The notes under the pieces were generated by a model. The model ran no database searches and had not been told where the DNA came from. It saw only the letters and a program-made list of their open reading frames with translations. A stretch of 64,000 nucleotides of DNA from Polyangiaceae bacterium (lineage in GTDB: Bacteria; Myxococcota_A; Polyangia; Polyangiales; Polyangiaceae). Positions 1-64,000 of the stretch are shown one piece after another (positions within the stretch are counted from its first letter, which is position 1; the number at the start of each line of letters is the position of its first letter). A program made the translations under genes and the position numbers. The DNA is taken from contig JAXLYP010000017.1 of the NCBI GenBank assembly GCA_046351395.1, positions 1,508 to 65,507 on the forward strand. Direction: 5' to 3'.

Positions 1-210
1 GATCAGGCACGCCGAGCGTGTAGACGTCGAGGAAGAGCCGAGCTGCCCCATACCCCGAGAGGAACGAGTGGTGGAACGCGTCACGCGCCGAGCCAGCCGG
101 CGCCACCAGGGTCGCCTCGTGCCAGGTGTGCCCGTCGTCCCGACCCTCCGGGTGACATCCCGCGCACCCCACGTCCGGGGCTCGACGGTAGAAGAGTCGC
201 CTGCCGCCGT

Positions 211-1593
211 TCACGTCCGGTCCGAGCGGGTCGTCGATGAGGTGGACTCGACGTGTCGGTGCGACGAGCGCGGCCGAGAGCGGCGGCGCAAGGGAGACGA
301 CGAAAGCTCGAACGACGACCGGCAGAACACGTAGGCGGTCCGCTCGTCCTTCGACAGCGCGACGCCGCTCGGGGCTCCGCCCGTGGAGTACGTTCGTACC
401 ACTGCGATGGAGGGGTCGGTGAACGCGGTGTCGAGCTCGACGAGCTGGTCCGCGCCCTCGCTCGCGACCAGCATCGTCCCGGCGCTGGGACGGAAAGTGG
501 CCGCGCGCGGCTCTACCATCGTGTTCACGTCCGACTCGATGACGCCCCACTTGCCCGCCAGCCACGACTGGCCGCGAGTCTTCATCAACTCCTCGGCGCC
601 CTTCTCGAACGTCACGGGGAGCCCGTCCCTGCGGCGTGGGGCGAGCGGCTTGTCGTTCGACGTCAGGAGCACGTCCACCGTCGGGACGCCGAACCACGCG
701 TCCTTCCCCAGCGCGCCGAGGGCGTGCCGCGGGAAGTAGACCCGGTCCCCGCCGTCCGATGCGACTGCGACGTATCCGAGCGACGCGGACAATGTCTCCT
801 TCGACGGCGACCGGAGCGGCGCGGCGGGCAGGTCGATCCGCTTCACTGTCGGCGCCTCCGCGCGGAGCGCGTCGACGCGCGTTACGCCTGCGCCGACGAG
901 GTGAGAGACATACGCGGTGTCGCCGCTCGGCAGGATGGTGACGCCCCGCGGCTCTCGCGCCGTGTCCACCGACCAGCGGACAGTGCGCTTCTCCACGTCG
1001 ATCGCAGACAATCGGTGCGTCCACGCGCTCGTAAGCAGCGCGAGCGTTCCGTCCGGGGACAGCCCGAGGCCCCACGCGTCCGGAGGCAGCGCGACCCGAC
1101 CGACCTCGGTGAGGTCCACGCCATCACCCTTTCGCTCGAACACGACGAGCGCCCCCTCCGCCGACGCGTCGCCGTCGACCCGACGCACGACGACGAGCAC
1201 GCGCCGCCCCGACACTACGAGCGACGCGGGACGACCCGGGAGCGGCGTCGTCACGACCGAGGGGGTCCTCGTGAGCGGGAGCGCGAGCGCGTGCAGACAC
1301 GTCGCGTCCTCGTCGGCGATGAAGAGCGCGTCCTCCTCGGGCGTTCGCGCGATCGTGGAGCCTTCGCGCACCGGTGTGGCCGGCGCGGCGATGGGCGCCA
1401 CGCGAGGCGGCGCATCGGGCGCGCCGCTCGTGGTCGCGTTGCTGCTCGACGCTCCGCTCGTCGCGGCGGTCGGCGTTGGCGGCGCCGCTCGTTCTGCGCA
1501 GGCTCCCGCGAACCCGGCACCGACTGCAGCCACGGCGAGCGCTGTGACCCACCGGTCGTGCGGCCGCCGCCCTCCCCTCCGCTCGTCGTTCAT
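211..1593 (-). CDS. Lipoprotein with YVTN-type beta-propeller repeats; 3' end uncertain (possible frameshift into a cytochrome c-like CxxCH region)
   Basis: ORF 211..1869(-) trimmed to the in-frame ATG at 1593. The N-terminus MNDERRGGRRPHDRWVTALAVAAVGAGFAGAC is a signal peptide plus lipobox. The body has repeated beta-propeller strand motifs (DGTLALL, SGDTAYVSH, SDGGDRVYF, SKDERTAYVF). The last ~40 aa are Arg/Ser low complexity. A different frame over 1..330 reads ...VHLIDDPLGPDVNGGRRLFYRRAPDVGCAGCHPEGRDDGHTWH (CxxCH) and runs off the window. Confidence 0.55.
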   Translation of the reverse strand: MNDERRGGRRPHDRWVTALAVAAVGAGFAGACAERAAPPTPTAATSGASSSNATTSGAPDAPPRVAPIAAPATPVREGSTIARTPEEDALFIADEDATCLHALALPLTRTPSVVTTPLPGRPASLVVSGRRVLVVVRRVDGDASAEGALVVFERKGDGVDLTEVGRVALPPDAWGLGLSPDGTLALLTSAWTHRLSAIDVEKRTVRWSVDTAREPRGVTILPSGDTAYVSHLVGAGVTRVDALRAEAPTVKRIDLPAAPLRSPSKETLSASLGYVAVASDGGDRVYFPRHALGALGKDAWFGVPTVDVLLTSNDKPLAPRRRDGLPVTFEKGAEELMKTRGQSWLAGKWGVIESDVNTMVEPRAATFRPSAGTMLVASEGADQLVELDTAFTDPSIAVVRTYSTGGAPSGVALSKDERTAYVFCRSSFELSSSPLRRRSRPRSSHRHVESTSSTTRSDRT

Positions 1594-1957
1594 CGTGGTG
1601 GAGGATACGCTCGACGGCGGGCGCCTCTGCCTTTCTATGCGCTCGGTGACGGCGCGCGCGGCGCCGGGGCCGCGCTGCGGCCGGCCGCAGCAGCGTGACA
1701 GTGGCCTCTCGTCCTCCGCCGATCGAGCGACTTGTTTCGAATGCGGGATCCGTCGAATGCGGCGGGGAGCCTTAGAGCGGCGGCGCAACAGGAGCGGGGC
1801 GAAGAGCGTGCGGGCCGATCGCGGAAAGGCGTTCGTGGTCGTTCGACGGCGGAGGTCGATGTGGCCCACGTTCGGCGATTCTTGCGCGGCCCGTAGGGGT
1901 TTCGTGGGGCTTGGTCGTGTGCGACCCTACTCGTTCGTGTCGACGCTCGAAGTGGGG

Positions 1958-3499
1958 ATGCTGTTCGCGGGACGCTATCGTGTCGTCCAGCGGATCGGTG
2001 TCGGCGGCATGGGCGCGGTCTACGAGGTCGTGCACGTCGAGACGGATCGGCGCCGTGCGATGAAGGTGATGCACGCGCACGTCGTCGAGAGCCCGGAGCT
2101 CCGTGCGCGCTTCAAGCTCGAGGCGCGGGTCGCAGCGCAGATCGACAGCGAGAGCCTCGTCGATGTGTTCGACGCGGGCGTCGACGTCGCGACCGGGATG
2201 CCGTTCCTCGTGATGGAGCTTCTCCGCGGTGAGGAGCTCGGCAAGCGCGTCGCGCGCTTGGGGCGCCTCGCTCCCGGCGAGGTCGTCGCGCACCTGCGCC
2301 AGGTCGGCCGCGCGCTCGAGAAGACGCACCGTGCGAACATCGTCCACCGGGATCTCAAGCCGGAGAACCTGTTCCTCCACGCAAAGGAGGACTCCGCACC
2401 GCGCGTGAAGATCCTCGACTTCGGGATCGCGAAGTTCGTCGCCGACGTCTCGACGCAGACCGGCGGGACGAAGAGCCTCGGGACGCCGCTCTACATGGCG
2501 CCCGAGCAGTTCCTCACGAAGCCGCCGTCCCCCGCGAGCGATCTCTATGCGCTCGCGCTCGTGACGTACACTCTGCTCGTCGGCTCGCCGTACTGGTGGG
2601 AGGAGACGCAGAGCGGCACGAACCTGATCGCCTTCGCGCTGGTCGCCGCGAAGGGCCCGGTCGAGCTGGCGACGGCACGCGCCGCGCGGCGAGGGGCCAC
2701 GCTCCCGCCCGCGTTCGACGCGTGGTTCGCGCGGGCGACGAACGCCGATCCAGCGTCGCGGTACGCGAGCGCGATCGAGATGGTCGAGGGCCTCGCCGCC
2801 GCGTTCGGCTTCCCGGTCGACGCGTCCACGAGCTCCGGGGCAACGCCGTTCTCTGCGACCGTGGCCGCGCCGAGCGGCGCGACGGGCCCCTCGCCGGAGC
2901 TCGTCACGGGGGCGGGGCGGGACGCCCTCACGGGGCCGGTGGACCACACGACCCCGGAGCCCGCTCGCTCGAGCGGCCCCACCACGGCGCAGCGCCTGGA
3001 GAGCGCGCCCTCGGTCGCGAAGACGAACCCTGTCGGGCCCCGACAGAGCTCGTCGCGCCTCCTCCTGGCCGTCGTGCTCGCCGCGGGGATCTCGGCGGCC
3101 GTCGTCCTCCTCGTCGTGAAGCTCGGCTCGTCTCCTCCTTCCGGAGCCGCGACTGGGTCGGCGGTCGTCGCGAACGCGACCGCGCTGTCCACCGACACCG
3201 CGTCGGCGAGGCTCACGGTTCCGATCGCGCCGCAGCCGAGCGACACCGCCCTCACGCCCGCGCCGAACGCGAGCGCCGCTCCGAGCGTGAGCGCCGCTCC
3301 GAGCGTGAGCGCCGCTCCGACCACGGCGCCCGCGCAGCCGCGCCGGCCGAAGCTCCGCAGCCGCGGCGTGAGGTGCACCGGGGCCGAGCCTGGCCGCTGC
3401 GTGTTCTGCTGCCAGCTCGAAGGCGACATCATGGGTCCGCCGCCGAACTGCGAATGTCTGTTCGATGGCGAGAAGTGGGATCGGGAGCACGGCGGCTGA
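1958..3499 (+). CDS. Ser/Thr protein kinase (Hanks-type) with Pro/Ala-rich linker, TM segment and Cys-rich C-terminal tail
   Basis: ORF 917..3499 trimmed to ATG 1958 (MLFAGRYRVVQRIGVGGMGAVYEV). Kinase motifs seen: the G-rich loop, AMKVMH (the catalytic Lys), HRDLKPEN, DFG and the APE motif. A TM helix LLLAVVLAAGISAAVVLLVV follows. The tail is CVFCCQLEGDIMGPPPNCECLFDGEKWDREHGG. Confidence 0.85.
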   Translation: MLFAGRYRVVQRIGVGGMGAVYEVVHVETDRRRAMKVMHAHVVESPELRARFKLEARVAAQIDSESLVDVFDAGVDVATGMPFLVMELLRGEELGKRVARLGRLAPGEVVAHLRQVGRALEKTHRANIVHRDLKPENLFLHAKEDSAPRVKILDFGIAKFVADVSTQTGGTKSLGTPLYMAPEQFLTKPPSPASDLYALALVTYTLLVGSPYWWEETQSGTNLIAFALVAAKGPVELATARAARRGATLPPAFDAWFARATNADPASRYASAIEMVEGLAAAFGFPVDASTSSGATPFSATVAAPSGATGPSPELVTGAGRDALTGPVDHTTPEPARSSGPTTAQRLESAPSVAKTNPVGPRQSSSRLLLAVVLAAGISAAVVLLVVKLGSSPPSGAATGSAVVANATALSTDTASARLTVPIAPQPSDTALTPAPNASAAPSVSAAPSVSAAPTTAPAQPRRPKLRSRGVRCTGAEPGRCVFCCQLEGDIMGPPPNCECLFDGEKWDREHGG

Positions 3500-3625
3500 T
3501 CCAGCTCGTCGGTGCTGCGGGATCGCGACCCGACCGCGACGGTCGCGGCCCCGCAGTGGCGGAGCCGTCTATCGCCGAGCCTCTGTGTGAGGCGAAAGCG
3601 GCTGGGTCGCGAGGAGAGCCTCGTC

Positions 3626-6600
3626 TCAGATGGTCTCCGTGGGAGGGGCGGGCGTGGCGAGGAGCTCGTGCACCGCCGATCGCAGGTCGCTCATCGAGTA
3701 GGGCTTCGAGAGCAACGAAACCGCCTGGTGCTCGACCCCGTACCGGACGACGGCGTCGTCCGGGTAGCCGCTCGTGTAGAGGACACGGATGTGGGGGTGG
3801 GTCGAGGCGAGCGCTTGCGCGAGAGACCGACCATCCATCCGGGGCATCACGACGTCGGTGACGAGCGCGTGGATCGGCCCCTGATGCCGCCGCGCGAGCT
3901 CGAGTCCCTCGACCCCGTCACACGCTTGGAGGACGGTGTACCCCGCGGCCAAGAGCGCGCGCGCGGCGATGCGCCGGATCGGCAGCTCGTCCTCGACGAG
4001 CAGCACGGTCGCGGAGGCGCGCTCTCCCCCGTGCGCTTGTGGTGCTCGGCGTGCTTCGACCGCTTCTTCCACGATCGGCAGGTACACGCGGAACGTGGCG
4101 CCAGCGCCGGGCTCGCTGCTCACCTCGACGTGGCCCCCGCTGCCGGACACGATCCCGTGCACCACGGAGAGCCCAAGCCCCGTTCCCCGCCCGACGCCCT
4201 TCGTCGTGAAGAACGGCTCGAACAGGTGCGCCTGCACGTCGGGCGTGATCCCCGAGCCGGTGTCGCTCACGGAGATCACGACGCACCCGCCGGCGCAGGG
4301 CCTTCGGCACTCGCCGTCCCTGGCGCGGCGGGTCGAGATCGTGAGGCGGCCGCCGCGGGGCATCGCGTCCCGTGCGTTGACGGCGAGGTTCATGAGCACC
4401 TGCGTGAGCCCGCCAGCATCGCTCTTCACGCGTACGGTCCCTGCGTCGAGCGCGATCGCGAGGTCGATGTCCTCGCCAAGGACCCGGCGGAGCATCTTCT
4501 CGGTCTCGAGGATCACGGCGTTGAGCTCGAGGACGCGCGGCTCGACGACCTCGCGACGGCTGAACGCGAGGAGTTGACGCGTGAGCGCCGCTGCGCGCTC
4601 GCCCGCCTCGCGGATCTCCCTTACGAGCGTCCCCCCGACGGACGACGGCGCAACCTCGTCCCCGAGCAGCTCGCAGCACCCGTGGATGACGGTGAGCAAG
4701 TTGTTGAAGTCGTGCGCGACGCCGCCCGCGAGGACGCCCACCGACTCCATCTTCTGCGTCTGCCGGAGCTGGGCCTCGAGCTCTCGACGCTCGGTGACGT
4801 CCTGCGCCGAGCCGGCGACGCGCACGACCCGGCCCGCGGCGTCCCGCACGGGGAACCCGCGATCGCGCACCCAGCGGACGACCCCGTCGGGGCGCACGAC
4901 GCGGTACTCCTCGTCGTACGTGCCCAATGTCTGCTTCGGGAGCGCCGCGATCACCCTCGCCCTGTCCTCCGCGTGGATCGCCTCGAGCCACGCTTGGGGG
5001 TTGTCGCGGAGCTCGCCCACTGGACGACCCCAGATCCGCTCGTAGCCGGGGCTCACGTAGACCATCTCGCGCTTGCCCGGATCCGTGAGCCAGAACGCCT
5101 CTTCGATCGTGTCGGCGAGCTGGCGAAAGCGCCCCTCGCTGTCCTTGAGAGCTTCCTCGACGTGCTTGCGCGCGGTGATGTCCTGGAGGACGACGAGCAC
5201 GTACACTTCGCCGCTCAGCGTCATCGACCTCGACGACACCAGCGTGTTCCGGATCTCGCCCGACGGCAGGTAGACCGGCACGTCGAAGAGGTCCGTGATC
5301 TCGCCGCCCATCGCGAGCTCCACCTTGAACGCGGCGCGCACCTCCGGGGGGCCGAACGGCAGGCTCGCGGTCGTCGCGCCGAGCGTCGCCTCCCGGGTCC
5401 GATCGAAGAGGCGGAGCGCCGCCTCGTTCACCTCGACGATTCGACTGTCCGCCGCGCGTACGAGGAGCTTCGCGATGGGGCTCTCTTCGAAGACGGTGGC
5501 GAATCGGCGCGTCGACTCCGCGAGGGCGTCCTCGAGTTGCCGCTCCGCGGTGAGGTCGGTCATCGCCGCCACCATTCCCCGGAGCGTGCCGTCCTCTCGC
5601 TTCAATGGCCCGACGGACAGTCGCACCGGCACGAGCCGGCCGTCGCGTGCGGAGCGTTCCGTGACCAAGTCGCGCACGATCTCGCCCCCCGCCACGGCTC
5701 TCCGAAGGGCGACGAGCTCTGCTTCGCGTTCGATGGGCAGCAGCATGAGCGGCTGCCCGAGGACCTCGTCCGCAGTCCACCCGAACACGCGCGTGGCCGC
5801 CGCGCTCCAGAGCACCATCTTGCTCGACGCGTCCATTGCCATGATCGGCATGGGGGCAGCGTCGACGATCGCCTTGACCTCCCCCAGCGCGAGGCGCTGC
5901 GCCTCCTCCCTGTCGCGTCGCTCGGTGACGTCGACCGAGAGGATGAAGATGCCCCGAGGCTGGGGCTGCACGCTCAGATCGAACCAGCGCACGCGCCCGT
6001 CCGGGAACGAGAACTCGGTCTCGAAGTGCGCTGGGACGCGGGAGCGCATGACCCCATCGAGGGTCGCGAAGAGCGGGGAGGCCTCGACACCCGGGTAGAG
6101 CTCGAGGACCGTCTTGCCCACCATTTGGTCCGGACGCAGCCCCGACTGCGCGCACACCGCCTCGTTCACGTAGAGGTAGCGCCAGTCGAAGTCGATGACC
6201 TGACACCCCTCGACCATGTGGTCCAGGAGCGAGCGGTAGAGCTCCTCCGCCCCACGCAGCTCCTCTTCGGTGCGCTTCTGCTCCGTGATATCGAGGACCG
6301 TCAGCAGCAAGCCCGTCCCGCCCTCCATGGGCACGGGGCTGATCCTCCCCTCGAACCAGCGCCTGCGCCCGTCGAGGAGGACGGCGCGTGGCGGGAGGTA
6401 CTGTTGCTCTCCGCGGCGAGCGTCGACGTGCTTCTGTCGGGCTTCGGCCGTCGCCTGCGGGAAGAGTTCGAAAATCTCCCGACCGAGGACGTCGTTCAAC
6501 CGTCGCCCAGCGGTCACGAGCCACGCGTCGTTCGCCATCATCACGTGGCCACGCGGGTCGAGCAGACAGAGACCGGCGCCGGCTTGGTCGAAGATCGTGT

Positions 6601-6658
6601 CGAGCAGGCTGGCGGCAGGTGGTTGGCTGGCGTTCGGTTGCTCCTCTACCCCAGCCAT
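3626..6658 (-). CDS. Hybrid sensor histidine kinase/response regulator with multiple PAS domains
   Basis: 1010-aa ORF. At least four or five PAS/PAC-like blocks, each followed by a coiled-coil (e.g. ...DITEQKRTEEELR, ...DVTERRDREEAQ, ...DLTAERQLEDAL, ...DITARKHVEEAL, ...DVTERRELEAQL). HisKA H-box VAHDFNNLLTVI. HATPase_c N/G boxes (NLAVNARDAM, DTGSGI, GLGLSVV). C-terminal receiver domain (LLVEDE...DVVMP...SGY). Confidence 0.9.
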   Translation of the reverse strand: MAGVEEQPNASQPPAASLLDTIFDQAGAGLCLLDPRGHVMMANDAWLVTAGRRLNDVLGREIFELFPQATAEARQKHVDARRGEQQYLPPRAVLLDGRRRWFEGRISPVPMEGGTGLLLTVLDITEQKRTEEELRGAEELYRSLLDHMVEGCQVIDFDWRYLYVNEAVCAQSGLRPDQMVGKTVLELYPGVEASPLFATLDGVMRSRVPAHFETEFSFPDGRVRWFDLSVQPQPRGIFILSVDVTERRDREEAQRLALGEVKAIVDAAPMPIMAMDASSKMVLWSAAATRVFGWTADEVLGQPLMLLPIEREAELVALRRAVAGGEIVRDLVTERSARDGRLVPVRLSVGPLKREDGTLRGMVAAMTDLTAERQLEDALAESTRRFATVFEESPIAKLLVRAADSRIVEVNEAALRLFDRTREATLGATTASLPFGPPEVRAAFKVELAMGGEITDLFDVPVYLPSGEIRNTLVSSRSMTLSGEVYVLVVLQDITARKHVEEALKDSEGRFRQLADTIEEAFWLTDPGKREMVYVSPGYERIWGRPVGELRDNPQAWLEAIHAEDRARVIAALPKQTLGTYDEEYRVVRPDGVVRWVRDRGFPVRDAAGRVVRVAGSAQDVTERRELEAQLRQTQKMESVGVLAGGVAHDFNNLLTVIHGCCELLGDEVAPSSVGGTLVREIREAGERAAALTRQLLAFSRREVVEPRVLELNAVILETEKMLRRVLGEDIDLAIALDAGTVRVKSDAGGLTQVLMNLAVNARDAMPRGGRLTISTRRARDGECRRPCAGGCVVISVSDTGSGITPDVQAHLFEPFFTTKGVGRGTGLGLSVVHGIVSGSGGHVEVSSEPGAGATFRVYLPIVEEAVEARRAPQAHGGERASATVLLVEDELPIRRIAARALLAAGYTVLQACDGVEGLELARRHQGPIHALVTDVVMPRMDGRSLAQALASTHPHIRVLYTSGYPDDAVVRYGVEHQAVSLLSKPYSMSDLRSAVHELLATPAPPTETI

Positions 6659-6876
6659 TAGATCGGAAAGAAGAGCACGGAACGTGCCGCGGCGGGAGCA
6701 GATCGTGGCCCCGCCAAAAGTGGAGTTCGCCCGATCTCGTCAGCAGGCGGCGCAAACATTGCGTCGGAGACGCACCCGTTGCCGCGCCACTCGCCTTCCA
6801 AGCGCAGCCTTTGGCGGAGAGCGTCTCACCGCGCGGCCGTCGCGCGGTGAGACCTTCCGGCCGCCAATCTCTCGCG

Positions 6877-9054
6877 CTACCCGCGCCGCCGCCTGCGCCG
6901 CGCAAGCGCCGCGCCGAGGAGGAGCGCAGAGACGCCGAGGACCTTGCCGCCATCCCCGTCGTGGACGTCGATGCGGCAGCTGCAGCCGCCACCCTCTGCC
7001 CCCGCGCCGCTGCCGGCGACGGGTTGGCAGGTCGCGCTGCACACGCCCTTGCCGTTGTCCGCGCCGAGGTCACAGACCTCGGTGGGCGCGTCGACGACCC
7101 CGTTGCCGCACGTCTCGTTGGAGGTGCAGGTCGCGTTGCAACCGTCTCCGCTCGTCTTGTTGCCGTCGTCGCAGGTCTCACCCGGGTCGACCACGCCATC
7201 GCCGCACGTCGGAAGCGCGCAATCCGCGGAGCAGCCGTCGCCGTCCGTGGTGTTGCCGTCGTCGCACGCCTCGCCGTTCTTCACGTCGACGTAGCCGTTG
7301 CCGCAGGTCTCGTTGGAGAAACAGTCGCTGCTGCACCCGTCGCCGGAGACGTTGTTCCCATCGTCGCAGGTCTCCGCGCCTTCGACCTCGCCGTTGCCGC
7401 AGAACTCGACCTTGCAGGTCGCGCTGCATCCGTCGCCGCCGGCGGTGTTGCCATCGTCGCACGTCTCGCCCTCCTTCACGTCGATGACGCCGTTGCCGCA
7501 CGTCTCGTCCGAGGCACAGAGCGCGCTGCATCCGTCGCCGTCGACCTTGTTGGCGTCGTCGCACGCCTCGCCCGCGTCGACGTGGCCGTCGCCGCACGTC
7601 GGGAGCGAGCAGTCGTTGTGGCAGTCGTCATTGTCGACCATGTTCCCGTCGTCGCAGCCTTCGCCGACCGCCACGTCGACGACGTGGTTGCCGCACGCCT
7701 CGTCGGACTTGCAGTCGGACGAACAGCCGTCCCCGCTGATCGTGTTGCCGTCGTCGCACGCTTCGCCGAGGTCGACGGTGCCGTTGCCGCAGTACTCGAT
7801 CTTGCAAGTCGGCGAGCAGCCGTCCCCTGGGAACGTGGCGCCGTCGTCGCACTGCTCGCCCGCCTCGCTGTCGACGACGTCGTTTCCGCACGTCTCGTCC
7901 GACTTGCAGTCGCTCGAGCACCCGTCGCCGCTCGTCGTATTGCCGTCGTCACACACCTCGCCCGGCCGAAGCAGCCCATCGCCGCAGAGCTCGACGTGAC
8001 ACGACGCCGAGCAGCCGTCGCCGCTCGTCGTGTTGCCGTCGTCGCACTGCTCGCCGACCGGACCGTCGACGATGCTGTTGCCGCAACCCTCCGTGGACGT
8101 GCACGTCGCGTTGCAGCCGTCGGCGCTCACGTTGTTGCCGTCGTCGCACGCCTCGCCTTTGGCGACGTCGACGATCCCGTTCCCGCAGATCTCGAGGGAC
8201 TTGCAGTCGCTCGAGCAGCCGTCGCCGCTCGTATTGTTGCCGTCCTCGCACGCCTCGAGGCCCTCCTTCACCCCGTCGCCGCACAGCTCGCGGTGGCAGA
8301 AGCGATCACAGCCGTCGCCGTTCGTCGAGTTGCCGTCGTCGCACTGCTCGCCCGCGTCGAGGATCCCGTCGTGATTGCAGAACCCCCAGACCCAGGTGTC
8401 CGCCATGGTCGTGATCCCGCCGACGTCATACTGTTGCCCCGCGAAGACGTCGTCGTTGCCGTAGGCCGCCATCGCGATCGGCACACCGAGCGTGTCGAGG
8501 CCGATGAACGAGTCGTCGTTGCTCGGCGTCCATCGGAGCTGCCCGATGAGCCCGCCGGAGCTGTTCCAGACGGTGAGGTATTGCGTGCCGTTGAACCCTG
8601 CGGTCAGGCCGACCTGCGTGACCGGAACCGAGAACGTCGCGACGAAGCCGAGGCTCCCGAACGATCCTGACGCTTCACCGCCGTTCGGGACCGGCAAGGG
8701 AAAGTAGACACTCGGGCCTGGTTGGTAGGTCGGCAAAAAGGCGCTGCCCGTGTTGGTCACGCCCGCGAGGATCGACGACAGTGCTCCCGAGCGCCACGTG
8801 AGGCCCCGGCCCGAATAGATCCCGGCGGGCACGAAGCCCGACGAGGCTTCGTTGAAGCGGCCGACTCCGATCCGCGCGACCTGCCGGCCGTCGGGTATGG
8901 CGATGACGGCTCCCTGGACGGTCACGTTTCCCGCGTGAGCAACGCCCGGCGCCGTGAGCGCGAGCATTCCGAGAAGTGGTGCGATGGTACTGGCGACGTT
9001 CGGGGCACGCAGGCCCCAGCGGCCACGAGCGAGTGCGGGCAATGACTGCTTCAA
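6877..9054 (-). CDS. Secreted protein with about 20 Myxococcus cysteine-rich repeats (TIGR02232-like) and a MYXO-CTERM-like anchor
   Basis: ORF 6877..9150(-). Tandem repeats of about 40 aa of the form CGNGxV(D/E)xGExCDDGNxxxGDGCSxxCxxE. The C-terminus GGGCSCRIDVHDGDGGKVLGVSALLLGAALARRRRRRG is a GC motif, a TM helix and an Arg tail, i.e. a MYXO-CTERM-type sorting signal. The start was placed at TTG 9054, which follows GGAGGTG (an RBS) and gives a signal peptide ...STIAPLLGMLALTAPGVAHA. The exact start is uncertain. Confidence 0.8.
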   Translation of the reverse strand: MKQSLPALARGRWGLRAPNVASTIAPLLGMLALTAPGVAHAGNVTVQGAVIAIPDGRQVARIGVGRFNEASSGFVPAGIYSGRGLTWRSGALSSILAGVTNTGSAFLPTYQPGPSVYFPLPVPNGGEASGSFGSLGFVATFSVPVTQVGLTAGFNGTQYLTVWNSSGGLIGQLRWTPSNDDSFIGLDTLGVPIAMAAYGNDDVFAGQQYDVGGITTMADTWVWGFCNHDGILDAGEQCDDGNSTNGDGCDRFCHRELCGDGVKEGLEACEDGNNTSGDGCSSDCKSLEICGNGIVDVAKGEACDDGNNVSADGCNATCTSTEGCGNSIVDGPVGEQCDDGNTTSGDGCSASCHVELCGDGLLRPGEVCDDGNTTSGDGCSSDCKSDETCGNDVVDSEAGEQCDDGATFPGDGCSPTCKIEYCGNGTVDLGEACDDGNTISGDGCSSDCKSDEACGNHVVDVAVGEGCDDGNMVDNDDCHNDCSLPTCGDGHVDAGEACDDANKVDGDGCSALCASDETCGNGVIDVKEGETCDDGNTAGGDGCSATCKVEFCGNGEVEGAETCDDGNNVSGDGCSSDCFSNETCGNGYVDVKNGEACDDGNTTDGDGCSADCALPTCGDGVVDPGETCDDGNKTSGDGCNATCTSNETCGNGVVDAPTEVCDLGADNGKGVCSATCQPVAGSGAGAEGGGCSCRIDVHDGDGGKVLGVSALLLGAALARRRRRRG

Positions 9055-9234
9055 GAAGACACCTCCATGAGCCAGGATCGCCGAGAGCCGCGGGTCGCCG
9101 CAATCGTCGGGTGGCGCGCGCCGATGTTGAAATGCCCATAGGGAACACATCGGCGTCGGTCGCGCGCGATGGCACGGAGCGGCGCGGACCCTCCGTGGTG
9201 TCGACGAGTCTCCGAACTTTGGCGCGCGCGAGGC

Positions 9235-10218
9235 TCAGCGGGCGGCGAGCGAATAATAGTAGATGACCGCCGGATCCCGGTCGTCGCGGTACGCGCCATG
9301 GCCCTCGGGATCCATCAGCGCCGCGGCCGAGAGCGCGATTCGATGAGCGAGCGAGGCGCGGCAACCGACTGTCGGTCGCGCGAGCAGCATTGGGCGCGTG
9401 GCGCTCCAACCCTCGAGCGCGCGGAGCGCTGCGGGCGCGAGGCCCTCGATCACGTGGCCCCACACGAGCCTTCGGTTCGCGGCGTCGTACGCGCAGACAA
9501 TGTCGGCCGGCACGCGGCGACGCTCGGCCCCCGAGACATCGAAGAAGACCAATGACCGCTCCTCGGGGTCGTAGTTGAAGCCGCCTCCGTCCTCGTAGCC
9601 GACGTACGCGTCGACCTCCCGCTGTCGGCGCTCGACCTCGGGCTCCGCGTCGCGCAGCATCGCGATGAACGGCTCGGTGAGCAAGCAGTGACGCGCGACG
9701 TCGGGGGCGACCCGTTCGACGTGGAGGGGCGAGGCACTCGGGGCTGCACCGTGCACCTCCAGGACCAGCCCGTCGCCGTCTCGGCGGAGAGTGAGCGCGC
9801 GGCTCGTCCACGGCGTGCCGGCGGCGCTGGTCAACGCCGCGATCTCGTCCGCGATCTCGGCGGCGTCGACCGCGGCGCCCGTTGGGTCGCCGAGGTTGGG
9901 CTTCGGCAGCGCTGGGCGGTGCGCGACGGCGCCGACGCGTTGGAGCGCGTGGTGACCGTCGGCGGCGCGATCGAAGACGACGTCGAGCATGTCCCAAGGG
10001 TGTGGCGCGAGGACCGCCAGAGCGTCGTGGAGCGCGAGCGCGAGCGCCGAGAATCCCATGTCGACGCCGAGCGTACGCGGGCGTCGTCGGCGTGTCGCGG
10101 CCGAGCTCGGTTCGTCGGCGACGAGCCCGGTCGATACGCTACCTTCCGCGACGATCGCGCGCTTTGCCCCGTGCTCTTCGGGGGTCGGACGATCGGTCAA
10201 AGGCGGAGGAACGAACAC
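9235..10218 (-). CDS. Hypothetical protein
   Basis: 327-aa ORF with balanced, non-Arg-biased composition (e.g. YVGYEDGGGFNYDPEERSLVFFDV, IYYYSLAAR). No recognisable motif. It lies in the right position between neighbouring genes. Confidence 0.45.
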   Translation of the reverse strand: MFVPPPLTDRPTPEEHGAKRAIVAEGSVSTGLVADEPSSAATRRRRPRTLGVDMGFSALALALHDALAVLAPHPWDMLDVVFDRAADGHHALQRVGAVAHRPALPKPNLGDPTGAAVDAAEIADEIAALTSAAGTPWTSRALTLRRDGDGLVLEVHGAAPSASPLHVERVAPDVARHCLLTEPFIAMLRDAEPEVERRQREVDAYVGYEDGGGFNYDPEERSLVFFDVSGAERRRVPADIVCAYDAANRRLVWGHVIEGLAPAALRALEGWSATRPMLLARPTVGCRASLAHRIALSAAALMDPEGHGAYRDDRDPAVIYYYSLAAR

Positions 10219-10244
10219 CGTATCCTTCGCGAACCATCGAATTC

Positions 10245-12605
10245 ATGGCCCACCCGCCCGACGCTCCGACCCCGCCCGAGCCACCTCATCCGTGGATCGG
10301 TCGAACCCTCCGCGACAAGTGGCGGATCGATGGCTTGCTCGGCAAAGGTGGAATGGCGACCGTCTTCTCCGCCACCCATCGGAACGGGATGCGCGGCGCC
10401 ATCAAGGTGCTCAACGCTTCGACCGGCGAGTCCGCGGACGCGCGCGCGCGCTTCATCCGCGAGGGGCGCGCGGCGAATCGGATCGATCACCCGGGTGTGG
10501 TGAAGATCCTCGACGACGACGTGACGGAGGACGGGCTCACCTTCCTCGTGCTCGAGATGCTCGAGGGCGAGACCTGGAAGGATCGCTGGCGCGCCCATGA
10601 TAGGCGCCTGCCCGTGCGCGAGACGATCGAGATCGCGACCGAGGTGCTCGACGTCCTCGCGGCGGCGCACCGCGCGGGGGTCATCCATCGCGACGTGAAG
10701 CCGGACAACGTGTTCCTGTGCAAGGGGACCGGCGACCTCCGCGGACCGGTGAAGCTCCTCGACTTCGGGATCGCGCGCCTGCGCGAGGTCGCGGGGGAGG
10801 CGACGGCGGACGGCGCGACGCTCGGCACGCCCGCGTTCATGTCGCCGGAGCAGGCGCTCGCGCACACGGAGCAGATCGATCACCGCAGCGACCTCTACGC
10901 CGTCGGCGCGACGCTCTGGACGCTCCTCAGCGGGCGTCTGGTGCACCCCGCGGCGACGGCGCCCGCGCTGCTCATCGCAGCAGCGACGACGCCCGCGGCA
11001 CCGTTCTCGAGCGTGATGCCGGACGCCCCAGCCGACCTCGCGGGCGTGATCGACCGCGCGCTCGCGTTCGACAAGGAGGCGCGGTGGGCGGACGCGGACG
11101 CGATGCGGGAGGCGCTGCGGCGCACGCTCGACGCGCCGGCGGTCGCGACCCTCCGCGCGGGCGTCGCGAGGTTCGAGGATCTGTCCGCGCCGACGGAGCG
11201 GTCGGGGGCCGCCGTCGCGAAGACGATCAAGCTCGACGCCTCACCCCTTCAGGCGACCGACTTCGGCGCCCAAAAGACGCTCGCGCAAGCGACGGCCGCT
11301 GCGCCCACGCCGAGGCGGTCGTCGGCGCGCGCCCTGATCGGCGCTGGCGCGGTGATCGCGGTCGGCGCGGGGGTCGCGGTGCTCGTCTCGACGATCGGGG
11401 GCGCCTCGACGTCGACCGCGCGGCCGAGCGCCTCGAGCGCGCCCACCCCGTCGAGCGCCCCTCCTCCTTCCACGCCCGAGCCGGTCGCCTCTGCGGCGCC
11501 GCCGGGCGCACACCAGGCGAAGAACCTCTTCGCGGGGCTCTACAGCACGTGCGCGGTTCGCAAGGACGGGCGTGTCGTCTGTTGGGGCAACGATCCCAAG
11601 GTCGGTGTGACCAAGTCCGCGCCGGGGCCCGCGCTCGTGAAGCGCCTCGAGGATCCGCGCTCCCTCGCGATCGGGGAGGCGGTGGACCTCGCGATCGTGC
11701 CCGCGGGCGCCGCCGGCCCGCGGCTGATCGGTTGGGGAAAGAACGTGAGCGAACTGCTCGGGACCAGCGTCCCGGACGGCGCCGTCGTCGACGTCGAGCA
11801 CGCGGTCGACCTCGAGATCCCGGGGGCGACGGACGTCGCCGTCGGCATGGTCTACGACGAGACGAGCGCGTGCGCCGTCGTCGACGGCAAGATCGAGTGT
11901 TGGGGGCGCGCCGGGCTCGCCCGGAAGGGGGCGATGAGCGAAGATCGAGCACCCCTCGCGATCCGCCTCGTCGCGGGCCCGTTCGAGCTGCCTGCGCGCC
12001 ACGTCGGCCTCGGCGCGAGCGACTTCGCGTGCGCGCTCGGCCAGAACGACGACTTCGTGTCCTTCGGGTGTTGGGGGACGGACCACCCGGAGCTCACACG
12101 TCAACGGGATCCGAAGTCGCGCTCCACCGATCAGTTCTGGGGCGCGTCGCCCTTGGACGCCTGGGCGGTGGGGCCGAGCGGCGCGTGCTTCACGAGCGGG
12201 CGATCCGTGACCTGTTGGGGAGGTGTCGCGCGGTGCGACGAGTCCGCCGAAGCGCCGCCCATGTTCGTCGAGGAACCGTCGAGTTCCATCGCCGTCGCGG
12301 GAGACCACCAATGCCTCGTCAGCGCGTCCGGGAAGCTCGCGTGCTGGGGGCGGGCGAGCTCCGCGACCGGCGATCCCAAGGAGAAGCGAGGGACCCTCGA
12401 GTGCAGCCCCGTCCCCGTGCCGCTCCCGGACAAGGCCACGAAGGTCGTCGTTGGAGGGGCCCACACCTGCGCGCTCACCGCCTCCGGAGACGTTTATTGT
12501 TTCGGTCGCAACGACGCAGGACAGCGCGGCTGCGGCGACGAGATCGAGACCCCCGTGCCGTGCCGTGTATCCCTGGACGTCCACTCGAGCGCATCGAGGC
12601 CCTGA
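10245..12605 (+). CDS. Ser/Thr protein kinase with TM segment and C-terminal RCC1-like repeat domain
   Basis: ORF 9882..12605 trimmed to ATG 10245 (MAHPPDAPT...). Kinase motifs GKGGMATVF, AIKVL, HRDVKPDNV, DFG and SPEQ. TM helix ALIGAGAVIAVGAGVAVLV. C-terminal repeats of the form xCAVxxDGxVxCWG (CAVRKDGRVVCWG, ACAVVDGKIECWG, ACFTSGRSVTCWG, CLVSASGKLACWG, TCALTASGDVYCFGRNDAGQRG), typical of RCC1/beta-propeller repeats. Confidence 0.85.
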   Translation: MAHPPDAPTPPEPPHPWIGRTLRDKWRIDGLLGKGGMATVFSATHRNGMRGAIKVLNASTGESADARARFIREGRAANRIDHPGVVKILDDDVTEDGLTFLVLEMLEGETWKDRWRAHDRRLPVRETIEIATEVLDVLAAAHRAGVIHRDVKPDNVFLCKGTGDLRGPVKLLDFGIARLREVAGEATADGATLGTPAFMSPEQALAHTEQIDHRSDLYAVGATLWTLLSGRLVHPAATAPALLIAAATTPAAPFSSVMPDAPADLAGVIDRALAFDKEARWADADAMREALRRTLDAPAVATLRAGVARFEDLSAPTERSGAAVAKTIKLDASPLQATDFGAQKTLAQATAAAPTPRRSSARALIGAGAVIAVGAGVAVLVSTIGGASTSTARPSASSAPTPSSAPPPSTPEPVASAAPPGAHQAKNLFAGLYSTCAVRKDGRVVCWGNDPKVGVTKSAPGPALVKRLEDPRSLAIGEAVDLAIVPAGAAGPRLIGWGKNVSELLGTSVPDGAVVDVEHAVDLEIPGATDVAVGMVYDETSACAVVDGKIECWGRAGLARKGAMSEDRAPLAIRLVAGPFELPARHVGLGASDFACALGQNDDFVSFGCWGTDHPELTRQRDPKSRSTDQFWGASPLDAWAVGPSGACFTSGRSVTCWGGVARCDESAEAPPMFVEEPSSSIAVAGDHQCLVSASGKLACWGRASSATGDPKEKRGTLECSPVPVPLPDKATKVVVGGAHTCALTASGDVYCFGRNDAGQRGCGDEIETPVPCRVSLDVHSSASRP

Positions 12606-12808
12606 GCGCCGCACGCCGCGGAGGCTCGACTCGGGGTACACGGGGCGCGCACTCGGTGCTCAACCTCCCCGGCGCACCGTGACACAATCCGGAAGCGCGT
12701 GTCCTGGAGGCGGGGCTCGGGGCGATGCTCCGCAGCAGGAGGCGCGCCGTCGTCAGCGCGAACGAGTCGATCGCGCGGTCAGGTATGACGGTTGCTCTCG
12801 GGGGCTTT

Positions 12809-13351
12809 ATGAGAAGCTCGCTTGGGTCGTCGATTTGTACGCTCGTGATCGCTCTGTCCGCCAACGCTTGTGGTTCGACCGTCAGCCTGGAGAGCAAAGA
12901 CGGGAAGGAGCAAAGCGAAGGCTCCACCTCGACGTCGAGCGGAGCGCCCGCAGCGTGCGCGGAGTTCGGGGATTGTCCGAGCGACGTCTCCAATGACCCC
13001 GAAGTGCCGCAGGCGGAGGCGCAGAATGAGCTCGTCGGCGAGTGGGTCGTCTGCGACAGTTCCAGCAGCCTCATTGGCGAGTTCGGGGGGAGCGGGATCT
13101 CCTTCTCCGCCGACGGATCATTCCGCCTGCTCGCCCCGACGGACAACGGCTGTGTGAGCGGGTTCTCCGACCCGGGGACGTGGAGCCTCGAGGATCACTC
13201 GGGCATTGGACTTCCCGACGAGTACCAGCTGAGCCTCTTCTGGGCCGACGACAGCGTGTCCCCGGTCTTCATCGTGTTCGCGAACGGCCGGAGCTTCATC
13301 CGCCTCGAAAACGGTGGCGGTGGGTGGGACGACCTGGTGCGAATCGATTGA
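12809..13351 (+). CDS. Lipoprotein (hypothetical)
   Basis: ATG 12809 gives MRSSLGSSICTLVIALSANACGS (signal peptide + lipobox). Acidic, Ser/Gly-rich mature part. Confidence 0.55.
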   Translation: MRSSLGSSICTLVIALSANACGSTVSLESKDGKEQSEGSTSTSSGAPAACAEFGDCPSDVSNDPEVPQAEAQNELVGEWVVCDSSSSLIGEFGGSGISFSADGSFRLLAPTDNGCVSGFSDPGTWSLEDHSGIGLPDEYQLSLFWADDSVSPVFIVFANGRSFIRLENGGGGWDDLVRID

Positions 13352-13369
13352 AGGCGGGGCTTGGGTTGC

Positions 13370-13909
13370 TCAGCGCACGACGCATCGCCTCGAGGCGTCG
13401 CACGTGGCGCCTGCGTTCTTGCATGGATTGACGGCGCACTCCTGGCTCGCGAGCTCACGGGTGATGGGCGTACCGCTCACGCACGGACCGCAAGGCAGCG
13501 TTGGACAGTCCGCGTCCGACTTGCAGGCGATCGCGCCCGGCGCGGGGGCGGCGGGGCGAGCGACGCACGTCCCGGCCTCGCACGCGGCGACCACCCGATC
13601 GCATGGGGATCGCTCACAGACAGTGGGGCAGGGGTCGACGTGCATCGCGATGGACGCGACGCACCGCTGACAGTCGCACGAGCTCACCACCTGACAGTCG
13701 GCGTCGACCTTGCACGAACCCTCACGACCCTGGGAGGATTGGACGCTGGTCGGGATGGAAGACGTCGAGGGCGTGGTCTCCGGCCGCTTTGGCGTCGCCG
13801 ACGAACCCTGCGGCGCGTCCGTCGTCCCCGAACCGCGCGGCTCGGGGGGCGGAGAGCACGCCGCGAGGGAGACGGCGACCAGACCGACGAGCGCTGAGCG
13901 GTGAGCCAT
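13370..13909 (-). CDS. Cys-rich secreted lipoprotein (hypothetical)
   Basis: ATG 13909 gives MAHRSALVGLVAVSLAACSPP (lipobox). About 20 Cys in 180 aa (CKVDADCQVVSSCDCQRC..., CPTLPCGPC). Confidence 0.55.
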   Translation of the reverse strand: MAHRSALVGLVAVSLAACSPPPEPRGSGTTDAPQGSSATPKRPETTPSTSSIPTSVQSSQGREGSCKVDADCQVVSSCDCQRCVASIAMHVDPCPTVCERSPCDRVVAACEAGTCVARPAAPAPGAIACKSDADCPTLPCGPCVSGTPITRELASQECAVNPCKNAGATCDASRRCVVR

Positions 13910-13948
13910 GCGAAGCTCGTATCGCCTTTCGGCCCTCGCTCCAAGCGC

Positions 13949-14003
13949 ATGGATCTCTCCGAAAGAGGGGATGAGCACCGCGTTTCAACGGGATGGGGCG
14001 CTA
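13949..14003. repeat. Truncated third copy of the TIR-bounded intergenic element (right-terminal ~55 nt only)
   Basis: ggatctctccgaaa...gcaccgcgtttcaacgggatggggcgctac aligns with the last ~55 nt of the copy at 22349-22529 (ggatctctccgaaatcggctgcatacctcggcgtttcatgatggtcggtgtctac). As in that copy, the terminal cta overlaps the TAG stop of the adjacent minus-strand gene (14001). Confidence 0.5.
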
Positions 14004-15086
14004 CAACGGCGGTTGGGGCGAGCGGGCCCGCAGCGTGAACCAATGCTCTTCTGCCGCGTAGGTAGGCCCGTCATACGAGCCGCGCACGCTCCGCGAAAGG
14101 ACGAGCGCGTCCCCCGTGGTCGCGAACGCGAGGGCCGTGTCGTTCGTCGTGCGGTCATACCCCTTGTACGGGGGCCGCAGATACCGCGCGATCATCACGT
14201 CGTCCGATGCGCGGTAGACCGCGAGCTCGCGCGCCGTGGAGATGGCGTAGCGCGCGCTGTCTTCCGAGATCGCGACGGAGGGACGGTCGCTCGGCGGCGT
14301 CGCGGACGCCTTGGGCTCGTCCGCCTCGTTGCAGGTCCACGCGGCGGGGACGGGGGGCGTCGCGAGCGCGTACGGGCGCGACGAACCGTCCGTGGGGATG
14401 CGGAACGTGCGGGACCACGAATAGCAGTCGCCTCCAAACCAGAACGCGGGGGGCGCGAGCGCGTACGACAGATCGGGCGCGTATGCTGCGACGCCCCCCG
14501 GGCCGAGCTTCTTGCCCGAGAACAGATCGAAGACGTCCTCCCCGTGTCTGTAGTGGCCCGCGATGACGACGCCCCAGCCATTGCTCGAGCACGCCGTGGA
14601 GGCCATCGCCCCACCCGCGGAGCCCACGTGCCTCCTCCAGAGGAGTCGGGATCCTTCGCGCACCGCCAGGTTGCCGACGCCGTCGAGCGCGAGGTCGAGC
14701 GTTCGACCGCGCGACTCGATGGTCATCGACGCGTGCGCGCTCTCCTCCTCGCCGATACAGGTCGGTCCCGCCGCGCGCTTCGCGCGTCGCGCGTCGCGCG
14801 GCCGTCGCGGCTCGGCGACGAGCCGGAGGGGCAGGGTCTCGTCCGTCTCTCCGGCGCGCAACGCGGGGACCTCGGGTTCAGGTGGAGTCGCAGGCTCGGA
14901 CGACTCCGCACCGCTCGGCTGCGGAGCCCGCCTCTGTTCGAGAGCGCCGCTCGACGTGGGCGCCGCCGGCCCCTCGATGGTCGCCGCTGCCGAGGGCGGC
15001 GAAGAGATCGTCCGGCGATCATCGCGGTCCCCGCACGACGACAGACAGACAGTCAACACCAGGACCGGGCCCTCGGTCACCCTCAC
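14001..15086 (-). CDS. Putative lipoprotein (hypothetical)
   Basis: ORF 14001..15290(-). The C-terminal 300 aa are protein-like (aromatic-rich: GWGVVIAGHYRHGEDVFDLFSG, AFWFGGDCYSWSRTF...). LVLTVCLSSCGD is lipobox-like. The start is tentatively GTG 15086; the opposite-strand ORF is Arg-rich junk. Confidence 0.45.
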   Translation of the reverse strand: MRVTEGPVLVLTVCLSSCGDRDDRRTISSPPSAAATIEGPAAPTSSGALEQRRAPQPSGAESSEPATPPEPEVPALRAGETDETLPLRLVAEPRRPRDARRAKRAAGPTCIGEEESAHASMTIESRGRTLDLALDGVGNLAVREGSRLLWRRHVGSAGGAMASTACSSNGWGVVIAGHYRHGEDVFDLFSGKKLGPGGVAAYAPDLSYALAPPAFWFGGDCYSWSRTFRIPTDGSSRPYALATPPVPAAWTCNEADEPKASATPPSDRPSVAISEDSARYAISTARELAVYRASDDVMIARYLRPPYKGYDRTTNDTALAFATTGDALVLSRSVRGSYDGPTYAAEEHWFTLRARSPQPPL

Positions 15087-15157
15087 GCGGCCCGTACGCC
15101 CCGCGCTCCTCGCCGATTCCCGCGAGTCGCCCCCCTCGAGGGCGATGCGGGACGGGC

Positions 15158-16117
15158 TCACCACTCCCAATTCGTGCGCAGGTGCTCGTCCAGCTCTTCC
15201 CAAAACAGGGCGCGACACGGGACAGGCGACCGCGAGCTCGCCACGGAGCGCCCTGTCGGCTCGAGCGTCTGTGCGAGGCGTGCCTTCCATGCCTCCGCGG
15301 ATTCACCGGCTTCGACCGGCGGGAGGGACACATTGAACTTCCAAAGGTCGCGCGCGGGCTTCGGTTGCACGGTGTCGAGCTCCGCCGGCAGTTCGTCGCC
15401 ACAGTCGAGGACGAGGAACGTGGGCGCCTCGCGGCTCCCCGCGAAGAAGTGGAGGTAGATGCTGCGACCCTCCAGACTCCTGCGAAAGATGCTCCCGACG
15501 TCCCATGGGAACGGCGCGCGCTTCGTCCTCTTCCGGGAGCGGGGCGCTGTGCGCGGGGCGCTCTCGGGCGCTGCGGCGAAGAGACGCGCGACCTCGGCCA
15601 GGGCCCTGCGACGAACGTCCTGGGCGGACCGGTCGGGGTAGAGTCGTTCGAGCACGAGCGGCTGTGACTGTCGGGCGACGGCGCGCCCGAGCATCTCGCG
15701 CGCTGGGCCGTCCACCCGGCCGTCCATGAGCAGTCGCGCGAGCCCCGTCGCGATCACGGTCTCGTCGAGGACGTACACGTCCTGGTAGAAGTCCTCGATC
15801 TCGGCGAGCGCGCGCCGCACCGCCGGCTCGCTCGCGATGTCGGCTGGGTAGCCCGCGGACTCGAAGTCGGAGACGATCTTCGCGAGGATTGTGGCGAGCC
15901 CCGTTCGGGGGCTCGCGTCCCGAAAGTCTGCGAACTCCGAGACCGCGTCGCGCCCGGCGTCCGACCCCATCGGCCCGCTATCGACCGCCCAGAGAAGCTC
16001 CGTGTCCTCGCCGAGGATGGCCGCGGCGCTGGGGTGGAGCTCGGCCCCGTCCGGGAGGAGGTGGGTGAGGTCGACCGCCATCCCACGCGCATACCACCCA
16101 TCGACTGGCGCGCGCAC
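15158..16117 (-). CDS. Hypothetical protein
   Basis: 319-aa ORF with balanced composition (ELHPSAAAILGEDTELLWAVDSGPMG..., IYLHFFAGSREAPTFLVLDCGDELP...). No known motif recognised. Confidence 0.5.
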   Translation of the reverse strand: MRAPVDGWYARGMAVDLTHLLPDGAELHPSAAAILGEDTELLWAVDSGPMGSDAGRDAVSEFADFRDASPRTGLATILAKIVSDFESAGYPADIASEPAVRRALAEIEDFYQDVYVLDETVIATGLARLLMDGRVDGPAREMLGRAVARQSQPLVLERLYPDRSAQDVRRRALAEVARLFAAAPESAPRTAPRSRKRTKRAPFPWDVGSIFRRSLEGRSIYLHFFAGSREAPTFLVLDCGDELPAELDTVQPKPARDLWKFNVSLPPVEAGESAEAWKARLAQTLEPTGRSVASSRSPVPCRALFWEELDEHLRTNWEW

Positions 16118-16141
16118 GCCCTCGGAGCGACGTCGTTCAAG

Positions 16142-16780
16142 CTAGGGCAAACCCCCAATGCGCTCGAACGTCACGAAGTTGTAGTCGGCGCTCCCGGACG
16201 TGTTCCAGGTGGGCGGCGCGTCGTGGTGGAAGTTCAGGGACAGCTTCTGGCCCTTCGTGCAGCGCGTCGTCACCGTCCCCATGATCCGCGCATAAGTCTC
16301 GGTCGTCGAGAGATCGTGGATCACCGTCGCCGTTCCGCCCTCGACGGTCAGGTTCAGGCTCATGTTGGCGCCCCCGACTGGCAGCGTCCCCGCAGGGAAC
16401 TCGAGCGCCGCCGTCACGCGGTAGAGACCGGCGACGGGGCAGGCGTAGTCCCCCGTGTTGGGGTTCATCGCGTCGTCCGTGTCGTAGTCCTTGGTGTAGC
16501 CCACGACTTTCACGCCCGGTCCGGCCGCGAGCATCTGGCTCGCGTTCTGTGTGTAGCGCGCGGCCACGGTTCGCTCAAGCGCCACGAGGCGATCGTCCGC
16601 CTCCTTGAACAGCTTAAGGAGGCTCGAGGCCGAGACCGGCTTGCCGGTGTCGATCCATTGGGTGTCTGCCATCCAGGTCGCGTGTGCGCTCGTGACGAGG
16701 CCGGCGGAGAGCGCGAGCGCGCAGGCGAACGCCGCGCGCTTCACGCGAGGAGATGCTTCGATTTCGATCCGGATTCGCAT
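16142..16780 (-). CDS. Secreted protein (hypothetical; possible C1q/TNF-like beta-sandwich C-terminal domain)
   Basis: ATG 16780 gives MRIRIEIEASPRVKRAAFACALALSAGLVTSAHA (signal peptide). The remainder of the long ORF 16142..18385 upstream is Arg-rich junk. Confidence 0.55.
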   Translation of the reverse strand: MRIRIEIEASPRVKRAAFACALALSAGLVTSAHATWMADTQWIDTGKPVSASSLLKLFKEADDRLVALERTVAARYTQNASQMLAAGPGVKVVGYTKDYDTDDAMNPNTGDYACPVAGLYRVTAALEFPAGTLPVGGANMSLNLTVEGGTATVIHDLSTTETYARIMGTVTTRCTKGQKLSLNFHHDAPPTWNTSGSADYNFVTFERIGGLP

Positions 16781-16803
16781 GCCCGAAAGGGTACACGATC
16801 GAG

Positions 16804-18255
16804 TCAGGCCGCCGCGGGCGCCGGCGCGGGCTCCGGTGGGGAGGGCGGAGCCGCCCAGCGGCCGCGCTGGAACAGGACCCCGGCGAGCACGGCTTGAGAC
16901 GAGTAGGCGATCGCGATCGCGATGAACACTCCGCGGGGGCCGAGCCCGACGACCTCGGACAAGAGATACGCGAGCGGGATCTTCACGCCCCAGAAGCAAA
17001 TGACGTTCACGACCATCGGGATGCTCGTCTTGCCCGCGCCATTGAACGCTTGGATCGCGACCATGCCGTACCCGAAGAACAGGAAGCCGAGCGCGACGAT
17101 CCGAAGACACTCGACGCCGTACGCCTCGATCACGGGGACGTCCGTGAAGAGGCGAATGAGGGGGTGCGCGAGCGCCACGAAGACGACGCTCACCACACCG
17201 AGGAACGCGACGTTGTACTTCGCGATCGTGTTCACCGCGCGCTTCGCGCGCTCCGGCTGCTTCGCTCCGAGGTTCTGTCCCACGAGCGTGGCCGCCGCGT
17301 TGCCGAGGCCCCAGCACGGGAGCAGCACGAAGATCGCGATCCGGATCGCGAACGTGTACCCCGCGAGCGCGTCGCTCCCGTGGAGCGAGAGGATGCGCAC
17401 GAGGCCGAGCCAGCTCGCCGTCTCGATCAGCGTTTGGAAGCTCGCGCCGACGGAGACCTTGAAGACCTCGCGGATCACGTCCAGCTGGACGCGCACGTGG
17501 CGCGCGAGGACCACGAGCCGGCGCTTGCCGCCGAGGAGCATGAACACCTGGAACGCGACGCCCACGCCGCGGCTCACGGTCGTCGCCACGGCGGCGCCCG
17601 TGACGCCCATCCGCGGGAACGGGCCCAACCCGAAGATGAGGCAGGGGCTCAACGCCATGTTGAGGAGGTTCGAGATCCAGAGCGTGCGCATCGAGATCGT
17701 CGCGTCGCCGGTGCCGCGGAACGCGGCGTTGATCACGAACAGCAAGAAGATCGTCACGCTCCCGCCGAGCATCACCGCCGTGTAGCTCGAGCCCGTCGCG
17801 ACGAGGCTCGGCTCCGCGCCCATCGCCGCGAGGAGGCGCGGCGCGAAGATGGCGCCCACCCCGCCCACGACCGCGGCGAGCAGGACGCTGAGGCCGATGA
17901 CCTGCACGGCGGCGTTGGACGCGCCCTCCGAGTCCTTCTCCCCCGTCTTTCGCGCGATGATCGCGGTCGCCGCGGCGGACATGCCCATCGCGAGGGCGTA
18001 GATGATCGACAGCATCGCCTCCGTGAGGCCGACCGTCGCGACCGCGTCCGCGCCGAGGCGCGACACGAACAACATGTCGACGACCGTCAGCAGGGACTCC
18101 ATCGACATCTCGAGGACCATCGGGACCGCGAGGAGGATCACGGCGCGCTCGAGCGGCACGCGCGTCATGTCGTCGTCCGTGCCGCGCACCGCGGCGCGGA
18201 GGGTCGCCCAGAGGGAAGGTCGTTCGGCCGTGGGTGTGGCGGGGTCGGCTGTCAT
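16804..18255 (-). CDS. MATE family efflux transporter
   Basis: ATG 18255 (MTADPATPTAERPSLWATLRAAV...). 483 aa with 12 predicted TM helices. Typical MATE N-terminus (RAVILLAVPMVLEMSMESLLTVVDMLFVSRLGADAVATVGL) and Q-rich loops. The upstream part of ORF 16804..19236 is junk. Confidence 0.85.
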   Translation of the reverse strand: MTADPATPTAERPSLWATLRAAVRGTDDDMTRVPLERAVILLAVPMVLEMSMESLLTVVDMLFVSRLGADAVATVGLTEAMLSIIYALAMGMSAAATAIIARKTGEKDSEGASNAAVQVIGLSVLLAAVVGGVGAIFAPRLLAAMGAEPSLVATGSSYTAVMLGGSVTIFLLFVINAAFRGTGDATISMRTLWISNLLNMALSPCLIFGLGPFPRMGVTGAAVATTVSRGVGVAFQVFMLLGGKRRLVVLARHVRVQLDVIREVFKVSVGASFQTLIETASWLGLVRILSLHGSDALAGYTFAIRIAIFVLLPCWGLGNAAATLVGQNLGAKQPERAKRAVNTIAKYNVAFLGVVSVVFVALAHPLIRLFTDVPVIEAYGVECLRIVALGFLFFGYGMVAIQAFNGAGKTSIPMVVNVICFWGVKIPLAYLLSEVVGLGPRGVFIAIAIAYSSQAVLAGVLFQRGRWAAPPSPPEPAPAPAAA

Positions 18256-18397
18256 GCGATGTCCAGTGTCCGTCCCGCCCCTTTTGCCGCGAGAACGCTC
18301 GCGTGGCCACCGAGACGTGCGACCCGCCAAGGACCTGACCCCGGAACCAAGAATCGCTCGACGGACGCGCTCTCCACCAACACACTGGAGCCGGTCG

Positions 18398-19131
18398 ATG
18401 GTCTCCCGAGGCGCCGTCATCCTGGTCTTCGTCGCGATCCTCGCGGGCTGTGGCGCGTCGGCCCGGAGCCCGTTCGATCCGCGCGTCATGGAGCGGCGGC
18501 TCGCGTGCACGTCGTACGAGACGGCGACCGACGCGACGCTTCCGGGCCCGCCCCCGCTCTCTCGCGACGGCCGGGCCCGGTCGGACTTCGACCTCGAGCG
18601 GCGAGGGGAGACCCCCGAGCCCGGGCGGCCGAGCGATCTGATGGCGGAGGCGACCGAGCTCTTCGACGCGCGGCCGTGCCGCTGCTCCAGCGCGTCATCC
18701 GCCGCGAGGGGCAGGACGACGCGGGCAACGTGGAGCTCGCCACCTATCAGCTCGGCGTCGCCTACTACCACTCCGGGCTCTTCACGGCGTCCCTCGACGC
18801 GTTCGCGCCCATCGCGTCGGACCCCGCGCACCTGATGCACCACGAGACCCTCTATTGGCTCGTCGATCTGGCGCTCGAGGAGGAGACGAACCTGAAGGCG
18901 ATCGACCTCAGTTATCAGTACCTCGGGGAGAACTACTACGAGCTCGACTCGACGAACCGCGAGCTCGAATACCTCATCCAATACATTTGGGGCCGCGCCT
19001 ATTACCGCGTGGGCCTCTGGGACCAGGCGATCCGCAAGATGGAAGCGGTCGCGCGCGATCCTCGCTTCGCCCGCATCGCGACCGATTGCGCGAGCCTCGC
19101 GAAGCAGTTCGTGCACCCGCCCGGCGAGTGA
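18398..19131 (+). pseudogene. TPR-repeat lipoprotein (BamD/YbgF-like) interrupted by an apparent frameshift near 18690
   Basis: ATG 18398 preceded by GGAG gives MVSRGAVILVFVAILAGCGAS (lipobox). That frame reads ...DLMAEATELFDARP and then low complexity. A second frame from about 18685 reads ...LLQRVIRREGQDDAGNVELATYQLGVAYYHSGLFTASLDAFAPIASDP...YYRVGLWDQAIRKMEAVARDPRF (TPR-like) and runs to the stop at 19131. The two halves join into one plausible TPR lipoprotein only across a 1-nt frame change. Confidence 0.5.
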
Positions 19132-19222
19132 GCGCACGCGATGGGCCTCGGTGTTGCGCCGCGTGCGCGAGGGCGCGCGGCCGCGACGCAGCGCTCCCGA
19201 GGAGGGGGGCGTGCGGCGCGGC

Positions 19223-20332
19223 TCACTCGCTCCCAACGTCTTTCGGGAGCAGCTCGCGCGCGACCTGGATGCGGAGAATCCCGTCCTTCACGCGCTGGTC
19301 GTCGCCCGTCTTCTCTCCTTCCATCACGAGCCGGAAGCCGAACTCACAGCCATTCAAGTAGCGGATCCACGCGGCGAAGACCTGGCGGAAAGGCTCCTCG
19401 GGCGAGAAGCGCTCGGCGCGCTTCACCTCGGCGGCCCACGCGGGGACGACGCGCTCCTCGAGGATCGAGGCGAACCGAGCGCGGTCGATCTCCTTCGCGC
19501 GGAGGGACGCGCTCGCCGCCTCATAGTCCTCCAGGATGGCCGCGATCGCCGCGCGGCTGCGCTCGATCTCCGCGCTCGTGCGCGACTCCGGGCTCGGCCC
19601 GGCGGTCACCGCGAGGACCCACACCACCGCGCTCAGGGCGAACACGCCCGCTCGTCTCAGGCGCGCGTCCCACGGGGGCGCGCGTCTCCGGGCGTCGAGC
19701 ACGAGCGCGGCCGCGTACCCCACGACGAACCCTCCGAAGTGCGCCGCGAACCCGAGCTCGCGCATCGCGAGGCCGGGCACGAGCGTGAGCACCGTCATCG
19801 TGAGCACCTTGATGACGAGCCACCTCCGCGCCGCCTCCGGGATCCGCTCCCTCTGCAGCCGGACCTCCGCGAGGAGGGCGCCGTACATCCCCATGATCGC
19901 GCCCGACGCGCCGATGTAGACCACGTCCGGCTGCCACCACGCGCTCGCGAGCGCGCCCGCGAGGCCCGACAGCAGGTACACGCCGACGAACGCGACGTTG
20001 CCGAGGATGGCCTCCGCGGCTCGGCCGATGAGCCACATGCCGAACAGGTTCGCCGCGAGGTGGAGCACCCCGTAGTGCAAGAACATCGACGTGAGCATGC
20101 GCCACGACTCCGCGCGGAGGGCGCGGCCGTGGAGCCCTCCCCATGCGCGGAGCGACGCCGTCGTCGGCGCGAGGACGGACACGCCCTGCGTCGCGAGCGC
20201 CGCGAGCACGGCGACGTTCGCGACCATCAGCACGTAGACGACGTAGACGCGCGCTCCGAGCGACGCGACGAACGCCCGCTCCGCAGCGCGGCCGCTCGTG
20301 CGTGGGGGTGGGGTCTCGTCTCGCCCCTCCAT
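19223..20332 (-). CDS. Rhomboid family intramembrane serine protease with C-terminal soluble extension
   Basis: ATG 20332 (MEGRDETPPP...). Six TM helices. Catalytic GASGAIMG (GxSG) and the His in AHFGGFVVG. The ATG overlaps the TGA stop of the upstream kinase (cgcTGATGgag). Confidence 0.8.
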   Translation of the reverse strand: MEGRDETPPPRTSGRAAERAFVASLGARVYVVYVLMVANVAVLAALATQGVSVLAPTTASLRAWGGLHGRALRAESWRMLTSMFLHYGVLHLAANLFGMWLIGRAAEAILGNVAFVGVYLLSGLAGALASAWWQPDVVYIGASGAIMGMYGALLAEVRLQRERIPEAARRWLVIKVLTMTVLTLVPGLAMRELGFAAHFGGFVVGYAAALVLDARRRAPPWDARLRRAGVFALSAVVWVLAVTAGPSPESRTSAEIERSRAAIAAILEDYEAASASLRAKEIDRARFASILEERVVPAWAAEVKRAERFSPEEPFRQVFAAWIRYLNGCEFGFRLVMEGEKTGDDQRVKDGILRIQVARELLPKDVGSE

Positions 20333-22338
20333 CAGCGCGCGAGCTGTGCGCGCAGCGCTCCGCAGCGCTCGCCGAGCCAGAACTGAAGGAGAGTCTGTCG
20401 ACGACCCCGTCGACGGTGAGCACCCCCGCGGCTGGCGGAGTGCGCGTGGATACCGCGGAGCGCGCTGCCGAGGTCGCCCGTGACGACGAGCGCGGCGCGC
20501 GCGGCGGTCGCGTGTGCTCCCCGGATCGTGCGCCCCAGATCCGCGACGGAGGCCGACTGCAACAGGCGATCGACCTTCTCGCCGAGCGCGTCGCGCTCCG
20601 CGGGCCGCAAGTTCTGTCGGAGCATCGCGGTGATCGGCGCCGTCTCCGCGTGCATCGCCGCGGACCGCCCCGTCGCTTCGGCGAGGCTCGTCACGAGGTT
20701 CCGGAGGTTCTCGGTCGTCCCGAAGAAGTGCGCCGCGTAGAGCTCGGGCCGGAGGCGCGCGAGGGATCGCGCGGCCACGAAGAGCGCGCGCGGTGGTGAG
20801 AGGATCGCGAAGAACGACGCGCTCGCAACGCACGTCGGCGGCGCGCCGTGGTGGACCGCGACGGGGACGGCGCTCTCCGCTCGCACGAGGACGCGGGGCG
20901 TGTGGATGGCGAGGAGCGCCGCCGCGCGGAGCACCGCCGCGAGCGGCTCGGATGGCGGCGTGTGAGGGTCGAGGGGCCACGTGCGTTCGCCGGCGGGCGC
21001 GCTTCGCGCGCCGCTCGCGCGCGCGCGCGGCGCGGCCGCGCCGCCAAGTACGTCCACGAGGGGCAGCGCGAGATCCTCGTGCAAGAGCGCGCGCCACGCG
21101 GCATCGTCGAGCGGGACCGTCAGCGTCGCGGGGCGAGGGGGAGCGCCCGCGAGCGCCGCCTCGCTCGGCGACGCGTCCTTGAATGCGGAGAGGAGGGTCG
21201 CCGCTCTCCACGAAAGATCGCCGTCCCCCGTGCTTGCAGCGAACGAGAGGAGCTCGCGGACGAGCCGCGGCTGGCGCGGCGTGCGCTCGAACTCCGCGCG
21301 CACGTGCGCGATCGGCCGGCGACCGCCCGTGACTTTCGCCGGCTCGTCCGGCTCGACGAGATCGGGGTCGATCTCGTCGATCTCGTCGATCTCGTCGATC
21401 TCGCCGATCTCGTCGATCTCCTCGAAGTCCGCGGGATCCAGGAACTCCTCCTGGGCGCCGCCCCCCAGGAGGACCGGTCGGAGCGCCTCGAACGCCTCGC
21501 GGGCGCTCGGAAAGCGGCGCGCCGGATCGCGCGCCACCGCGACGAGGAACCACGCGTCGAAGCCTGGCGGGAGCGCGCCGCGCACGCCGCGCCGCGCCGC
21601 GCGCACACTCGGCGCCTCGATGGGATCCATGATCACCTCGCGCAGAAGGGCGTGCACGCTCGAGTCGGAGTCCGTCGCCGCGTTCCAATAGTACGCGCCC
21701 GTGAGGACCCGAAACGCGATGAGACCGAGCGCCCACACGTCCGTCGCCGGGGTGATGCGGCCCTTCGAGTCGGACTGCTCGGGCGCCATCCAGAGCGGCG
21801 TGCCCATCGATTGCGTCGCCTGGCTCACCGCGCTCGCGACGACCTTCGCGATCCCGAAGTCGAGGATCTTCACGTGGAGGTCGGCGCCGATCCTCCGCGA
21901 TCGGGCGAGGAACACGTTCTCCGGCTTGAGGTCGCGGTGCACCACGCCGCGCGCGTGCGCCGCGGCGAGCCCGTGGCAGAGCTGCGCGAGGATCACCGCG
22001 GCGTCCGCGGCGCTCTTCGCGCCCGCGCGCGTGAGGTGCGCGGCGAGATCTTCCCCGGAGAGCAGCTCCATCGCGAGGAACGGCGTCCCCGTCGGAGCGT
22101 CGACGCCGGCCGCGACCACCTCGACGACGTGGTCGCTCTCGATCGACGCCGAGATCCGCGCTTCCTGCACGAAGCGCTCGCGGAGGCGCGCGTCGCTCAC
22201 CAGGTTCGGGTGCATGAGCTTCAGGGCGCGCTGGCGGCCCGTGGAGAGCTGCTCGGCGACGAACACCGAGCCCATCCCGCCCGCGGACAACGGCCGAAGG
22301 ACGCGGAAATCGCCGCCTACGATCGCGCCCGCCTTCAT
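20332..22338 (-). CDS. Ser/Thr protein kinase with acidic (EID)n repeat linker and long C-terminal domain
   Basis: MKAGAIVGGDFRVLRPLSAGGMGSVF, ALKLMH, HRDLKPENV, DFG and APEQ. Linker FEEIDEIGEIDEIDEIDEIDPDL is encoded by a 9-nt tandem repeat. The stop overlaps the rhomboid start. An RBS (GAGGAG) lies 5 nt upstream of ATG 22338. Confidence 0.8.
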   Translation of the reverse strand: MKAGAIVGGDFRVLRPLSAGGMGSVFVAEQLSTGRQRALKLMHPNLVSDARLRERFVQEARISASIESDHVVEVVAAGVDAPTGTPFLAMELLSGEDLAAHLTRAGAKSAADAAVILAQLCHGLAAAHARGVVHRDLKPENVFLARSRRIGADLHVKILDFGIAKVVASAVSQATQSMGTPLWMAPEQSDSKGRITPATDVWALGLIAFRVLTGAYYWNAATDSDSSVHALLREVIMDPIEAPSVRAARRGVRGALPPGFDAWFLVAVARDPARRFPSAREAFEALRPVLLGGGAQEEFLDPADFEEIDEIGEIDEIDEIDEIDPDLVEPDEPAKVTGGRRPIAHVRAEFERTPRQPRLVRELLSFAASTGDGDLSWRAATLLSAFKDASPSEAALAGAPPRPATLTVPLDDAAWRALLHEDLALPLVDVLGGAAAPRARASGARSAPAGERTWPLDPHTPPSEPLAAVLRAAALLAIHTPRVLVRAESAVPVAVHHGAPPTCVASASFFAILSPPRALFVAARSLARLRPELYAAHFFGTTENLRNLVTSLAEATGRSAAMHAETAPITAMLRQNLRPAERDALGEKVDRLLQSASVADLGRTIRGAHATAARAALVVTGDLGSALRGIHAHSASRGGAHRRRGRRQTLLQFWLGERCGALRAQLAR
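21368..21425. repeat. 9-nt tandem repeat (gatctcgtc) x~6.5 encoding (EID)n in the kinase linker
   Basis: Direct reading: gatctcgtcgatctcgtcgatctcgtcgatctcgccgatctcgtcgatctcctc. Confidence 0.8.
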
Positions 22339-22348
22339 CCGCTCCTCG

Positions 22349-22529
22349 CTAGAGCACCGGACACGTCGAGACCCGAACGAATGCGCTCGAGTTCGAGGGA
22401 GAGGCGCACGCCCGAGGAGCGAGCGCCCGAAGCCGACTCCGCATCATGCCCGGAGCAGCGCGACGAGGCCGTTTGGATCTCTCCGAAATCGGCTGCATAC
22501 CTCGGCGTTTCATGATGGTCGGTGTCTAC
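22349..22529. repeat. TIR-bounded ~181-bp intergenic element, copy A (MITE-like)
   Basis: Starts ctagagcaccgg and ends cggtgtctac. About 85% identical to the reverse complement of 28085-28266 over the full length. Its left end lies 10 nt upstream of the kinase ATG (22338). Its right-end cta doubles as the TAG stop of the cyclophilin gene. Confidence 0.7.
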
Positions 22530-23347
22530 GGCGCGCAGCGCGTGATCGCGATCGAGTTCATGTGGATCGGGACGAGGGGCTTGTCGTTCGCGTCCGTCAT
22601 CACCTCGGTGATCGCCTTCACGACGTCCACCTCGGCGCAGTGGCCGAAGATCACGTACTTCCCGTCGAGCCCGCTCTGATCGACCTCCGCGACGATGTAG
22701 AACTGGCTCCCGTTCGTGTTCGTGTGCGGCCCGGAGTTCGCGTACGCGAGCGTTCCGGGGGTGTGGCTCAAGGCGGGATCGATCTCGTCGGCGAACTTGT
22801 AGCCCGGGCCTCCGGTGCCCTCGCCGAGCGGGTCACCGCCCTGCGCGACGAAATTGTCGATGACGCGGTGAAAGATCAGCCCGTCGTAGAACCGCGTGCC
22901 CTTGAACCAGTGCGTCCCCTTCCTGAAGGGCCGCCGGCCGCGCGCGAGGCCGACGAAGTTCGCGACGCCCTTCGGCGCGGACTCGGGGAAGAGCTCGCAC
23001 GTGATCGAACCCATCTCGGTGTCGATGATCGCGCGGAGCGGCCCCGGGCCCTCCGGCAGTCCCGCGAGCGCCTCTTCCATCGTGAAGTCGCCCATCTCGG
23101 GATCCTTGCCCGTGCCGAGATCGACGGTCGGGAGCGTCGTGTCGTCCGCGGGGCACTGCGTGATGGGCTCGCCCGAGCTGCTCGAGGAGCCGGTGTCCGC
23201 GGTCGTCGCCGTGGTCGTCGACGAGGTCGTCGCGTCGGCGCTCGACGAGGACGTGGCGCCGCCCGTCCCGGGCGCGTCCGTCGCGCTCTTTTCGCACGCG
23301 GTGGTGAGGGCGGCGAGCGCCGCAGCGAGGAGGTGAGCCCTGCTCAC
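22526..23347 (-). CDS. Peptidyl-prolyl cis-trans isomerase, cyclophilin type, lipoprotein
   Basis: GTG 23347 preceded by GAAGGGAG gives [20 protein letters not shown] (lipobox), then a Ser/Thr-rich linker. Cyclophilin motifs FHRVIDNFVAQGGD, GSQFYI and the conserved W. Confidence 0.85.
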   Translation of the reverse strand: MSRAHLLAAALAALTTACEKSATDAPGTGGATSSSSADATTSSTTTATTADTGSSSSSGEPITQCPADDTTLPTVDLGTGKDPEMGDFTMEEALAGLPEGPGPLRAIIDTEMGSITCELFPESAPKGVANFVGLARGRRPFRKGTHWFKGTRFYDGLIFHRVIDNFVAQGGDPLGEGTGGPGYKFADEIDPALSHTPGTLAYANSGPHTNTNGSQFYIVAEVDQSGLDGKYVIFGHCAEVDVVKAITEVMTDANDKPLVPIHMNSIAITRCAP

Positions 23348-25353
23348 GAGCGCGCTCCCTTCGGGGCGCGCTCGCTCCGCGAGCGGTCGCCCGCCCACTC
23401 CGTCCGCTGGACGACGGGGAGCTGCAGCGCGCGCTCGCGGTCGAGGTCGAGCGAACCGACGTGGAGCGCGATCGGTGCCTGCACCCACTTGAAGATCGAT
23501 CGGGTGAAGAGGCGCGCGAACTTCTCCGCGAAGCCCGAGAGCTTCTCCTTCGGGAGGCTGGGGAACAGGCTCGGGAGCGCGTCCGCGAGCTCGTCCGCGG
23601 CGAGCTTCTCTGCTCCGTAGAGGTAGAGGCACGCGTCGAGCACCTCGAACGGCATGAGCTCCTCCTCGCCCGATTGGTTCGCGGCGAGCTCCGGACCCGC
23701 GGTCGTCCCGAGGGTGGCGGCGATCCCGGCGAACCCGAAGCGCGTGAGCAGCCGCTCCAGCATCGCGATGACGACCGTCTTGGGGAGGTTCGCGATGACG
23801 CTGAGCGCACCCTCGAGATCGCCCCCGACGGTGGTGTAGCCGAGCGACTTCTCGCTCATGTTGCCCGTCTGGAGGAAGAGCGCGCCGCTCGTGTTTGCCC
23901 AGTTCCACATGCGCTGACCGCGGATGCGCGCCTGGATGTTCTGGCTCGTGATCTCGGTCATCGCCGGTCCCCCTTCGCCCAGCATCGCGCGCGTCGCCTC
24001 CGCCTCGCGTCCGAACGCCTCCTCGATGGGGAGCGTCATGAAGGACGCGCCGAGATCCTCCGCGATCTGTTGCGCGGCCTTCTGCGTGCCGCCGCTCGAG
24101 AACCGTGTCGGCATGTAGAACGCGTGGATCATGTCCGCCATCGCCGCCTTCGCGGTCTCGTCCGTGAGCTCCGGGCGGATGAACCGGACCGCGCGCCACG
24201 CGATGAGGAGCGTGAGGAGGGAGTCCCGGCCTCCCGAGAGCGCGATGCCGATCGACTTGAACGCGCCCGTCTTCCGGAAGTAGTCGGCGACGCCGAGCGC
24301 GAGCGCTTCGAAGAGATCGTCGAGGAGCTCGTCCCGCGGCGAGAGCGTCCGCACCTCCTTGCTCGGGAGGAAGAACGTCGTCCCGGGGGCGGGCGCGGGG
24401 TACCGGAGCGCGGACGTGTTCGCCGTCGGCGCCTCCGAGCGGAGCGTCGGGACGGCGACGTCGACGGACCGGAAGGTCTCGAGGTCGCTCCGCCACGTGC
24501 TCGCCTCGCGGCGGCACCGCGCGGTGCGATCGAGATCGACGACCGCCGCGCTGAATCCTTCGCGGAAGCGCGGACCCTCGAGGATGGGCCGCCCGTTCTG
24601 GTTGATGAACCCGCCGCCGTCGAAGATGAGTCCGTCGTTCGCGCCGACCAGGTTCGCGTAGAGGACGGTGCACTGGTTGTCGGACGCGCGCGTCGCGATC
24701 ATCTCTCGCCGCGTCGCGACGACGCCCGTGCGGTACGGGGACGCGGAGACGTTTACGACGACCAACGCGTCGCTGTAGCAGCGGCGCCGCATCGGCCCGT
24801 CCGGGGACCAAATGTCCTCGCACACCTCGACGCCGATCGTGCCGAAGTCGAACCCGAACAGGTAGTCGCCGAGGGGGATCCGCTCCGCCTCGCGAGCGCG
24901 CCCGCCCGGCGCTGGAAGGGAGAGGGCGAGCCCAGGCGTCCCGCGCGAGAACGTGCGCATCTCGTAAAAGACGTTGTACGTGGGGAGCTTCTCCTTCGGG
25001 ACGACGCCCAGGATCTTCCCCGCGTGGATGACCGCGGCGCAGTTGAAGAGGTCCCCGCCGATCCCCACCGTCACGCCGACGACGAAGACCGTCGCGAGGC
25101 CCGCGGTGGACTCGGCGAAGCGCCCGAGCTCGTCCCACTGCGTCTCGACGAACCCGCGCCACTGCACGAGATCCTCCGCCGCGTACCCGCCGACGACCTG
25201 CTCGGGGAACGCGGCGATCGTGACGTCGTCGCGCGCCATCTCGTCCGCGATCCGAAGGACGCGATCGACGTTCGAGCGGACCGCTCCGACCGTGGCGTTG
25301 ACGTTCGCGATCCCGAGCTTGATGAGGCGCATCGCCGCGGAGGGTAGTGCCAC
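23344..25353 (-). CDS. nadE: Glutamine-dependent NAD+ synthetase (N-terminal nitrilase/CN-hydrolase domain + NAD synthetase domain)
   Basis: 669 aa. N-terminal CN hydrolase features (Cys in EVCEDIW). C-terminal NadE P-loop [10 protein letters not shown] and the nadE-typical [16 protein letters not shown]. 4-nt overlap with the cyclophilin start. Confidence 0.85.
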
Positions 25354-25412
25354 GGCGTGCCCTGGTCGAGGCTTGCCCGCCCGCCGAAAGCGGTCGAGAG
25401 TCGCCCCTAGCC

Positions 25413-25955
25413 ATGAACCCCCTGCACGACGTCGCGCTCCCGATCGATCTGAAGGCGTTCTTCCCCGCGGTCGTGGAGATCCCCGCGGGATCGAAGCTCA
25501 AGTACGAGATCGACAAGGAGAGCGGCCTGCTCGTCCTCGATCGCGTCCTCTATTCGTCCGTCCACTACCCGCACAACTACGGGTTCATCCCGCGCACGCA
25601 CGCGGGAGACGGTGACGCGCTGGACGTGCTCGTGCTGATGCAGGGCGCCGTCCACCCGCTGACGATCGTCCGAGCCCGCGCGATCGGCGGGTTCCACATG
25701 ACGGATGACAAAGGCGAGGACCACAAGATCATCGCCGTCGCGATCGACGACCCCGCGTTCGCCCACTACCACGAGGCGGCCGAGCTCCCGCCCCACCTCG
25801 TGCGCGAGATCCGGCGGTTCTTCGAGGACTACAAAATCCTCGAGGGCAAGGCGAGCGAGGTCGACGAACTGTACGGCTCCGAGGAGGCGCTCCGAGTCAT
25901 CCAAGAGTCGGTGGACGCGTACGTGAAGCTCCAGGCGGAGAAGCGCTGGAAGTAG
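25413..25955 (+). CDS. ppa: Inorganic pyrophosphatase
   Basis: ATG 25413 ([15 protein letters not shown]...). Motifs [20 protein letters not shown] and AVAIDDPAF. 180 aa, typical family I PPase. Confidence 0.85.
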
Positions 25956-26154
25956 AGGCGGCGGCGGCGATCGACCGCGCTTGGAGGCGGTCCTCGGCCG
26001 TGCCGGGTCAGGGCCCAAGGACCCGCTGCGGACGAGATTCCGCACCTCGCGGAGGTTGTCGACCGGTCGATCGTGGTCACAGTGTTCTCCGCAACCCCTC
26101 CAACGAGAGCGACCGAGCTGGTTGCCCAAACCTCACCGAAAGGATCTCACGACC

Positions 26155-26412
26155 ATGTCCATCGTTCTCTTCCTCGTTTTCGGCTGGATCGTCGGCCTCC
26201 TGGCCCGCGCCATCATGCCGGGGAAGCAGCCGATGTCCCTGATCATGACGTCCCTCCTCGGCGTCGCCGGCTCGTTCGTGGGCGGAGCGCTCTCGGCCGC
26301 GGTGTTTCACCACGACTTCCTGTCGTTCCGGACGACGGGCCTCATCGGAAGCGTCGTCGGGGCGCTCATCGTCCTCGCGATCGCCGGGCTCGTGAAGAAG
26401 GACAAGAAGTAG
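26155..26412 (+). CDS. GlsB/YeaQ/YmgE family membrane protein (transglycosylase-associated type)
   Basis: ATG 26155 preceded by AAAGGA. 85 aa with two or three TM helices (MSIVLFLVFGWIVGLLARAIMPG...GVAGSFVGGALS...GSVVGALIVLAIAGLV). Confidence 0.7.
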   Translation: MSIVLFLVFGWIVGLLARAIMPGKQPMSLIMTSLLGVAGSFVGGALSAAVFHHDFLSFRTTGLIGSVVGALIVLAIAGLVKKDKK

Positions 26413-26509
26413 CCCACCGCATCGGCGCTTTCGCGCGCGGCTCGCCTCGCCGGCCTCCCGAGTTGACGCACCTCCGAGCCAGGTGCGAGCCTTTGTCCAC
26501 GCAGCGCGC

Positions 26510-28084
26510 ATGGAGAGCCCGGCCGAAATCGGTGATCTGATCGCCGGCAAATACCGCGTCGACAAGGTCCTCGGGACCGGCGGCATGGGCGTCGTCGTGG
26601 CGGCGACGCACGTGGGCTTGAACGAGGTCAGAGCGATCAAGATGCTCCGACCGAAACTCGCGACGAACCCGGCCTACACCGATCGGTTCCTCCAGGAGGC
26701 GCAGGCGATCGCGCGCCTCAAGAGCGAGCACATCGCCCGCGTGCACGACGTCGGCATCCACGTGCGCGCGGACGGCCAGAGCGTGCCGTACATGGTCATC
26801 GAGTACGTCGAGGGCGGCGATTTTGCGACCGTCCTTCGGCAGCGCGGTGCCCCTCCCGTCGAGCAGGCGGTGACGTACGTCCTCCAGATCACCGAGGCGC
26901 TCGCCGAGGCCCACAAACACAACATCGTCCACCGGGACATCAAGCCGGCGAACCTCTTCCTGTCGACGAGCAACGACGGATCCGCGTGCGTGAAGGTGAT
27001 CGACTTCGGCATCGCGAAGACGGCCGCGAACCTCACGCAGGTCGGCGTGGTGCTCGGCAGCCCGCGCTACATGTCGCCCGAGCAGATCCGGGAGTCGCGC
27101 GACGTCGACGTGCGCGCCGACATCTGGTCCCTGGGGATCGTGCTCTACGAGCTCCTCACGGGACAGACCCCGTTTCAAGGTGGCGGCATCCTCGAGGTGT
27201 GCGAGCGCATCTTCGAGGACGACCCGGCGCGCCCGTCGCGGCTCCGCGCCGACGTTCCGGCCGCGCTCGACGCGGTGGTGCTGCGCTGCCTCGAGAAGGA
27301 TCGCGAGCGCCGCTACCCCCACGTCGCCGCGCTCGCGGAGGCGCTCGCTCCGTTCGCGACGGAGGACGCGCGCACCGTCGCGCAGCGGGTCGCGCGCGTG
27401 CTCGGCGTCGCCTTGCCGGCGAGGGTGCCGCTGCCCGCGGCGCCCGCGGTCGATCCATCGCCCAGCCACACGGACGTCGATCCCCGCCCGGTCGTGGTGC
27501 TCTCCACCCCCGATCCGCGCCCGCTCGGGCAGGACACGTCGACCGATCTTGGCCCGCCGAACGGCGCCGCGGCGCCTCCCGCGCCGACGCTCGTCTACGC
27601 CCAGCCCGGTCACCCGCGTCCTCCGTCGGGGCCTCGCGTCGGATCGGTGACGGAGACGTCCCTCGGCGCGATCGGCGCGGCGTCGCCCATGCCCGTCGGG
27701 GCTGTGTCGACGCTCCCCGCTGGGCGCGGGCGCCTGATCGCGATCGCTGCCGTGACGGGCGTCGCGGTCGCGGCGGTCGCGACCGCGATCGCGTGGCCCG
27801 CCGACCGAACCGCTCCGCCGAGCGCGGCGAGCGCGGCGGCGCCGTCGGACACGAGCTCCGCGCCCGCGCCCGCGCTCGCGAGCTACTCGGCCCCCATCCA
27901 CGCGGCCTCCTCCGACGCGAGCTCGAGCGCGCCGCTCACGGCGAGCTCGAGCCCCAGCGCATCGGCGCAGCCGTCGAGCGCTCCGCCCCCGCGCGCGACC
28001 TCGGCCCCGCAGCGCCCCGTCGGTCCGACGACCGCGCCGCCGCGATCGCCGGGCGGGCTCACGTCGAGCCGAGGCAGGATTTAG
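26510..28084 (+). CDS. Ser/Thr protein kinase with TM segment and Ser/Ala/Pro-rich C-terminal tail
   Basis: MESPAEIGDLIAGKYRVDKVLGTGGMGVV, AIKML, HRDIKPANL, DFG and SPEQ. TM helix LIAIAAVTGVAVAAVATAIAW. An alternative GTG start lies at 26483. The TAG stop at 28082-28084 is followed directly by the TIR element. Confidence 0.85.
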   Translation: MESPAEIGDLIAGKYRVDKVLGTGGMGVVVAATHVGLNEVRAIKMLRPKLATNPAYTDRFLQEAQAIARLKSEHIARVHDVGIHVRADGQSVPYMVIEYVEGGDFATVLRQRGAPPVEQAVTYVLQITEALAEAHKHNIVHRDIKPANLFLSTSNDGSACVKVIDFGIAKTAANLTQVGVVLGSPRYMSPEQIRESRDVDVRADIWSLGIVLYELLTGQTPFQGGGILEVCERIFEDDPARPSRLRADVPAALDAVVLRCLEKDRERRYPHVAALAEALAPFATEDARTVAQRVARVLGVALPARVPLPAAPAVDPSPSHTDVDPRPVVVLSTPDPRPLGQDTSTDLGPPNGAAAPPAPTLVYAQPGHPRPPSGPRVGSVTETSLGAIGAASPMPVGAVSTLPAGRGRLIAIAAVTGVAVAAVATAIAWPADRTAPPSAASAAAPSDTSSAPAPALASYSAPIHAASSDASSSAPLTASSSPSASAQPSSAPPPRATSAPQRPVGPTTAPPRSPGGLTSSRGRI

Positions 28085-28266
28085 CTAGAGCACCGATCAT
28101 GTTGAAACGCCGACGTATGCACCCGATTTCGGAGAGATCCACACGGCCTCGTCGCTCCGCTCCTCAGATGACGAGGAGTCGTCTTGCGGTGCTCGCTCCT
28201 CGGACGTGCGCCTCTCCCTCGAACTCGCGCGCATTCGTTCGGGTTTCAACCTGTTCGGTGCTCTAG
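28085..28266. repeat. TIR-bounded 182-bp intergenic element, copy B (MITE-like)
   Basis: ctagagcaccgatcatgttgaaacgccgacg...cattcgttcgggtttcaacctgttcggtgctctag. The terminal inverted repeats are 12/12 perfect and about 30/35 over the extended termini. It fills the spacer exactly, from the kinase stop codon to the GTG start at 28267. Confidence 0.75.
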
Positions 28267-29190
28267 GTGCGAACGTCGCTCTTCGCGATCGCCCTCGCCT
28301 CGCCATCCGTCGCGCTCGCCGCGCCCGGTCCCACGTCTGCGCAGGCCGAGGCGCTGTTTCAAGAAGGGATCGCGCTCGTCGATCAGGGGCAGCCCGCCCT
28401 CGGCTGCCCGAAGCTCGAAGAGAGCGAGCGGCTCGAGTCCCAGGTGGGCACCGAGTTCCGACTCGCGGACTGCTACGAGCGCATCGGGCGGACCGCGAGC
28501 GCGTGGGCCCTCTTCGTCCAGGTGCAGGGGAAGGTCGAGACGAAGGAGGAGATCGAGAAGGCGAAGGGACGCGTGGACGCGCTCGCGCCCAAGCTCACGC
28601 GCCTGCGCATCCTCGTGCCGGACGCCGTCGCGTCGCTCGTCGAGCTCGAGGTGCAGCGTGACGGTGTGCTCGTCGGTCGCGCGAGCTTCGGAGCGGCGGC
28701 GCCCGTGGACCCGGGGCCCCACACGATCCGCGTGACCGCGAAGGGCAAGGCGCCCTGGGAACGGCACGTCACGGCGGACGGGCCCGGCGCGACCGTGGAC
28801 GTGTCCGTCCCCGAGCTCGAGGCTTCGACCGAGGGGAGCGCGGGTGGCTGGGGCATGCACCCGCGGCGCGTGGCGGGCTTCGCGATCGGTGGTGCGGGGC
28901 TCCTCGGGCTCGCGATCGGCGGCGTGCTCGCGGGCGTCGCGGCGAGCACGTGGAGCGACGCGGAGGCCCTCTGTCCCGCGAAGAAGGGCTGCTCCGAAGA
29001 GGCGCACGCCGAGAGCCTCACCGCGCTGTCGCTCGCGGACGGCGCGACCGCGATGTTCGTGATCGGCGGTGCCCTCGCCGCGACCGGGATCGTCCTCGCC
29101 GCCATCCCGACGTCGCAGGGAAGCGCGGAGCGCGCGGCGGTGTGGATCGCGCCAACCTTCGGGGGCGCGCTCCTGAAGGGGACGTTCTGA
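28267..29190 (+). CDS. Secreted/membrane protein with PEGA-like beta domain and C-terminal TM helices (hypothetical)
   Basis: GTG 28267 gives MRTSLFAIALASPSVALAAPG (signal peptide). N-terminal TPR-like helix pair. PEGA-like segment LRILVPDAVASLVELEVQRDGVLVGRASFGAAAPVDPGPHTIRVTAKGK. Two C-terminal TM helices. There is no SD sequence, because the start abuts the repeat element, so the start is uncertain. Confidence 0.5.
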   Translation: MRTSLFAIALASPSVALAAPGPTSAQAEALFQEGIALVDQGQPALGCPKLEESERLESQVGTEFRLADCYERIGRTASAWALFVQVQGKVETKEEIEKAKGRVDALAPKLTRLRILVPDAVASLVELEVQRDGVLVGRASFGAAAPVDPGPHTIRVTAKGKAPWERHVTADGPGATVDVSVPELEASTEGSAGGWGMHPRRVAGFAIGGAGLLGLAIGGVLAGVAASTWSDAEALCPAKKGCSEEAHAESLTALSLADGATAMFVIGGALAATGIVLAAIPTSQGSAERAAVWIAPTFGGALLKGTF

Positions 29191-29270
29191 CGTGCGCGTC
29201 GACGCGCCCGGGCCGCTCACTTTCCCTCTCGCGCGCGCGGTCTCCGCGCCTCGAGGGGACGCCTGACTCC

Positions 29271-30614
29271 ATGTCGCGCGCGCACCCTACGAGCTCGACC
29301 CTCACGGACATGACGACGTTCTCCGTCGAGGTGCCTTCGCTCCGCGTGTCCGTCGCGACGCCGGGCGCGGCGCCGCTCTCCGCCGTCCTCGGCGTCGCGC
29401 CGCTCGTGCTCGGCACCAGCGCGGATGCGGACGTCGTCGTCGCGGACACCAAGGTGTCGCGCCGCCACTGCGAGCTCCGCCTGACCGATCAGGGCGTCGT
29501 CCTCCGGGATCTCCAGAGCAAGAACGGCGTCTTCATCGGCGTTGTGCGGGTCCACGAGGCGATCCTCGCGCTCGACACCCCCGCGACGATCGGCTCCTCG
29601 ACCGTCACGGTGCGCGCCGATGGGCCCGCGGCGAAGCTGCCCCTCTCGCCCGCCGCGCGCTTCGGGGAGGCGGTCGGCGGGTCGATCGCGATGCGGCTCC
29701 TCTTCGCGCAGCTCGACCGCGTCGCGCAGACACACGAGACGGTCTTGCTCATCGGCGAGTCGGGCACGGGCAAGGAGATCCTCGCGCGCGCGATCCATGA
29801 TCACAGCCCTCGGCGCGCGGGCGCGTACGTCGTCTTCGACTGCAGCGCCGCGGCGCCGAACCTGATCGAGGATCAGCTGTTCGGGCACGTGCGCGGCGCG
29901 TTCACGGGCGCCGAGGACACGCGCCCCGGCGTGTTCGAGCAAGCGCACGGCGGGACGCTCTTCCTCGACGAGATCGGGGAGCTCCCGCTCGAGCTGCAGC
30001 CGAAGCTCCTCCGCGCGCTCGAGTCGCGCACGATCGTGAAGCTCGGGGACTCGACGAGGCGAGCCGTCGATTGTCGCGTGATCGCCGCGACGCACCGCAA
30101 CCTGCGGGCGCTCGTGCAGGAGGGGCGGTTCCGTCAGGATCTCTACTATCGCCTGCAGGTCGTGGAGCGGCGCGTCCCCCCGCTCCGGGAGCGGAGAGAG
30201 GACATCCCGATCCTGGTCGAGCGGTTCCTCGCCGCGCACACGCCGCCGCGCTCGCTCGCCGATCTGCCCCCGAACGCGGTCGCCATGCTCGAGTCGCACG
30301 CGTTCCCGGGGAACGTGCGCGAGCTGCGCAACACCGTCGCGCGTCTCGTCCTGTTCGCGGATCTCGGGGACGTCACGGGCGACGCCGCGGACACCTTCAC
30401 CGACGATGGCCTCGGACGCCTCGCCGACCTCCCGCTCAAGGACGCGCGCGACGTCGTCGTGGAGCGCTTCGAGAAGTCGTTCGTCGAGGCGAAGCTGAAG
30501 CGCGCGGGCGGCGTCGTGGTCGAGGCCGCCGCGTCGATGGGTGTGTCGCGGCAGATGGTCTACAAGCTCATGGACCGCTACGGGATCCCGCGCGGCGGGG
30601 AGCGCGACAAATAG
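29271..30614 (+). CDS. Sigma54-dependent transcriptional activator with N-terminal FHA domain
   Basis: ATG 29271. FHA-like N-terminus ([48 protein letters not shown]). AAA+ Walker A GESGTGKE. The sigma54-contact GAFTGA motif. Walker B LFLDEIGE. Arg finger region. C-terminal Fis-type HTH ([14 protein letters not shown]). Confidence 0.85.
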
Positions 30615-30615
30615 C

Positions 30616-30636
30616 GGCGGGCTCGGCCCCGCTCAG
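30616..30636. terminator. Weak GC-rich hairpin between convergent genes (possible bidirectional terminator)
   Basis: gcgggCTCGGCcccgc lies just after the EBP stop (30614) and before the stop of the minus-strand gene (30691). There is no U-tract, which may be normal at this GC content. Confidence 0.2.
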
Positions 30637-30690
30637 CGCCACAGGGCCGCACGGCGCTCGCCGCCGCTGCACCGTCGAAGCACGCGGCGG

Positions 30691-31176
30691 TTACTCGGCG
30701 ATCTTCGCGAACACGTCGTCGCGGAGGCGCTTTGCGTCCGCCACGTCGATGCCGAACGCATCGCGGATGTCGCCCTCGAGCGCGATCTCCTCGTCCGTCG
30801 TCGCGAAGTCGACGAGCGTCATCGCGAACGCGAGTTGAAAGGCGAGGCGCCGCGTCGAGTCGCTCGTGAGGCTCGCGCCGATCTCCTTCAGCCGAACGAG
30901 CTCCCGGCCCGTGGGCACGCGCCGGGCGAATGTACCGAGCAACGTCTCGATATCGAGCTCCGAGAGCGGCGGCGCCTCCGGGTCGACGAGCCCACGGAGG
31001 CGCAGCGCGAGGTTCCGAAACGCGTCGAGCTCCTCCTCCGGGACCTCGCGATCGATCGCCATCGCGACGTACGCGACCTCGAGCAGCGCGTTCGCTTCGA
31101 TCGGCTGAAGCACCACCTTGCCCACCGGGGGAAGAACGAGCACGACACGCGCGCTCCAGGAGTTCGGTCCGCTCAT
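30691..31176 (-). CDS. TerB-like (tellurite-resistance TerB family) protein
   Basis: ATG 31176 (MSGPNSWSARVV...). Two helical halves with the TerB-like pattern (EANALLEVAYVAMAIDREVPEEELDAFRNLALRLRGL; RRLAFQLAFAMTLVDFATTDEEIALEGDIRDAFGI). The upstream part of ORF 30691..31707 is Ser/Arg junk. Confidence 0.5.
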   Translation of the reverse strand: MSGPNSWSARVVLVLPPVGKVVLQPIEANALLEVAYVAMAIDREVPEEELDAFRNLALRLRGLVDPEAPPLSELDIETLLGTFARRVPTGRELVRLKEIGASLTSDSTRRLAFQLAFAMTLVDFATTDEEIALEGDIRDAFGIDVADAKRLRDDVFAKIAE

Positions 31177-31240
31177 GGATCCGGACACGATAGAACATCT
31201 TGCGCACGCCGCCCCAGAGCTCACGGAGCATCGCGCATCG

Positions 31241-32185
31241 TCACCTCGCGGCTCCCGGTCGGCGCCGCCGATCGACGAATCGGACGAAGCGCTGGGCGAG
31301 GCCGCTGCGTGGAGCGTTCGACGGGAAGATGGCGTAGACCGGCGGCGAGGCGAGCCGGTACGCGGGGAGGATCTCGACGAGCCGCTGCGCCTCCAGATCG
31401 TGGGCTGCCATCGCAGAGGGAACCATCGCGACGCCCGCTCCGCCCCGCGCCAATCCGACGAGCGCGGCGGCGGCGTCCGCGGTGACGCGCGCGCGGAACG
31501 GGAGCTCGACGCGCGCGTCCGTGGCGCGTGAGAAGAACTCGGCGACGGGCGGGCGCGAGCGGAGCCCGATCCAGTCCCAACTCGCGAGGTCGCGCGGATG
31601 CGATGGCGCCGCGCGCTCCGCAGCGTACGCGGGGCTCGACACGAGCTTGCGCTCGAAGTCGAACAGCCGCCGGGCGAGGAGCGCGCTGTCGCGCAGCGCC
31701 CCCGCACGGATCGCCAGGTCCATGCCCTCGTCGACGACGTCGACCTGCGTGTCCGATAGATGGAGGCTCACGGCGACGCGGGGGTGCGCGCGCGCGAAGG
31801 CCGCGAGATCCTCGTACAGCGCATCGGTGAGGATCGCGGCCGGAGCCGCGACGCGGAGTGTTCCCTTCGGGCTGTCCGCGAGGTCCCCTACGGCGCTCAC
31901 CCCCTCTTCTGCGGCCGCGATCATCACGCGCGCAGACGCGAGCAGCGCCGCGCCCGCCTCGGTGAGCGTGACCGATCGAGTCGTCCGGTAAAGGAGGGCG
32001 ACGCCGAGCGCGGCCTCGAGCTCGGAGACGTGGTGGCTCACGACCGACGGCGAGAGGCCGAGCGCGGACGCCGCGCCACGAAACGATCCGAGCTCCGCGG
32101 TGCGCGCGAACACCGCGATCGCCCGGAGGTGGTCGAGGGACCGGGGGCGGGAGCGCGTCGGGGCCACTGTTCGATTCTGTCGCAC
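31241..32185 (-). CDS. LysR family transcriptional regulator
   Basis: N-terminal HTH (LDHLRAIAVFARTAELGSFRGAASALGLSPSVVSHHVSELEAALGVALLYRTTRSVTLTEAG) and a LysR substrate-binding domain. Tracker start is GTG 32185; the true start may be slightly downstream. Divergent from the SnoaL-like gene. Confidence 0.8.
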   Translation of the reverse strand: MRQNRTVAPTRSRPRSLDHLRAIAVFARTAELGSFRGAASALGLSPSVVSHHVSELEAALGVALLYRTTRSVTLTEAGAALLASARVMIAAAEEGVSAVGDLADSPKGTLRVAAPAAILTDALYEDLAAFARAHPRVAVSLHLSDTQVDVVDEGMDLAIRAGALRDSALLARRLFDFERKLVSSPAYAAERAAPSHPRDLASWDWIGLRSRPPVAEFFSRATDARVELPFRARVTADAAAALVGLARGGAGVAMVPSAMAAHDLEAQRLVEILPAYRLASPPVYAIFPSNAPRSGLAQRFVRFVDRRRRPGAAR

Positions 32186-32285
32186 AGTGCGATCCGCTGC
32201 CAGCCGTTGTAGCCCTGGGCCCGGCTCCTAGGTTCGTCGCTCGCCACGGGGAGTACCCGCGGCGCCCGAACGAAGGAGACGACCC

Positions 32286-32699
32286 ATGACGAACCTCGAA
32301 GAGACCGTGCTGCCGTTTTACCGAGAGTGCCTGACCGTGCGCCCCGGCGGCGATCCCGCGGCGGTGATGAGGCGGATCCTCTCGGACGACTTTCAATCCA
32401 TCGGGAGCGTGGACGTGAAGACGCGCGATCAGCTGAGCGCGCAGATTGGCTTCTTCTGGAAGCTCATCCCGGATCTGCGCTGGGAGGTCGCGGAGGCTCT
32501 GCCGTCTTCTCAGGACCGCCTGATCGTCCGCTCGATCGCGTCCGGGACGCCGAAGGGAGACTTCATGGGCCTCCCGACCGACGGCACGCGGAGCTTCAAG
32601 ATCATGACGATCGACATCCACACGGTCGTCAGCGGACGCGTGAGCCGAGTCCACCACCTCGAGGATTGGGTCACCGCGATGAAGCAACTCAAGGGCTGA
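32286..32699 (+). CDS. SnoaL-like / ester cyclase (NTF2-like fold) protein
   Basis: ATG preceded by AAGGAG. 137 aa. Signature ...FYRECLTVRPGGDP...LSDDFQSIGSVDVKTRDQLSAQIGFFWKLIPDLRWEVAEALPSSQDRLIVRSIASGTPKGDFMGLPTDGTRSFKIMTIDIHTVVSGRVSRVHHLEDW resembles the SnoaL-like polyketide cyclase family. Confidence 0.65.
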   Translation: MTNLEETVLPFYRECLTVRPGGDPAAVMRRILSDDFQSIGSVDVKTRDQLSAQIGFFWKLIPDLRWEVAEALPSSQDRLIVRSIASGTPKGDFMGLPTDGTRSFKIMTIDIHTVVSGRVSRVHHLEDWVTAMKQLKG

Positions 32700-32737
32700 G
32701 GCTTGACCCGTGCCGCGGAGCCGCGGCCTACTGGGGC

Positions 32738-33655
32738 ATGCGCTTCAACGTTCGAGCTCGCTCCGCTGCTTGGACCATGATCGTCTCGCTGCTCGTCGCG
32801 TGCGATGACGCGACGGGATCGGGCGCGGGGGGCGCGAGTGCATCGAGCGGGAGCGTCGGCTCGACGCAGGCGAGCACGGGCCAGGCGAGCTCGGGGCAAG
32901 GGACGACGGGCGCGACGAGCTCGGGCGCCACGTCGTCCGCGTCCACCGGGACCGGGATGGGTTGTCCGTTGCTCGTCGACACGTTCGACGGCGCGGCGCT
33001 CTCGCCCTGTTGGACGGCGCTGAACGGGCCCGGATCCGCGTCGCCGCTGTTCTCGGTCGCGCTCGCGTCGGGCGCGCTGCACCTCGTCGCGACGAACGGC
33101 GCGTCGGGCGTCTGGTACCAGGGCAGCACCAAGTCGCTCCTCTACCAAACCGTCGCCGCCGACCACTTCAAGGTCACGACCACGGTGCACCCGCGCAAGC
33201 GGACGAACGCGAACGCCGCGCCCACGAACCCGCTCCACGTCGGCGGCTTGATGGTGCGTGATCCCGCGTCGAACGGCGGCGCGACCGAGAGCTACGTGTT
33301 CATCATGGCCGGTTCGAACGAGCAAGCGCAGCCCGGCGTGGAGGTGAAGAGCACGACGAATGGCGTCAGCCTCTTCTCCGAACCGGTGTGGGCCGACCCG
33401 CTCGCCGCGGATCTGCGCGTGTGCCGTCTCGGGAGCGACTTCTACCTCTACAAGCGCGTCGTCGGCTCCGGCGCGTGGCAGCTCGCCGACCACCAGGGCG
33501 AGGCCAAGCCCATCGCGCGCCCCGATCTCCCGATGACCGTGCAAGTCGGGCTCGCGCTGAACTTCAACGGACCGGACAACGATCTCGACGTCGCGTTCGA
33601 CGCCGTGGATCTCGGCCCCTCGCCGGCGACGGCCGCGGACTGTACCTCCGACTGA
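32738..33655 (+). CDS. Lipoprotein with Ser/Thr/Gly-rich linker and C-terminal beta-sandwich-like domain (hypothetical)
   Basis: ATG 32738 gives MRFNVRARSAAWTMIVSLLVACDD (lipobox), then a linker GSGAGGASASSGSVGSTQASTGQASSGQGTTGATSSGATSSASTGTG, then a 230-aa domain (ALHLVATNGASGVWYQGS...). Confidence 0.6.
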   Translation: MRFNVRARSAAWTMIVSLLVACDDATGSGAGGASASSGSVGSTQASTGQASSGQGTTGATSSGATSSASTGTGMGCPLLVDTFDGAALSPCWTALNGPGSASPLFSVALASGALHLVATNGASGVWYQGSTKSLLYQTVAADHFKVTTTVHPRKRTNANAAPTNPLHVGGLMVRDPASNGGATESYVFIMAGSNEQAQPGVEVKSTTNGVSLFSEPVWADPLAADLRVCRLGSDFYLYKRVVGSGAWQLADHQGEAKPIARPDLPMTVQVGLALNFNGPDNDLDVAFDAVDLGPSPATAADCTSD

Positions 33656-33780
33656 GGTTCGCGGCGCGCGCCCGACGCAACTGCCGTCCATCTCTCGCTG
33701 GCGCGAGGCGCGAGCCGATTGGCGCGAAAGCACCATCGACGAGGATCGACGCGCGCGCGGAGACTGGCCAACACCGTCGC

Positions 33781-34083
33781 ATGCGACATGCCCTTCGGAC
33801 CTCGAGTGTCTTCCTCGGCTTCCTCCTCCTCGTCGGCGCCACGTTCGCCTGCGGCTCGAACGCGGAGGCGACGGCGGTCTGTGAGAAGGCGAACGCGCGC
33901 TGGACGGCGTGCATGATCGAGCTCATGGGGCCGAACGCGGCGGCGCTCGCGAAGGAGAAGACAGACATTGCGGGGTGCGCGTCGGAGGAGAAGACCGTCG
34001 CGATGTACGCGGAGTGTCTGCCCAAGGCCACGTGCACGGACTTCACGCAATGCATGTTCGCGCACGTCGAAGAGACGATGTGA
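33781..34083 (+). CDS. Small Cys-containing lipoprotein (hypothetical)
   Basis: ATG 33781 gives MRHALRTSSVFLGFLLLVGATFACGS (lipobox). 100 aa with 8 Cys. Confidence 0.55.
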   Translation: MRHALRTSSVFLGFLLLVGATFACGSNAEATAVCEKANARWTACMIELMGPNAAALAKEKTDIAGCASEEKTVAMYAECLPKATCTDFTQCMFAHVEETM

Positions 34084-34093
34084 GCGCGGGTCT

Positions 34094-34600
34094 TCAGCGG
34101 TGCGGCTCGGCGTGCGCGTCGCCGAGCCAGACGTCGACGTGAACACCCTGACACGCCTCTGCCTTCGCCTCGCACGGCGGTCCGGGGTTCTTCACGACGA
34201 CGCGCGCCCCGGAGACCTTGTGCTCGATGAACCAGTTCCGGAGCGCCTCGCCCCGGCGGAGCGCCTTCGAACGGTCATTCGTCGAGTCACCTGTCGATAG
34301 CGCCGAACCCGTCAGCTCGACGTGTCCGGTGGGGCTGCTGGCGAGCTTCGCGACGAGGTCGTCGAGCGCCTTCACGCCCTCGGGCGTCTCGCTCGGCTCC
34401 GTGTCGAACGCGAGGAAGAGTTGGGCGTCGGGAGTCGGAGCGGGCGCGGCGCTCGCGCTCGGTTCGACGGACGGTGAGCCGCTCGGCGCTGAGGACGCCA
34501 CGGTCGCATGAACGTCGTTGGAGCCGCACGCGGCGCTCGTCAGCGCGACGAAGAGCGCGACGAAGTCACTCCGTCTCGAACCCGAAGAAGAGCCTACCAC
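34094..34600 (-). CDS. OmpA/MotB-like domain lipoprotein (hypothetical)
   Basis: ORF 34094..34780(-). The signal/lipobox RRSDFVALFVALTSAACGS has no ATG before it; the tentative start is GTG 34600. The C-terminus (HVELTGSALSTGDSTNDRSKALRRGEALRNWFIEH) resembles an OmpA-like peptidoglycan-binding module. It overlaps the upstream gene by about 35 nt. Confidence 0.45.
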   Translation of the reverse strand: MVGSSSGSRRSDFVALFVALTSAACGSNDVHATVASSAPSGSPSVEPSASAAPAPTPDAQLFLAFDTEPSETPEGVKALDDLVAKLASSPTGHVELTGSALSTGDSTNDRSKALRRGEALRNWFIEHKVSGARVVVKNPGPPCEAKAEACQGVHVDVWLGDAHAEPHR

Positions 34601-35141
34601 CGCCGACGAGCGTACCCATCGGACGCGCCGTCTCGAACCCCGAATCGTCCACCGCTGTGCCGGCGTACGTCGCGCCGACGATCCCGTCGGCGCCGACGAG
34701 GAGCACGCCCCCCCGATCGTGGTCGAAGCGGAGCGCCGCGCGGGCGACGCCAAAGCCGTAGCTCGCGGTGTTCGGGCCATAGCCGAACCGGAGAAAATAC
34801 AGGCCGCCCACGCCGCCGCCCAACCCGAGCAGGAGCACGCGCCCGGGCTCGAACGACGCGATCGCGCCCACGTTCGATCGGCCGCAGAACAGGCAGTTCT
34901 CGAGCATCAGCGTGGCGTCGATGGTGAACCCCTCGGCGAACCTCGCGCCGAGCGCGCCCTCCATCGCGACGCCGCCGACCCACGTCGAGCCCGCGTTCGC
35001 GAAGCCCCCGCCCACCAGCGCGCCCCCGTGAAGGCGGGGGAAGCTCCCCTCCTCGGCCTGCGCCATCGGCGCGCCGATGGCGGCGGTCGCAGCAGCGGTG
35101 ACAGACAAAAGAGCACCATAGAACGCAGCCCGTCGTTGCAT
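34566..35141 (-). CDS. Secreted Gly-rich protein (hypothetical, possibly small beta-barrel)
   Basis: ATG 35141 gives MQRRAAFYGALLSVTAAATAAIGAPMAQAEE (signal peptide). Alternating Gly/hydrophobic strands (GGALVGGGFANAGSTWVGGVAMEG..., GVLLVGADGIVGATYAG...). Confidence 0.45.
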   Translation of the reverse strand: MQRRAAFYGALLSVTAAATAAIGAPMAQAEEGSFPRLHGGALVGGGFANAGSTWVGGVAMEGALGARFAEGFTIDATLMLENCLFCGRSNVGAIASFEPGRVLLLGLGGGVGGLYFLRFGYGPNTASYGFGVARAALRFDHDRGGVLLVGADGIVGATYAGTAVDDSGFETARPMGTLVGGGRLFFGFETE

Positions 35142-35314
35142 CCGCGAGACCCCGGCGATGTTCGAAGGAAGAGCGCGACCCAAATGTCATGCGGTCGCGC
35201 GAAGCGAGCTCGAAAAGCCGCGCTTCCGCGCGCGGCGACGCCCGCGTCGCAAGCGTCGCGCCAAAGGGTGAGCTCGCTCGCGCCGGCGCCGGCGCGCGAG
35301 CGCCGCAACGCGGG

Positions 35315-36769
35315 TCAGGCCACGCGCTTGACGGAGCGTGGAGCCTTCGCGCGCGGCCGGAGATCCTTCGAACGGTCGTGACGCACGTTGAAGCGCTCGA
35401 GGATCTCGTCGCGCCGCTCGATGGCCTTCTTTCGGTCGAGCACGATCTTTTGACCGTCCGCGAGCTCCACCGTCACGTAGGGCCCGGCGCCCTCCTCGAC
35501 GATCTGCACGAGCTGGCGCAAGGTCGCGATCGTCTGCCCGTCGACCTTCGTGACGATGTGGTTCTCGTACTCGTGGTACCCCTGGTTCATCTCGTCCGCG
35601 AGGACCTTCTGGAGGATCACGACCTCCTGCCGGACGGCGGTGCGGATCGACGTCTCGTATGTCGTCATGAGCTCGTTGGGAGCGGCCTTCCACCACTCGT
35701 GACCCCAGCTCTTCAGGTAGTCGCGCGTGAGGGGCGCGAAGAGCACGCCCCCGAAGATGAAATACGTCGGCATCACGTCGTAGCGATCCTCGGGGACGAG
35801 GAGGCTCGGGCCAGCGAGCGTGACCTCGAGCTCGAGGCGCTTGCGCTCGCGCAAGATCGACAGCTTGAGGCGCTCTCCAACGTGGCGGAGCGCGACGCGG
35901 AAGCTGTGATCCACGAGCTCGCCGCGCCGGAGCGTGAGCGTCCCGTCCGGGCCGACCTCTTCGCCGTCGATCGCGAGCAGCACGTCCCCCTCCTTGAGGA
36001 TGCCCCACGCGCTCGACTGGTACGCGACGCGAACGACGAACACGCCCCCGCCGCCCGGGCTGAGGCCGAGCGACTTGCGGTGCGTCGCGGACTCGAGGCG
36101 CTGCCAGATCACGCCGAGGCTGGGGAACACGAGGGGGCGCTTCGCCGCGAGATCCGCGAGGAAGTGCTGCACGACGGGCAGGGAGATCGCGTACGCGATG
36201 TTCTGCGTCTCGTCGAGCGATTGGAAGGCGACGCCGATGAGCTTGTCGCCCTTGAACACGGGGCCCCCGCTGTTGCCGGAGTTGACGGCCGCGTCGATCT
36301 GGATGGCGAGGAGCGGGCGCTGGCTGTGCGCGTACGGCGAGACCTCGATGCGCGAGACCACGCCCTGCGTGAGGGACAGGCGATCGCCGCCGATCGGGTA
36401 TCCGCACACGGTCACGTGATCGCCGAGCTCCGGGAGCTCCCCGAACTGGATGGGCGTCGCGCCCTCCCAAAACTCCTCCTTCTTGACGCGCAGCAGCGCG
36501 AGGTCGCACTCGTGGCAGACGCCCTCGACCTCGGCCGCGAACTTGTGCGATTGACCGAACCGACGGAGCTCGACGAACACCTGGTTCTGGACGACGTGCG
36601 CGTTCGTGAGGACGCGCAGGCCCCGCGCCGTCTCGATGATCGCGCCGGACCCGGAGCTCGAGGTCGGGCCGTGCATCTGCCAGGGTTGCTCGTAGTCGGG
36701 AGCGTCCGACACGGTCAGGACCTTGACGACCGAGTGCAGGACGGGCTTCTGGGAGGCGCGTTTGGTCAA
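35315..36769 (-). CDS. Trypsin-like serine protease, HtrA/Deg family, with C-terminal PDZ-like region; no signal peptide
   Basis: Catalytic triad context: TNAHVV (His), DLALL (Asp) and GNSGGP (Ser). 484 aa. Resembles cytoplasmic Deg-type proteases. Confidence 0.8.
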   Translation of the reverse strand: MTKRASQKPVLHSVVKVLTVSDAPDYEQPWQMHGPTSSSGSGAIIETARGLRVLTNAHVVQNQVFVELRRFGQSHKFAAEVEGVCHECDLALLRVKKEEFWEGATPIQFGELPELGDHVTVCGYPIGGDRLSLTQGVVSRIEVSPYAHSQRPLLAIQIDAAVNSGNSGGPVFKGDKLIGVAFQSLDETQNIAYAISLPVVQHFLADLAAKRPLVFPSLGVIWQRLESATHRKSLGLSPGGGGVFVVRVAYQSSAWGILKEGDVLLAIDGEEVGPDGTLTLRRGELVDHSFRVALRHVGERLKLSILRERKRLELEVTLAGPSLLVPEDRYDVMPTYFIFGGVLFAPLTRDYLKSWGHEWWKAAPNELMTTYETSIRTAVRQEVVILQKVLADEMNQGYHEYENHIVTKVDGQTIATLRQLVQIVEEGAGPYVTVELADGQKIVLDRKKAIERRDEILERFNVRHDRSKDLRPRAKAPRSVKRVA

Positions 36770-36899
36770 AGGATGGGTGGCCTACCGAACCCCTCGTCGC
36801 GCCACAAGCCATCGCGAGAACACCTGTGTTTCACCGGCTCCCCGCGACGACAGGAATCGGACGGCCCGGTCGGCGCGGACGTTGCGAGCTCCGCCCCCC

Positions 36900-37733
36900 A
36901 TGAGCCGGACCGTCCGAACATCGACGCTCGCCGCTTGCGCCGTCGCGCTCTCCTGCGCCCTGGGGATCGCCCCCGCCGCGCGCGCGGAGCCCCCGGCGGA
37001 CACGCCGAACCACGGTGCGCACCCCGCGCTGGTCGTGGGCGCCGCCGATCTCGCGGTGACGGGCGTGCTCGTCCCGATCGGCATCGGCATGGGCGCGGGC
37101 GTCCGAGACAACGGGTGGGAGAAGGCGTCCGCCGTGATCGGGGCGGGGTTGGGGCTCGGCGCGATCGGCGCGGCCGCCGCGATCCATGGCGAAGGAGAGG
37201 GGGCGCGAACGTTGAAAGACCCCGTGGCCGCGGGCTTCGGCTGGATGTTCACGTCGCTCGCGGCGAGCGGCGTGGGCGCGGGGCTCGGGCTCGTGATCGG
37301 CGGCGACGAGGCCGCGAAGCCCGTCGGGGGGATCCTCGCCGCGTCCTCGCTCGCGTTCCTCGCGCCCGGGATCCCGCTGATCGCGGATGGAGAGCGCACG
37401 GCCGTCGAGCCTCCGCGTTGGGGGCCGCCCGCCGAGGCCGACCGCGCGCGGACCGAGATGAACAGCCCGGCGATGGTGGGGATCGGATCGACCTGCATCG
37501 TGCTCGGCGGCCTCGGCTCCTTCATCGGGCTCGCGGGGGTCGTCGCGGGCAGTGGCATCTCGGGCAGCGGGGGGGAGCAGCTCAGCGGGATCGGCGGAGG
37601 ACTCCTGGGCGGCGGGCTCGCGCTCGCGCTCGCGGTCGGCACGCCGCTCGTGGTGGTCGGCGCAAAGCGGGTCCCTGCGGCGCCGTCCGTGGGCGTCGGT
37701 CCGAGCAGGATCACGATGCGCGGCGAGTTCTGA
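36900..37733 (+). CDS. Gly-rich integral membrane/secreted protein (hypothetical)
   Basis: ATG 36900 gives MSRTVRTSTLAACAVALSCALGIAPAARAEP (signal peptide). Multiple Gly/Ala-rich hydrophobic segments (GAGLGLGAIGAAAAI, GVGAGLGLVIGG, GIGSTCIVLGGLGSFIGLAGVVAGSGISGSGG). Confidence 0.45.
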   Translation: MSRTVRTSTLAACAVALSCALGIAPAARAEPPADTPNHGAHPALVVGAADLAVTGVLVPIGIGMGAGVRDNGWEKASAVIGAGLGLGAIGAAAAIHGEGEGARTLKDPVAAGFGWMFTSLAASGVGAGLGLVIGGDEAAKPVGGILAASSLAFLAPGIPLIADGERTAVEPPRWGPPAEADRARTEMNSPAMVGIGSTCIVLGGLGSFIGLAGVVAGSGISGSGGEQLSGIGGGLLGGGLALALAVGTPLVVVGAKRVPAAPSVGVGPSRITMRGEF

Positions 37734-37779
37734 GGGCGCGGTCCTTGCGACTGCCTCGCGTCTACGCGATCGTTCACCG

Positions 37780-39974
37780 ATGGTGCGGACGCGCGCGATC
37801 TCCGCTTCGCTCGCCGCTTGTACGCTCGCGTCTCTGCTCGCGTCTCTGCTCGCGTCTCTGCTCGCGGGTTGTGGCGGGGGCATCGATCGTGGTGCGGCGC
37901 CGAGGGTGTCGACGAGCGCGAGCGCTTCTCCGGCGATCGCGTTGCCCGATCAGGATCCACCGAAGGGCACGCAGCGCGATGTCGTCGCGGTCGCCGTGGA
38001 TCATGGCGCCTGGTGCGCCGCGCTCTCGGACGGCCGCGTCGCCTGCTGGGGCGTGGGCCCGCTCGGACTCGCGACGCGCCCGACGATCGTCCCCGGAGTG
38101 AAGGAAGCCCGATCGATCATCCTGGTCGACGATCAGCTCTACGTGACGCACGCGAACGGCGACGTGACCTCTCACGGTCCGCCGCTGCGGGCGAGCGCGC
38201 CGCCCCTCGTCACGGGCTCCGCGACGTTCGTCGCAGGTGAAGACGTCGCGTGTTGGATCCTGGGGAACACGAACTTCAAGTGCACGAGGCGCGCGGATCG
38301 GCGCGCCATGATCACCGGCAACGGCGCCATCGCGATCGCCGCGGGCGCGCGGCACGCGTGCTTCATCCAGAGCGACGGGAGGGAGTCCGCTGCGTGGGCG
38401 CGAACGACGCTGGGCAGCTCGGCGCTGCCGCGGCGGAGGTCGCAGCAGCCGGGCACTGCGCATCCCGTCCGCACGCCGGCGCGGGCGGTCTCGGCCGAGA
38501 GGCGCACGGCTGCGCGCTCCTCGAGGACGGCTCCGTCTCGTGCTGGGGCTCCCCCGAGGCGGCGCTCGGCGCCACCCCGGGCGCCAAGGTCGCGGGCGTG
38601 TCGGGCGCGGTCGCGATCGCGAGCGGCGATTCGAACACGTGCGCGCTCGACGCCGAGGGCGCGCCCACGTGCTGGGGCTCGAACGGCCGCGGCCAGCGAG
38701 GCGCAGGAGACGTCGGCGGGATCGACCGTCCTCCGACGCAGGTCGGTCTGGACCGCGTGACTCGGATCGCCGTCGGCGAACGCACGTGCGCGGTGACGGC
38801 CGGCATGCATCTCTTCTGTTGGGGCGAGACGGTCGCGTACGCGCCCGTGCGGGCCGACCTCACCGAGCGCGCCACCTCGCTCGCGCTCGGGGCGGGGCGC
38901 TCGTGCGCGGAGACCGAACGCGGGTCGTTCTGCTGGGGAGATCTCGACGCGCGGTTCGACCTCACGAAGCCTCGCCCAGTCCGCCGCATCCCGGAGCTCG
39001 TCGATCCCCATCGGACGGTCGAGGCGCGCCGTGCCTGGCGAGCGCCGCTATGCGATCTGCACGATCGACGGCGCGGGCCGCGTCGCGTGCACGCGCTCCG
39101 AGGACACGTTCACCGAGACGCCCGCGTCGAACGATCCCCGCGTCGTGACCCCCGGGGTCGACGACGCCGTCGACCTGGCGGTCGGGGCGTCCCACGCGTG
39201 CGCGCTCCGCAGGAGCGGCGCCGTGGCGTGCTGGGGTGACAACTTCTACGGCGAGCTCGGCCGCGCGCCTTGCGGCGCGTTCGCGAGCGAGCGGGACCAA
39301 GTCATGGGGGACGAGCTGCCGAAGTGCAGCGCCCCCGAGGACAGTGCCCGGGACGTCCCGGGTGTCGCGGGCGCGACGGCGATCGCCGCGCGTGGGAACG
39401 TGAGCTGCGCGCTCCTCGCGCCCGGGACCGTCCAGTGTTGGGGTTCGGGGCCCGCGCGCGGCGCCATGTCAGGGCGATGGCAGCCCGGAGTGGGCCGCCT
39501 CCGCGATCGCCGGCGTCAGCGACGCCGTGCAGATCTCCGTCGGGAAGCTCCACGCGCGCGCGCGCGCACGGGCGGCGTGACGTGCTGGGGGACCGGGGAC
39601 ACAAACCCTACAATCCTCGGACGGGCGCGGTCGACGCGTCGCCGCTCGGAGCGATCTCGGTCCCGTTGCACGACGTGGTGGACATCGCGTCCGGCGATCG
39701 GATCACGTGCGCGGTGAAGAAGAGCGGCGCGGTCGCGTGCTTCGGCGTGTTCGACGACGCGACTCGTGGCGGCCTCCCGGAGGACGCGATGGGGACGTGG
39801 ATCTTCAGTGCAGAACCTCCCGCAACGCCTCGCGCGTCGCCGGTCGGGGGCGATCCGCGATGCGCGATCACCCGCGCCGGCACCGTCTATTGCTGGGGTC
39901 ATGGGAAGGTCGGGCAGCTCGGCGACGGCAGCGGTGGGGCACGCCGATCGGGCGCGGCCATCGTCCTCGAGTAG
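37780..39974 (+). pseudogene. RCC1-repeat lipoprotein broken by at least three or four frameshifts
   Basis: ATG 37780 gives MVRTRAISASLAACTLASLLASLLASLLAGCGGG (lipobox). RCC1-type repeats (HGAWCAALSDGRVACWG; ARHACFIQSDGRE|; |GVRCVGANDAGQLG; GCALLEDGSVSCWG; TCALDAEGAPTCWGSNGRGQRG; HLFCWG; SFCWG; AICTIDGAGRVACT; ASHACALRRSGAVACWGDNFYGELG; NVSCALLAPGTVQCWG; GVTCWGTGDTN; RITCAVKKSGAVACFG; RCAITRAGTVYCWGHGKVGQLGDG). These continue across four different reading frames (tracks 37552, 38250, 39031, 39270/39707). Frame switches occur mid-repeat, e.g. at about 38390 (gacgggagggagtcc). Confidence 0.6.
37825..37867. repeat. 12-nt tandem repeat (ctcgcgtctctg) x3.5 encoding (ASLL)3 in the signal peptide
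   Basis: Direct reading: ctcgcgtctctgctcgcgtctctgctcgcgtctctgctcgcgg. Confidence 0.8.
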
Positions 39975-40093
39975 AGCGCGCGAGACTCGCGGCGCGCCTC
40001 ACCAGCGACGCGGCCGACGGCGCAGAAGGGGCGCGCGCGGAGCCGCACGAGGAGGCAGGCCGAGGGTCAGGCCGAACGAGATCCCGCTCCCGC

Positions 40094-41275
40094 TCAGCGT
40101 GATCTGAAACCCGCTCGCCGGTGGGGACGGCGTCGACGGCGCGTCGAGGAGGGCGCGCCGCGCAGACTCCGCGGACACCGCGAGCGCCTTCGGCTTGGTC
40201 GACGCGCTCGGCGACGAACTCGCGCGTCTCGCGCTCGCTGAAAACGAGCACCGCGACGACGCCGCGAGCGCGATCCGCCGAGCGCGAGGCCGAGGGTGAG
40301 CGCGGTCCGGCGCGGTCGCCGCGCGCCCACGGCGGGCGGAGGGAGCGCGAACGCGGGCGCGTGCACCATCGTGTGCTGCGCGGCGACCGCGGCGAGGTGA
40401 GGCGTGGGTGCGTCCGGGGCGACGCGCTGGCGCGCTTCGGTGAGCCGCGCGAACACCTCCGCCATCGTCGGCCTCGAGGCCGGTGTCTTCGCGAGCATCC
40501 CGTCGACGAGCGCAGCGAGCTCGATCGGCGCGGACGGCGCGCGCGAAGCGAGCGGCGGCGCGGGCTCGATCGTGAGCTTCATGAGCATGTCGAGCAGCTC
40601 CTCCGCGTCGAACGGACGCGCCCCCGAGACGAGCTCGAAGAGGAGCGTGCCGAGCGAGAAGACGTCGCTCGGCGCCGCCACGTCGCGCTCGCCGGTCGCC
40701 TGCTCGGGGGACATGTACGCTGGCGTCCCGATCGCGGTCCCGGCCTCCGTGAGGGCCCGGCCCGTCCGGGTTCGGGCCACGCCGAAGTCGAGGAGCTTCA
40801 CGAGCGACGTGGATCCGCGCACGAGGTAGACGTTCGCGGGCTTTACGTCGCGGTGGACGACGCCGCGCGCGTGCGCTCCCGAGAGCGCGCTCGCGAGCGC
40901 CAGGCCCACGTCGATCGTCTCGGGCAGCGTGAGGGGGGCGCGCTCCATCCGCGCCTTCAGCGTCTCGCCGACGAGCCACTCCATCACGAGGAACGGCTCC
41001 GCGGCAGACGTGCGCCCGTGCGCCACGTACCGGACGACGGAAGGGTGCTGGAGCGCGAGCAGGATCTCCGCCTCACGCTCGAACCGCGAAGCCTCCTCGG
41101 TGCCGCTCGCGGAGTCGGGGCGCTTCAGGACCTTCACCGCGACGTCCCCGCCGACCGCGAGATCTTTCGCGCGGAACACGAGCCCCATCGCCCCCGAGCC
41201 CACGAGGTGGTCGAGGCGGAAGCGCCGTTCGAGGAGGTCTCCGACACGCATGGACGGTTCGGCCACGCTCAGCAA
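40094..41275 (-). CDS. Ser/Thr protein kinase with basic C-terminal tail
   Basis: LVGSGAMGLVFRA, AVKVLK, HRDVKPANV, DFG and SPEQ. C-terminus ...TALTLGLALGGSRSRRRRG is a hydrophobic stretch plus an Arg-rich tail. An alternative start lies at M9. Confidence 0.8.
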   Translation of the reverse strand: MLSVAEPSMRVGDLLERRFRLDHLVGSGAMGLVFRAKDLAVGGDVAVKVLKRPDSASGTEEASRFEREAEILLALQHPSVVRYVAHGRTSAAEPFLVMEWLVGETLKARMERAPLTLPETIDVGLALASALSGAHARGVVHRDVKPANVYLVRGSTSLVKLLDFGVARTRTGRALTEAGTAIGTPAYMSPEQATGERDVAAPSDVFSLGTLLFELVSGARPFDAEELLDMLMKLTIEPAPPLASRAPSAPIELAALVDGMLAKTPASRPTMAEVFARLTEARQRVAPDAPTPHLAAVAAQHTMVHAPAFALPPPAVGARRPRRTALTLGLALGGSRSRRRRGARFQRARDARVRRRARRPSRRRSRCPRSLRGAPSSTRRRRRPHRRAGFRSR

Positions 41276-41653
41276 CCGAGGGGCCAGCTCTCATCATCGG
41301 TGCGCGCGAGGTCCGTCGAAAGCGGTTCTTCCGCTATTCGACGGGCGGCGCGGCGCCGTCGGAGGGGGCGGAGGCGTTCGCTGTAGCGCGGAGCGCCACC
41401 CGTAGCGCCCGATGCACGCTCCGCGGGTCGAGGGCTACCTGCGGTCGCGGAGCCAGGCGCCCCACGGGGCTTGCCGGAGGAAGGCCCAACCCGGGCGCGC
41501 GTCGTGTCGTCGAGCTCGCCGGTCGGCCGCCAGCCGGAGCGCGCGCGCGAGCTCCTCCACCCGCGCGAAGCGGTTGCGCTTCCGCTTCGCGACACCCAAC
41601 GCGAGCACCAGCTCGACCTCCACGGGCACGCGCACCATCGCGCCGGGCGGGGG

Positions 41654-42931
41654 TCACGGGATCATCTTCGTGAACGTGTCCTGCACCACGCCGTCCGCGT
41701 CGATGACCTTGCCCGTCACGGTCGTGGCGCCGACGTCCATGATCATCGCGTGGTAGAAGCCGCCGCTCTTCACGCGGTCCTTGCAATACGGGCGCTCGAT
41801 GTTCTCGTCGACGTTCGTGATGACGCCGCCCCCGCCGGCGCTCGTGATGTACGTCATCCCGTCGGGGAGCTCGAAGCGCTCGTACCCGTGCATGTGAGCC
41901 TGGAGGACGAACATCACCTTGTGCTGGAGGAACAGCGGCTCGAACGCCTGATAGGCGGTCTCGTTGTCGCCCGTGTCTCCGCACGTTCGGAACGGCTTGT
42001 GGAAGTAGATGACGGAGAACCGGTAGCCCGGCTTCGACGCGGCGTCCGCGAGGCTCGTCGCGAGCCATACGCCTTGCTCGCTCACCGGGTCGAGCGGCAG
42101 CTCCGTGTTCACCGAGAAGAACCAGACGCCCGCGTTCTCGAAGCGATAGTACGTGTCCCCGCCGTCGAAGCCGGCCCCGCCGAAGAAGCGAAGCGCATAG
42201 AGGGAGAGCTCGTCGCTCTTCTCGCTCTCGTGGTTTCCGATCGCCGGAAAGAACGCGCCCTGCGAGAGCATGGGCTGCATGATGGGGAACCAGAGCGCCC
42301 AGGTCTCGAGCGTCGAGGCGTAGTATTGGATGTCGCCACCGTGCAGCACGAACTCCGGCTTCTCCGGCAGCGCGTGGGAGAGCGTCTTCGCCGTCGTCCC
42401 GAGCGCGGGGTTCGTGTCGCCAATCACCATGAAGCGCAGCGGATCACCGGACGGGTGCGCCGTGCAGAACCGGCCCTTGCGGGTCGCATCTGCGGCGAGT
42501 GAATAGCCGTAGCACGCGCCCGCCTGGAGCCCCGTCACGGTCGCCTCGTGCATGTAGTACGTGCCAGCCCAATCGGGGGGCGCCTTCGAATCGAGAGGCG
42601 CCGGGTACGTGTTCTCGAGGGTCACGGTGCTCTCGACGGCGGTGACGGTGACCGGCGGATCAGACCCTCCCTCACGCTCGATCGTCACGTCCGCGGGCGT
42701 CCCTGCGGCGCACGCCTCCCAGCGGATCTTCGCGGACGTGCCGTCCACGTGGAGCGCCCAAGGCCCCTTCGTGATCGACGGTGAAACGCACACCAAGCCC
42801 TTTTCTCCGCCCGATCCGCCCGAGCCGGACGAGCTCGAGGAGGACGAGCTCGTCGCCGTCGCGCCATCGTCGCAAGACCACAGCGCGCACGTGAGCACCG
42901 CGGCGGTCCATCGGAGCGTTCGCCTCTGCAT
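41654..42931 (-). CDS. Metallophosphoesterase (purple acid phosphatase-like) lipoprotein
   Basis: MQRRTLRWTAAVLTCALWSCDDG (lipobox). Calcineurin-like phosphoesterase motifs GDTN, GGDIQY, GNHE and HMHGYER. N-terminal fibronectin-like PAP domain. Confidence 0.75.
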   Translation of the reverse strand: MQRRTLRWTAAVLTCALWSCDDGATATSSSSSSSSGSGGSGGEKGLVCVSPSITKGPWALHVDGTSAKIRWEACAAGTPADVTIEREGGSDPPVTVTAVESTVTLENTYPAPLDSKAPPDWAGTYYMHEATVTGLQAGACYGYSLAADATRKGRFCTAHPSGDPLRFMVIGDTNPALGTTAKTLSHALPEKPEFVLHGGDIQYYASTLETWALWFPIMQPMLSQGAFFPAIGNHESEKSDELSLYALRFFGGAGFDGGDTYYRFENAGVWFFSVNTELPLDPVSEQGVWLATSLADAASKPGYRFSVIYFHKPFRTCGDTGDNETAYQAFEPLFLQHKVMFVLQAHMHGYERFELPDGMTYITSAGGGGVITNVDENIERPYCKDRVKSGGFYHAMIMDVGATTVTGKVIDADGVVQDTFTKMIP

Positions 42932-43054
42932 GCGCCGAGGATACTGCCTCCATCGGCGCTCCGCCGGCTCTCCGCGCGCCTCCCTTGGGGCGGGCGCCCG
43001 GCTGGCCTCGGCCCCTCCGGGGGACGAGCGCCGATCCTTCGCCGGCCCCCCGCG

Positions 43055-44044
43055 TCAGCGCCAATCGATCGTGTAGCCGAGATCGTGGCCGATCGCGGCG
43101 GAGAACTTCCTCACGGAGACGCTCGCCATGCGCTCGCTGAGGTCGACGGGGATGTGCGTGGTGAGCCAACCGCCGACCCCCATGAACTCGCCCACCGCGT
43201 GTCGCCCGCCGCTCGGTCCCTCGTAGCGGACGCGCGCCTCTTGCTTGCCCGCGCGCGCGAGGAGATCGATGAGGTCGCGCAAGAGGATGTACGACGTGTC
43301 GTTCAGGTGGGTCGCCCAGTTCGCGACCGGCATGAAGTCGACCAGGTGGACCAACTGGTAGTTGAGGCCGATCCAAAGGTCCTCCGCCGTCAACTCGATC
43401 GGCTCGTTGTCGATCACGCGCCGAAAGCGGATCCCGCGGAGCGCGCTCAGGCGGCCCAGGTTCTCCCGGAGCTCGCGCCGCAGATCGCCTGCGTAGAGGA
43501 GTCTGAGGAGGGACGGGAACGCCTCGATGTGCGTCCACTCGAACGGGCTCACGAGCGCCCGGAAGCGCGGGATCTTGCTCTTGTCCATCGCGAACGTGTT
43601 CGTCCCGGTGCCGAGGATCGAGTGCAGCAGGAGCACGAGCGGGGAGCGCTCGGGGTAGTGACGCACGCCGTACTCGAAGCAGAAATAGAGATGGTCGAGG
43701 AACGATCCGTCCGCGTGCTCGACGTCGAAGTCGCACTCCTCGACGAGGAACTTGAGGAGCGCTGGGTCGACCTCGGGCAACGGACCCTCCGCGGCGCGCT
43801 CGTCGTATGCCGCTTGGACGCGCTTGGCGTCGTCCACGAACCAGCGCACGTCCTTCGCGATGCGCTTCTTGATCACGTAGCGCGCCGCCCGCCCCTCGAG
43901 CGTCTGGAAGATGGTGCGTCCGAGATCGAAGTCCGGGATGGGGAGCACCGCGACGGCGCCCGCGTGATCGGTGGCGCCGCCGTGCGCGATGGCGGCTTTG
44001 CGTTGGTACGAGGGCTCGGGGCGGATGGCTGCGGATTGCTTCAT
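43055..44044 (-). CDS. Hypothetical protein
   Basis: ATG 44044 (MKQSAAIRPEPSYQRKAAIAHGG...). 329 aa with balanced composition, rich in aromatic and charged residues (HLYFCFEYGVRHYPERSPLVLLLHSILGTGTNTFAMDKSKIPRF...). The antisense ORF is Arg/Asp junk. Confidence 0.55.
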   Translation of the reverse strand: MKQSAAIRPEPSYQRKAAIAHGGATDHAGAVAVLPIPDFDLGRTIFQTLEGRAARYVIKKRIAKDVRWFVDDAKRVQAAYDERAAEGPLPEVDPALLKFLVEECDFDVEHADGSFLDHLYFCFEYGVRHYPERSPLVLLLHSILGTGTNTFAMDKSKIPRFRALVSPFEWTHIEAFPSLLRLLYAGDLRRELRENLGRLSALRGIRFRRVIDNEPIELTAEDLWIGLNYQLVHLVDFMPVANWATHLNDTSYILLRDLIDLLARAGKQEARVRYEGPSGGRHAVGEFMGVGGWLTTHIPVDLSERMASVSVRKFSAAIGHDLGYTIDWR

Positions 44045-44061
44045 CGAGGTGGCGCCGGAGC

Positions 44062-44889
44062 TTAGTCGGCCCTCGGCGGCGCGCGAAAGACCGTCTTCAT
44101 TACCGTCGACTCGCGCGGACGGAGCGTTCGCGCGCGGCGCGCCGCCATCGCGATTCCGCCCACCGCGAACGCGCCGAAGAGCGCCCCGAGAGGGCTCGCC
44201 GCGCCCACCGCGGAGATCACGCAGCCGCTCGATCCGCTGTCCGCGCCCGCGCCGCCCGCGCCGGACGACGTCGTGGTCGAGCCGCCCGACGTGACCGAGG
44301 TCGGCGGGGCGGTGCCGATCGAGACCGTCGCGCAGTGGTGATAGAAGCAGCCGCCCGGATCGTTCAGCGCGTGGTTCGACATGAACTCGAGCACCTGCAA
44401 GGTGCAGTGATCGCACTTCACGCCCGCCGGGAGCGTGACCTCGAACGACTGCGGGCCGCTGAACGGGCTCGTGTGGACGAGCTCTCCGTCCGCGAGCACC
44501 GGGAAGACCGGCGGGTCCTGGATGACCGTGGAGCCGCACGCGGTCGAGCCCGCAGTGACCGGCGGCTCCTCCGGTAGATCCGCGGGGCCGTTCAGCCCGA
44601 GGGCCACGCGGTAGTGTCCCGGGTGGGCGATCGTCTCGTCGATCGTGATCGTGATCGTCTGGCCCTCTGCATAGGCGGTCACGAGACCGTTGTCCGCGCC
44701 GCCGCCGCACGGCGGCTCCTTCTGCGGGCTCCCGAGGACGTCCTGATCCGTCGACGCGGGCGGCTCGTCGAGGATGAAGTGCGCGCTCGCCGTGGACGGC
44801 GAGACGAACAGCGCGCCGAAGGCGAACGCGAGGGCCGCCGCGGCGAGTACGCGCTGGGGCGCGGAGGGACGAGCGAGCATGCGGTGCAT
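44062..44889 (-). CDS. Secreted protein with predicted N-terminal His after signal cleavage and MYXO-CTERM-like anchor (hypothetical)
   Basis: ATG 44889 gives MHRMLARPSAPQRVLAAAALAFAFGALFVSPSTASA|HFILDEPP (signal peptide). C-terminus DSGSSGCVISAVGAASPLGALFGAFAVGGIAMAARRARTLR is a GC motif, a TM helix and an Arg-rich tail, i.e. MYXO-CTERM-like. There is a Ser/Thr/Gly linker before the anchor. Confidence 0.6.
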   Translation of the reverse strand: MHRMLARPSAPQRVLAAAALAFAFGALFVSPSTASAHFILDEPPASTDQDVLGSPQKEPPCGGGADNGLVTAYAEGQTITITIDETIAHPGHYRVALGLNGPADLPEEPPVTAGSTACGSTVIQDPPVFPVLADGELVHTSPFSGPQSFEVTLPAGVKCDHCTLQVLEFMSNHALNDPGGCFYHHCATVSIGTAPPTSVTSGGSTTTSSGAGGAGADSGSSGCVISAVGAASPLGALFGAFAVGGIAMAARRARTLRPRESTVMKTVFRAPPRAD

Positions 44890-44939
44890 GGTCCGTCGCG
44901 CGCTGGCCGAGTGCAAACGCGTTCTCTCGCGGGCGCCCG

Positions 44940-45404
44940 TCATTTGCAGTCGCTGCAGTTGCACTTGTTCTCGTCCCCGGAGCACTTTCCGTCTCCGCAG
45001 TGCTTCGTGCACACGGCAGGCGCGGACGCGACGGGCGGCGGTGGGAGGCACTTTCCGTCCGGGCCGAGGATTCCCATCGTGAAGACGGGGCCGAGTCCAG
45101 GGCAACACGACCTGGTGTTGGGGTGCCCCGGGAACGTCTCGATCGTCTCGTTCTCCTTCCCGCAATTCGGCGGTGGAACCGCGGCGTCGCCGCTCCCTGT
45201 CGTCGCCGACGCGCCCCCCGTCGTCGTGCCACCGCCGCTCGTCGACGCGGCGCTCGTGGTTCCCTGTGTCGCGGCGGTCTGCGTCGCGGCCACCGTGGCG
45301 GTGGCGGTGGCGTTCCCCTCGGGGGTCGTGGGCGCTGGCGCCGCGCACGCGACCCAGCAGACGGAGACGAGCGCGAGCGGCGGCACGGCGAGCAGAGCCT
45401 TCAT
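44940..45404 (-). CDS. Small Cys-rich secreted lipoprotein (hypothetical)
   Basis: ATG 45404 gives MKALLAVPPLALVSVCWVACAAP, then a Thr/Ala/Gly linker, then 10 Cys in the last 70 aa (NCGKENE..CCPG..KCL..CTKHCGDGKCSGDENKCNCSDCK). Confidence 0.55.
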   Translation of the reverse strand: MKALLAVPPLALVSVCWVACAAPAPTTPEGNATATATVAATQTAATQGTTSAASTSGGGTTTGGASATTGSGDAAVPPPNCGKENETIETFPGHPNTRSCCPGLGPVFTMGILGPDGKCLPPPPVASAPAVCTKHCGDGKCSGDENKCNCSDCK

Positions 45405-45563
45405 GCACTTGAGGTATCGAAGCGGTTCGGCCGAGGCAAGCCGCGGCGCCTCCGCGAGGGGATCCGCGACTGCGAGGGCTCTCCTCAACGTGAGGATCGG
45501 ACCGTCTCGGCCATCGTCACGAAGGCGCGACGCCCTTGGAGAGACGTCGAGGCGTCCGCGCGG

Positions 45564-47009
45564 TCAGCGGGGGATCTCGGGGAGGTGCTCGTCTCGAACG
45601 ATCACCTCGTCCCCGACGCGATACGGCAGATCCTGTCGGTACTCGGGGCCCCACGCGGCCTGTCCGGCGGTGTTCCACGCGTCGATCGCGTTCTGAAGAT
45701 CGGTCTGCGCGTTCGGGGTCAGTCCCGAGGCTCCGCTGTCGAGCGCCGCCTGGAGACTCGCGATGTTCTCGGCCATCTGCGCGACGGTCATGTCCGTGAG
45801 CCGGCCATCCTGGAACGATCCCCCTCGCTCGGCCCCGAGGCTCATGTTCGCGTCGCCGCCGACGGCCGCGAGGATGCTGTCGTACGCGTTGCGCACGCCT
45901 CCTGGGAGATCCGAGTACTTCTCCCCGTGCCGCGCGAGCTGGCTGTAGTCCGCCTCCGTGTGGAGCAGGTTGATGAGGTGGGCGATGCTCTCCTTCACGT
46001 CGGCGACGCGCACGGGCGCGCGCGCCTCGTCCGCGAGGCCGCCCATGAAGTTGTACGGGTTCACGCGCGTGCCCTCGCTCTCCATCTTGATGTAGAGCAT
46101 CTCGGAGCCCTGACGCGTGAGCCCCTGATAGAGGAGCGTCCGCATCCCGAAGGGCAGGTGTCGGTCGAGGCCCCTGCCATGTTTGTCGAAGTCGATGCCT
46201 CGGCCCGTGTGGCCGGCGCCCTGCTGGTCGGGCTTGAGGTGCGACGAGGGCCGCATGTAGACGGCGTTCGACGTGGAGTTCAGCCACCCGCGGACGCGCC
46301 CGCCCGGGTCGGGGATCGTCATCGCGCCTCGGTACCAGGGCTTGCCCGCCGCTTTGTCGCTCTGCGCGCGCAGGTAGAACATCAGGTCCGAGACCGTGTC
46401 CTTCGTCGCTTGCGGCGGTGTCCCGTTCGGGTCGCGAAGCTGTGACATGATGTCGCGACCGCGGTCGATCTTCGCCGCGAGGTCGCGGATGCGCTGCGGG
46501 CGATCGCCGAGCGGGAGCTTGCTCCAGCCGGGCATCGTCTGGTTGTTGAGCTCGTCGCCGCTCGGAAGGACGATCGGCCGCTGTCGCTGGATGGTGTCGA
46601 GCAGCGCGGCGAGCGCTTCGTTCTGCTTCGCCCACTGCGCTCCCGCGTTCGACGCGTTCGGGTCGATCGGCGCGGAGGCGATCTGATCGAGCGAGCTCAG
46701 GAACGCCGAGAGATCTTCGTTGGGTTTGTCCCCGCGCCAGTCCTCGAGCTCGTTGACGATCGCGTTCCGGAGCTGCGCCGCCTTCGCGAGCTCCTTCGGT
46801 GCGGACGGGCGGATCGCGTGACACGCGAACCCGAGGACGCGCGACATGAAGCTCGGGTGCGCAGCCCCGGACGCGCTCGATCCGCTCGCGGCGCCGGCCG
46901 CGGTGCCGGCGACGTTACCCCCGCTCCCGTGAGAGCCGCTGTTGCTGCTGCTCCCCAGGCTCGACGTGTTGCTCGAGCCGGACGTGCCTGGTCCGCCGCC
47001 GTGCGCCAT
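45564..47009 (-). CDS. Hypothetical protein with Gly/Ser-rich N-terminus
   Basis: 481 aa. No signal peptide. Ordinary mixed composition after the G/S-rich first 50 aa. No known motif recognised. Confidence 0.5.
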   Translation of the reverse strand: MAHGGGPGTSGSSNTSSLGSSSNSGSHGSGGNVAGTAAGAASGSSASGAAHPSFMSRVLGFACHAIRPSAPKELAKAAQLRNAIVNELEDWRGDKPNEDLSAFLSSLDQIASAPIDPNASNAGAQWAKQNEALAALLDTIQRQRPIVLPSGDELNNQTMPGWSKLPLGDRPQRIRDLAAKIDRGRDIMSQLRDPNGTPPQATKDTVSDLMFYLRAQSDKAAGKPWYRGAMTIPDPGGRVRGWLNSTSNAVYMRPSSHLKPDQQGAGHTGRGIDFDKHGRGLDRHLPFGMRTLLYQGLTRQGSEMLYIKMESEGTRVNPYNFMGGLADEARAPVRVADVKESIAHLINLLHTEADYSQLARHGEKYSDLPGGVRNAYDSILAAVGGDANMSLGAERGGSFQDGRLTDMTVAQMAENIASLQAALDSGASGLTPNAQTDLQNAIDAWNTAGQAAWGPEYRQDLPYRVGDEVIVRDEHLPEIPR

Positions 47010-47086
47010 CGTCGGAGTCTATCAGGGGCTCGCGCGCGGCCGAGCGCGCCTCGACCCGAATGCGCCAGTTCTTTCCGGACGCGCCC

Positions 47087-48484
47087 TCAGGAGCCGAAGA
47101 TCCCGTCGACCCAGCGGTTCGCGAGCTTCCGCCCTGGATCGTACGCGCGCATGCGCGCGCCGAAGTCCGCGAACCTCGGGTACTGCGACGCGAGGTAGGT
47201 CGGATCGAACCGCGCCTCCTTCCCCCAGTGCGGCCGGCCCCCGTGCTCCCGCGCGAACGCTTCGAACCGCCGGAGCTGGTCGTCCCAGCGGGGCTCGCTG
47301 TCGATGTTGTAGAGCGACAGCCAGATCGTGTCGCGCCCGTGCGCGGGGCTCATCCAGAAGTCGTCCCCGCGTGTGAAGCGGATCTCCTGGATGAAGTTGA
47401 ACGTGTGCCCGCTCTCGAGGAGGAGCCTGCGGTAGCCGCGCAGCAACGCCTTCGCGCCGGCGAGATCGAACGCCCACTCGGCCTCCCGGTGGACCGGCGG
47501 CGATGGCGTGAGGAACCCGACGTGGCTCTGGCACACGCGCTCGAATCGCTTGCCGACCTGTGCGCCCAGCAGGCGGTTCACCGCCGGCACGAGGCGCCTT
47601 CGATCCAGCCGCTCGAGCGCGAGGAGGCTCCGGTACACCGCGACGGAGAGGAACTCGTCCTTGAACGCGCGCAGCACGCGAGACGCGAGATCGCCGTCGT
47701 CCCGGGGCGCGTTCGTCCGATCGTGGGTGAAGACGATCGCGGTGTCCCCGGGGACGAGCCACCAGAGCTTGAAGTGATCGAACCCGTGGACGAAGGCGTC
47801 GAGGTTCTCGATGACCTCGTCGAACGACGCCGTGTCGGTGATCGCGTGCATCTGGAACGCGGGGACGACGGACAGCGTGATCTCGTGGACGACGCCGAAA
47901 CACCCCAGGCCGACGGCGATCGCGTCGAAGTCGGGGTGCCCGCGATCCACGCGTACGACGTCCCCGCGCCCGTCGACGAGCGAGAGCGACTGCACCTGAT
48001 CGGCGAGGCACCGGAACGCGATCCCCGAGCCGTGCGTTCCGGTGGAGATGGCGCCGGCGAGGGACTGCTCGGCGATCGATCCCAGGTTCGCGAGCGCGAG
48101 GCCGCGGCGGTCGAGCGCCGCGATGAGCTCCTTCAGCTTGATGCCCGCTTGGACCGTCGCGAGGCGCGCGGATGGATCGATCGCGACGACCTCCCGCATC
48201 CCGTCGAGCGAGACGACCGTGTCCTCCGTCACGACGCCCAGCGACCAGGAGTGTGCGCTCCCCACCGCACGCAGTCGGTTCGCGCGACGGACGATCGCCT
48301 GCAGCTCGTCCACCGACCGCGGTAGCTCCACGGCGCGAGGTCGAAAGCGCCACGTTCGACCGTAGTTTCGAATGGCTCGCCCTTCACCCACGGAGAGAGC
48401 ATACGCGCACCCCGGTCCGCGATCGGCGCGCACCGTGCGCGAGGCCGTCCCGGGTCGCGTGGCGTCGAAGTCCGCGCGTACCAT
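47087..48484 (-). CDS. FAD-binding oxidoreductase of the D-arabinono-1,4-lactone / L-gulonolactone oxidase family
   Basis: ATG 48484 (MVRADFDATRPG...). FAD_binding_4-like N-terminal half (RPRAVELPRSVDELQAIVRRANRLRAVGSAHSW..., ATVQAGIKLKELIAALDRRGLALANLGSIAEQSLAGAISTGTHGSG). C-terminal ALO domain with HWGK (GGRPHWGKE). The upstream part of ORF 47087..48733 is junk. Confidence 0.75.
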   Translation of the reverse strand: MVRADFDATRPGTASRTVRADRGPGCAYALSVGEGRAIRNYGRTWRFRPRAVELPRSVDELQAIVRRANRLRAVGSAHSWSLGVVTEDTVVSLDGMREVVAIDPSARLATVQAGIKLKELIAALDRRGLALANLGSIAEQSLAGAISTGTHGSGIAFRCLADQVQSLSLVDGRGDVVRVDRGHPDFDAIAVGLGCFGVVHEITLSVVPAFQMHAITDTASFDEVIENLDAFVHGFDHFKLWWLVPGDTAIVFTHDRTNAPRDDGDLASRVLRAFKDEFLSVAVYRSLLALERLDRRRLVPAVNRLLGAQVGKRFERVCQSHVGFLTPSPPVHREAEWAFDLAGAKALLRGYRRLLLESGHTFNFIQEIRFTRGDDFWMSPAHGRDTIWLSLYNIDSEPRWDDQLRRFEAFAREHGGRPHWGKEARFDPTYLASQYPRFADFGARMRAYDPGRKLANRWVDGIFGS

Positions 48485-48491
48485 CGACCCA

Positions 48492-49895
48492 ATGAGAACG
48501 CCCCCCGCGTCGGTCGCCCTCGCCCTCGCGCTCGCCTGCGGCTGCGGGGATGGAGCCTCGAAGGCGCCGCACCCCGCGTCGTCATCCGCGTCGCCGCGCA
48601 GCGCGAAGGGGCGACCCGGCCCGTCGGCGAGGACGACCGCGAGCGCGGCGCAGCCGGCCCCCGTCGAACGAACGCTGGAGCTCCTGCAAACCACGAAGGT
48701 CGAGCAGCTCCTCGGCGATTTCGACCGACACACGAAGAAGCCGACCAGCGGCCGAACGCTGGAGCGGTTCGGCGTCGCAGGCGCAGATCTCGGCTACCCG
48801 TTCGAGGTCGACGGCAAGCTCGTGTTCCTGTTCGGCGACACCATCGGCACCGAAGCGCTGAAGGGGCAGGACGCGATGGGGCGCACCGACGCGCGGGATC
48901 CCGAGAGCGGGATCGCTCTCGACTTCTACACGCGTGAGGATGGCAAGTTCCTCCCGTTCCGCCCCGTCGACAAGAGCGGCAGGAAGGAGCTTCTGCTCGG
49001 GTTCGAGGTTCCGGTCGGGGGCATTCAGACGCCGCGGGGCACGTTCGTCGCGTACAAGAACAACCACACGGGGGACGAAGACGGTTCGAAGGACGGCGGC
49101 GCGCGACCCGCAGAGACCGACGTGACGCTTCTCGCGTCGTTCGACCCGGCGACGGGGGGCGCGACTTCGCACTGCGAGCTCTCGCGCCAGCCGCTCGGGC
49201 GCTTCGAGAAGATCTGGTTCCACTCCGTCGACGTCCCCGATGACGCGTCGCCCGACGCCGAGCACCGCGGGCCCTGGATCGCGATGTACGGCACGGGCCC
49301 GATCCGGCGGTCTCCCGTCTACCTCGCGCTCGTAACGCCGGACGGCCTCGCGGCGTGCTCCGGCGTTCGCTACTTCACGGGTCTCGACGGCGGGAAACCG
49401 CGGTGGTCCGAGCGCGAGGCGGACGCGTCGCCTCTGTTCACCGAGGCGGATCCGCGTATCGGCGAGGTCTCCGTCGGTTGGATCGCGGGCGCCGAGCGTT
49501 GGTTGATGCTCTACGACGGGCGACGACCGAGCGCCGAGGGGGCCGTATCACCGCGCGCCGACGCGGCGAGCGGGCCGAAGGCGATCCTCGCGCGCGAGGC
49601 GACCACGCCGTGGGGGCCCTGGTCGGCGCCGATCGTCGTCTTCGATCCGAACGACGGCGGCTTCGGTGTGTTCATCCATGATCCGTCGAAGAGCCCGCCG
49701 GACGGCCAAGCCGGCCCGATGATCGGAAAGGACAAGGACCACCCGGAGACCGCGAGGGGCGGAGCGTATGCGCCTTTCCTGGTCGAGCGCTGGACCCGCG
49801 CGACCGGGGCCGGAGTGCAGATCTACTTCACGCTGTCCGTCTGGAACCCGTACGTCGTCGAGCTGATGCGCGCGACGTTCCGAGTTGTTCGGTGA
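48492..49895 (+). CDS. Lipoprotein, DUF4185-like (tentative)
   Basis: ATG 48492 gives MRTPPASVALALALACGCGDG (lipobox). Conserved-looking core FGVAGADLGYPFEVDGKLVFLFGDT..., which I associate with DUF4185 from memory. The family assignment is not verified. Confidence 0.6.
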   Translation: MRTPPASVALALALACGCGDGASKAPHPASSSASPRSAKGRPGPSARTTASAAQPAPVERTLELLQTTKVEQLLGDFDRHTKKPTSGRTLERFGVAGADLGYPFEVDGKLVFLFGDTIGTEALKGQDAMGRTDARDPESGIALDFYTREDGKFLPFRPVDKSGRKELLLGFEVPVGGIQTPRGTFVAYKNNHTGDEDGSKDGGARPAETDVTLLASFDPATGGATSHCELSRQPLGRFEKIWFHSVDVPDDASPDAEHRGPWIAMYGTGPIRRSPVYLALVTPDGLAACSGVRYFTGLDGGKPRWSEREADASPLFTEADPRIGEVSVGWIAGAERWLMLYDGRRPSAEGAVSPRADAASGPKAILAREATTPWGPWSAPIVVFDPNDGGFGVFIHDPSKSPPDGQAGPMIGKDKDHPETARGGAYAPFLVERWTRATGAGVQIYFTLSVWNPYVVELMRATFRVVR

Positions 49896-49922
49896 GGCCG
49901 TGCCCTCTGTCGGCGCCATCCC

Positions 49923-51308
49923 TCAATTGGGACAGGCGGTCCCGTTGTCGACGGAGAAGCGGATCACGTACGCCTTCGAACCGCTGAACGTGCTCGAGCC
50001 GCCCACGATGAGCCCGCCGTCGCAGCCCGGTCGAAACGCGGCGTCGTTCAGGCGGTCCTGCGAGATCGCGTTGTAGGGAGCCAGGCTGAAGTTGGGAATC
50101 GAGACGTCGGTGATGTCGGCCTGTTGGAAGAGGTCGTCGCGGAACTCGTAGATCTGGCCGACGGGCGGGTTGCCCCCGTACCCCCCGAGCACGAGCGCGC
50201 GCGCGCCGTCCGTCGAGAACGCGACCTGGAAGATCCCGGGGAACGTCGGGTTCGAGAAGCCCGTGCTCCAGTTGCCGAGTTCGAAGCGATAGATGCGCTG
50301 CCCCGACCAGCCGATCGCGAGCGCGTAGTCGCCCTGCGGACGCGCCGCGATGCGCGACGTGTTGCCCGCGTTCATCGAGTAGTTCTGGAAGAACCCGCTC
50401 GCGTCGAGGTGGAAGAGCGAGACCCCGTTCACGCCGCAAGTGACAGCGACCGCGGGCCCGCCGAACGCGTCGGTCGCCCAGCCGAGATCCTGACAGCCCG
50501 CGCTCGTCGCCTGCGCCTTCAGGTCGCTCGTCCCCGTCGTGAGATCGAACTTCCAGAGATACGCGATGTAGGAGCCGGCGTTCGGCTTGCTCCCGAGGAG
50601 CCGCGCGGTCGCGCCGTCGTGGGACCACTCGATGCCCTCGTAGGTCCCGCCCGCGAACGTGACGGTCGACATCTGCGTGAGCTGGGACGTCGCGTCGTCC
50701 CACACGTAGACGCGACCCTCCACGGGGGAGCTCACGTTGCCGAGGAGCACCGCCTTCGAGCCGTCCGGGCTGAACGTGATCGCGCGCCAGGTGACGTTGT
50801 TCGCCGTGGTGCCGACGCTCGTGAGCGAATGGGTCACCGGATCGTACCGGTGGACGGAGTTCGTGGCGTTCAGGACGAGCGCGTAGTTCCCGCTCGGGTG
50901 CCACGCGACCGAGGGCGGGTTCACGAGGCCGGGCGCGGGCACTGCCGTGTACGTGTAGGACCCGATGTCGACCGGACCGCCGCCGGTCCCGCTGCTGCTC
51001 GAGCTCGAGGCGGACGAGCTCGACGCGACCGAGCTCGTCGCGGTGCTCGAGGCCGAGGTCGACGCGCTCGTGGACGAGGCCATGCCCCCCGATCCCCCGG
51101 ATCCGCTCGCGGCGGTCGTCGACGCCGCGTCCGAGGACGACGCGTCCCCCGAGCTCGCTGTAGTCGACCCCTGAGACGAGGACCCCGTGACCGACGTGGT
51201 CGCTCCCGAGGACGTCGACCTCGACGACGCGCCGCCGACTCCGTCCTCGTTCCCCGCCGCGCAGGCGGCGAGGAGGACGATCGCACACCAGGAGAGCGGA
51301 GCTCGCAT
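49923..51308 (-). CDS. Lipoprotein with long Ser/Thr-rich linker and beta-propeller-like domain (hypothetical)
   Basis: ATG 51308 gives MRAPLSWCAIVLLAACAAG (lipobox). About 110 aa of Ser/Thr/Ala/Gly linker. Repeats of the WD/YVTN flavour (VAWHPSGNYALVLN, ITFSPDGSKAVLLG, IEWSHDGATARLLG, VAFSTDGARALVLG). Confidence 0.6.
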   Translation of the reverse strand: MRAPLSWCAIVLLAACAAGNEDGVGGASSRSTSSGATTSVTGSSSQGSTTASSGDASSSDAASTTAASGSGGSGGMASSTSASTSASSTATSSVASSSSASSSSSSGTGGGPVDIGSYTYTAVPAPGLVNPPSVAWHPSGNYALVLNATNSVHRYDPVTHSLTSVGTTANNVTWRAITFSPDGSKAVLLGNVSSPVEGRVYVWDDATSQLTQMSTVTFAGGTYEGIEWSHDGATARLLGSKPNAGSYIAYLWKFDLTTGTSDLKAQATSAGCQDLGWATDAFGGPAVAVTCGVNGVSLFHLDASGFFQNYSMNAGNTSRIAARPQGDYALAIGWSGQRIYRFELGNWSTGFSNPTFPGIFQVAFSTDGARALVLGGYGGNPPVGQIYEFRDDLFQQADITDVSIPNFSLAPYNAISQDRLNDAAFRPGCDGGLIVGGSSTFSGSKAYVIRFSVDNGTACPN

Positions 51309-51381
51309 CGACCTCACGGACGACGAGAACACGCGAGATCGCGCGAGAGATCAACCCCGAGCGAGGCGCGCACGACCCGCC

Positions 51382-53400
51382 TCAATCCGGGAATCGGGCG
51401 GCCGATGCGGCCTCGGCGACGCGATCGATCCACTCGCCCTCCGCGCGGCCGATCGGTGGGTTTCGATCGATGGCGGCGGGCAGCGCGCGGGCCTCGAGCC
51501 CGTTCCGATGCACCCGGATGAACGCGTCACGCACCTCGCCGACGCGGCCGTTCATCCCGTGGAAGAGCGCGTAGAGATCCGGGCCGACGGCGCGGCGCGG
51601 CCCTGGCCGCACCGTGAGCGTGTCGCCCGATCGAAGCTTCGCGACGAACCCGGCGACCTGGTGGTCGGGCGGATCCTCGTAGCTGTCGAGGCCCGATACA
51701 CCGCCCCGCGCGAGGAATGCGCCGAGCGTCTCGCTGCGATCCAGGTCTCGCACCCGGAGCGAGAGCCCGCGCGCGAGCGCCGCGTCTTCGATGGAGCCGA
51801 GCGTCGCCGTCCCGAGCGCGTGTGCGAGCAGCGATTCGTCGTCGAACGTCGTCTCGCGGGGCGCGGGCGCCGCCGCGAGCCTGCGCGGCGGCTCGCGCGG
51901 CACGAGGTTCCCCGGGTTCATGACGCCCGCGGGGTCGAGCACCCGCTGCATCGCGTGGACGATCGGCACGCCCAGGCCGAGCTCCACGCCCATGCGGGGC
52001 GCTTTGCTCCGGCCCACGCCATGGTGGTGCGAGAGCGTCCCTCCGCTCGCGAGGACGGCGTCCATCGCGTCCGCCCAGACCGCGTCGTACTTCGCCTCGG
52101 CCTCCTCGCGCGTCGGCGCGCTCCCGGCGAACGTGAAGTAGATGCTGCACCCGTCCGGGTAAGCGTGAGAGAAGTGCGCCATCACGAAGACGTGGCGCTT
52201 CATCGCGCGCCGAACCGCCTCGTACATCCCCTCGAGCTTCGACCACGGCGCCGCGACCTCCATCGTGTCGCTGAAGGCGCCGCTCATGAACACGGGCGCC
52301 TGCCGGTAGCTCACCGAGTAGCGGTGCTCGAACCAATGCTTCGCGGGGCTCTCCCCGAGATCCTCTCCGCGGTGGCGCTCCGCGACGAGGCGCGCGCGCG
52401 AGAGATCCGCTCGCCCTTGCTCACGCGTGCCCTCGAACACGAGGACGAGCGTCGTGCCGCCGAAGAGCCGATCGCCGCCGCGCTCCACGACCTCGTTGTG
52501 GACGCTCGGCGCGCGCAGCAGCGTGCGGAGCGCGAGCTGCTTCGCGTCGGCGGCGAACCCGCTGCGGCGCTTCGACGCGGGATCCGCCCGCTTCTCCTTC
52601 GACCCGGTGACGCGGCCGCGCTTCGCCATCCACGAGTCGAACGGATCGTAGAGCCGGGAGACCGCGGGTCGGAGGCCCGATTGGAAGAGGTCTCGGATCG
52701 CGTCGCACCCCGCGCGCACCGTCGGGAACGAGAAAGCGACGAACGTCCGGCTCTCCGGCGCGGCGTGGATGCGGAGGCGAGCCGCCGTGATCACGCCCAA
52801 GATCCCCTCGCTCCCCGTGAGGATGGGCGTGAGATCCGGCCCCGAGAGGCGGCGCTTGAAGCGGACGATCTCGCCTCGCCCGACGACGCACTCGAGATCC
52901 ACGACCATGTCCTCGATCTTCCCGTAGAGGCCCGAGCACTGGCCCGCGCTGCGCGCGGCGACCCAGCCGCCGACGGTGGAGCACAGGATGGACGAGGGGA
53001 AGTGTCCGAGCGTGTGTCCGCGCGCGACGAGATCCTCCTCGAGGCGGATGCCGTTCGCGCCGGCCTCCACGTCGAGCACGTCCCCCTCGATGGCGCGGAT
53101 CGCCTCGAGCTTCTTGAGGTCGAGCACGACGGTGCGCGGATCCGGCAGCGTGCCGCCGCACACTCCCGACCCAGCGCCGAAGGGCGCGACGGAGAAGCCC
53201 TCGCGCGCGCACACGCCGACGATCGCGGCGACGTCCTCGGTCGTCCGGGGCCACACGACGAGCGCGGGCTTGTGCTCCGCGATCGCTCCATCGCGCACCG
53301 CGATGTGGTGCCTCGGCCACAGATCGCGCGCGTACGTGACCCGATCGATCTCTCGGGTGCTCGTCTGAAACCCGGCGAACGCGGACTCGATCCCGCTCAC
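51382..53400 (-). CDS. FAD-linked oxidase (GlcD / D-lactate dehydrogenase / alkyl-DHAP synthase superfamily) with about 200-aa C-terminal extension
   Basis: GTG 53400 overlaps the TGA stop of the upstream methyltransferase (ACGTGAGCGGG). FAD_binding_4 features (PALVVWPRTTEDVAAIVGVCAREGFSVAPFGAGSG, GANGIRLEEDLVARGHTLGHFPSS). C-terminal FAD-oxidase_C region (SHHHGVGRSKAPRM). 673 aa. Confidence 0.75.
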   Translation of the reverse strand: MSGIESAFAGFQTSTREIDRVTYARDLWPRHHIAVRDGAIAEHKPALVVWPRTTEDVAAIVGVCAREGFSVAPFGAGSGVCGGTLPDPRTVVLDLKKLEAIRAIEGDVLDVEAGANGIRLEEDLVARGHTLGHFPSSILCSTVGGWVAARSAGQCSGLYGKIEDMVVDLECVVGRGEIVRFKRRLSGPDLTPILTGSEGILGVITAARLRIHAAPESRTFVAFSFPTVRAGCDAIRDLFQSGLRPAVSRLYDPFDSWMAKRGRVTGSKEKRADPASKRRSGFAADAKQLALRTLLRAPSVHNEVVERGGDRLFGGTTLVLVFEGTREQGRADLSRARLVAERHRGEDLGESPAKHWFEHRYSVSYRQAPVFMSGAFSDTMEVAAPWSKLEGMYEAVRRAMKRHVFVMAHFSHAYPDGCSIYFTFAGSAPTREEAEAKYDAVWADAMDAVLASGGTLSHHHGVGRSKAPRMGVELGLGVPIVHAMQRVLDPAGVMNPGNLVPREPPRRLAAAPAPRETTFDDESLLAHALGTATLGSIEDAALARGLSLRVRDLDRSETLGAFLARGGVSGLDSYEDPPDHQVAGFVAKLRSGDTLTVRPGPRRAVGPDLYALFHGMNGRVGEVRDAFIRVHRNGLEARALPAAIDRNPPIGRAEGEWIDRVAEAASAARFPD

Positions 53401-55469
53401 GTCCGCTCGGCCAGGATGATCAGGCGCGGCGACTCGGTGCCGAAGAAGATGCCCGGGTGCGCGACGAGCCCCGTGACCTCGACGACGCGGAACCCGACCT
53501 CGCGCAGCATTCGGCCGAGCGCATCGAGCGAGTAGAGGCGCAGCGAATACTCGACCTCGCGGGAGTGACCGTCCTCGAACATCGCCGTGCGCTTCACCTT
53601 CAACCGGCTCGTGAGGAAGTCGACCTGCATCTCGTCCATGCAAGTGCAGCGATCCCCCTCGAACCATACGAGGCTCGGGGATCGCGGCGCGATGTAGTCG
53701 CGGTTCGCGACGTCGATCAGCAGGTTGCCGCCTTGCCGGAGCGCGCGGTGGAGCCGCTTGAGGACGGCGAGGTTCACATCGTCCTCGAAGTACCCGAAGC
53801 TCGTCGCCCAGCAGTACGCGCCGTCGAAGTTCTCTTCGAAGTTCAGCTCGCGCATGTCGGACCGCATGAAGCTCGGCTTCGCCTCCATCGCGCCTTCGAG
53901 CGCGCGCACGCGGAGGTTCTCGTGGGCCAACGCGAGGGCCACGGGCGACAGATCCAGCCCGACGACGTTGTAGCCCCGGCTCGCGAGCTCGATCGCCATC
54001 TCGCCCCGACCGCACGCGAGGTCCAGGATCACGCCCTGCTTCTCGACGCCCAGACTCTCTTCGACGAAATCGACCTCGCGCCGCACGTGCTCGTCCGGCA
54101 GGACGTCCATCGTCTTGATGTAGTCCTCGGAGAACAAATCCTCGAACCAAGGCTTCTGCTTCTTCGTCGCGATCTCGAGCGTCTCGGGGACGGCCTCTCT
54201 CGCCTTGCCCTCGCGGCCTTTGGGCGGTGGCGGCGGCGGCTTCTTCGCGGGGATCGGGACCGCGTCCGGCTCGATGTCTTCGAGGAGCTCCTGCGCGCCC
54301 TCGTCGCTCTCCGTGATCTGCAGGGCGGGCGCCTCCTCGACCACGACGTCCACCACGGGGTGCGCCTTTGCGGCCTCGGGCGCAGCCTCGAACTGCGGCA
54401 CCGCGGGCGCGCGCAACACCTCGGGCGGCGCCGGCGTCCAGCCCTCCTCGGGGATCGCGGGGGGGAGGAGATCGGTCTTCGTGGCGGAGGGGACGAACCT
54501 CCGCACGGTCTCCGCCTCCGCGCTGTCCGGGCCCGGTCCGCTCGACGGTGCCGACTGGGGCGGAACCTGCTGGCCGTAGGGCGTGTACACCCCCACGGAC
54601 GAGGCCGACGGCCACTCCGCGATCGCGCTCGTGATGGGCGGTGGCGGCTCCGACCCGACGTTGATGATGCGCATCGGCCGGAGCACACCGTCGTCCGGCG
54701 GGGCCGCTGCGATGCGGGGCTCGAGCACGTCGGTCGTGTCGTTGAGCTGCATCGGCACGATCCCCGGCTCCGCGTTGAACGGGAGCGCCGCGGGGTGCGC
54801 GCCCGTCTCCGCGAGATCGGAGTACGTGTCGCCCCCTTCCATCGGGTAGGCGGCGGGCGGGACTGGCGGCGGATCGAGCGGCTGCGTCGTCGAGCCGGCG
54901 CGCCGGGCCTCGGCGGTCTGCGGTGGCGGCGCGACGGGCGCCGTCTCGGCGCGGGTGATGACCTGCGGCAAGTTGCGGCGCTCGACGGGATCGTCAGGGA
55001 TCTTGACGGTTCGCCGGGAGCTCCGTTTCCGGCCGGTGTCGCGCAGCGCATCCTTCGGGGGTTCCGCCGCAGCGGGCTGCGTGAGCGCGGGAACGCGGGG
55101 GGCGGGGGGAATGATCGGCGTCGGTCCGCCGCCAGCGGGGCGGGACGAGCGCTGGCGCGGCAGCTGCGCGCGCGGGTCGTAGTCCACCGTCGGGGACTCA
55201 TCCACGCCGTCCTCGTCGGGATCGAGCACCATCGTCCGCTCGGGGTCGAACGCCTCGCCGCCGGCCGCTGCGGCCGCCTTGTTCGACGCGATCACGGCCT
55301 GGATCTCGTCCGCGGTCATGCGCGTCGTGGATCGGAACTGGCGGGCTCCCATCGGTCCTCCGTCGCCGACGGCGTCCCGAATCGTGGGCTCGGGCGGGGG
55401 CACGGACCGCGGGCGCTGGGGGACGGGGGGCGGCATCGACTTCGGTCGGGCGTTTTGCTCGTCGCTCAT
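53397..55469 (-). CDS. Class I SAM-dependent methyltransferase with about 390-aa Pro-rich disordered N-terminal region
   Basis: The C-terminal 250 aa carry methyltransferase motif I (VILDLACGRGEMAIELASRGYNVVGLDLS) and post-I/II motifs. The N-terminal region is Pro/Ala/Glu-rich (MPPPVPQRPRSVPPPEP...KKPPPPPPKGREG). Its ATG overlaps the psd stop. The antisense ORF is junk. Confidence 0.75.
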   Translation of the reverse strand: MSDEQNARPKSMPPPVPQRPRSVPPPEPTIRDAVGDGGPMGARQFRSTTRMTADEIQAVIASNKAAAAAGGEAFDPERTMVLDPDEDGVDESPTVDYDPRAQLPRQRSSRPAGGGPTPIIPPAPRVPALTQPAAAEPPKDALRDTGRKRSSRRTVKIPDDPVERRNLPQVITRAETAPVAPPPQTAEARRAGSTTQPLDPPPVPPAAYPMEGGDTYSDLAETGAHPAALPFNAEPGIVPMQLNDTTDVLEPRIAAAPPDDGVLRPMRIINVGSEPPPPITSAIAEWPSASSVGVYTPYGQQVPPQSAPSSGPGPDSAEAETVRRFVPSATKTDLLPPAIPEEGWTPAPPEVLRAPAVPQFEAAPEAAKAHPVVDVVVEEAPALQITESDEGAQELLEDIEPDAVPIPAKKPPPPPPKGREGKAREAVPETLEIATKKQKPWFEDLFSEDYIKTMDVLPDEHVRREVDFVEESLGVEKQGVILDLACGRGEMAIELASRGYNVVGLDLSPVALALAHENLRVRALEGAMEAKPSFMRSDMRELNFEENFDGAYCWATSFGYFEDDVNLAVLKRLHRALRQGGNLLIDVANRDYIAPRSPSLVWFEGDRCTCMDEMQVDFLTSRLKVKRTAMFEDGHSREVEYSLRLYSLDALGRMLREVGFRVVEVTGLVAHPGIFFGTESPRLIILAERT

Positions 55470-56314
55470 CCGGCACTCCCCCGCGCTGCATCGTTCAGGG
55501 GCTCGCCGAGGCGGATGGGCCCGAGCTCTCGATGGAGCGACGGCACGCTCGGCTCCGTGAACACGACCGCGGTCGAGCCGAGGTGGAACACCCCGATCTC
55601 GCCAGCGCGCTCGACCTGGTAGGCCGGCTCGAGGGTGTGCGTGCCGATCTCGACGTCGTGGTGATCGAGCATGGGCACGGTGATGCGGCCGACGATCATC
55701 GCCCCCACCATGACCACCGTCACCCGGCCGTGCGTCGGTGAGTCGATGGGGATCGCGACGCGCCGGTTGATCGAGAAGAGCGAGCGCACGTGGCGCTCGC
55801 CGATCGCGTTCACCGGGAACAGATCCCCGGGCATCGAGCGAATCGCGCGGACCTCGCCGCCGACGGGCGCGTGCACGCGGTGGTAGTCCCGGGGGGACAG
55901 GTAGATCACGGCGAAGCTTCCGCCCTCGTACCGCGTCGCCTCGTGGGTGCTGCCGAGCAGCTCGTCGGCGCGGTAGTCGCGCCCCTTGATCTGGAACCGC
56001 CCGCTCGACGTGATCGGGCCGATCGCCTCGAGCCGCCCGTCCGCGGGGCTCACGACCGTCTCGCTCGGCGCGTGAATCGCGCGCGCACCCTCGCGGAGCC
56101 GACGCGTGAAGAACGCGTCGAAGCTCTCGAAGCCTCCCTCGGGGTGGATCGCCTCATCGAGGTCCACGGAGTACGCGCGCGAGAAGATCCCGACGACGGC
56201 CGACGACACGGACGCGGAGATCGCCGCGTCCGCCAAGCGACCGACCGCGCGCGTGATCCTCACGCGAGGTAATACGCGAAGGAGCTGCGCCGCAGCGAAG
56301 GTGGCCACGCTCAT
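55466..56314 (-). CDS. psd: Phosphatidylserine decarboxylase proenzyme
   Basis: 282 aa. Psd self-cleavage motif FHLGSTAVVF (LGST). Conserved YLSPRDYHRVHAP and FPVNA motifs. Confidence 0.85.
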   Translation of the reverse strand: MSVATFAAAQLLRVLPRVRITRAVGRLADAAISASVSSAVVGIFSRAYSVDLDEAIHPEGGFESFDAFFTRRLREGARAIHAPSETVVSPADGRLEAIGPITSSGRFQIKGRDYRADELLGSTHEATRYEGGSFAVIYLSPRDYHRVHAPVGGEVRAIRSMPGDLFPVNAIGERHVRSLFSINRRVAIPIDSPTHGRVTVVMVGAMIVGRITVPMLDHHDVEIGTHTLEPAYQVERAGEIGVFHLGSTAVVFTEPSVPSLHRELGPIRLGEPLNDAARGSAG

Positions 56315-56468
56315 CTGGTTACGCGGCTCATCCGGTTGCGCACGTCCCGCCGGCGGGGCGGATCCGATTCATGAGCGGCGGAAAGTCGAGTGCGGCTCCC
56401 ACGATCGCCCTCATGCTAGGCGCCCCCGTTCCGCGTTGTCTACTCCCCTCACGCGCGGCAGAGCTCGC

Positions 56469-58022
56469 TCAACGCCCTGCCCGCGGCCTCGCGCGGGCGG
56501 CTTCACACAGCGCTCGCCGGTCGGGATCGGCGGGGGATGCCGCGCCATCGAGCGTGCCGCAAGCCACCAGCGGGTCCAGGGGATCGAGCCCGAGCGCCGC
56601 GTTCGAGGCCGCCTCCGTCTCCTTGGGGATGAGGATCGCGCGGAGGGCCCACCAGCTCGCGTCGTTCGCGTAGACGTCCGCGGGATCGGCGACGAGCGCC
56701 GCCGCCGCCGGCTCGTCCCCGAGCCGGGCGAGCGTCTCCGCGAAGCGGGCGCGGATCACCGCCTCGCGCGGCGCGAGCCCCTCGGCCGCCTGAAGCTCCT
56801 TCCGGGCGGCGAGCAGGTCGACCCCGCGCAAGGTCGGATCGGCCTCCTTCCGGTTGGCGAAGAGCTCGCCGAGCCGAACGCGCTTTCGGGTCTCGCCGAG
56901 CGTCTTTGGAGGATCCGCGTTCGGGCGAACCTCGTCCGGGAGAACCTCGGCGCTCGCCATGACCGCCTTCTCCCAGCGCTCCTTCCAGGACGCGAACGAG
57001 CCGCCGCTCACCTGCTCGATCGCCGCGTTCACGCTCTGCTCCCCGCCCTTCAGCGCGCCGAGCAGCTTGGGGAGCGCGCCCGCGCCCGCCTCCCGGATGT
57101 AGAACCGCATGAAGCTCTGCACCTTGCCGTAGGTGACCTGGGCCTCGGTCGCGCTCGAGAGCATCGCGATGGAGGGGCCGATCTCGTCGATCTCCGGGCC
57201 GATGTGCTGGTTGATGCCGAGCGCGCTCAGGCCGTCGCACGACGGGACGTTGTCGAACGGTCGCGCCGGGCGCCAGCGCGACTCTTCGATCCGCGCGACG
57301 CCCTCCTGCAACCAGAGCGGGGCCCGGTCGGCGGACGCCCGCGTCTGGGCGAGGTGCGAGAGCTCGTGGGCGAGCGTGTCGAGGTACGAATAGCCGCGGG
57401 GCGCCGCGCGCGGGGACACCATGATGACCCGCCCCCACTTCGCGATCGCGACCGTCCCCGTGGTCCGCGCGGCGGTCACGGGGAGCCCCGTCATCGCGCT
57501 GAGCGCGTACTGATCACGCACCAGCTCGATGCGGATGGGCGAGGGGAGGAGCGTGCCGAGGTCGTCCTTGAAGACCTCGCGGGCGCGCGCGGCGACCTCG
57601 AACATGAACGGCGCGAGGACCTGATCCCCGTCGTCCTGGAAGCGGATCCACACGCCGCGCGCGGAGTCTTCGACCGTGACGGCGCCCACCGTGGAGCGGA
57701 CGCAGCCGCGCGCCACGGCGCCGAGCTCCTTGGTCTCCTCCGCGTCGACGAGCGGCGGGCGGGAGAGCAGGCCCGCGGCGAGCTCGCAGTCGCCCGCGTA
57801 GAGGGCGCGGCGCGCGCGCTCCACGGCGAGCCGTGCGTCCGACGGATCCGCCCCCTCGAGGGTGGACTTCGCGGCGTCGAGATCGAGTTCGAAGATCGCC
57901 TCGCGGGCCTTCGTGGCGCGCGCCTCATCGCCCGCGAGATCCGCCGTCGCGGTGAGCGCGACGGCCGCGCACGCGAGCGCGGCCCCCGCCGCGACGAGCG
58001 TCGAGAAGGCTCGGCGCCTCAT
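56469..58022 (-). CDS. Secreted zinc-metallopeptidase-like protein (gluzincin-type HExxH...E motif)
   Basis: ATG 58022 gives MRRRAFSTLVAAGAALACAAVALTATA (signal peptide). HELSHLAQ, and a Glu 16-18 residues after it (LWLQEGVARIEE). TPR-like helical N- and C-terminal regions. The start overlaps the stop of the 1057-aa gene. The rest of the 1592-aa ORF upstream is junk. Confidence 0.6.
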   Translation of the reverse strand: MRRRAFSTLVAAGAALACAAVALTATADLAGDEARATKAREAIFELDLDAAKSTLEGADPSDARLAVERARRALYAGDCELAAGLLSRPPLVDAEETKELGAVARGCVRSTVGAVTVEDSARGVWIRFQDDGDQVLAPFMFEVAARAREVFKDDLGTLLPSPIRIELVRDQYALSAMTGLPVTAARTTGTVAIAKWGRVIMVSPRAAPRGYSYLDTLAHELSHLAQTRASADRAPLWLQEGVARIEESRWRPARPFDNVPSCDGLSALGINQHIGPEIDEIGPSIAMLSSATEAQVTYGKVQSFMRFYIREAGAGALPKLLGALKGGEQSVNAAIEQVSGGSFASWKERWEKAVMASAEVLPDEVRPNADPPKTLGETRKRVRLGELFANRKEADPTLRGVDLLAARKELQAAEGLAPREAVIRARFAETLARLGDEPAAAALVADPADVYANDASWWALRAILIPKETEAASNAALGLDPLDPLVACGTLDGAASPADPDRRALCEAARARPRAGR

Positions 58023-61000
58023 CGGACGAGGCCCTCCGCGTAGCGCTTGATCGCCTCTCTCAGCCGAGGGTCTTGCGGCATGGAGAGGCCGTCCGTCACC
58101 CGCTTCTGAAAGTCCTCGGGTGCCTTGGGCTTGTCCTTGTCGGGGACCTTCGTGTCCCCGCTGATCGCGCGCTTGCCCTTGTCTCCGCTCTCGCCGCCGT
58201 CGTTCTCGTTCTCGTCGTCGTCCTGGCCCTTCGCCATCTCGAGGAGCCGCTGCGCCTGCTTCTCGAGCTCCTTGCCGTGATCGGCTTCGCCCTGCTCGAG
58301 CGACCTCTGCGCCTCGCGCATCGCCTCCTCGGCCTGCTCGAGCTTCTCGATCTGCTCCTCGCTGAGCGGCGCGTTGCTCTTCTCCCCCTTCTCTCGGAGC
58401 TGCTTCGCGCGCTCGCCCATGCGGCCCTCCTCGGCGCCGATGTCCTCGAGGTCCTGCTTCGCGCGCTCCTGCTGCTGCCGGCGCATGCGCTCGACCTCGT
58501 CGCGCATGCGGTCGAGCGCCTCCTGGATGCGGTTGCCGGACCGCGTCGCGTCCTTCGCGAGCTCCTGTTCGTCCGTGAACTCGGAGGCGCGGCCGCGCTC
58601 CGCCGCGTCTCGCAGCGCGCGGAGCGCCTCCTCGCCGCGCTTCAGCGCCTCGTCGACGTCGCCCTGTTCGAGCGCGCCGGCCATCGCCTCCGCGTGCTTG
58701 CGCCCGTCGGACGCTCGACCGCTCGGCGACCCCGGGGTCCCTTGGCTGGGGAGGCCCTTGACCGCGTCTCGGATCGCGTCCGCCTCTTCCTTCGCGAGCT
58801 TCTTCAGCGCGTCGAGCTCCTCGGGGGTCGTCGCCTTGCGCATCGCGTCCTCGACCTTGCCGATCTGCTGCGCGTGCTTCTTGATGAGGTCGTCGAGCTC
58901 GTCCGCCCTCTCTTGGGCCTCGCTCGCGGCGTCGGACGCCTCGCCCTCGTCCGAGCCGCCGCCGCCCCCGCTCGAAGGCGCGCCCCCGGACTCGACGCCG
59001 GGCCGGCCGCCGCCGCCGAGGCTCGCGTCGGCGTGGCGCAGTCGCTCGGCGAGATCGCGCGCGGCGATCTCCGTGCGCACCATGTCGAGCTCCGCGCGGG
59101 GTCGCCGGATCCGACCCATCCCGGCGCGCACGGCGTCCCCGAGATCGAGCCCGAGGTCGCCGATCTTGAGGAGCTCGGCGCCGCCGCCCTCGAGCACGTG
59201 GAGCGCGGCGTCGAGCCTCATCCCCGCCGACTCGCGATCGGCGTCCCGATCGAACCCGCGCGCGAGGTTCGCCGCGTCGTCGGCGACGAGCGCGAGCTTC
59301 TTCGCGACCTTCGCTGCATCGGTGAACCCTTGCGAGCGGATCATCGCGTCCACCGCGAGCAGCGCGTCCTCGCTCACCGTGACGAGGCTCGCGTACGTGC
59401 CGACGTCCGGCTTCTTCCCGGTCGCGCCGTGGCGGAGCTCCGCGAGCGCGCCGTCCAGCTTGTGGAGCTGCCCGGCGATCACCGTGCGGATGCGCCCGCG
59501 GATCGTGAGGCCGCCATACGACTCGGCGAGGCGATCCTCGATCAACGTCTCTTGGGCGCGCTGGGCCTTCGCCTCCTCCTCGGCGACCGCTTCGATGTTC
59601 TTGTCCGTCACGGCCGGCAGCGCGGGCGCCGAGGCGCCGGGCGCGGTCTCGCCACGTGCGACGCGCGGCGCCGTGAGGTCGACGAGGGCGTCCCGGATCT
59701 GGAGGAGCGCCGCGAACCGAAGCGCCTCGGGCTCGCCGACGTTCGGGGGCACGACCACGATCGCGGCCGACTTGCCCCACTTCGGTCCGGTCACCGCGTC
59801 GTTGTCGCGCACCTCGATCGTGACCTCGACGGGGAAGAAGCTCTGCTTGAAGAACGGGTCCTTCGTCGAGAGCTCCTCGCCGCCGGCGGCCGTCTTCGAG
59901 TCCGCGGCCTGCCGGGAGAGCGATCGCCTCTCCACCGTCGCGCCGGCGCGGAGCACGAGCGCGACCTCGCGGATGCCATGGTCGTCGGTCGCGCTGTACT
60001 TCAGGTGAATCGAAGGGGTGTCCATGAGCCGCACGGTGCGCGGCGCGCCCTCGAGCCGAACGACGGGGACCTCGTCCGGGATGGAGGTGATCTCGAGCGT
60101 GTCCGCTTGCGGGATGCGCCGCGCGCACCCGCGGCCCGCGCCGTCCGCCGACGCGGAGCCGGGCGGCTCGGGCGCTTGACCGAAGCACGCGGCGACGTGG
60201 AGCTTCGTGGAGTCGCCGAGCGTCCACTTCGCGATCAGGAGGCCGCCGCTCCCTTCGCCCGCGGAGCCCTCGACGACGAACGGCTCTTCGCGCACCCCAT
60301 CCGTCAGCACGAGGGAGCGACCTTTCCGCAGCGCTCGTCCGCGCACCGCGATGACGGATCCGCGCGGGGCGCTCATGCGGCCGAACCGGTCGATCGGCTT
60401 CTCGCTGTCCTGAAGGTACGCGGGAGGCGTGGAGACGATGTCGACGTCGTCGAGGTAGAAGAGGGAGAACGGGGCCTCGCGCTCCGTGCTCGCGAGCAGG
60501 TTCGCCCCCTCGACGATGCGCATGGGCTCGAGCATGACCGCCCCGAACAGCGCTCCCGTCACGCCGAGCGCGGCGACCGCCAGGTAGAGGCCGCGGCGAG
60601 CGGAGCGGGCCTCGACGTCGTCGAGGGAGATCTTCCGGAGCTGGCGCGCGAGGTGGAGCTCCGAGAGCATCTGCGTCGCGCGCGCGTCTCGCGGAGCGTC
60701 GCCCTCCGAGGCGCTCGCGCGCTCGGCGGAGTCGGCAAGCCGAAGCGCCCGATCGATCGCCGCGGCGAGCGACGGATCGGCCTGCTTCACGGTGCGATGG
60801 ATGGCGCGCCGCACGTCCCGCCAAGCGAACAGGCGCACGAGGGAGAAGATCCCCGCGCCCAGCATGGCGGCGACGAGCAGCGCGTACGCGGCGATCGTAG
60901 CGGCGCGCGTCGCCGTCGTCGCCGCGATCGCCGCGCCCGCGACGGCCGAGAGAGACAGCGACGAGACGAGCGCGATACGCGCCGCGCCCGTGCCCTTCGC

Positions 61001-61192
61001 GGACGCGCGGCGCAGCCGATCCCGTGCGCGCCGCATCATCCCCGCGGGGGTCAACGGCGCGGGCTTCGGCGGGTCTCCGCTGTCCGCTGGCGGTGCCGTC
61101 GTGGAGGGCTCCTCGAACGTGGGTGCGTCGTCCGAGGTCTCCGGCGGCTCGGAAGGCGCTCCTTCGAGGGGCGGCTCCTCCTTCGTGCTCAT
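58019..61192 (-). CDS. Large membrane-anchored protein (1057 aa) with two N-terminal TM helices and a long charged coiled-coil C-terminus (hypothetical)
   Basis: Acidic/Pro-rich first 60 aa, then TM helices (IALVSSLSLSAVAGAAIAA; AAYALLVAAMLGAGIFSLVRLFAW), a roughly 650-aa domain, and a roughly 250-aa Glu/Lys/Arg-rich coiled coil (EEQIEKLEQAEEAMREAQRSLEQGEADHGKELEKQAQRLLEMAKG). 4-nt start/stop overlaps with both neighbouring genes. Confidence 0.6.
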   Translation of the reverse strand: MSTKEEPPLEGAPSEPPETSDDAPTFEEPSTTAPPADSGDPPKPAPLTPAGMMRRARDRLRRASAKGTGAARIALVSSLSLSAVAGAAIAATTATRAATIAAYALLVAAMLGAGIFSLVRLFAWRDVRRAIHRTVKQADPSLAAAIDRALRLADSAERASASEGDAPRDARATQMLSELHLARQLRKISLDDVEARSARRGLYLAVAALGVTGALFGAVMLEPMRIVEGANLLASTEREAPFSLFYLDDVDIVSTPPAYLQDSEKPIDRFGRMSAPRGSVIAVRGRALRKGRSLVLTDGVREEPFVVEGSAGEGSGGLLIAKWTLGDSTKLHVAACFGQAPEPPGSASADGAGRGCARRIPQADTLEITSIPDEVPVVRLEGAPRTVRLMDTPSIHLKYSATDDHGIREVALVLRAGATVERRSLSRQAADSKTAAGGEELSTKDPFFKQSFFPVEVTIEVRDNDAVTGPKWGKSAAIVVVPPNVGEPEALRFAALLQIRDALVDLTAPRVARGETAPGASAPALPAVTDKNIEAVAEEEAKAQRAQETLIEDRLAESYGGLTIRGRIRTVIAGQLHKLDGALAELRHGATGKKPDVGTYASLVTVSEDALLAVDAMIRSQGFTDAAKVAKKLALVADDAANLARGFDRDADRESAGMRLDAALHVLEGGGAELLKIGDLGLDLGDAVRAGMGRIRRPRAELDMVRTEIAARDLAERLRHADASLGGGGRPGVESGGAPSSGGGGGSDEGEASDAASEAQERADELDDLIKKHAQQIGKVEDAMRKATTPEELDALKKLAKEEADAIRDAVKGLPSQGTPGSPSGRASDGRKHAEAMAGALEQGDVDEALKRGEEALRALRDAAERGRASEFTDEQELAKDATRSGNRIQEALDRMRDEVERMRRQQQERAKQDLEDIGAEEGRMGERAKQLREKGEKSNAPLSEEQIEKLEQAEEAMREAQRSLEQGEADHGKELEKQAQRLLEMAKGQDDDENENDGGESGDKGKRAISGDTKVPDKDKPKAPEDFQKRVTDGLSMPQDPRLREAIKRYAEGLVR

Positions 61193-62382
61193 GCCGCTCT
61201 CGTACGGGGGCGCGTGGTCCCTCGGACCAGCTCGCGAACGGCCTCACCGAGCCCGTCGAGCGTCAGGTCGAACATCGGGAACACCTGCGCGATCGGATCG
61301 ATCGTCGTCCCTCGGTAACTCTTCCAGTTCTCGGGGTTGAGCCACACCGCGCGGTGGAAGTGATCGCGCAGCATCTTGAGCCACGCGAGCCCGGGTACGC
61401 GCCCGTCGTCGCCGACGCCGGTCGACCCCATGAGCTCGTACGGCGCCATCAGGGCGTCCCCCACCATCACGAGCTTGTAGCCGCTGTGGCACTCCGCGAT
61501 CACGTCGCGCACGCTGACGGGCTCGAGGAAGTTCTCCGTCTTGTAGACGCGACCGTAGACGCAGTTGTGGAAGTAGTACGTGCGGATCTCGCGGAAATGC
61601 GTGGCGCGCTTCGCCGCGCTGAAGAGCTGGCTCATGGTGACCGCGTAGGGGTCCATGGAGCCTCCCACGTCCATCATGAGGATGACGCGCGTCGCGGGCC
61701 TGCGCGGCGGGCGCGTCTTCACCTCGAGCTCTCCGGCGTTGCGCGCGGTCGCGTCGATCGTCCCCTCGACGTCGAGCTCCTCGGCCTGGCCGTCGTAGGA
61801 GAAGACGCGCAGGCGCCGGAGCGCGACCTCGATCTGGCGCGTGTCGAGCACCACGTCCGTCCGGTACGGCTTGTACTTGCGCGCGTCCGCCGAGACGATC
61901 GCGCTGCGCCCGCCGCCGCTCGCCCCGCCGAAGGAGACGCCGCTCGGGTTGAACCCATCGCGACCGAACGGTGAGGTCCCTCCCGTCCCGACGAACCGGT
62001 TCCCGCCGTCGTGTCGCTCCTTCTGCTCCTTGAGGCGCTCCTCGAGGAGCTTCATCACCTCGTCGAGCTCGAGCGCCTGGATGGCCTTCTTCTCGTCGTC
62101 CGAGAGGTCCCGCATCTTGATCGGGTTCGACAGCCACTCGAGAAGTTCCTCGGCGATCGCCTTCGCCTCGATCGCGACCCCCTTGAAGTGGGACGCGAAC
62201 ACGAGGTCGAAGTCGTCGAGGTGCTTCTCGTGGTGGACGAGGAGCGCGCGCGAGACGTCGTAGAAGCCCTCGAGCGAGCTCTCGTGGAGTCCGAGCGCGA
62301 GCGCTCGCGCGAGCGCGACGGCCTCCTGCGCTCCCACCGGCACCTTCCGAGCGCGGAGCTCGTAGAGGAATTCGACGAACAC
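61189..62382 (-). CDS. VWA domain protein of the CoxE-like family
   Basis: GTG 62382 lies 7 nt after the stop of the upstream lipoprotein. N-terminus FVEFLYELRARKVPVGAQEAVALARAL is typical of CoxE-family proteins. VWA region ATRVILMMDVGGSMDPY (the MIDAS-like motif DxGGS rather than DxSGS) and the C-terminal YKLVMVGDA. 397 aa. Confidence 0.7.
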   Translation of the reverse strand: MFVEFLYELRARKVPVGAQEAVALARALALGLHESSLEGFYDVSRALLVHHEKHLDDFDLVFASHFKGVAIEAKAIAEELLEWLSNPIKMRDLSDDEKKAIQALELDEVMKLLEERLKEQKERHDGGNRFVGTGGTSPFGRDGFNPSGVSFGGASGGGRSAIVSADARKYKPYRTDVVLDTRQIEVALRRLRVFSYDGQAEELDVEGTIDATARNAGELEVKTRPPRRPATRVILMMDVGGSMDPYAVTMSQLFSAAKRATHFREIRTYYFHNCVYGRVYKTENFLEPVSVRDVIAECHSGYKLVMVGDALMAPYELMGSTGVGDDGRVPGLAWLKMLRDHFHRAVWLNPENWKSYRGTTIDPIAQVFPMFDLTLDGLGEAVRELVRGTTRPRTRAA

Positions 62383-62387
62383 GGCGG

Positions 62388-63014
62388 TCAGTGGACCATC
62401 ACGAGGGGAGCCTGGCCACGTTCGATCGCGGCCTGCCACTCCTCGGCGGTCCTCGGGATGGCTCCCTGCAGCCGGAGGCGTTCGAACGCCGCCTTCGCTT
62501 GCTCGTCGGTCATCTCGGAGATGCGCGCGTGGTACGCCCACCCGGCGTCGGGCATGCGACACATGACGCACGCCTCGGTCGCGATCATCTCGTCCCCGAC
62601 GACGCACGCGGAGGCGGCCTCGGGGCCGTACGAACCCTCCTGCGCGTGCGAGAGCGAGACGAGCTTGCACGGAGGCTCGGCGTGGAGCGGGTGGTTCGAG
62701 AACTCGACCGCCACGCGGCCTTGCGTGCCGCAGGCGGCCCCTTCATCCCTGAGGTTCTGGCAGGGGCCATCGAACACGGCTGCGTTCGAAGCGGTCGCGC
62801 TCGAGAGGCGGAAACCCGTGGACGTCTTGGCGCGCGGGTCCTCGTTGCGCCGAACGGGATGCGCGGTCGATCCCTCCGAAGATGAGCCAGAGCCGGGATC
62901 CGAGCCGGGATCGACGATCGCGACGGTGGGGGGCTCCGCCGTCGACGAACAACCGACGGAAGCCACCGCCGACCAACCGGCGAAGACGAGGAGGAGCGGA
63001 GCGCGAGACGCCAT
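62388..63014 (-). CDS. Lipoprotein (hypothetical), first gene of the VWA cluster
   Basis: MASRAPLLLVFAGWSAVASVGCSS (lipobox), then an acidic Ser/Gly linker, then a Cys-containing domain (GPCQNLRDEGAACGTQG...EPPCKLVS...ASACVVGDEMIATEACVMCRMPDAGWAYH). Confidence 0.55.
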   Translation of the reverse strand: MASRAPLLLVFAGWSAVASVGCSSTAEPPTVAIVDPGSDPGSGSSSEGSTAHPVRRNEDPRAKTSTGFRLSSATASNAAVFDGPCQNLRDEGAACGTQGRVAVEFSNHPLHAEPPCKLVSLSHAQEGSYGPEAASACVVGDEMIATEACVMCRMPDAGWAYHARISEMTDEQAKAAFERLRLQGAIPRTAEEWQAAIERGQAPLVMVH

Positions 63015-63037
63015 CCGCCAACCCTACACCACGACCG

Positions 63038-63784
63038 CTACCGATGCCCGTTCACGCACGGGTTCATCGGATCGTCGTCCTCCACGCACGGCGCGGTGGG
63101 GGGCGGCGGCGTGACGACGGGCGGAGGTCGGACACCCCCCGGCTGCCCGCCGGCGCCGGGCTTCGACGTCGGCTTCTCGGGGGTGCTCGGCGGCTGCGCG
63201 GGGGCGTTGGCCGCCGCGGCGGCGAGCTCGTCGGCCCGCCGCTCCGCCTCCGCGAGGAGGGCAGACCGGGCCTTCATCTCCGCGTCGAGGCGAGCGTTCT
63301 CGCGCCGCGTCTCCTCCGCCTGCGCCTCGAGCCGCTGCTGGGCGGCGATCGCGTCCGGCCGAATCTTTCCGAAATAGAGTCCGACGCCGCCCGCGAGGAG
63401 CATCGCCGCACCGACCGAGAGCCCCACGACCGCGCGTCGGAGCCTCGAGCGCGACTCCTTCGCGCGGATCTCCGCGACGACGCGCTCGTGATCTTGAACG
63501 AGCTTGAGCTCCTTGAGGCGCGCGTCCGCGAGCGCGCTTTGGCGGGCCTGCTCGACGAGCGCCTCCGCTCGCGCGCGCGCCAGGGCTTCCGCCTCTCGCT
63601 CGGCGCGCGCGGCCGCCCTTCGGCGCTCCTCCGCGGCGGCGAGCTCCGCGCGCTCCTTTTCGAGCGCAGCTTCGCGCGCGATCGCGGCCGACGCGCGCCG
63701 CTCGGCCTCGCGCTTCGCGAGCGCCTGCTGCTCCTCTTCGACGCGCTGCTCTTCGATGGACATCAGCTCCTTGAGCGTGAACAT
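63038..63784 (-). CDS. Coiled-coil membrane protein with Pro-rich C-terminus (hypothetical)
   Basis: ATG 63784 (MFTLKELMSIEEQRVEEEQQALAKREAERRA...). About 150 aa of Ala/Glu/Arg-rich coiled coil, a TM helix AVVGLSVGAAMLLAGGVGLYF, a second coiled coil, then PAQPPSTPEKPTSKPGAGGQPGGVRPPPVVTPPPPTAPC. Confidence 0.45.
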   Translation of the reverse strand: MFTLKELMSIEEQRVEEEQQALAKREAERRASAAIAREAALEKERAELAAAEERRRAAARAEREAEALARARAEALVEQARQSALADARLKELKLVQDHERVVAEIRAKESRSRLRRAVVGLSVGAAMLLAGGVGLYFGKIRPDAIAAQQRLEAQAEETRRENARLDAEMKARSALLAEAERRADELAAAAANAPAQPPSTPEKPTSKPGAGGQPGGVRPPPVVTPPPPTAPCVEDDDPMNPCVNGHR

Positions 63785-64000
63785 CGCGGAGCTCTGGTTC
63801 GTGGACGGGGATCGGGACGAGACGGGAGACGTAGTGGTTGGAGAGCGACCCATTGCAAGAGGAAAGACACGCCCTCGCGCGCCGCATTGGGTGTCTCGCG
63901 AAGCTCCCGCGCGGTTTCACGCGCAGCGATAGCGCGCGAGCGCGAGGCGTGCGCGCGTCCGCGAACGCTCGAGGGCCATCCGACGAGCGGAGCGCGAACG

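Follow-up and report, generated by a model that had tools for sequence, protein, structure and literature searches.

A probable one-ended remnant of a TA-flanked MITE at the TAG stop of a Polyangiaceae gene

The DNA analysed in this study is a single stretch of 64,000 nucleotides from a Polyangiaceae bacterium, referred to below as the window. An intergenic segment of this window, designated copy C, is very probably a dead, one-ended remnant of a non-coding hairpin transposon (MITE) of approximately 182 nt, which was inserted at a stop codon, suffered a deletion and retained its outer end. Two fuller copies, A and B, are situated 8 and 14 kb from copy C. The fragment itself is of minor importance, being an ordinary fossil that marks an old insertion and that now serves as a stop codon and spacer. 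The coordinates of the features are listed in Table 1.

Table 1. Positions in the window of copy C, its parts, the adjoining genes and the two fuller copies
Feature	Position	Strand	Details
Downstream Cys-rich lipoprotein gene	13370..13909	-	Lipobox LAAC; 19 Cys in 179 aa
Spacer from remnant to lipoprotein start codon	13910..13945		36 nt
Copy C, one-ended remnant	13946..14004	+	Corresponds to the right-terminal ~60 nt (profile ~122-182) of the 182-nt MITE; local alignment, nhmmer
Exact 15-mer common to A, B and C	13950..13964	+	TGGATCTCTCCGAAA, i.e. GGATCTCTCCGAAA and the preceding T; 15/15
Degenerate terminal inverted repeat of copy C	13980..14004	+	19/25 against the right terminus of B (CGTTTCAACATGATCGGTGCTCTAG), including GCGTTTCAAC at 10/10
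TAG stop of upstream gene	14001..14003	-	Composed of the flanking TA and the G with which the remnant begins; open frame of 433 codons (GC3 0.88)
Upstream gene U0414_26490	14001..14861	-	Hypothetical protein, 286 aa, TTG start
Copy A, full length, decaying	22349..22528	+	180 nt
Copy B, intact	28085..28266	-	182 nt

Copy C, its neighbours and copies A and B

Copies A and B are true MITE copies with terminal inverted repeats (TIRs) and a palindrome extending over the full length. They are 86% identical over 176 nt, and each is an imperfect palindrome. In copy B, the termini are perfect over 11 nt within a 47-nt TIR matching at 81%, the full-length hairpin has a folding energy of -86.5 kcal/mol (z = -6.5), and comparison of the copy with its own reverse complement gave 43.7 bits. 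The right terminus of copy A carries a 1-nt deletion and ends in CTAC, and its hairpin is lost (z = -0.9). Copy A lies between the stop codon of a PPIase gene (22526-22528) and the start codon of a Ser/Thr kinase gene (22338), both on the minus strand, and copy B between a kinase stop codon (28082-28084) and a GTG start at 28267, both on the plus strand. TA was found at both ends of A and B, with CTAG flanking B on both sides and CTAG and CTAC flanking A. Removal of the element together with one TA gave plausible tight operon junctions, these being reconstructions rather than natural empty sites: CCG TAG CGAGGAGCGG ATG for copy A, in which a Shine-Dalgarno-like spacer links the PPIase stop to the kinase start, and ATT TAG CTAG GTG for copy B. 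At least four paralogous Ser/Thr protein kinase genes are represented in the window (2099-2521, 10621-10717, 21763-22185 and 26865-26961), and two of them directly adjoin copies A and B.

Copy C has the same orientation as copy A, and on the minus strand, which is the sense strand of the neighbouring genes, it reads GTAGCGCCCCATCCCGTTGAAACGC...TTTCGGAGAGATCCATGCG. The preliminary description placed it at 13949-14003; the 54-nt string quoted there is present, but at 13951-14004, i.e. 1-2 nt off, and the similarity to A and B starts at 13946-13950, slightly before that string. As first described, copy C matches the right-terminal third of the element, being collinear with the last 60 nt or so of A and B and identical to B in 45 of 62 alignment columns and to A in 44 of 64. 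Its 14-nt core GGATCTCTCCGAAA, reported as a 14/14 match, has exactly three exact occurrences in the window, at 13951 (+), 22475 (+) and 28127 (-), and the expectation from shuffles was 0.59 matches even with up to 2 mismatches allowed. The 15-mer TGGATCTCTCCGAAA is the form specific to A and B, the block being read as TGGATCGGGCGCGAAA or TGGATCACGCGTGAAA in another Polyangiaceae MAG. The second shared block was likewise recovered, GCGTTTCA being present in all three copies and GCGTTTCAAC matching copy B at 10/10. The exact 15-mer and the exact 10-mer are equally spaced in copy C and in the fuller copies, and the second block is separated from the terminal CTA by 13-14 nt in A, B and C. Conservation of copy C is patchy, with the two perfect blocks surrounding a segment of about 15 nt of low identity, and this departs from the prediction of uniform neutral decay.

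Across the segment matched by copy C, A and B are identical at 53 of 61 positions (87%), compared with 69-73% for C against A or B, and C is the more diverged. The left two-thirds of the element are missing, as stated previously: no left-arm sequence was detected near copy C or anywhere in the window, and the recognisable part comprises only about 55-59 nt of the right end. Besides its one degenerate terminus (19/25), copy C retains approximately 35 nt of the arm next to it; a partner arm and a second terminus are missing, and its structure did not exceed that expected by chance (z = +0.45). Because only one degenerate terminus is present, copy C is considered a remnant and not an intact MITE. 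The divergence, the single terminus, the absent left arm and the loss of structure agree with the earlier view of an older, decayed and truncated copy. Copies B, A and C form a decay series, with hairpin z values of -6.5, -0.9 and +0.45, respectively.

Several further matches in the window were considered and rejected. An inward extension of copy C (13960-13920, minus strand, against the inner left arm) gave E = 0.083 with the profile built from A and B only and was absent with a 20-sequence profile. Core matches with 2 mismatches at 61584 and 63361, and weak profile matches near 19341 and 63488, fall within long ORFs and are not part of any longer similarity.

The CTA at 14001-14003 ends the annotated minus-strand CDS 14001-14861, confirming the coincidence with a TAG stop that had been noticed from the sequence. 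The product of this CDS is P0001 (U0414_26490) except for the first residue, which is encoded by TTG. Its C-terminus is approximately 7 residues longer (RARSPQPPL) than those of its homologues, which are 60-63% identical; the homologues end in ...WFTIE(xx) followed by TGA, and U0414_26490 stops at the TAG of the remnant. The insertion may have reshaped the end of this gene. No identical protein on record was found for P0001, the lipoprotein or the protein starting at 28267. The regions compared at the C-terminus were 14001-14040 in the window and L003:9740-9763, L006:4590-4613 and L007:2738-2761 in the homologous loci. No filled or empty orthologous site was found for copy C, the nearest homologues of the upstream gene, at 60-63% identity, not being syntenic. 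The homologue loci were rejected as empty sites; they have unrelated downstream genes and no element, and this degree of identity is too distant. A match to GGATCTC in the spacer of L003 was also discarded, since it lies in what appears by eye to be a histidine-kinase pseudogene fragment.

On the other side of copy C, the lipoprotein gene has its ATG at 13909, and the N-terminus of the product, MAHRSALVGLVAVSLAAC, contains the lipobox. The gene had been proposed to occupy the space of the missing part. A full copy would indeed extend to approximately 13822, inside the gene, but the 36-nt spacer intervenes between the remnant and the start codon. No site matching the sigma-70 promoter or the intrinsic terminator consensus was found on either strand between 13300 and 14400.

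The element family and its target sites

The exact pattern GGATCTCTCCGAAA N12-20 GCGTTTCA gave no matches in representative genomes and two in metagenomes, both on low-GC contigs and judged to be due to chance; the A/B variant is therefore absent from these two collections. When two perfect 11-nt termini at element spacing were searched for, with CTAG flanks imposed by the pattern, more than 108 loci were obtained, mostly in Myxococcota MAGs. Carriers among the matches listed included Polyangiaceae, Kofleriaceae, Sandaracinaceae and Labilithrix luteola DSM 27648. From the listed matches, 112 elements of 167-196 nt were extracted, which have lineage-specific interiors and share 22 conserved terminal positions, CTAGAGCACCGAACaGgTTGAa. 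Conservation drops to background right outside the CTAG, and the flanks have no base preference. The Polyangiaceae MAG_MBR_H125.7 contains at least 20 full-length copies that are 76-85% identical to B. Repeated mobility, for which copy C had been cited as support, is shown much more strongly by the more than 100 copies at unrelated loci in other genomes than by copy C.

Covariation in the hairpin was analysed with an alignment (A1) of 18 copies from the window, L112, L021, L025, L077, L059 and others. The consensus full-length hairpin has 59 pairs, and 95% of the cells pair, compared with 31-41% when the partners were slid. Changes on both sides were observed in 18 pairs against 3-9 in the slid controls, and none of 500 shuffles reached the observed values. 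The hairpin of the full copies is thus kept by compensatory changes between subfamilies, which may reflect selection on the RNA or a requirement of the DNA. Variants of the central stem are CTCCG/CGGAG in A, CTCCTC/GAGGAG in B and CTCGC/GCGAG in a third form.

No match at the gathering score of Rfam 15 was obtained in the whole window, and the terminal 36 nt of the element fold at only -2.2 to -2.3 kcal/mol, i.e. they form no REP-like palindrome. The family is classified as a MITE because its members are short and non-coding, have TIRs, sharp boundaries and a hairpin, occur at many loci and have no Rfam or REP identity. Neither the terminal sequence in a relevant context nor a description of a myxobacterial MITE was found in the searchable literature, in which the family appears to be undescribed. 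A paper on CTAG in Halobacterium was set aside as a precedent, its topic being methylation and CTAG avoidance and not MITE targeting.

Nested or tandem copies share one CTAG, and solo ends also exist. Two-ended mini-derivatives of 30, 62 and 98 nt were observed directly beside full copies, with one CTAG in common (L016:~1932-1961, L039:~5886-5915, L067:6042-6071, L076:1247-1308 and L076:7469-7566); the 30-nt form is CTAGAGCACCGATCATGTTCGGTGCTCTAG. They may be products of excision or deletion, or preferred targets for re-insertion. The copy at L047:151-332 is a chimera with the left arm of one MAG_MBR_H125.7 subfamily and the centre and right arm of the other, indicating recombination between copies. 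The same termini with a quite different core were found in at least 20 copies in JAWLHA01 ("Gammaproteobacteria bacterium 30dZY2.bin.20"; L010, L014, L029, L030 and others). This core holds a REP-like palindrome, GGTGGATAAGCGCAGCGCATCCACC, which weakly matches plasmid sequences of Thiodictyon and enterobacteria. Horizontal spread of the transposase system is one possible reading of the JAWLHA01 copies, and mislabelling of the bin is another.

The tetranucleotide CTAG occurs at 7 sites in the window, against approximately 170 expected from composition, three of the 7 belonging to the ends of A and B. For the high-GC loci, 841 kb in total, 221 non-element sites were counted against approximately 2,445 expected. 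CTAG is 11- to 24-fold depleted in these genomes, and it is the usual flank of the listed copies, a flank fixed by the search pattern. With a genuine coding frame defined as at least 80 codons with GC3 of at least 0.8, 55 of the 214 element ends among the listed matches (26%) close a coding frame exactly at the terminal TAG, compared with 8 and 8 in the other frames (binomial p = 3e-14). A TAG stop is supplied at one or both ends by 51 of 107 elements (matches listed, L010-L117), compared with 39 of 221 non-element CTAG sites (18%; odds ratio 4.25, Fisher p = 3e-8). These results indicate that the stop-codon coincidence at copy C is a property of the whole family and not an accident. The element begins with G, and the upstream TA plus this G therefore rebuilds TAG. 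The truncated solo end at L045:1561, which is comparable to copy C, is still the stop of a 960-codon gene. On the simplest reading, insertion would take place at the TA within CTAG or TAG, and insertions at CTAG sites inside genes would be lost.

No transposase enclosed by a pair of termini 0.6-4 kb apart was detected in 870 kb of loci, and BLAST against a plasmid collection gave matches to the interiors only and none at the termini. The region 1529-5933 of L096 was rejected as an autonomous parent since it encodes ordinary genes (alginate export, FMN reductase, TauE and FmdE), and the ORFs inside other solo-end intervals are not transposases. Insertion of IS630-family elements takes place at TA and duplicates these 2 bp (PMC2170065), and IS630 is described as preferring the TA in 5'-CTAG-3' (Tenzen & Ohtsubo 1991, as cited in PMC2170065). 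Considering this duplication and this preference, an IS630-like transposase acting in trans is the most likely driver of the family. As no transposase with these termini was found, the link to IS630/Tc1-mariner is drawn from the target site only. Subgroups of the IS5 family also duplicate TA, in YTAR sites, and would fit the target data equally well.

Origin of copy C and alternative explanations

The history that best explains copy C is as follows. A TA-duplicating DDE transposase of the IS630/Tc1-mariner kind, supplied in trans, would have moved a full copy by cut-and-paste to the junction of U0414_26490 and the lipoprotein gene, the insertion being into the TA of the stop codon. The duplicated TA and the first G of the element would then have rebuilt the TAG stop of U0414_26490. 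At least 125 nt, among them the other terminal repeat, would later have been deleted, and the surviving arm would have drifted to approximately 70% identity, so that folding and transposition should no longer be possible. The outer end probably persists because U0414_26490 still uses its TAG; the rest of the remnant would act as spacer and 5' leader before the lipoprotein gene.

How far the match exceeds shuffled controls, the comparison that the preliminary description had put forward, depended on the scoring: copy C stood out with local shuffles and with composition-aware scores but failed to do so with uniform scores over the whole window. Local dinucleotide shuffles of 121 nt gave z = 6.7 and 8.3, and none of 1000 reached the observed score. 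In Smith-Waterman alignment with uniform scores (+2/-3) over both strands of the 64-kb window, copy C scored 36 against a mean maximum of 37.3 for Markov-3 random sequence, and a real coding tile at 10701 scored 40. Uniform scoring was rejected as misleading since GC-rich DNA is too easily aligned to GC-rich DNA, a methodological warning for alignment statistics in high-GC sequences. With log-odds scores derived from the composition of the window, copy C was the top real tile (34.5, next best 25.8) and none of 100 random windows reached it, the best of them being within rounding. In nhmmer searches of the whole window with the A and B profile, copy C was the best match outside A and B (E = 0.011); the 20-sequence subfamily profile gave E = 0.13, and a profile of another genome's copies without A and B found the same site in the same register at a non-significant E = 4. 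From these last two values, the case for copy C depends on words specific to A and B. The sequence thus carries a genuine signal of modest size, to which the exact terminal register and the stop-codon coincidence add weight: independently of any score, the alignment ends exactly at the element terminus, this terminus is the stop of a real gene, and the site is intergenic.

Chance would mean that some 55-nt stretch of a 71% GC window happens to resemble part of a 180-nt query, and this is improbable. It would fit the uniform-score results, in which the score of copy C is equalled in random 64-kb windows and exceeded by one real coding tile, as well as the E = 4 obtained without A and B and the frequent occurrence in random windows of exact 14-16-nt words in common with A or B. 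Against it, the match is made up of AT-rich words whereas the surrounding sequence is GC-rich, copy C is an outlier under composition-aware scoring and by nhmmer with the A and B profile, and the alignment ends, between genes, at an element terminus that doubles as the TAG stop of a real gene, a situation shared with copy A and with 26% of the listed family ends. Somewhat less improbable, although still unlikely, is a derivation from a related but different element, such as another subfamily or the end of an autonomous parent, in which case the missing two-thirds never had the A/B sequence. The mosaic conservation would be accounted for in this way, with the 15/15 and 10/10 blocks split by the poorly matching segment of about 15 nt (GAGGGGATGAGCACC), which is the same segment that differs between the subfamilies of the other MAG; the family also includes chimeric copies and shorter two-ended forms (30, 62 and 98 nt). 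Copy C, however, has in its core block the TCTCC specific to A and B, which the subfamilies of the other genome do not have, and no second terminus or transposase fragment lies beside it. A different parent element is in any case a variant of the MITE-remnant explanation and not an alternative to it.

The least probable of these explanations, and a very improbable one, is that the shared blocks are a functional cis-element upstream of three genes (a regulator site, promoter or RNA motif), with copy C as a minimal version. In favour of it, the genes on either side of each copy are co-directional, the three copies have the same orientation relative to the downstream gene, and both blocks are perfectly conserved in surroundings that are not. 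Three of three in one orientation, however, has p = 0.25. In the close subfamily, the stop is supplied by the R arm in about 10 cases and by the L arm in about 4, which is no significant difference, and the orientation is therefore not fixed. Moreover, the region has no sigma-70 promoter or terminator consensus, no Rfam family and no structure in copy C, and the distance from the blocks to the downstream start differs about threefold, being approximately 130 nt in A and B and approximately 40 nt in C.

With copy C taken as a MITE remnant, a broader and tentative proposal, which we consider possible but rather doubtful, is that an undescribed MITE lineage spans Myxococcota and persists preferentially at TAG stops and tight operon junctions, and that remnants such as copy C and L045:1561 have been exapted as stops. 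If so, the G at the first base of the element would regenerate the stop that is interrupted, and a 59-pair hairpin would be placed in polycistronic transcripts. Dependence of host genes on the TAG of the element would then be a small-scale exaptation rather than pure junk. Apart from this proposal, the family offers a case of a mobile element that repeatedly donates stops and places conserved hairpins in operons, with possible effects on transcript processing or translational coupling. It explains the clustering of intergenic repeats at TAG stops in these 70% GC genomes, and its 22-nt signature can be used to annotate hundreds of short repeats in large, poorly annotated Myxococcota genomes.

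Comparison with known repeats and other repeats in the window

The family resembles insertion sequences of the IS630/Tc1-mariner group and their MITE derivatives (ISY100, IS630) in having TA flanks, mostly in CTAG, and TIRs of about 22-25 nt, and it resembles the MITE derivatives in being short, non-coding and present in many copies. It differs from the established elements of this group in that no transposase with these termini was found in the 870 kb of loci or the plasmid collection. Correia elements (CREE/NEMIS) of Neisseria are MITEs of 100-155 bp that have TIRs and duplicate a TA target. Co-transcription with adjacent genes is frequent, and the elements form hairpins and provide the adjacent genes with functional signals, being known for promoters and RNase III/IHF sites and not for stop codons. 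No sequence relationship between Correia elements and the present family is known, and the host phylum and base composition differ.

ERIC/IRU and MIRU sequences are imperfect palindromes or short repeats found inside operons between co-directional genes, and MIRUs, which are tandem repeats containing small ORFs, touch or overlap stop and start codons of the adjacent genes. They are not known to have the sharply defined TIRs and TA/CTAG flanks of the present family. REP/REPIN sequences, which are mobilised by RAYT, are similar to the family in being intergenic and of high copy number, in forming hairpin doublets and in having a conserved GTAG-like terminal tetranucleotide. In the present family, unlike in REP/REPIN, the 36-nt terminus is not itself a palindrome (-2.2 kcal/mol), the conserved parts are the long inverted termini on either side of a lineage-specific core, and the element ends are in TA/CTAG.

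Other repeats were also observed in the window. At 7089-8371, approximately 14 tandem repeats of 93/102 nt (a double unit of 195 nt) with 60-78% identity encode a Cys/Asp-rich repeat protein on the minus strand, and at 3249-3338 a short tandem array contains 4-5 copies of the 18-nt unit GCGTGAGCGCCGCTCCGA.

What the first reader, a model, noticed from the sequence alone, without database searches (positions are those of the whole stretch)
18398..19131. BamD/YbgF-like TPR lipoprotein split across two reading frames
The signal-peptide frame (ATG 18398, MVSRGAVILVFVAILAGCGAS, preceded by GGAG) degenerates into low-complexity sequence after ...ATELFDARP. Shifting one base at about 18690 yields a clean TPR protein ...LLQRVIRREGQDDAGNVELATYQLGVAYYHSGLFTASLDAFAPIASDPAHLMHHETLYWLV...YYRVGLWDQAIRKMEAVARDPRF that ends at 19131. 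If this is a BamD orthologue, an inactivating frameshift is unexpected, which makes a sequencing indel more likely. Together with the other two cases it suggests the assembly may carry indel errors.
Basis: partly seen in the sequence, partly recalled or inferred. Interest (0 to 1): 0.5.

Follow-up and report, generated by a model that had tools for sequence, protein, structure and literature searches.

The report
TPR lipoprotein gene broken by deletion
A small membrane-anchored helical-repeat protein gene in a Polyangiaceae metagenome genome is broken by a 13-base deletion, so it is most likely an ordinary recent pseudogene, and it is not a damaged copy of the essential BamD gene.

Summary
Coding signal runs from ATG 18398 in one frame and switches frame exactly at 18669/18670, then runs to the stop at 19131. 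Seven homologues of 249-259 aa (62-69% identical) cover both halves as one protein. The five whose contigs were looked up all have a divergent MatE gene upstream, as here.

The lesion is not a one-base slip. DNA alignment with three orthologues shows 13 nt missing (four codons plus one base). The loss removes the turn and the conserved aromatic residue of the first helical hairpin.

A separate Logan assembly of run SRR14234094 is 100% identical over 18240-20188. The junction is therefore probably in the reads and not an assembler artefact. The rest of the gene keeps 109 of 118 family-invariant residues, so the lesion is recent.

BamD/YbgF membership fails: no YfiO/BamD match, YbgF scores 12 bits against a cutoff of 90, and fold matches are generic TPR. 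The closest named relative is the N-terminal TPR module of GltC-like gliding-motility scaffolds (hhalign 99.8%, E 2e-28).

Frame breaks in the window cluster in this gene and one RCC1-like gene. That pattern argues against scattered assembly indels. Verdict: an unannotated, recently inactivated lipoprotein gene of low interest.

The parts
18387..18390 (+). Shine-Dalgarno-like GGAG, 7 nt upstream of the start codon
   Evidence: Read directly from the sequence.
18398..18451 (+). Start codon, signal peptide and lipobox (MVSRGAVILVFVAILAGC). The lipid-modified Cys codon is 18449-18451.
   Evidence: Sequence. A Cys after a hydrophobic stretch sits at the same alignment column in all seven full-length homologues.
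18398..18669 (+). 5' part of the gene, in phase 2 (residues 1 to about 91). It holds the signal peptide, a conserved linker motif (RSPFDPRVMERRLAC ... TPEPGRPSDLMA) and helix A of the first hairpin.
   Evidence: GC3 is 0.90-0.93. The Viterbi run is 18395-18669. tblastn frame +2 HSPs end at 18667/18670.
18665..18675 (+). Deletion junction (GACGC|GCGGCC). Thirteen nt are missing between about 18669 and 18670 relative to the orthologues, equal to four codons plus one base. The exact breakpoint is ambiguous within GCGCG.
   Evidence: DNA alignment A2 with L002, L006 and L009. Four query residues are skipped between the two HSPs. The spacing LxD-xxx-W-xx-A is invariant in all seven homologues and in GltC-like proteins.
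18670..19131 (+). 3' part of the gene, in phase 1 (AAVPLLQRVI...HPPGE, stop TGA 19129-19131). It encodes the rest of the TPR-like domain.
   Evidence: GC3 is 0.86-1.0. The Viterbi run is 18670-19128. tblastn frame +1 HSPs are 71-76% identical.
18671..18835 (+). Out-of-frame tail (about 54 aa, S/R/T/P-rich) that would be translated after the deletion, ending at stop 18833-18835.
   Evidence: Translation. GC3 in this phase drops to 0.55-0.69. No Pfam hit.
18676..19131 (+). The only CDS called here in the public record. It is 151 aa from GTG 18676 and is listed as 'MAG: hypothetical protein U0414_26510 [Polyangiaceae bacterium]' (MFO0616174.1). It is a fragment with no signal peptide and no helix A.
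   Evidence: P0003 is 99% identical and covers 62% of the query. The N-terminal ORF product is not in the collection.
16804..18255 (-). Divergently transcribed MatE (MATE efflux) gene, uninterrupted. It is the conserved neighbour that marks the locus as orthologous.
   Evidence: Pfam PF01554, E 5e-61. The same arrangement occurs in L002-L009.

Best explanation
Window 18398-19131 is a single gene for a lipoprotein of about 249 aa. The intact protein would have a lipid-anchored Cys, a flexible linker of about 55 residues and a domain of about 170 residues made of four to five TPR-like helical hairpins.

In the sequenced population the gene has been inactivated by a 13-bp deletion at 18669/18670. 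The deletion removes the turn and the conserved aromatic residue between helices A and B of the first hairpin. It also shifts the frame by -1.

Translation from ATG 18398 would give a 145-aa product made of 91-92 native residues and a 53-54-residue nonsense tail. The TPR domain downstream has no signal peptide and no evident ribosome-binding site. The locus is therefore most likely a recent pseudogene.

In its intact relatives the protein is probably a periplasm-facing scaffold that binds extended segments of other envelope proteins. This is inferred by analogy with the homologous N-terminal module of GltC.

Shown here: the split, the 13-nt gap, the intact orthologues, the homology to GltC-like N-terminal modules, and identity with a second assembly. 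Inferred: that the deletion is a true mutation, that function is lost, and the scaffold role.
For: **The split and the lesion**
- Seven homologues of 249-259 aa span both frames.
- Every orthologous locus looked up has one ORF next to a divergent MatE gene.
- The 13-nt gap sits exactly at the frame switch.
- The spacing across the gap is invariant in the family, in GltC-like proteins and in about 170-aa relatives. A hairpin shorter by four residues has no precedent among them.

**Evidence that the deletion is real and recent**
- Logan contig L001 from SRR14234094 is 100% identical over 1949 nt, including the junction.
- The window keeps 109 of 118 residues that are invariant in the intact homologues. 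Its divergence lies within the family range.
- GC3 stays at 0.86 or higher in the 3' part. There is only one lesion.

**Structure and family**
- The AF2 model of homologue P0001 has a disordered stretch 1-71 followed by helical hairpins. pLDDT is 78-93 for residues 80-170.
- hhalign of the family against GltC-like proteins gives probability 99.8%, E 1.9e-28, over 177 columns.
- GltC is described as a periplasmic TPR scaffold under the GltA/B/H outer-membrane barrels (PMC11761067).
Against: - No read pile-up could be examined.
- The Logan contig and the MAG probably derive from the same reads. A library artefact, or a co-existing intact allele in the population, therefore cannot be excluded.
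- The gene shows no other decay. That is also what an artefact would look like.
- The platform of SRR14234094 is unknown (one search found no paper).
- The rest of the genome could not be searched for an intact paralogue.
- The function of the intact family is untested. The MatE linkage is not kept in a more distant relative (P0009), so context gives no functional clue.
Confidence: 0.75

Rival explanations
1. Sequencing, library or consensus artefact. The organism's gene is intact, and the 13-nt gap arose during library preparation or assembly, or reflects a minority allele chosen as consensus.
For: - The source is a MAG.
- The gene is otherwise perfectly conserved.
- Another gene in the window also has several frame breaks.
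Against: - A different assembler run on SRR14234094 gives the identical junction within a 1949-nt contig that matches 100%.
- A 13-nt loss is not the usual homopolymer-type error, and there is no homopolymer at the site.
- No long repeat flanks the site that could collapse a de Bruijn graph.
- Frame breaks are confined to two genes, while 2-3 kb neighbours are intact.
Confidence: 0.15
2. A lineage-specific in-frame loss of four codons that is tolerated, plus a separate one-base sequencing error. The real protein would then be a functional, slightly shorter lipoprotein.
For: Five nt remain where the orthologues have 18. One extra base would restore the frame.
Against: - It needs two events where one suffices.
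- The segment length is invariant in all seven homologues, in GltC-like proteins and in the 168-170-aa relatives. It also contains the conserved W/F/Y.
- The independent assembly shows no extra base.
Confidence: 0.04
3. The split is functional. Either a programmed -1 ribosomal frameshift joins the two frames, or the two halves are made and used as separate polypeptides.
For: - The frame change is formally -1.
- The public annotation calls a 151-aa protein from GTG 18676.
- Domain-only calls of about 170 aa exist in the wider superfamily.
Against: - There is no X XXY YYZ slippery heptamer at 18655-18680.
- The junction coincides with a 13-nt loss, not with a conserved recoding site.
- No orthologue is split.
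- The fragment starting at 18676 lacks helix A, a signal peptide and a Shine-Dalgarno sequence. The about 170-aa relatives start upstream of helix A.
Confidence: 0.03
4. It is the genome's BamD (or YbgF/CpoB) orthologue. The frameshift would then hit a core envelope-biogenesis gene.
For: - The size is about 245 aa, with a lipobox and TPR-like hairpins.
- BamD structures appear in the Foldseek list.
- There are weak YbgF hits.
Against: - There is no PF13525 or TIGR03302 match for the window protein or its close homologues at E <= 0.1-1.
- YbgF scores 12-18 bits against a cutoff of 90.1.
- The BamD fold match (E 1.9e-3, TM 0.40, rmsd 8.7 A) is no better than LapB, MamA or designed TPRs.
- A PDB profile search finds only consensus TPRs.
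- The family aligns with high confidence to GltC-like N-terminal modules instead.
- The neighbours are MatE and rhomboid genes, not tol-pal or bam genes.
Confidence: 0.02

Closest known systems
N-terminal TPR module of GltC-like proteins (GltC of the Myxococcus xanthus Agl-Glt gliding machinery; NCBIfam NF033756)
   Same: - Profile-profile alignment covers 177 columns at probability 99.8%, E 1.9e-28.
- Shared motifs are LFDxxxWxxA, GDDxGN and HLxxxETLxWL.
- Both are predicted to lie in the periplasm.
- GltC is described as a TPR scaffold that organises N-terminal segments of outer-membrane barrels (PMC11761067).
   Different: - The length is about 250 aa against about 620 aa. Only the first third of GltC is matched.
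- The NF033756 score is 16-17 bits for the window protein and P0001, against a cutoff of 450.
- This protein has a lipobox anchor.
- No glt genes are nearby.
- The copy in this window is disrupted.
BamD (YfiO; PF13525, TIGR03302)
   Same: It is a lipoprotein of about 245 aa built from TPR-like helical hairpins.
   Different: - There is no family HMM match.
- The structural match is generic for TPR proteins.
- There is no link to bam genes.
YbgF/CpoB C-terminal TPR domain (TIGR02795)
   Same: Weak TPR-level similarity of 12-18 bits.
   Different: The score is far below the cutoff of 90.1. There is no tol-pal context.
Frameshifted genes annotated as truncated ORFs in metagenome-assembled genomes
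   Same: A single disruptive indel is present. The public record calls only the downstream 151-aa piece, as a hypothetical protein.
   Different: The indel is 13 nt and is reproduced by a second assembly. It is therefore more likely a true mutation than a typical assembly indel.

Membership tests
BamD / YfiO | Match to PF13525 or TIGR03302 above the curated cutoff (81.4 bits) | tested here: not met
   There is no hit at E <= 1 (Pfam) or E <= 1 (NCBIfam) for the fused window protein. P0001, P0002 and P0008 give none at E <= 0.1. Only the distant relatives P0009 and P0018 reach 17-21 bits.
BamD / YfiO | Fold specifically closest to solved BamD structures | tested here: not met
   Foldseek against PDB gives BamD 3q5m at E 1.9e-3, TMq 0.40, rmsd 8.7 A. 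It is interleaved with LapB, MamA, designed CTPRs and kinesin light chain, and no hit reaches E <= 1e-3. The model is only moderately confident (pLDDT 64).
BamD / YfiO | N-terminal lipobox (outer-membrane lipoprotein) | tested here: met
   L-A-G-C lies at residues 15-18. A Cys is conserved at this column in all seven homologues. The feature is not specific to BamD.
BamD / YfiO | Single essential copy that associates with BamA | not testable with these tools
   Only 64 kb of the genome is available. No other relative of this family lies in the window. The rest of the MAG could not be fetched.
YbgF / CpoB | Match to TIGR02795 above 90.1 bits, and a tol-pal operon context | tested here: not met
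   Scores are 12.2 bits for the window protein and 14-18 bits for close homologues. The neighbours are MatE, rhomboid and Ser/Thr kinase genes.
TPR-repeat proteins | Tandem helix-turn-helix hairpins of about 34 residues that match TPR profiles | tested here: met
   - The AF2 model shows paired helices 85-95/99-110, 118-134/138-150, 157-168/175-182 and 197-213/217-228.
- The PDB profile search hits consensus TPR proteins at E 1e-10 to 1e-5.
- Pfam TPR_16 scores 22.7 bits for the window protein. This is below the gathering score of 32.7, so the repeats are divergent.
GltC (NF033756 equivalog) | Full-length match of about 620 aa above 450 bits | tested here: not met
   Scores are 16-17 bits for the window protein and P0001. 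The protein is 250 aa long. Only the N-terminal module is homologous.
GltC-like N-terminal module (homology, not orthology) | Significant profile-profile alignment with conserved motifs | tested here: met
   - hhalign gives 99.8%, E 1.9e-28, with positions 60-236 aligned to 38-215.
- A family profile finds proteins of 500-620 aa at E 1e-14 to 1e-20.
- Those proteins match NF033756 over nearly full length at 100-271 bits.
Bacterial lipoprotein | Positively charged n-region, hydrophobic h-region and a [LVI][ASTVI][GAS]C lipobox | tested here: met
   MVSRGAVILVFVAILAGC, read directly from the sequence.
Pseudogene (disrupted orthologue) | Intact single-ORF orthologues at the syntenic position, with a frame-disrupting lesion here | tested here: met
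Pseudogene (disrupted orthologue) | Lesion present in the DNA molecules, not only in the assembly | tested here: inconclusive
   The second assembly (Logan, SRR14234094) is identical. No reads could be inspected, and the sequencing platform is unknown.
Programmed -1 ribosomal frameshift | Slippery X XXY YYZ heptamer at the frame junction, conserved in relatives | tested here: not met
   The codons at the junction are GAG CTC TTC GAC GCG CGG CCG, which contain no heptamer. The relatives are unsplit.

The most novel reading that the evidence does not exclude
The intact family (about 250-aa lipoproteins, with 364 cluster representatives at E <= 1e-3 in the wider superfamily) could be a stand-alone, membrane-anchored version of the GltC docking module. 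It would organise the periplasmic N-termini of outer-membrane beta-barrels outside the gliding machinery. The organism in this window would then be a natural knock-out of one such scaffold.
Probability: 0.2. Interest if true: 0.35.

Novelty: new member of a known kind. Interest (0 to 1): 0.12.

Why it matters
The main value is for annotation. The public record lists a 151-aa 'hypothetical protein' that is really the 3' part of a disrupted lipoprotein gene.

The worry that an essential bamD gene is frameshifted, or that the assembly is riddled with indels, is unfounded.

A minor by-product is the link between an unnamed family of short lipoproteins in Polyangiaceae-type metagenome sequences and the N-terminal module of GltC. 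This gives a testable idea for what these proteins bind.

Tried and rejected
- **Genome collection, protein patterns.** A genome-contig scan with peptide patterns from alignment A1 gave 81 pattern matches, none confirmed by tblastn.
- **Genome collection, DNA pattern.** A genome-contig scan with a degenerate DNA pattern spanning the junction gave 0 hits. Neither the source genome nor any conspecific could be fetched.
- **Metagenome collection.** The same pattern in metagenome contigs found only the P0001 locus already known.
- **Literature.** A search for SRR14234094 found 0 papers.
- **Structure library.** The afdb50 fold library was unavailable.
- **First frameshift scans.** The first two GC3-based scans were too noisy and missed the 5' half of the gene itself. 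A codon-usage Viterbi segmentation replaced them.
- **False frameshift candidates.** Candidates at about 10050-10395, 31134-31568 and 50960 turned out to be adjacent genes or a Ser/Thr/Gly-rich linker in an intact ORF.
- **Promoters and terminators.** The scan found none. This is uninformative for this phylum.
- **Local repeats.** The repeat search at the junction found nothing that explains the deletion. Microhomology at GCG remains an inference.
- **MatE functional link.** This was rejected because the more distant relative P0009 has a different context.

Full report
**Observation**

The window is 71% G+C. Third-codon-position GC therefore marks the coding frame sharply.

- From ATG 18398 the phase-2 frame has GC3 of 0.90-0.93. 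The ATG is preceded by GGAG at 18387-18390.
- After about 18700, GC3 in phase 2 drops to 0.55-0.69. In phase 1 it rises to 0.86-1.0 and stays there until TGA 19129-19131.
- A codon-usage Viterbi segmentation trained on the window's own long genes puts the change at 18669/18670.
- The phase-2 reading past the switch is a 53-54-residue S/R/T/P-rich tail ending at 18835. It has no Pfam match.

**One gene, not two**

A search with the conceptually joined protein returned eight proteins.

- Seven are 249-259 aa long and 62-69% identical. They cover 88-97% of the query, that is, both halves.
- The eighth, P0003, is the 151-aa piece from GTG 18676. It is listed in NCBI as 'MAG: hypothetical protein U0414_26510 [Polyangiaceae bacterium]' (MFO0616174.1).
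- The upstream ORF product is not in the collection.

tblastn with each full-length homologue against the window gives two collinear HSPs. One is in frame +2 and ends at 18667/18670. The other is in frame +1 and starts at 18652-18667. About four query residues are skipped between them in six of the seven homologues. For P0001 the two HSPs abut.

All contigs retrieved for P0001, P0006 and P0008 have a divergently transcribed MatE gene immediately upstream, as in the window. The short contig L008 has only a truncated, unidentified upstream ORF. The P0002 contig has only a 47-aa truncated, unannotated ORF upstream, so it cannot be judged. These are orthologues, and none is split.

**Nature of the lesion**

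A DNA alignment with three orthologues shows a clean 13-nt gap in the window:

- Window: CTCTTCGACGC-------------GCGGCCGTGCCG
- Orthologue: CTCTACGACGACGCGGACTGGAAGGGCGCGGTGCCC

The gap equals four codons plus one base. It lies between the codons for LFD and AVP.

The spacing L-x-D-xxx-(W/F/Y)-xx-A is the same in all seven homologues, in GltC-like proteins and in about 170-aa relatives.

In the AlphaFold model of P0001 this segment is the turn between helices 85-95 and 99-110 of the first hairpin. pLDDT is 78-93 over residues 80-170.

The deletion therefore removes a conserved structural element and also shifts the frame. There is no homopolymer, no slippery heptamer and no long repeat at the site. 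A GCG microhomology is possible but cannot be shown.

**Real or artefact**

A Logan contig was assembled independently from run SRR14234094. It carries the same 151-aa ORF and is 100% identical to window 18240-20188 over 1949 nt, with no gaps. The junction is therefore probably present in the reads and is not specific to one assembler.

I could not see reads or learn the sequencing platform. No conspecific sequence was found.

Apart from the deletion the gene looks healthy. It keeps 109 of the 118 residues that are invariant in the seven intact homologues, and most of the differences are conservative. Its divergence lies within the family range. This fits either a very recent mutation or an artefact.

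I put about 0.75 on a genuine deletion giving a recent pseudogene, and about 0.15 on an artefact or minority allele.

**Does the assembly carry scattered indels?**

The Viterbi scan flags same-strand frame changes with no nearby stop codon at only a few places. After inspection, the only clear ones are this gene and an RCC1-repeat lipoprotein gene at about 37780-39974.

That gene changes frame at about 38498, 39036, 39465, 39555 and 39600. The break at 39555 lies in a (CG)7 run at 39553-39566.

Genes of 2-3 kb nearby are uninterrupted: 3653-6610, 51385-55489 and 58025-61219. So is the adjacent MatE gene. Breaks clustered in two genes point to gene-specific decay, or to a local problem in a repeat, and not to random indel error.

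**What the protein is**

BamD/YbgF membership fails.

- There is no PF13525 or TIGR03302 match for the window protein or its close homologues.
- TIGR02795 scores 12-18 bits against a cutoff of 90.1.
- A family profile against PDB sequences finds only consensus or designed TPR proteins.
- Foldseek against the PDB lists BamD among LapB, MamA and designed TPRs. No hit reaches E <= 1e-3, and TM is about 0.4.

A profile search of 1.84 billion cluster representatives finds 364 relatives at E <= 1e-3 and 121 at E <= 1e-10. Most are 170-260 aa. The 500-620-aa ones match NCBIfam NF033756 (GltC) over nearly its full length at 100-271 bits, below its equivalog cutoff of 450.

hhalign of the family against an alignment of these GltC-like proteins gives probability 99.8% and E 1.9e-28 over 177 columns, pairing family positions 60-236 with GltC-like positions 38-215. 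Shared motifs are LFDxxxW, GDDxGN and HLxxxETLxWL.

GltC is described as a periplasmic TPR scaffold. It sits under the GltA/B/H outer-membrane barrels and organises their N-terminal segments (PMC11761067).

By analogy, the intact short lipoproteins may be membrane-anchored docking modules for envelope proteins. This is inference. The protein is not a GltC orthologue: it has one third of the length, scores 16-17 bits, and has no glt genes nearby.

The MatE linkage holds only in the close clade, so it says nothing about function.

**Verdict**

- It is a single TPR lipoprotein gene split between two frames.
- The cause is a 13-bp deletion that a second assembly reproduces.
- The gene is not bamD or ybgF.
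- The window does not show a pattern of random assembly indels.

This is an ordinary, recently inactivated accessory gene that is mis-annotated as a 151-aa hypothetical protein. Interest is low.

Noticed in passing
window 37780-39974 (+): This is an RCC1-repeat lipoprotein gene. Its signal peptide ends LLAGC, with the Cys codon at 37870-37872, and the middle fragment scores Pfam RCC1_2 at E 2.5e-15. It changes reading frame at about 38498, 39036, 39465, 39555 and 39600, and individual repeats continue across the breaks. It is either a decayed pseudogene or a badly assembled repeat region.
   Followed up: partly
window 39553-39566: A (CG)7 dinucleotide run coincides with one of the frame changes in the RCC1-like gene. 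Such a tract is prone to slippage, which could be either a real mutation or an error.
   Followed up: no
window 20330-20334 (-): The stop codon of a Ser/Thr kinase gene (20332-22338) overlaps by one base the ATG of a rhomboid-family gene (19223-20332, Pfam PF01694, E 2e-31). The rhomboid gene carries a C-terminal extension of about 150 residues. The overlap suggests the two genes are translationally coupled.
   Followed up: partly
proteins P0015, P0022, P0027, P0071, P0072, P0120: Many superfamily members are called as 164-178-aa proteins that start with MTE(E/Q)AAxAKRLFD, exactly at the start of the TPR module. The same MTEEAA motif is internal in GltC-like proteins. These are either true domain-only proteins without signal peptides or gene calls with systematically truncated starts.
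   Followed up: no
window 18398-19131; alignment A1: Two Cys residues are conserved in the family. One is in the linker motif RRLAC (residue 37) and one near the C-terminus in TDC (residue 232). They could form a disulfide that tethers the linker to the last helix. In this window they fall on opposite sides of the frameshift.
   Followed up: no
window 16142-16780 (-): Downstream of MatE lies a 212-aa secreted protein (MRIRIEIEASPRVKRAAFACALALSAG...) with no Pfam match at E <= 1e-3. In the orthologous loci L002 and L006 this position is taken by a 746-748-aa PhoD plus hemopexin protein. The synteny therefore breaks there.
   Followed up: no

What the first reader, a model, noticed from the sequence alone, without database searches (positions are those of the whole stretch)
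22349..22529. Copy A of the TIR element: provides the stop codon of one gene and sits 10 nt from the start of the next
Copy A runs from ctagagcaccgg to cggtgtctac, in the opposite orientation to copy B on the plus strand. That places it in the same orientation relative to the gene it precedes, the minus-strand kinase with ATG at 22338. Only cgaggagcgg separates the element from that ATG, and this spacer contains the RBS GAGGAG. At the other end, the terminal cta of the degenerate TIR is the TAG stop codon of the cyclophilin gene (22526-22528). The same stop-codon overlap is seen in the truncated copy at 14001. This recurring TAG / element / start architecture across three loci suggests either insertion-site preference for TAG or CTAG at gene ends, or a functional role as an intergenic punctuation or UTR module.
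Basis: seen in the sequence. Interest (0 to 1): 0.7.

Follow-up and report, generated by a model that had tools for sequence, protein, structure and literature searches.

The report
Mobile hairpin repeat in stop codon
A 175-base non-coding jumping element (a MITE) has landed in the TA of the TAG stop codon between a cyclophilin gene and a kinase gene of a soil myxobacterium. A related bacterium still has the uninterrupted junction, so the "stop / element / start" layout is most simply a footprint of where the element inserts, with no evidence of a purpose-built signal.

Summary
Copy A (22349-22529) and copy B (28085-28266) are 86% identical and inverted relative to each other. Each lies between two co-directional genes, in the same orientation relative to them. 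A decayed partial copy follows the TAG stop at 14001-14003.

Two empty sites settle the origin. A relative (L019; NadE 88%, cyclophilin 80% identical) has cyclophilin-TAG, a 20-nt spacer, then the kinase ATG. Another relative (L038) has kinase2-TGA-C-GTG where copy B sits.

The filled sites read TA-[GAGCACCG...CGGTGCTC]-TA. This fits a 175-176 bp element with terminal inverted repeats and a TA duplication, as seen for IS630/Tc1-mariner elements; from memory, some IS5-group elements do the same. Because the element starts with G, insertion into the TA of TAG rebuilds the stop. The stop codon existed beforehand.

In this 71% GC genome CTAG is eight-fold depleted and never falls inside a gene. 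Only 80 non-disruptive TA sites exist in 64 kb, and 12 of them are at stops.

I found no Rfam family, promoter, terminator, coding signal or transposase, and no other copies in the public collections.

Verdict: a new family of an ordinary kind of element (a MITE). A relay reading frame like that of mycobacterial MIRUs remains an untested possibility.

The parts
22352..22526 (-). Copy A, the element proper (175 nt). Read on the minus strand it is GACACCGACC...CGGTGCTC. Its left terminal repeat has lost one base compared with copy B (GA-CACCG against GAGCACCG).
   Evidence: Alignment of A with B: 86% identity. The element is absent from the orthologous junction in L019.
22527..22528 (-). The TA on the upstream side of copy A. 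These are the T and A of the cyclophilin stop codon TAG (22526-22528). The G of that codon (22526) is the first base of the element.
   Evidence: Sequence. L019 has ...GCGCCG TAG at the same codon. The cyclophilins are 80% identical and end at the same residue.
22350..22351 (-). The second TA, which I read as the target-site duplication on the downstream side of copy A. It is followed by the host G (22349), which was the G of the original TAG.
   Evidence: The sequence reads CGGTGCTC-TA-G-CGAGGAGCGG-ATG. The boundary is inferred from the point where A/B similarity ends and from the symmetry of the inverted repeat.
22336..22348 (-). Host spacer CGAGGAGCGG, carrying the Shine-Dalgarno-like GAGGAG, plus the kinase ATG (22336-22338). 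This is not part of the element.
   Evidence: The empty site in L019 has its own 20-nt spacer, CTCCGCGGAGGACCGCGGCA, with GGAGGA before the orthologous ATG.
28088..28263 (+). Copy B, the element proper (176 nt). It is flanked by TA at 28086-28087 and at 28264-28265, inside a C..G context, so the target was CTAG. The terminal inverted repeat is perfect for 12 nt (CTAGAGCACCGA), matches at 22 of 24 positions, and the arms are about 70% complementary over the whole half-element.
   Evidence: (pair I3: 47-nt arms, 81%). It folds as one long hairpin: RNA z = -4.4, DNA z = -5.8. It is absent from the orthologous junction in L038.
28082..28084 (+). TAG stop of the upstream Ser/Thr kinase gene (26510-28084). 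It lies 1 nt before the CTAG target of copy B.
   Evidence: The L038 orthologue ends ...GGLTSSRGKI-TGA at the same residue.
28267..28269 (+). GTG start of the 307-aa secreted-type protein. It follows immediately after copy B's terminal TAG, so the former upstream context (GGCAGGA...) is now 184 nt away.
   Evidence: P0241, a 100% identical protein from an NCBI record, has the same length. In L038 the orthologous GTG lies 1 nt after the kinase stop.
13930..14001 (-). Relic copy T. Only the stop-proximal arm is recognisable (about 70 nt). It begins with the G of the TAG stop (14001-14003) of the gene 14001-15164(-). It ends about 20 nt before the ATG (13907-13909) of a lipoprotein-like gene.
   Evidence: nhmmer E = 0.011, alignment, sequence.
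22349..22513 (-). Candidate reading frame inside copy A. Its ATG lies 12 nt after the cyclophilin stop, it runs for 54 codons, and it ends at the terminal TAG (22349-22351), 10 nt before the kinase ATG. The equivalent frame in copy B is 28098-28266. This is a speculative feature.
   Evidence: Translations. Such a frame is open in 9-12% of dinucleotide-preserving shuffles, and A/B differences fall 9/5/8 over codon positions 1/2/3. By my own hand count, GC at third codon positions is about 67% in this frame, against 86-94% in the window's genes.

Best explanation
Copy A is a non-autonomous transposable element, a MITE of 175-176 bp, belonging to a family not found in the collections I searched.

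How it got there. It has GAGCACCG... terminal inverted repeats and an overall imperfect-palindrome structure. A transposase encoded elsewhere would have cut and pasted it, duplicating a TA dinucleotide at the target. IS630/Tc1-mariner transposases do this, with CTAG as the classic IS630 target. From memory, some IS5-group (IS427-like) elements do as well.

The insertion at this site. In the ancestor, the cyclophilin gene ended in TAG and was followed by a short spacer with a ribosome-binding site and then the kinase ATG. The two genes were probably part of one nadE-ppiase-kinase-rhomboid operon. The element inserted into the TA of that TAG. Because its first base is G, the upstream TA+G re-forms the stop codon. 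The duplicated TA plus the original G form a second TAG at the far end, and the native ribosome-binding site and ATG stay intact just beyond it.

Why it looks like an architecture. The genome is 71% GC. TA is rare, CTAG is eight-fold depleted and absent from coding sequence, and insertions inside genes would be lost. Stop codons and their immediate surroundings are therefore among the few landing sites available.

Shown and inferred. The following are shown: the repeat, the inverted termini, the TA on both flanks, two empty orthologous sites, and the scarcity of targets. The following are inferred: the type of transposase, co-transcription of the flanking genes, and the idea that the element now sits in the mRNA as a long hairpin with at most a modulatory effect.
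For: Repeat family:
- A and B are 86% identical over 181 nt, E = 5e-57.
- There is a third, partial copy.

Termini:
- B carries CTAGAGCACCGA / TCGGTGCTCTAG, perfect for 12 nt and matching at 22 of 24 positions.
- B's hairpin z-scores are -4.4 as RNA and -5.8 as DNA.

Empty site for A:
- L019 keeps the PPase / NadE / cyclophilin / kinase order.
- NadE is 88% identical and cyclophilin 80% identical, ending at the same residue.
- The first 20 kinase residues match at 16 of 20 positions, counted by eye.
- Yet only 20 nt lie between the TAG and the ATG.

Empty site for B:
- L038 has the kinase ending ...SSRGKI-TGA, then C, then the GTG of the 70%-identical downstream protein.

Both filled sites read TA-[G...C]-TA.

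Target scarcity:
- CTAG occurs 7 times against 51.5 expected. Three of the seven are element ends, and none lies inside a gene.
- Of 438 TA dinucleotides, only 80 lie outside coding sequence or in stop codons.

No alternative function detected:
- No Rfam match.
- No promoter-like or terminator-like site.
- No codon-position bias in A/B differences.

Literature:
- Bacterial MITEs are under 200 bp, have terminal inverted repeats, terminal TA and target duplications, fold end to end, and often lie at gene 3' ends and are co-transcribed (PMC2229807, PMC3184786).
- IS630 makes a 2-bp duplication in CTAG (PMC2577343, Table 1, citing Tenzen and Ohtsubo 1991).
Against: - No autonomous element or transposase gene lies in the 64-kb window (Pfam scans), so the mobilising enzyme is unidentified.
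- Only two full copies and one relic are available. One pattern scan each of the genome and metagenome collections, with a core motif shared by all three copies, returned chance hits only. The window's own genome is withheld from the look-ups.
- The TA 'duplication' is part of the palindromic CTAG. The spacers of the window and its relatives are not alignable base for base. A 2-bp duplication therefore cannot be strictly separated from a 3-bp (TAG) one, or from none.
- All three copies lie at or next to a stop codon, yet only 15% of non-disruptive TA sites do (0.15 cubed = 0.003, a post-hoc figure). All three also have the same orientation. TA targeting alone does not fully explain this.
- Copy A no longer folds better than shuffled sequence (z = -0.5).
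Confidence: 0.85

Rival explanations
1. The element is a MITE by origin but has been domesticated, or was adapted from the start, as an intergenic expression module for operon junctions.

Its internal reading frame starts 12-13 nt after the upstream stop and ends exactly at the terminal TAG. That TAG abuts the GTG of the gene after copy B and lies 10 nt before the kinase ATG after copy A. Such a frame could relay terminating ribosomes across the insertion, as proposed for mycobacterial MIRUs. Alternatively, the long hairpin could set the stability or processing of the mRNA, as described for ERIC and Correia elements.
For: - The frame is open in both copies, with a start codon near the 5' end and its stop at the element's last three bases.
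- There are no indels between A and B inside the frame.
- All three copies have the same orientation relative to their genes.
- All three lie at or next to stops, against a 15% expectation.
- Copy B separates a formerly 1-4-nt stop-start junction, leaving no Shine-Dalgarno sequence before the GTG. Some compensating mechanism would be useful there.
- There is a MIRU precedent (PMC12548453), and ERIC elements are reported to affect mRNA decay (PMC3184786).
Against: - An equally open frame arises in 9-12% of dinucleotide-preserving shuffles. Four of six frames are open in A and two of six in B.
- The two copies share ancestry, so they are not independent evidence.
- A/B substitutions are spread evenly over codon positions (9/5/8), and 13 of the 19 differing codons are non-synonymous.
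- GC at third codon positions is about 67% in this frame by my own hand count, against 86-94% in real genes.
- In the relic, the corresponding frame runs out of phase into the next gene.
- The relatives manage without the element.
Confidence: 0.1
2. The element belongs to the single-strand (IS200/IS605-type, or REP/RAYT-like) class of palindrome-associated elements. These insert immediately 3' of a short target, here (G/T)TAG, without making a duplication. That would place every copy exactly after a TAG.
For: - All three copies can be read as starting right after NTAG: GTAG|ACACC for A, TTAG|CTAGAG for B, GTAG|CGCCC for the relic.
- The element is strongly hairpin-forming.
- REP elements have a conserved GTAG/CTAC head (my own knowledge; see also PMC2817692, which I saw only as a search result).
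Against: - On this reading the left ends differ in length by 5 nt between A and B. On the TA reading they differ by a single-base deletion.
- Copy B has a perfect 12-nt terminal inverted repeat that includes the CTAG. This is typical of DDE cut-and-paste elements and is not a feature of IS200/IS605 ends.
- At 175 nt, the element is much larger than a REP.
- No Y1 transposase lies in the window.
Confidence: 0.04
3. The sequence is not mobile. It is a structured non-coding RNA or regulatory palindrome (an attenuator, terminator or protein-binding site) duplicated at a few operon junctions by ordinary recombination.
For: - Its position is intergenic and probably transcribed.
- The predicted hairpin is stable.
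- One pair in the alignment fold changes on both sides while staying paired.
Against: - The orthologous junctions of two relatives lack it precisely, while the flanking codons are conserved.
- It has terminal inverted repeats with TA flanks.
- There is no Rfam match even at E <= 1.
- There is no T-run or promoter consensus.
- The flanking genes at the three sites are unrelated in function.
Confidence: 0.01

Closest known systems
RUP (repeat unit of pneumococcus), a MITE thought to be mobilised by IS630-Spn1
   Same: Short, non-coding and intergenic. It has terminal inverted repeats and inserts at TA with TA at both ends. Mobilisation in trans is inferred (PMC2229807).
   Different: RUP is 107 bp, AT-rich, present in about 100 copies, and has a known IS with matching ends. 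The element here is 175 bp and about 65% GC. Only about 3 copies are visible and no partner IS is known. There is no sequence similarity.
IS630 / Tc1-mariner superfamily target choice (TA duplication within CTAG)
   Same: Copy B sits in C-TA-G with TA on both sides. Copy A sits in G-TA-G (PMC2577343, Table 1, for IS630).
   Different: No transposase has been linked to it. From memory, IS5-group elements such as IS427 also have GAG... ends and make 2-4-bp duplications containing TA, so the superfamily is not settled.
Correia/NEMIS elements of Neisseria and ERIC elements of enterobacteria
   Same: Imperfect palindromes of 100-160 bp with TA at the termini. They are often placed just downstream of genes, are co-transcribed, and fold into a long hairpin by end-to-end pairing (PMC2229807, PMC3184786).
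   Different: Those families have shown effects, including promoters, RNase III or RNase E processing, and IHF sites. Nothing comparable was detectable here, and there is no sequence similarity.
MIRUs (mycobacterial interspersed repetitive units)
   Same: Repeats located inside operons of a high-GC bacterium. Their small internal ORF is coupled to the flanking gene's start, which is thought to keep the insertion harmless (PMC12548453). The element here also has a frame running from just after the upstream stop to just before the downstream start.
   Different: MIRUs are 40-100 bp, are often tandem, and have no terminal inverted repeats or TA duplication. The open frame here is not statistically distinguishable from chance.

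Membership tests
Bacterial MITE (non-autonomous DDE-type element) | Small size (roughly 50-400 bp) and no protein-coding capacity of its own | tested here: met
   The element is 175-176 bp. Open frames show no codon-position bias, and the candidate frame has low GC at third positions (about 67% by my hand count, against 86-94% in real genes).
Bacterial MITE (non-autonomous DDE-type element) | Terminal inverted repeats | tested here: met
   Copy B: 12 of 12, then 22 of 24 positions match, and the 47-nt arms are 81% complementary. Copy A: one end has a 1-nt deletion.
Bacterial MITE (non-autonomous DDE-type element) | Target-site duplication flanking the element | tested here: met
   TA lies on both sides of A and of B. 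Its length (2 bp, or 3-4 bp) is not strictly resolved, because the duplication is embedded in the palindrome CTAG.
Bacterial MITE (non-autonomous DDE-type element) | Evidence of mobility: filled and empty orthologous sites | tested here: met
   There are two independent empty sites, L019 for A and L038 for B.
Bacterial MITE (non-autonomous DDE-type element) | Multiple dispersed copies in the genome | tested here: inconclusive
   The 64-kb window has two full copies and one relic. The scans of the public collections found none.
Bacterial MITE (non-autonomous DDE-type element) | An autonomous IS with matching terminal repeats | not testable with these tools
   The 54 predicted genes and ORFs of the window scanned against Pfam include no transposase.
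IS630/Tc1-mariner-derived MITE | TA duplication, with preference for CTAG | tested here: inconclusive
   B is in CTAG, while A and the relic are in GTAG. This is compatible with IS630 but, from memory, not exclusive to it, since IS5/IS427-type elements are also possible.
REP / RAYT or IS200-IS605-type palindromic element | Short (20-40 nt) palindrome or subterminal hairpins; no terminal inverted repeats; no target duplication; insertion 3' of a fixed tetra- or pentanucleotide | tested here: not met
   The element is 175 nt, has a perfect terminal inverted repeat and has TA on both flanks. On this model the left ends would differ by 5 nt between copies.
MIRU-like relay-ORF repeat | An internal ORF whose start and stop are coupled to the flanking genes' stop and start in all copies | tested here: inconclusive
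   The frame is present in A and B but is expected in 9-12% of shuffles. It is absent or out of phase in the relic.
Any curated RNA family (Rfam 15) | A match to a covariance model | tested here: not met
   There were no hits at gathering score across the window. At E <= 1 there was only a chance hit to rli23 (19 bits against a cut-off of 45).

The most novel reading that the evidence does not exclude
The element is a stop-codon specialist. Its transposase, or selection acting on it, directs it to the TA of TAG stops at tight operon junctions, and its sequence is built to make that harmless.

- Its first base, G, restores the upstream stop.
- The duplicated TA plus the host G creates a second TAG that closes an internal 54-55-codon relay frame.
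- That frame begins 12-13 nt after the first stop and delivers ribosomes to the downstream start, which follows after 0 nt in copy B and after 10 nt in copy A.

This would be a MITE counterpart of the MIRU coupling trick. It would explain three things: why three of the nine TAG stops in my gene model of this window carry a copy, why all copies share one orientation, and why copy B is tolerated between a stop and start that lie 1 nt apart in the relative (4 nt in the reconstructed pre-insertion site), with no Shine-Dalgarno sequence left.
Probability: 0.1. Interest if true: 0.6.

Novelty: new member of a known kind. Interest (0 to 1): 0.3.

Why it matters
As it stands, this is mainly useful for annotation. 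It defines a previously uncatalogued MITE family in an uncultured Polyangiaceae genome. It explains three odd-looking intergenic regions, and it warns against reading regulatory meaning into the stop/element/start pattern.

It is also a clean textbook case, with two empty sites, of how target specificity shapes insertion in a very GC-rich genome. A transposon that needs TA is funnelled into stop codons and operon junctions.

If the relay-frame or hairpin idea proved true, it would show a second, independent way besides MIRUs for a mobile element to neutralise its own polar effect inside operons. That would bear on how translational coupling tolerates insertions.

Tried and rejected
**Searches for more copies**
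- BLAST of copy A against plasmids in distant mode: no match.
- Pattern ATCTCTCCGAAAN{12,19}GCGTTTCA, which matches all three window copies, scanned against 185,579 species-representative genomes and against the metagenome contigs. It returned 16 and 12 loci. All are of unrelated composition or taxa, and none matches the element profile. I treat them as chance hits.
- nhmmer with an A+B profile over about 320 kb of fetched loci, including about 150 kb of Polyangiaceae DNA: nothing.

**Access to the source genome**
- Exact look-up of window proteins failed. A 100% identical protein, P0241, shows the genome is an NCBI MAG labelled 'Polyangiaceae bacterium', locus tag U0414_26550, on a 246-kb contig. 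The genome is evidently withheld.

**Empty-site test with the wrong relatives**
- The distant kinase orthologues (43% identical; L017, L018) and the NadE relatives at 76-78% identity (L020-L025) have no cyclophilin-kinase synteny, so they were uninformative.
- P0001 turned out to be a multi-kinase-domain protein, not a close relative.

**Function tests**
- Rfam at gathering score and at E <= 1.
- Sigma-70 promoter and intrinsic terminator scans around both copies.
- Coding potential: six-frame translation, shuffles and codon-position counts.
- Covariation between only two sequences: one compensatory pair among 51, which is uninformative.

**Parent element**
- Pfam scans of 54 predicted genes and ORFs of the window found no transposase.

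**Literature**
- No paper in the searchable library describes MITEs in myxobacteria; the single hit was irrelevant.

**Rejected readings**
- A known RNA family, an intrinsic terminator, a small protein gene, and a REP/BIME.

Full report
**1. What is in the sequence**

The window is 71% GC. Its proteins match Polyangiaceae myxobacteria. One protein is 100% identical to an entry from an NCBI MAG named 'Polyangiaceae bacterium' (locus tag U0414_26550).

- ctagagcaccgg starts at 22349, and cggtgtctac ends at 22529.
- A 668-aa Ser/Thr kinase gene on the minus strand starts with ATG at 22336-22338.
- Ten bases (CGAGGAGCGG on the minus strand, containing GAGGAG) separate that ATG from the element.
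- At the other end, a cyclophilin-type PPIase gene (Pfam Pro_isomerase, 7e-39) ends ...ITRCAP-TAG, using 22526-22528.

**2. It is a repeat, and well beyond chance**

A second copy lies at 28085-28266 in the opposite orientation. It is 86% identical over 181 nt (BLAST E = 5e-57; alignment; 176-nt arms).

Copy B has perfect termini, CTAGAGCACCGA...TCGGTGCTCTAG. They match at 22 of 24 positions, and the two halves are about 70% complementary throughout. It folds as one long hairpin, with z = -4.4 as RNA and -5.8 as DNA. Copy A has lost one base in its stop-proximal terminus and no longer folds better than shuffled sequence (z = -0.5).

A profile of A+B finds one more weak match at about 13946-13994 (E = 0.011). 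It shares an exact 15-mer, TTTCGGAGAGATCCA, with A and B. It also shares GTTGAAACG with B at the same spacing, and it begins at the TAG stop 14001-14003 of another minus-strand gene. Only one arm survives, so I treat it as a relic.

Relative to their flanking genes, all three copies have the same orientation.

**3. The decisive evidence: empty sites**

NadE lies just upstream of the cyclophilin gene, and its closest database relative is 88% identical (P0121). The contig carrying it, L019, has the same order as the window: pyrophosphatase, NadE, cyclophilin, kinase. The cyclophilins are 80% identical and end at the same residue. By my count, the first 20 kinase residues match at 16 of 20 positions.

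At the junction the two sequences read:
- L019: ...GCGCGCCG TAG CTCCGCGGAGGACCGCGGCA ATG
- Window: ...GCGCGCCG TA[GACACCG...CGGTGCTC]TA G CGAGGAGCGG ATG

For copy B, the downstream 307-aa protein has a 70%-identical relative (P0242). The upstream gene on its contig, L038, is the orthologous kinase, ending ...GGLTSSRGKI against ...GGLTSSRGRI in the window. The junctions read:
- L038: ATC TGA C GTG
- Window: ATT TAG C TA[GAGCACCG...CGGTGCTC]TA G GTG

So at two independent loci a relative has an uninterrupted, very short stop-start junction where the window has the element. In both cases the element is bounded by TA on each side.

**4. What it is**

A 175-176-bp non-coding sequence with these properties meets the working definition of a bacterial MITE (PMC2229807, PMC3184786; see the membership table):
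- terminal inverted repeats;
- a flanking TA duplication;
- several dispersed copies;
- filled-versus-empty site polymorphism.

A 2-bp TA duplication inside CTAG is the classic signature of IS630 (PMC2577343, Table 1) and of the Tc1-mariner superfamily. From memory, some IS5-group elements (IS427-like, with ends beginning GAG) also make 2-4-bp duplications containing TA. I therefore leave the superfamily open.

No transposase gene is present among the window's predicted genes, so mobilisation must be in trans.

**5. Why it sits on stop codons**

The stop codon was not supplied by the element, because L019 has TAG at the same codon. The element inserted into the T-A of that TAG. Since its first base is G, TA+G re-forms the stop. 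The duplicated TA plus the original G gives the second TAG (22349-22351, minus strand), just before the native ribosome-binding site. The same logic fits the relic at 14001-14003. Copy B went into the CTAG one base after a TAG stop.

Such sites stand out because targets are scarce. CTAG occurs 7 times in 64 kb against 51.5 expected. Three of these are element ends, and the other four are intergenic or in a stop codon.

Using a third-position-GC gene model of my own, I counted 438 TA dinucleotides. Only 80 lie outside coding sequence or in stop codons, and 12 of those are in or within 6 nt after a stop.

Target specificity plus loss of gene-disrupting insertions therefore goes a long way. It does not go all the way: the chance that three insertions all fall at or next to stops is about 0.15 cubed, or 0.003. 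That figure is post hoc, rests on n = 3, and depends on my crude gene model. Three of the nine TAG stops in that model are occupied. I record this residue as a lead and draw no conclusion from it.

**6. Does it do anything now?**

The flanking genes are co-directional and tightly packed. The kinase stop overlaps the rhomboid start, and in L019 the NadE and cyclophilin coding sequences overlap by 4 nt. The element is therefore very probably transcribed within an operon mRNA. This is an inference.

I found none of the following:
- a sigma-70-like promoter or intrinsic terminator in or around either copy;
- an Rfam family, even at E <= 1;
- useful covariation, with only two sequences to compare.

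One feature deserves mention. In both copies a reading frame opens with ATG 12-13 nt after the upstream stop. It runs 54-55 codons and ends at the terminal TAG, which abuts the GTG of the gene after copy B and lies 10 nt before the kinase ATG after copy A. This resembles the relay ORF proposed for mycobacterial MIRUs (PMC12548453). It would be convenient for copy B, which has pushed the downstream GTG 184 nt away from its former context and left no Shine-Dalgarno motif.

The evidence for this frame is weak, however:
- Such a frame is open in 9-12% of dinucleotide-preserving shuffles.
- Two to four of the six frames are open anyway.
- A/B differences are spread 9/5/8 over codon positions, and most are non-synonymous.
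- GC at third codon positions is about 67% in this frame by my own hand count, against 86-94% in real genes.
- The relic does not keep the frame.

I give this reading about 10%.

**7. Rivals**

An IS200/IS605-type or REP-like element inserting 3' of NTAG without a duplication would also place copies after TAG. It requires left ends that differ by 5 nt between copies, and it ignores the perfect terminal inverted repeat. I rate it about 4%.

A non-mobile structured RNA is contradicted by the two empty sites. I rate it about 1%.

**8. Novelty and verdict**

The core-motif scan of the genome and metagenome collections, a BLAST against plasmids, and an element-profile search of about 150 kb of related Polyangiaceae DNA all found no copy. 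The searchable literature has no description of MITEs in myxobacteria. The family therefore appears new, but the kind of element is well known.

The insertion-site hypothesis is supported, and the 'punctuation module' hypothesis is not.

Interest is modest (0.3). It would be higher only if a whole-genome census showed true stop-codon specialisation or a conserved relay frame.

Noticed in passing
window 1-64000; CTAG at 16142, 22349, 25407, 28085, 28263, 32228, 56416: The tetranucleotide CTAG is about eight-fold under-represented: 7 occurrences against 51.5 expected from dinucleotide-preserving shuffles. It never occurs inside a predicted coding sequence. Three of the seven are termini of the element.
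   Followed up: yes
window 14001-30614 compared with the rest: In my crude third-position-GC gene model, 7 of 13 genes in this 17-kb stretch end in TAG, against 2 of 33 elsewhere (TGA dominates overall, at about 35 of 46). All three element copies lie in this TAG-rich stretch. I cannot tell whether this reflects chance, local composition or local hopping.
   Followed up: partly
window 28267-28269 and 28060-28084: After the copy B insertion, the GTG start of the 307-aa signal-peptide protein has no Shine-Dalgarno-like motif within 20 nt. Its former upstream context (GGCAGGA) is 184 nt away. In the relative L038, the stop and start are 1 nt apart. How this gene is now translated is unexplained.
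   Followed up: partly
window 21360-21440 (-): A 9-nt tandem repeat, (GATCTCGTC)n of about 8 units, lies inside the kinase gene 20332-22338. It encodes an acidic (EID)n linker between the kinase domain and the C-terminal domain.
   Followed up: no
window 6877-8967 (-): A 696-aa protein built from DUF4215 cysteine-rich repeats. At the DNA level there are 5-6 tandem units of 195 nt at 64-74% identity.
   Followed up: no
window 38000-40100: This 1.6-kb gap in my gene model contains RCC1-like repeats. Pfam RCC1_2 / WD40_RLD hits fall in two overlapping plus-strand frames (39031-39714 and 39270-39971), and a 43-nt motif recurs 6 times. It looks like a frameshifted pseudogene or an assembly error in a MAG.
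   Followed up: partly
window 28267-29187 (+) / protein P0241: This protein is 100% identical to an NCBI entry, 'MAG: hypothetical protein U0414_26550 [Polyangiaceae bacterium]', on a 246,456-bp contig. The source genome is therefore public but is withheld from the DNA look-ups used here.
   Followed up: partly
window 1919-3499, 10353-12605, 20332-22338, 26510-28084, 40094-41275: Five eukaryotic-like Ser/Thr kinase genes lie in 64 kb. Copy A lies just upstream of one of them and copy B just downstream of another. Given this kinase density, the association is most likely coincidence.
   Followed up: no

Follow-up and report, generated by a model that had tools for sequence, protein, structure and literature searches.

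A probable 176-bp MITE at TAG stop codons in a Polyangiaceae genome

The spacer downstream of the kinase gene and its repeated unit

The window (the whole 64-kb stretch of DNA analysed here) contains a spacer of 182 bp at positions 28085-28266. It lies between the TAG stop of a Ser/Thr protein kinase gene (28082-28084) and a GTG start at 28267 (Table 1). This GTG is the first possible start past an in-frame TAG. It yields the publicly annotated 307-aa protein (P0001, an NCBI MAG protein, with 100% identity and coverage). The source MAG is that of an uncultured Polyangiaceae soil bacterium, and the locus tag is U0414_26550 on a 246-kb contig. The original prediction had treated everything from the kinase TAG to this GTG as one 182-bp unit. 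The sequence is as it was quoted there, and the start is that of P0001. The mobile core of the unit, which we call copy B, is 176 bp long (28088-28263). It runs from GAGCACCG to CGGTGCTC, and TA is duplicated at both of its flanks. The figure of 182 bp counts the halves of the target CTAG besides this core.

The ends of copy B are inverted repeats. The outermost 12 of 12 nt match perfectly, and further in 29 of 35 nt and 38 of 47 nt match. These counts agree with the 12 perfect and roughly 30 of 35 matching nucleotides of the original prediction, and the CTAG described at both ends is present. Copy B is self-complementary and forms an imperfect palindrome over its full length. Its reverse strand matches copy B's own nhmmer model with an E value of 4e-13. 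The G+C content of the element is 63%, versus 71% for the window. The ORFs that overlap the core are only out-of-frame read-ins from the GC-rich neighbouring sequence, and the statement that the unit has no credible ORF stands.

Table 1. Positions of the element copies, their flanking duplications and the adjoining genes in the 64-kb window
Feature	Position	Strand	Remarks
Ser/Thr protein kinase gene upstream of copy B	26483..28084	+	Stop TAG; Pkinase 1.6e-50
Left TA of copy B duplication	28086..28087		Within CTAG 28085-28088, right after the kinase stop TAG 28082-28084
Copy B core (176 bp)	28088..28263	+	Sequence, inverted repeats, core/TA reading, fold of 28085-28266
Copy B left terminal inverted repeat	28088..28131	+	47-nt arms, 81% complementary, counted from 28085
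Copy B right terminal inverted repeat	28220..28263	+	Repeat finder
Right TA of copy B duplication	28264..28265		Within CTAG 28263-28266; GTG start 28267 directly next
307-aa secreted or membrane protein (signal peptide), downstream of copy B	28267..29190	+	Conserved partner of the kinase in relatives
Cyclophilin-type peptidyl-prolyl isomerase (PPIase) lipoprotein, upstream of copy A	22526..23347	-	P0241, 100% identity (NCBI MAG protein)
Left TA of copy A duplication	22527..22528	-	Supplies T and A of the PPIase stop TAG 22526-22528; the G is the element's first base
Copy A core (175 bp)	22352..22526	-	86% identical to copy B; left terminus (minus-strand 5' end) decayed, GA-CACCGACC
Right TA of copy A duplication	22350..22351	-	Followed by GCGAGGAGCGG and the kinase A ATG at 22338
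Ser/Thr protein kinase (kinase A), downstream of copy A	20332..22338	-	Pfam scan
Copy C, truncated and decayed left arm (~56 nt)	13946..14001	-	Equivalent to copy B positions 1-57
Element terminal sequence			GAGCACCGNNCANGTTGAAAC; common ending expected of any matching full-length element

The copies seen are two full ones and one truncated one, all within 15 kb of the 64-kb window. Copy A is the second full copy and is inverted relative to copy B. At 22349-22530 it matched copy B with 86.2% identity over 181 nt in blastn (E 5e-57) and with an E value of 1e-62 in nhmmer, in line with the roughly 85% first given for it. The repeat finder retrieved the same pair as arms at 22349-22524 and 28091-28266, which are 176 nt long and 86% complementary.

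Copy C had been proposed as a truncated copy near 13949-14003. It is weak but real. Its nhmmer E value was 0.012, and none of 500 shuffles attained its local alignment score to copy B positions 1-57. In the window the composite pattern GAAACG-N-TTTCGGAGAGATCC has three occurrences versus 0.00 expected. The start of copy C is at the TAG stop (14001-14003) that ends the upstream gene on the minus strand, and 37 nt separate the copy from an ATG at 13909. The neighbours are a 429-aa ORF ending at 14001 and a lipoprotein-like ORF starting at 13909.

The 15-mer TTTCGGAGAGATCCA is found at 13951-13965, 22475-22489 and 28126-28140. All three copies share it without a mismatch, even the otherwise decayed copy C, and GAAACG sits 16-17 nt upstream of it. 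It may be a putative subterminal site for a transposase or a host factor.

All three copies lie between same-strand genes and have one orientation relative to them, which has a chance probability of 0.25. The original prediction had also described each copy as directly abutting the start of the downstream gene. The common orientation holds for three of three copies, and copy B does abut its start, but copy A is 10 nt away. Those 10 nt include a GAGGAG ribosome-binding site. The genes that flank the copies are functionally unrelated.

Copies A and B are similar only as far as the element ends (176 nt) and have different genes around them. A segmental duplication was therefore rejected as their source. 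Three traits indicate that the insertions are old: copies A and B differ by 14%, the left end is decayed in copy A, and copy C is truncated. Copy B has the only perfect ends (12 nt) and may still be mobilisable. Copy A, with its decayed left end, and copy C, which is truncated, appear to be fossils.

The window contains at least four Ser/Thr kinase paralogues (2099-2521, 10621-10717, 20332-22338 and 26483-28084). Short stretches of their catalytic-domain DNA match one another at 63-97%. Two of the three copies of the element adjoin kinase genes, which is probably a mere consequence of kinase gene density. In kinase A, residues ~300-320 (window 21380-21440) form an acidic EEIDEIGEIDEIDEIDEID repeat linker, which joins the kinase domain to a C-terminal domain of unknown function. 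Just two full-length homologues of kinase A were found, both 43% identical.

Other repeats are also present in the window. The minus-strand gene at 6877-8967 encodes a 696-aa protein with at least seven cysteine-rich DUF4215 repeats (Pfam 3.7e-64). It contains a repeat array at 7089-8371, in 93/102-nt units with a 195-nt super-period, which is coding and unrelated to the element. An 18-nt unit (GCGTGAGCGCCGCTCCGA-like) occurs four times in tandem at 3249-3338, apparently in or beside coding sequence.

Target site and orthologous junctions

The left end of all three copies is at a TAG stop or 1 nt beyond it. The left junction reads ...ATT TAG C-TA-GAGCACCG... at copy B, ...GCG CCG TA-GA-CACCG... 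at copy A and ...GTTG TA-GCGCCCC... at copy C. Of the 40 predicted genes of the window, 8 have TAG as their stop and 31 have TGA.

Seven sites with the tetranucleotide CTAG are present in the 64 kb, versus 30 expected under a second-order (trinucleotide) model or 170 expected from base composition. Element ends account for three of the seven sites. The other CTAG sites are four only, at 16142, 25407, 32228 and 56416. Site 16142 overlaps with a TAG stop; site 25407 is in the spacer between the divergent NAD-synthase and pyrophosphatase genes. These four sites are potential unoccupied targets for the element.

The original prediction had offered TA or CTAG as the target. The duplicated target at copy A is TA, at most TAG. 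A 4-bp CTAG duplication is excluded there because the left side has GTAG and the right side has CTAG. A 3-bp TAG duplication would leave the termini asymmetric. By the same logic copy B is read as C-TA-[28088-28263]-TA-G, and its empty site would have been TAG-CTAG-GTG.

Syntenic junctions were retrieved for both full copies from the closest retrievable orthologues, at 52-80% protein identity. None of these junctions contains the element. The PPIase-kinase spacer is 20 nt, and the spacers between the kinase and the 307-aa gene are 1 and 22 nt.

(a) Copy A locus. Three relatives (L042, L043 and L044) carry pyrophosphatase, NAD synthase, PPIase (80% identical), 20 nt and the kinase. The first 141 residues of their kinase are 79% identical to kinase A. 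Their PPIase-kinase junction is ATCACGCGCTGCGCGCCGTAGCTCCGCGGAGGACCGCGGCAATG, with ...TCACGCGCTGCGCGCCGTAGCTCC... across it. At copy A the window reads TCACGCGCTGCGCGCCG-TA-[GACACCG...CGGTGCTC]-TA-GCGAGGAGCGGATG. When the 175-bp core (22352-22526) and one TA are taken out, the window aligns straight across the junction of the relatives, and GCGCCGTAGC is identical. This excision restores the relatives' GCGCCG-TAG-C, and the empty site has a single TA.

(b) Copy B locus. Two relatives (L013 and L014) encode P0002, an orthologue of the 307-aa protein that is 70% identical. Their junction is kinase-TGA-c-GTG, with a 1-nt spacer (aagatcTGAcGTGcgc), and the gene is preceded by the tail of the orthologous kinase (...PGGLTSSRGKI and stop). 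A third (L015) encodes P0003, which is 52% identical. It contains the kinase, 22 nt, the gene and, further on, the same FHA/sigma-54 activator as the window.

The kinase A homologues P0122 and P0123 (43% identical) and the PPIase homologues P0243 and P0247 were uninformative for synteny, their junctions not being conserved.

Empty orthologous sites at both loci mean that copies A and B both appear to be insertions, and a gain in the lineage of the window is the parsimonious reading. Loss in the lineages of the relatives is less likely. At 52-80% protein identity between the window and these relatives, it would need several independent deletions that happen to be precise to the TA. The comparison of orthologous loci was the check that the original prediction had proposed for its reading of the unit as a MITE, and the loci are empty at both full copies. 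It had also named the outcome expected of a conserved regulatory region, which is the same sequence in syntenic positions of related genomes. The element is absent from both orthologous junctions.

A related Polyangiaceae MAG encodes an ORF with a GIIM (group II intron maturase-specific) domain (L040, 20181-20669). This indicates other mobile elements in Polyangiaceae genomes.

RNA fold and the regulatory reading

The unit could instead be a conserved structured cis-regulatory RNA or small RNA of its operons, such as a leader, an attenuator or a processing site, that is not mobile. For the RNA of copy B (182 nt, 28085-28266) the folding energy is -86.5 kcal/mol, well below that of shuffled sequence (z = -6.5, and z = -3.7 within its flanks). 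The like orientation of the three copies relative to their same-strand neighbours also agrees with an RNA function, as does the identity of the 15-mer across them. We nevertheless consider this reading very unlikely.

The stability of the copy B hairpin follows from the inverted repeats alone. The fold is lost in copy A, which folds no better than shuffles (z = -0.7). Mapping of the copy B structure onto the A/B alignment shows that copy A has lost 10 of the 39 pairs in the terminal stem, and this stem has no double change. The whole structure contains a single double change. This equals the shuffle expectation, in a comparison of two sequences only that has low power. The original prediction had pointed to compensatory changes as the mark of a conserved ncRNA; between copies A and B there are none beyond shuffle expectation. 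At both loci the relatives lack the element in the orthologous spacer, the genes around the copies share no function, and a common orientation of three copies is expected by chance in one case of four.

Rfam gave no match at gathering thresholds across the window. At E <= 10 the matches around the element were at chance level only (E 0.8 and 4.8), and no Rfam family was recovered. A scan found no sigma-70-like promoter in copies A and B. It also found no intrinsic-terminator-like site in them.

A cassette made of a terminator plus a promoter, or a 5' leader, was the alternative named in the original prediction. It did not hold up. No promoter or terminator sites and no Rfam family were found, the orthologous spacers of the relatives lack the element, and the changes between copies are uncompensated. 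On these grounds the reading as a regulatory cassette or ncRNA was rejected.

Class of element, possible parent and known relatives

The unit is very probably a MITE, here a DNA transposon of the non-autonomous cut-and-paste kind, 175-176 bp long and mobilised in trans. This is supported by its size, its lack of coding capacity, its inverted repeats, the duplication of its target and the empty orthologous sites. The element is ordinary mobile DNA, and it represents no new mechanism or class. Judged by sequence, it appears to belong to an unreported MITE family, with no detectable relative and no Rfam entry among the collections searched. A full-text search of the literature collection used here found no description of a MITE in Myxococcota.

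The transposase is probably of the IS630/Tc1-mariner type, or possibly of an IS5-family subgroup. The 2-bp TA target duplication of IS630/Tc1-mariner elements is present at copies A and B. According to the ISY100 report (PMC2170065), a strict 2-bp duplication of TA marks this group, and nearly all insertions of ISY100 are at TA, which is duplicated. The title of Tenzen and Ohtsubo 1991 (cited in PMC2170065) states that IS630 prefers TA within 5'-CTAG-3'. The pneumococcal MITE RUP was attributed to IS630-Spn1 from its ends and target alone (PMC2229807).

The same MITE could have its parent in the IS5 family (IS427/IS1031-like subgroups) and not in the IS630 family. The termini of the element begin with GAG, and its target is TA within (C/G)TAG. 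IS5-family subgroups have GAG/GGC-type ends and make 2-4-bp duplications at CTAG/TNA-like targets. Such a parent is nonetheless unlikely. Copy A excludes a 4-bp duplication, and a 3-bp one makes the termini asymmetric. A strict 2-bp TA duplication points to IS630/Tc1-mariner (PMC2170065).

A REP/REPIN-type palindrome would be spread by a RAYT transposase (Y1, IS200/IS605-like) that recognises a hairpin beside GTAG/CTAG. The repeat is palindromic and intergenic, its copies are clustered, and its termini adjoin GTAG or CTAG tetranucleotides. REP sequences contain a conserved GTAG. We give this origin very little credence, however. The comparison of the filled and empty sites has TA duplicated at copy A, and Y1 transposition makes no duplication. 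The arms of 45-55 nt and the interior of ~90 nt are far above the size of a REP unit. The scanned window proteins do not include a Y1 transposase.

Searches for a parent or for further copies gave negative results. No transposase or full-length IS with matching ends was found among 30 Pfam-scanned window proteins, from a GC3-based gene list that is incomplete and may lack a small or degraded transposase ORF. No parent IS with matching ends was present in the viral (IMG/VR) or plasmid (PLSDB) sets. The terminal-repeat consensus had 0 matches in IMG/VR, the 15-mer had 27 chance matches there, and blastn with the element gave no match in the PLSDB plasmids. The pattern GAAACG-N13-21-TTTCGGAGAGATCC was found at 12 loci in the GTDB species genomes and at 21 loci in JGI metagenomes, both at chance level only and in collections without the source MAG. 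In nhmmer, the match at the loci from these pattern scans was limited to the pattern stretch. No homologue of the element was found in ~108 kb of the relatives' loci. Because the patterns were exact ones of 15 to 21 nt and the source MAG is absent from the collections, this is a weak negative and not evidence of low copy number.

We propose that a transposase encoded elsewhere would mobilise the MITE, which has long imperfect terminal inverted repeats of ~45-55 bp. Its insertion target would be the TA of an NTAG sequence, with duplication of that TA. In a genome of 71% G+C, TA and above all CTAG are scarce, and insertions inside genes would be selected against. Most tolerated targets would therefore be TAG stops or lie within a few bases downstream of one. 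Because G is the first base of the core, insertion into the TA of a TAG stop would rebuild the stop and be silent for the upstream protein. The spacer between stop and start would be filled exactly because non-coding TA targets cluster at TAG stops and the G of the core rebuilds the stop. At copy A the downstream GAGGAG ribosome-binding site is intact and lies outside the element.

Each copy is probably co-transcribed with its flanking same-strand genes. The RNA of copy B may form a long hairpin with the kinase UAG and the downstream GUG at its base. A ribosome that terminates at the kinase UAG could melt the stem and free the start region. The hairpin may influence mRNA processing or translational coupling, in the way reported of Correia and ERIC elements (PMC2229807). 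A kinase-partner junction of just 1-22 nt in the relatives points to translational coupling between the kinase and its 307-aa partner, at a junction that copy B may have split. A broader reading is that the element is the founding member of a Polyangiaceae MITE family specialised for TAG stops, perhaps an abundant one. Its near-perfect palindrome would fold the insert of ~180 nt into an RNA hairpin in which the upstream stop and the downstream start (UAG and GUG at copy B) are neighbours. The coupling of kinase and partner would thereby persist despite the insertion, or come under regulation through ribosome unwinding or RNase III cleavage. We regard this broader reading as improbable.

For annotation, the element explains the odd 182-bp spacer and the CTAG sites at the element ends in a genome that avoids CTAG. 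A repeat of this type can break assemblies of large myxobacterial MAGs. MITEs are already well known in many bacteria, and abundance across the genome is usual for them. This one illustrates well how a shortage of targets in a high-GC genome steers a TA-specific transposon to TAG stops, here also into a gene pair, kinase and partner, that looks translationally coupled.

(a) RUP. Like the element, RUP is small and non-coding, with terminal inverted repeats, an intergenic location and TA targets. Both contain stop codons and no ORF, and for both the mobilisation in trans is deduced from the ends and the target alone (PMC2229807). It differs in being 107 bp long, AT-rich and Gram-positive, with ~100 copies and a known parent IS (PMC2229807). 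The element is 176 bp long, has 63% G+C and comes from a Polyangiaceae MAG in which three copies were seen. The two have no sequence similarity.

(b) IS630 and ISY100. These elements also duplicate TA on insertion, and only their terminal inverted repeats are needed in cis, as given in the ISY100 report (PMC2170065). They are autonomous, 0.9-1.2 kb long and encode a DDE transposase, whereas the element is non-coding. Its repeats are ~45-55 bp, compared with 24 bp in ISY100.

(c) Correia/NEMIS and ERIC/IRU. The elements of Neisseria (Correia/NEMIS) and enterobacteria (ERIC/IRU) have no sequence relationship to the element described here. Neither the IHF sites nor the promoter-like ends of Correia elements were detected in it. 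Both groups resemble it in being palindromic, at ~100-160 bp, in lying between co-transcribed genes and in forming long RNA hairpins. Correia elements duplicate TA. The hairpins of Correia and ERIC elements are reported as substrates of RNase III or RNase E that alter the stability of the flanking mRNA (PMC2229807).
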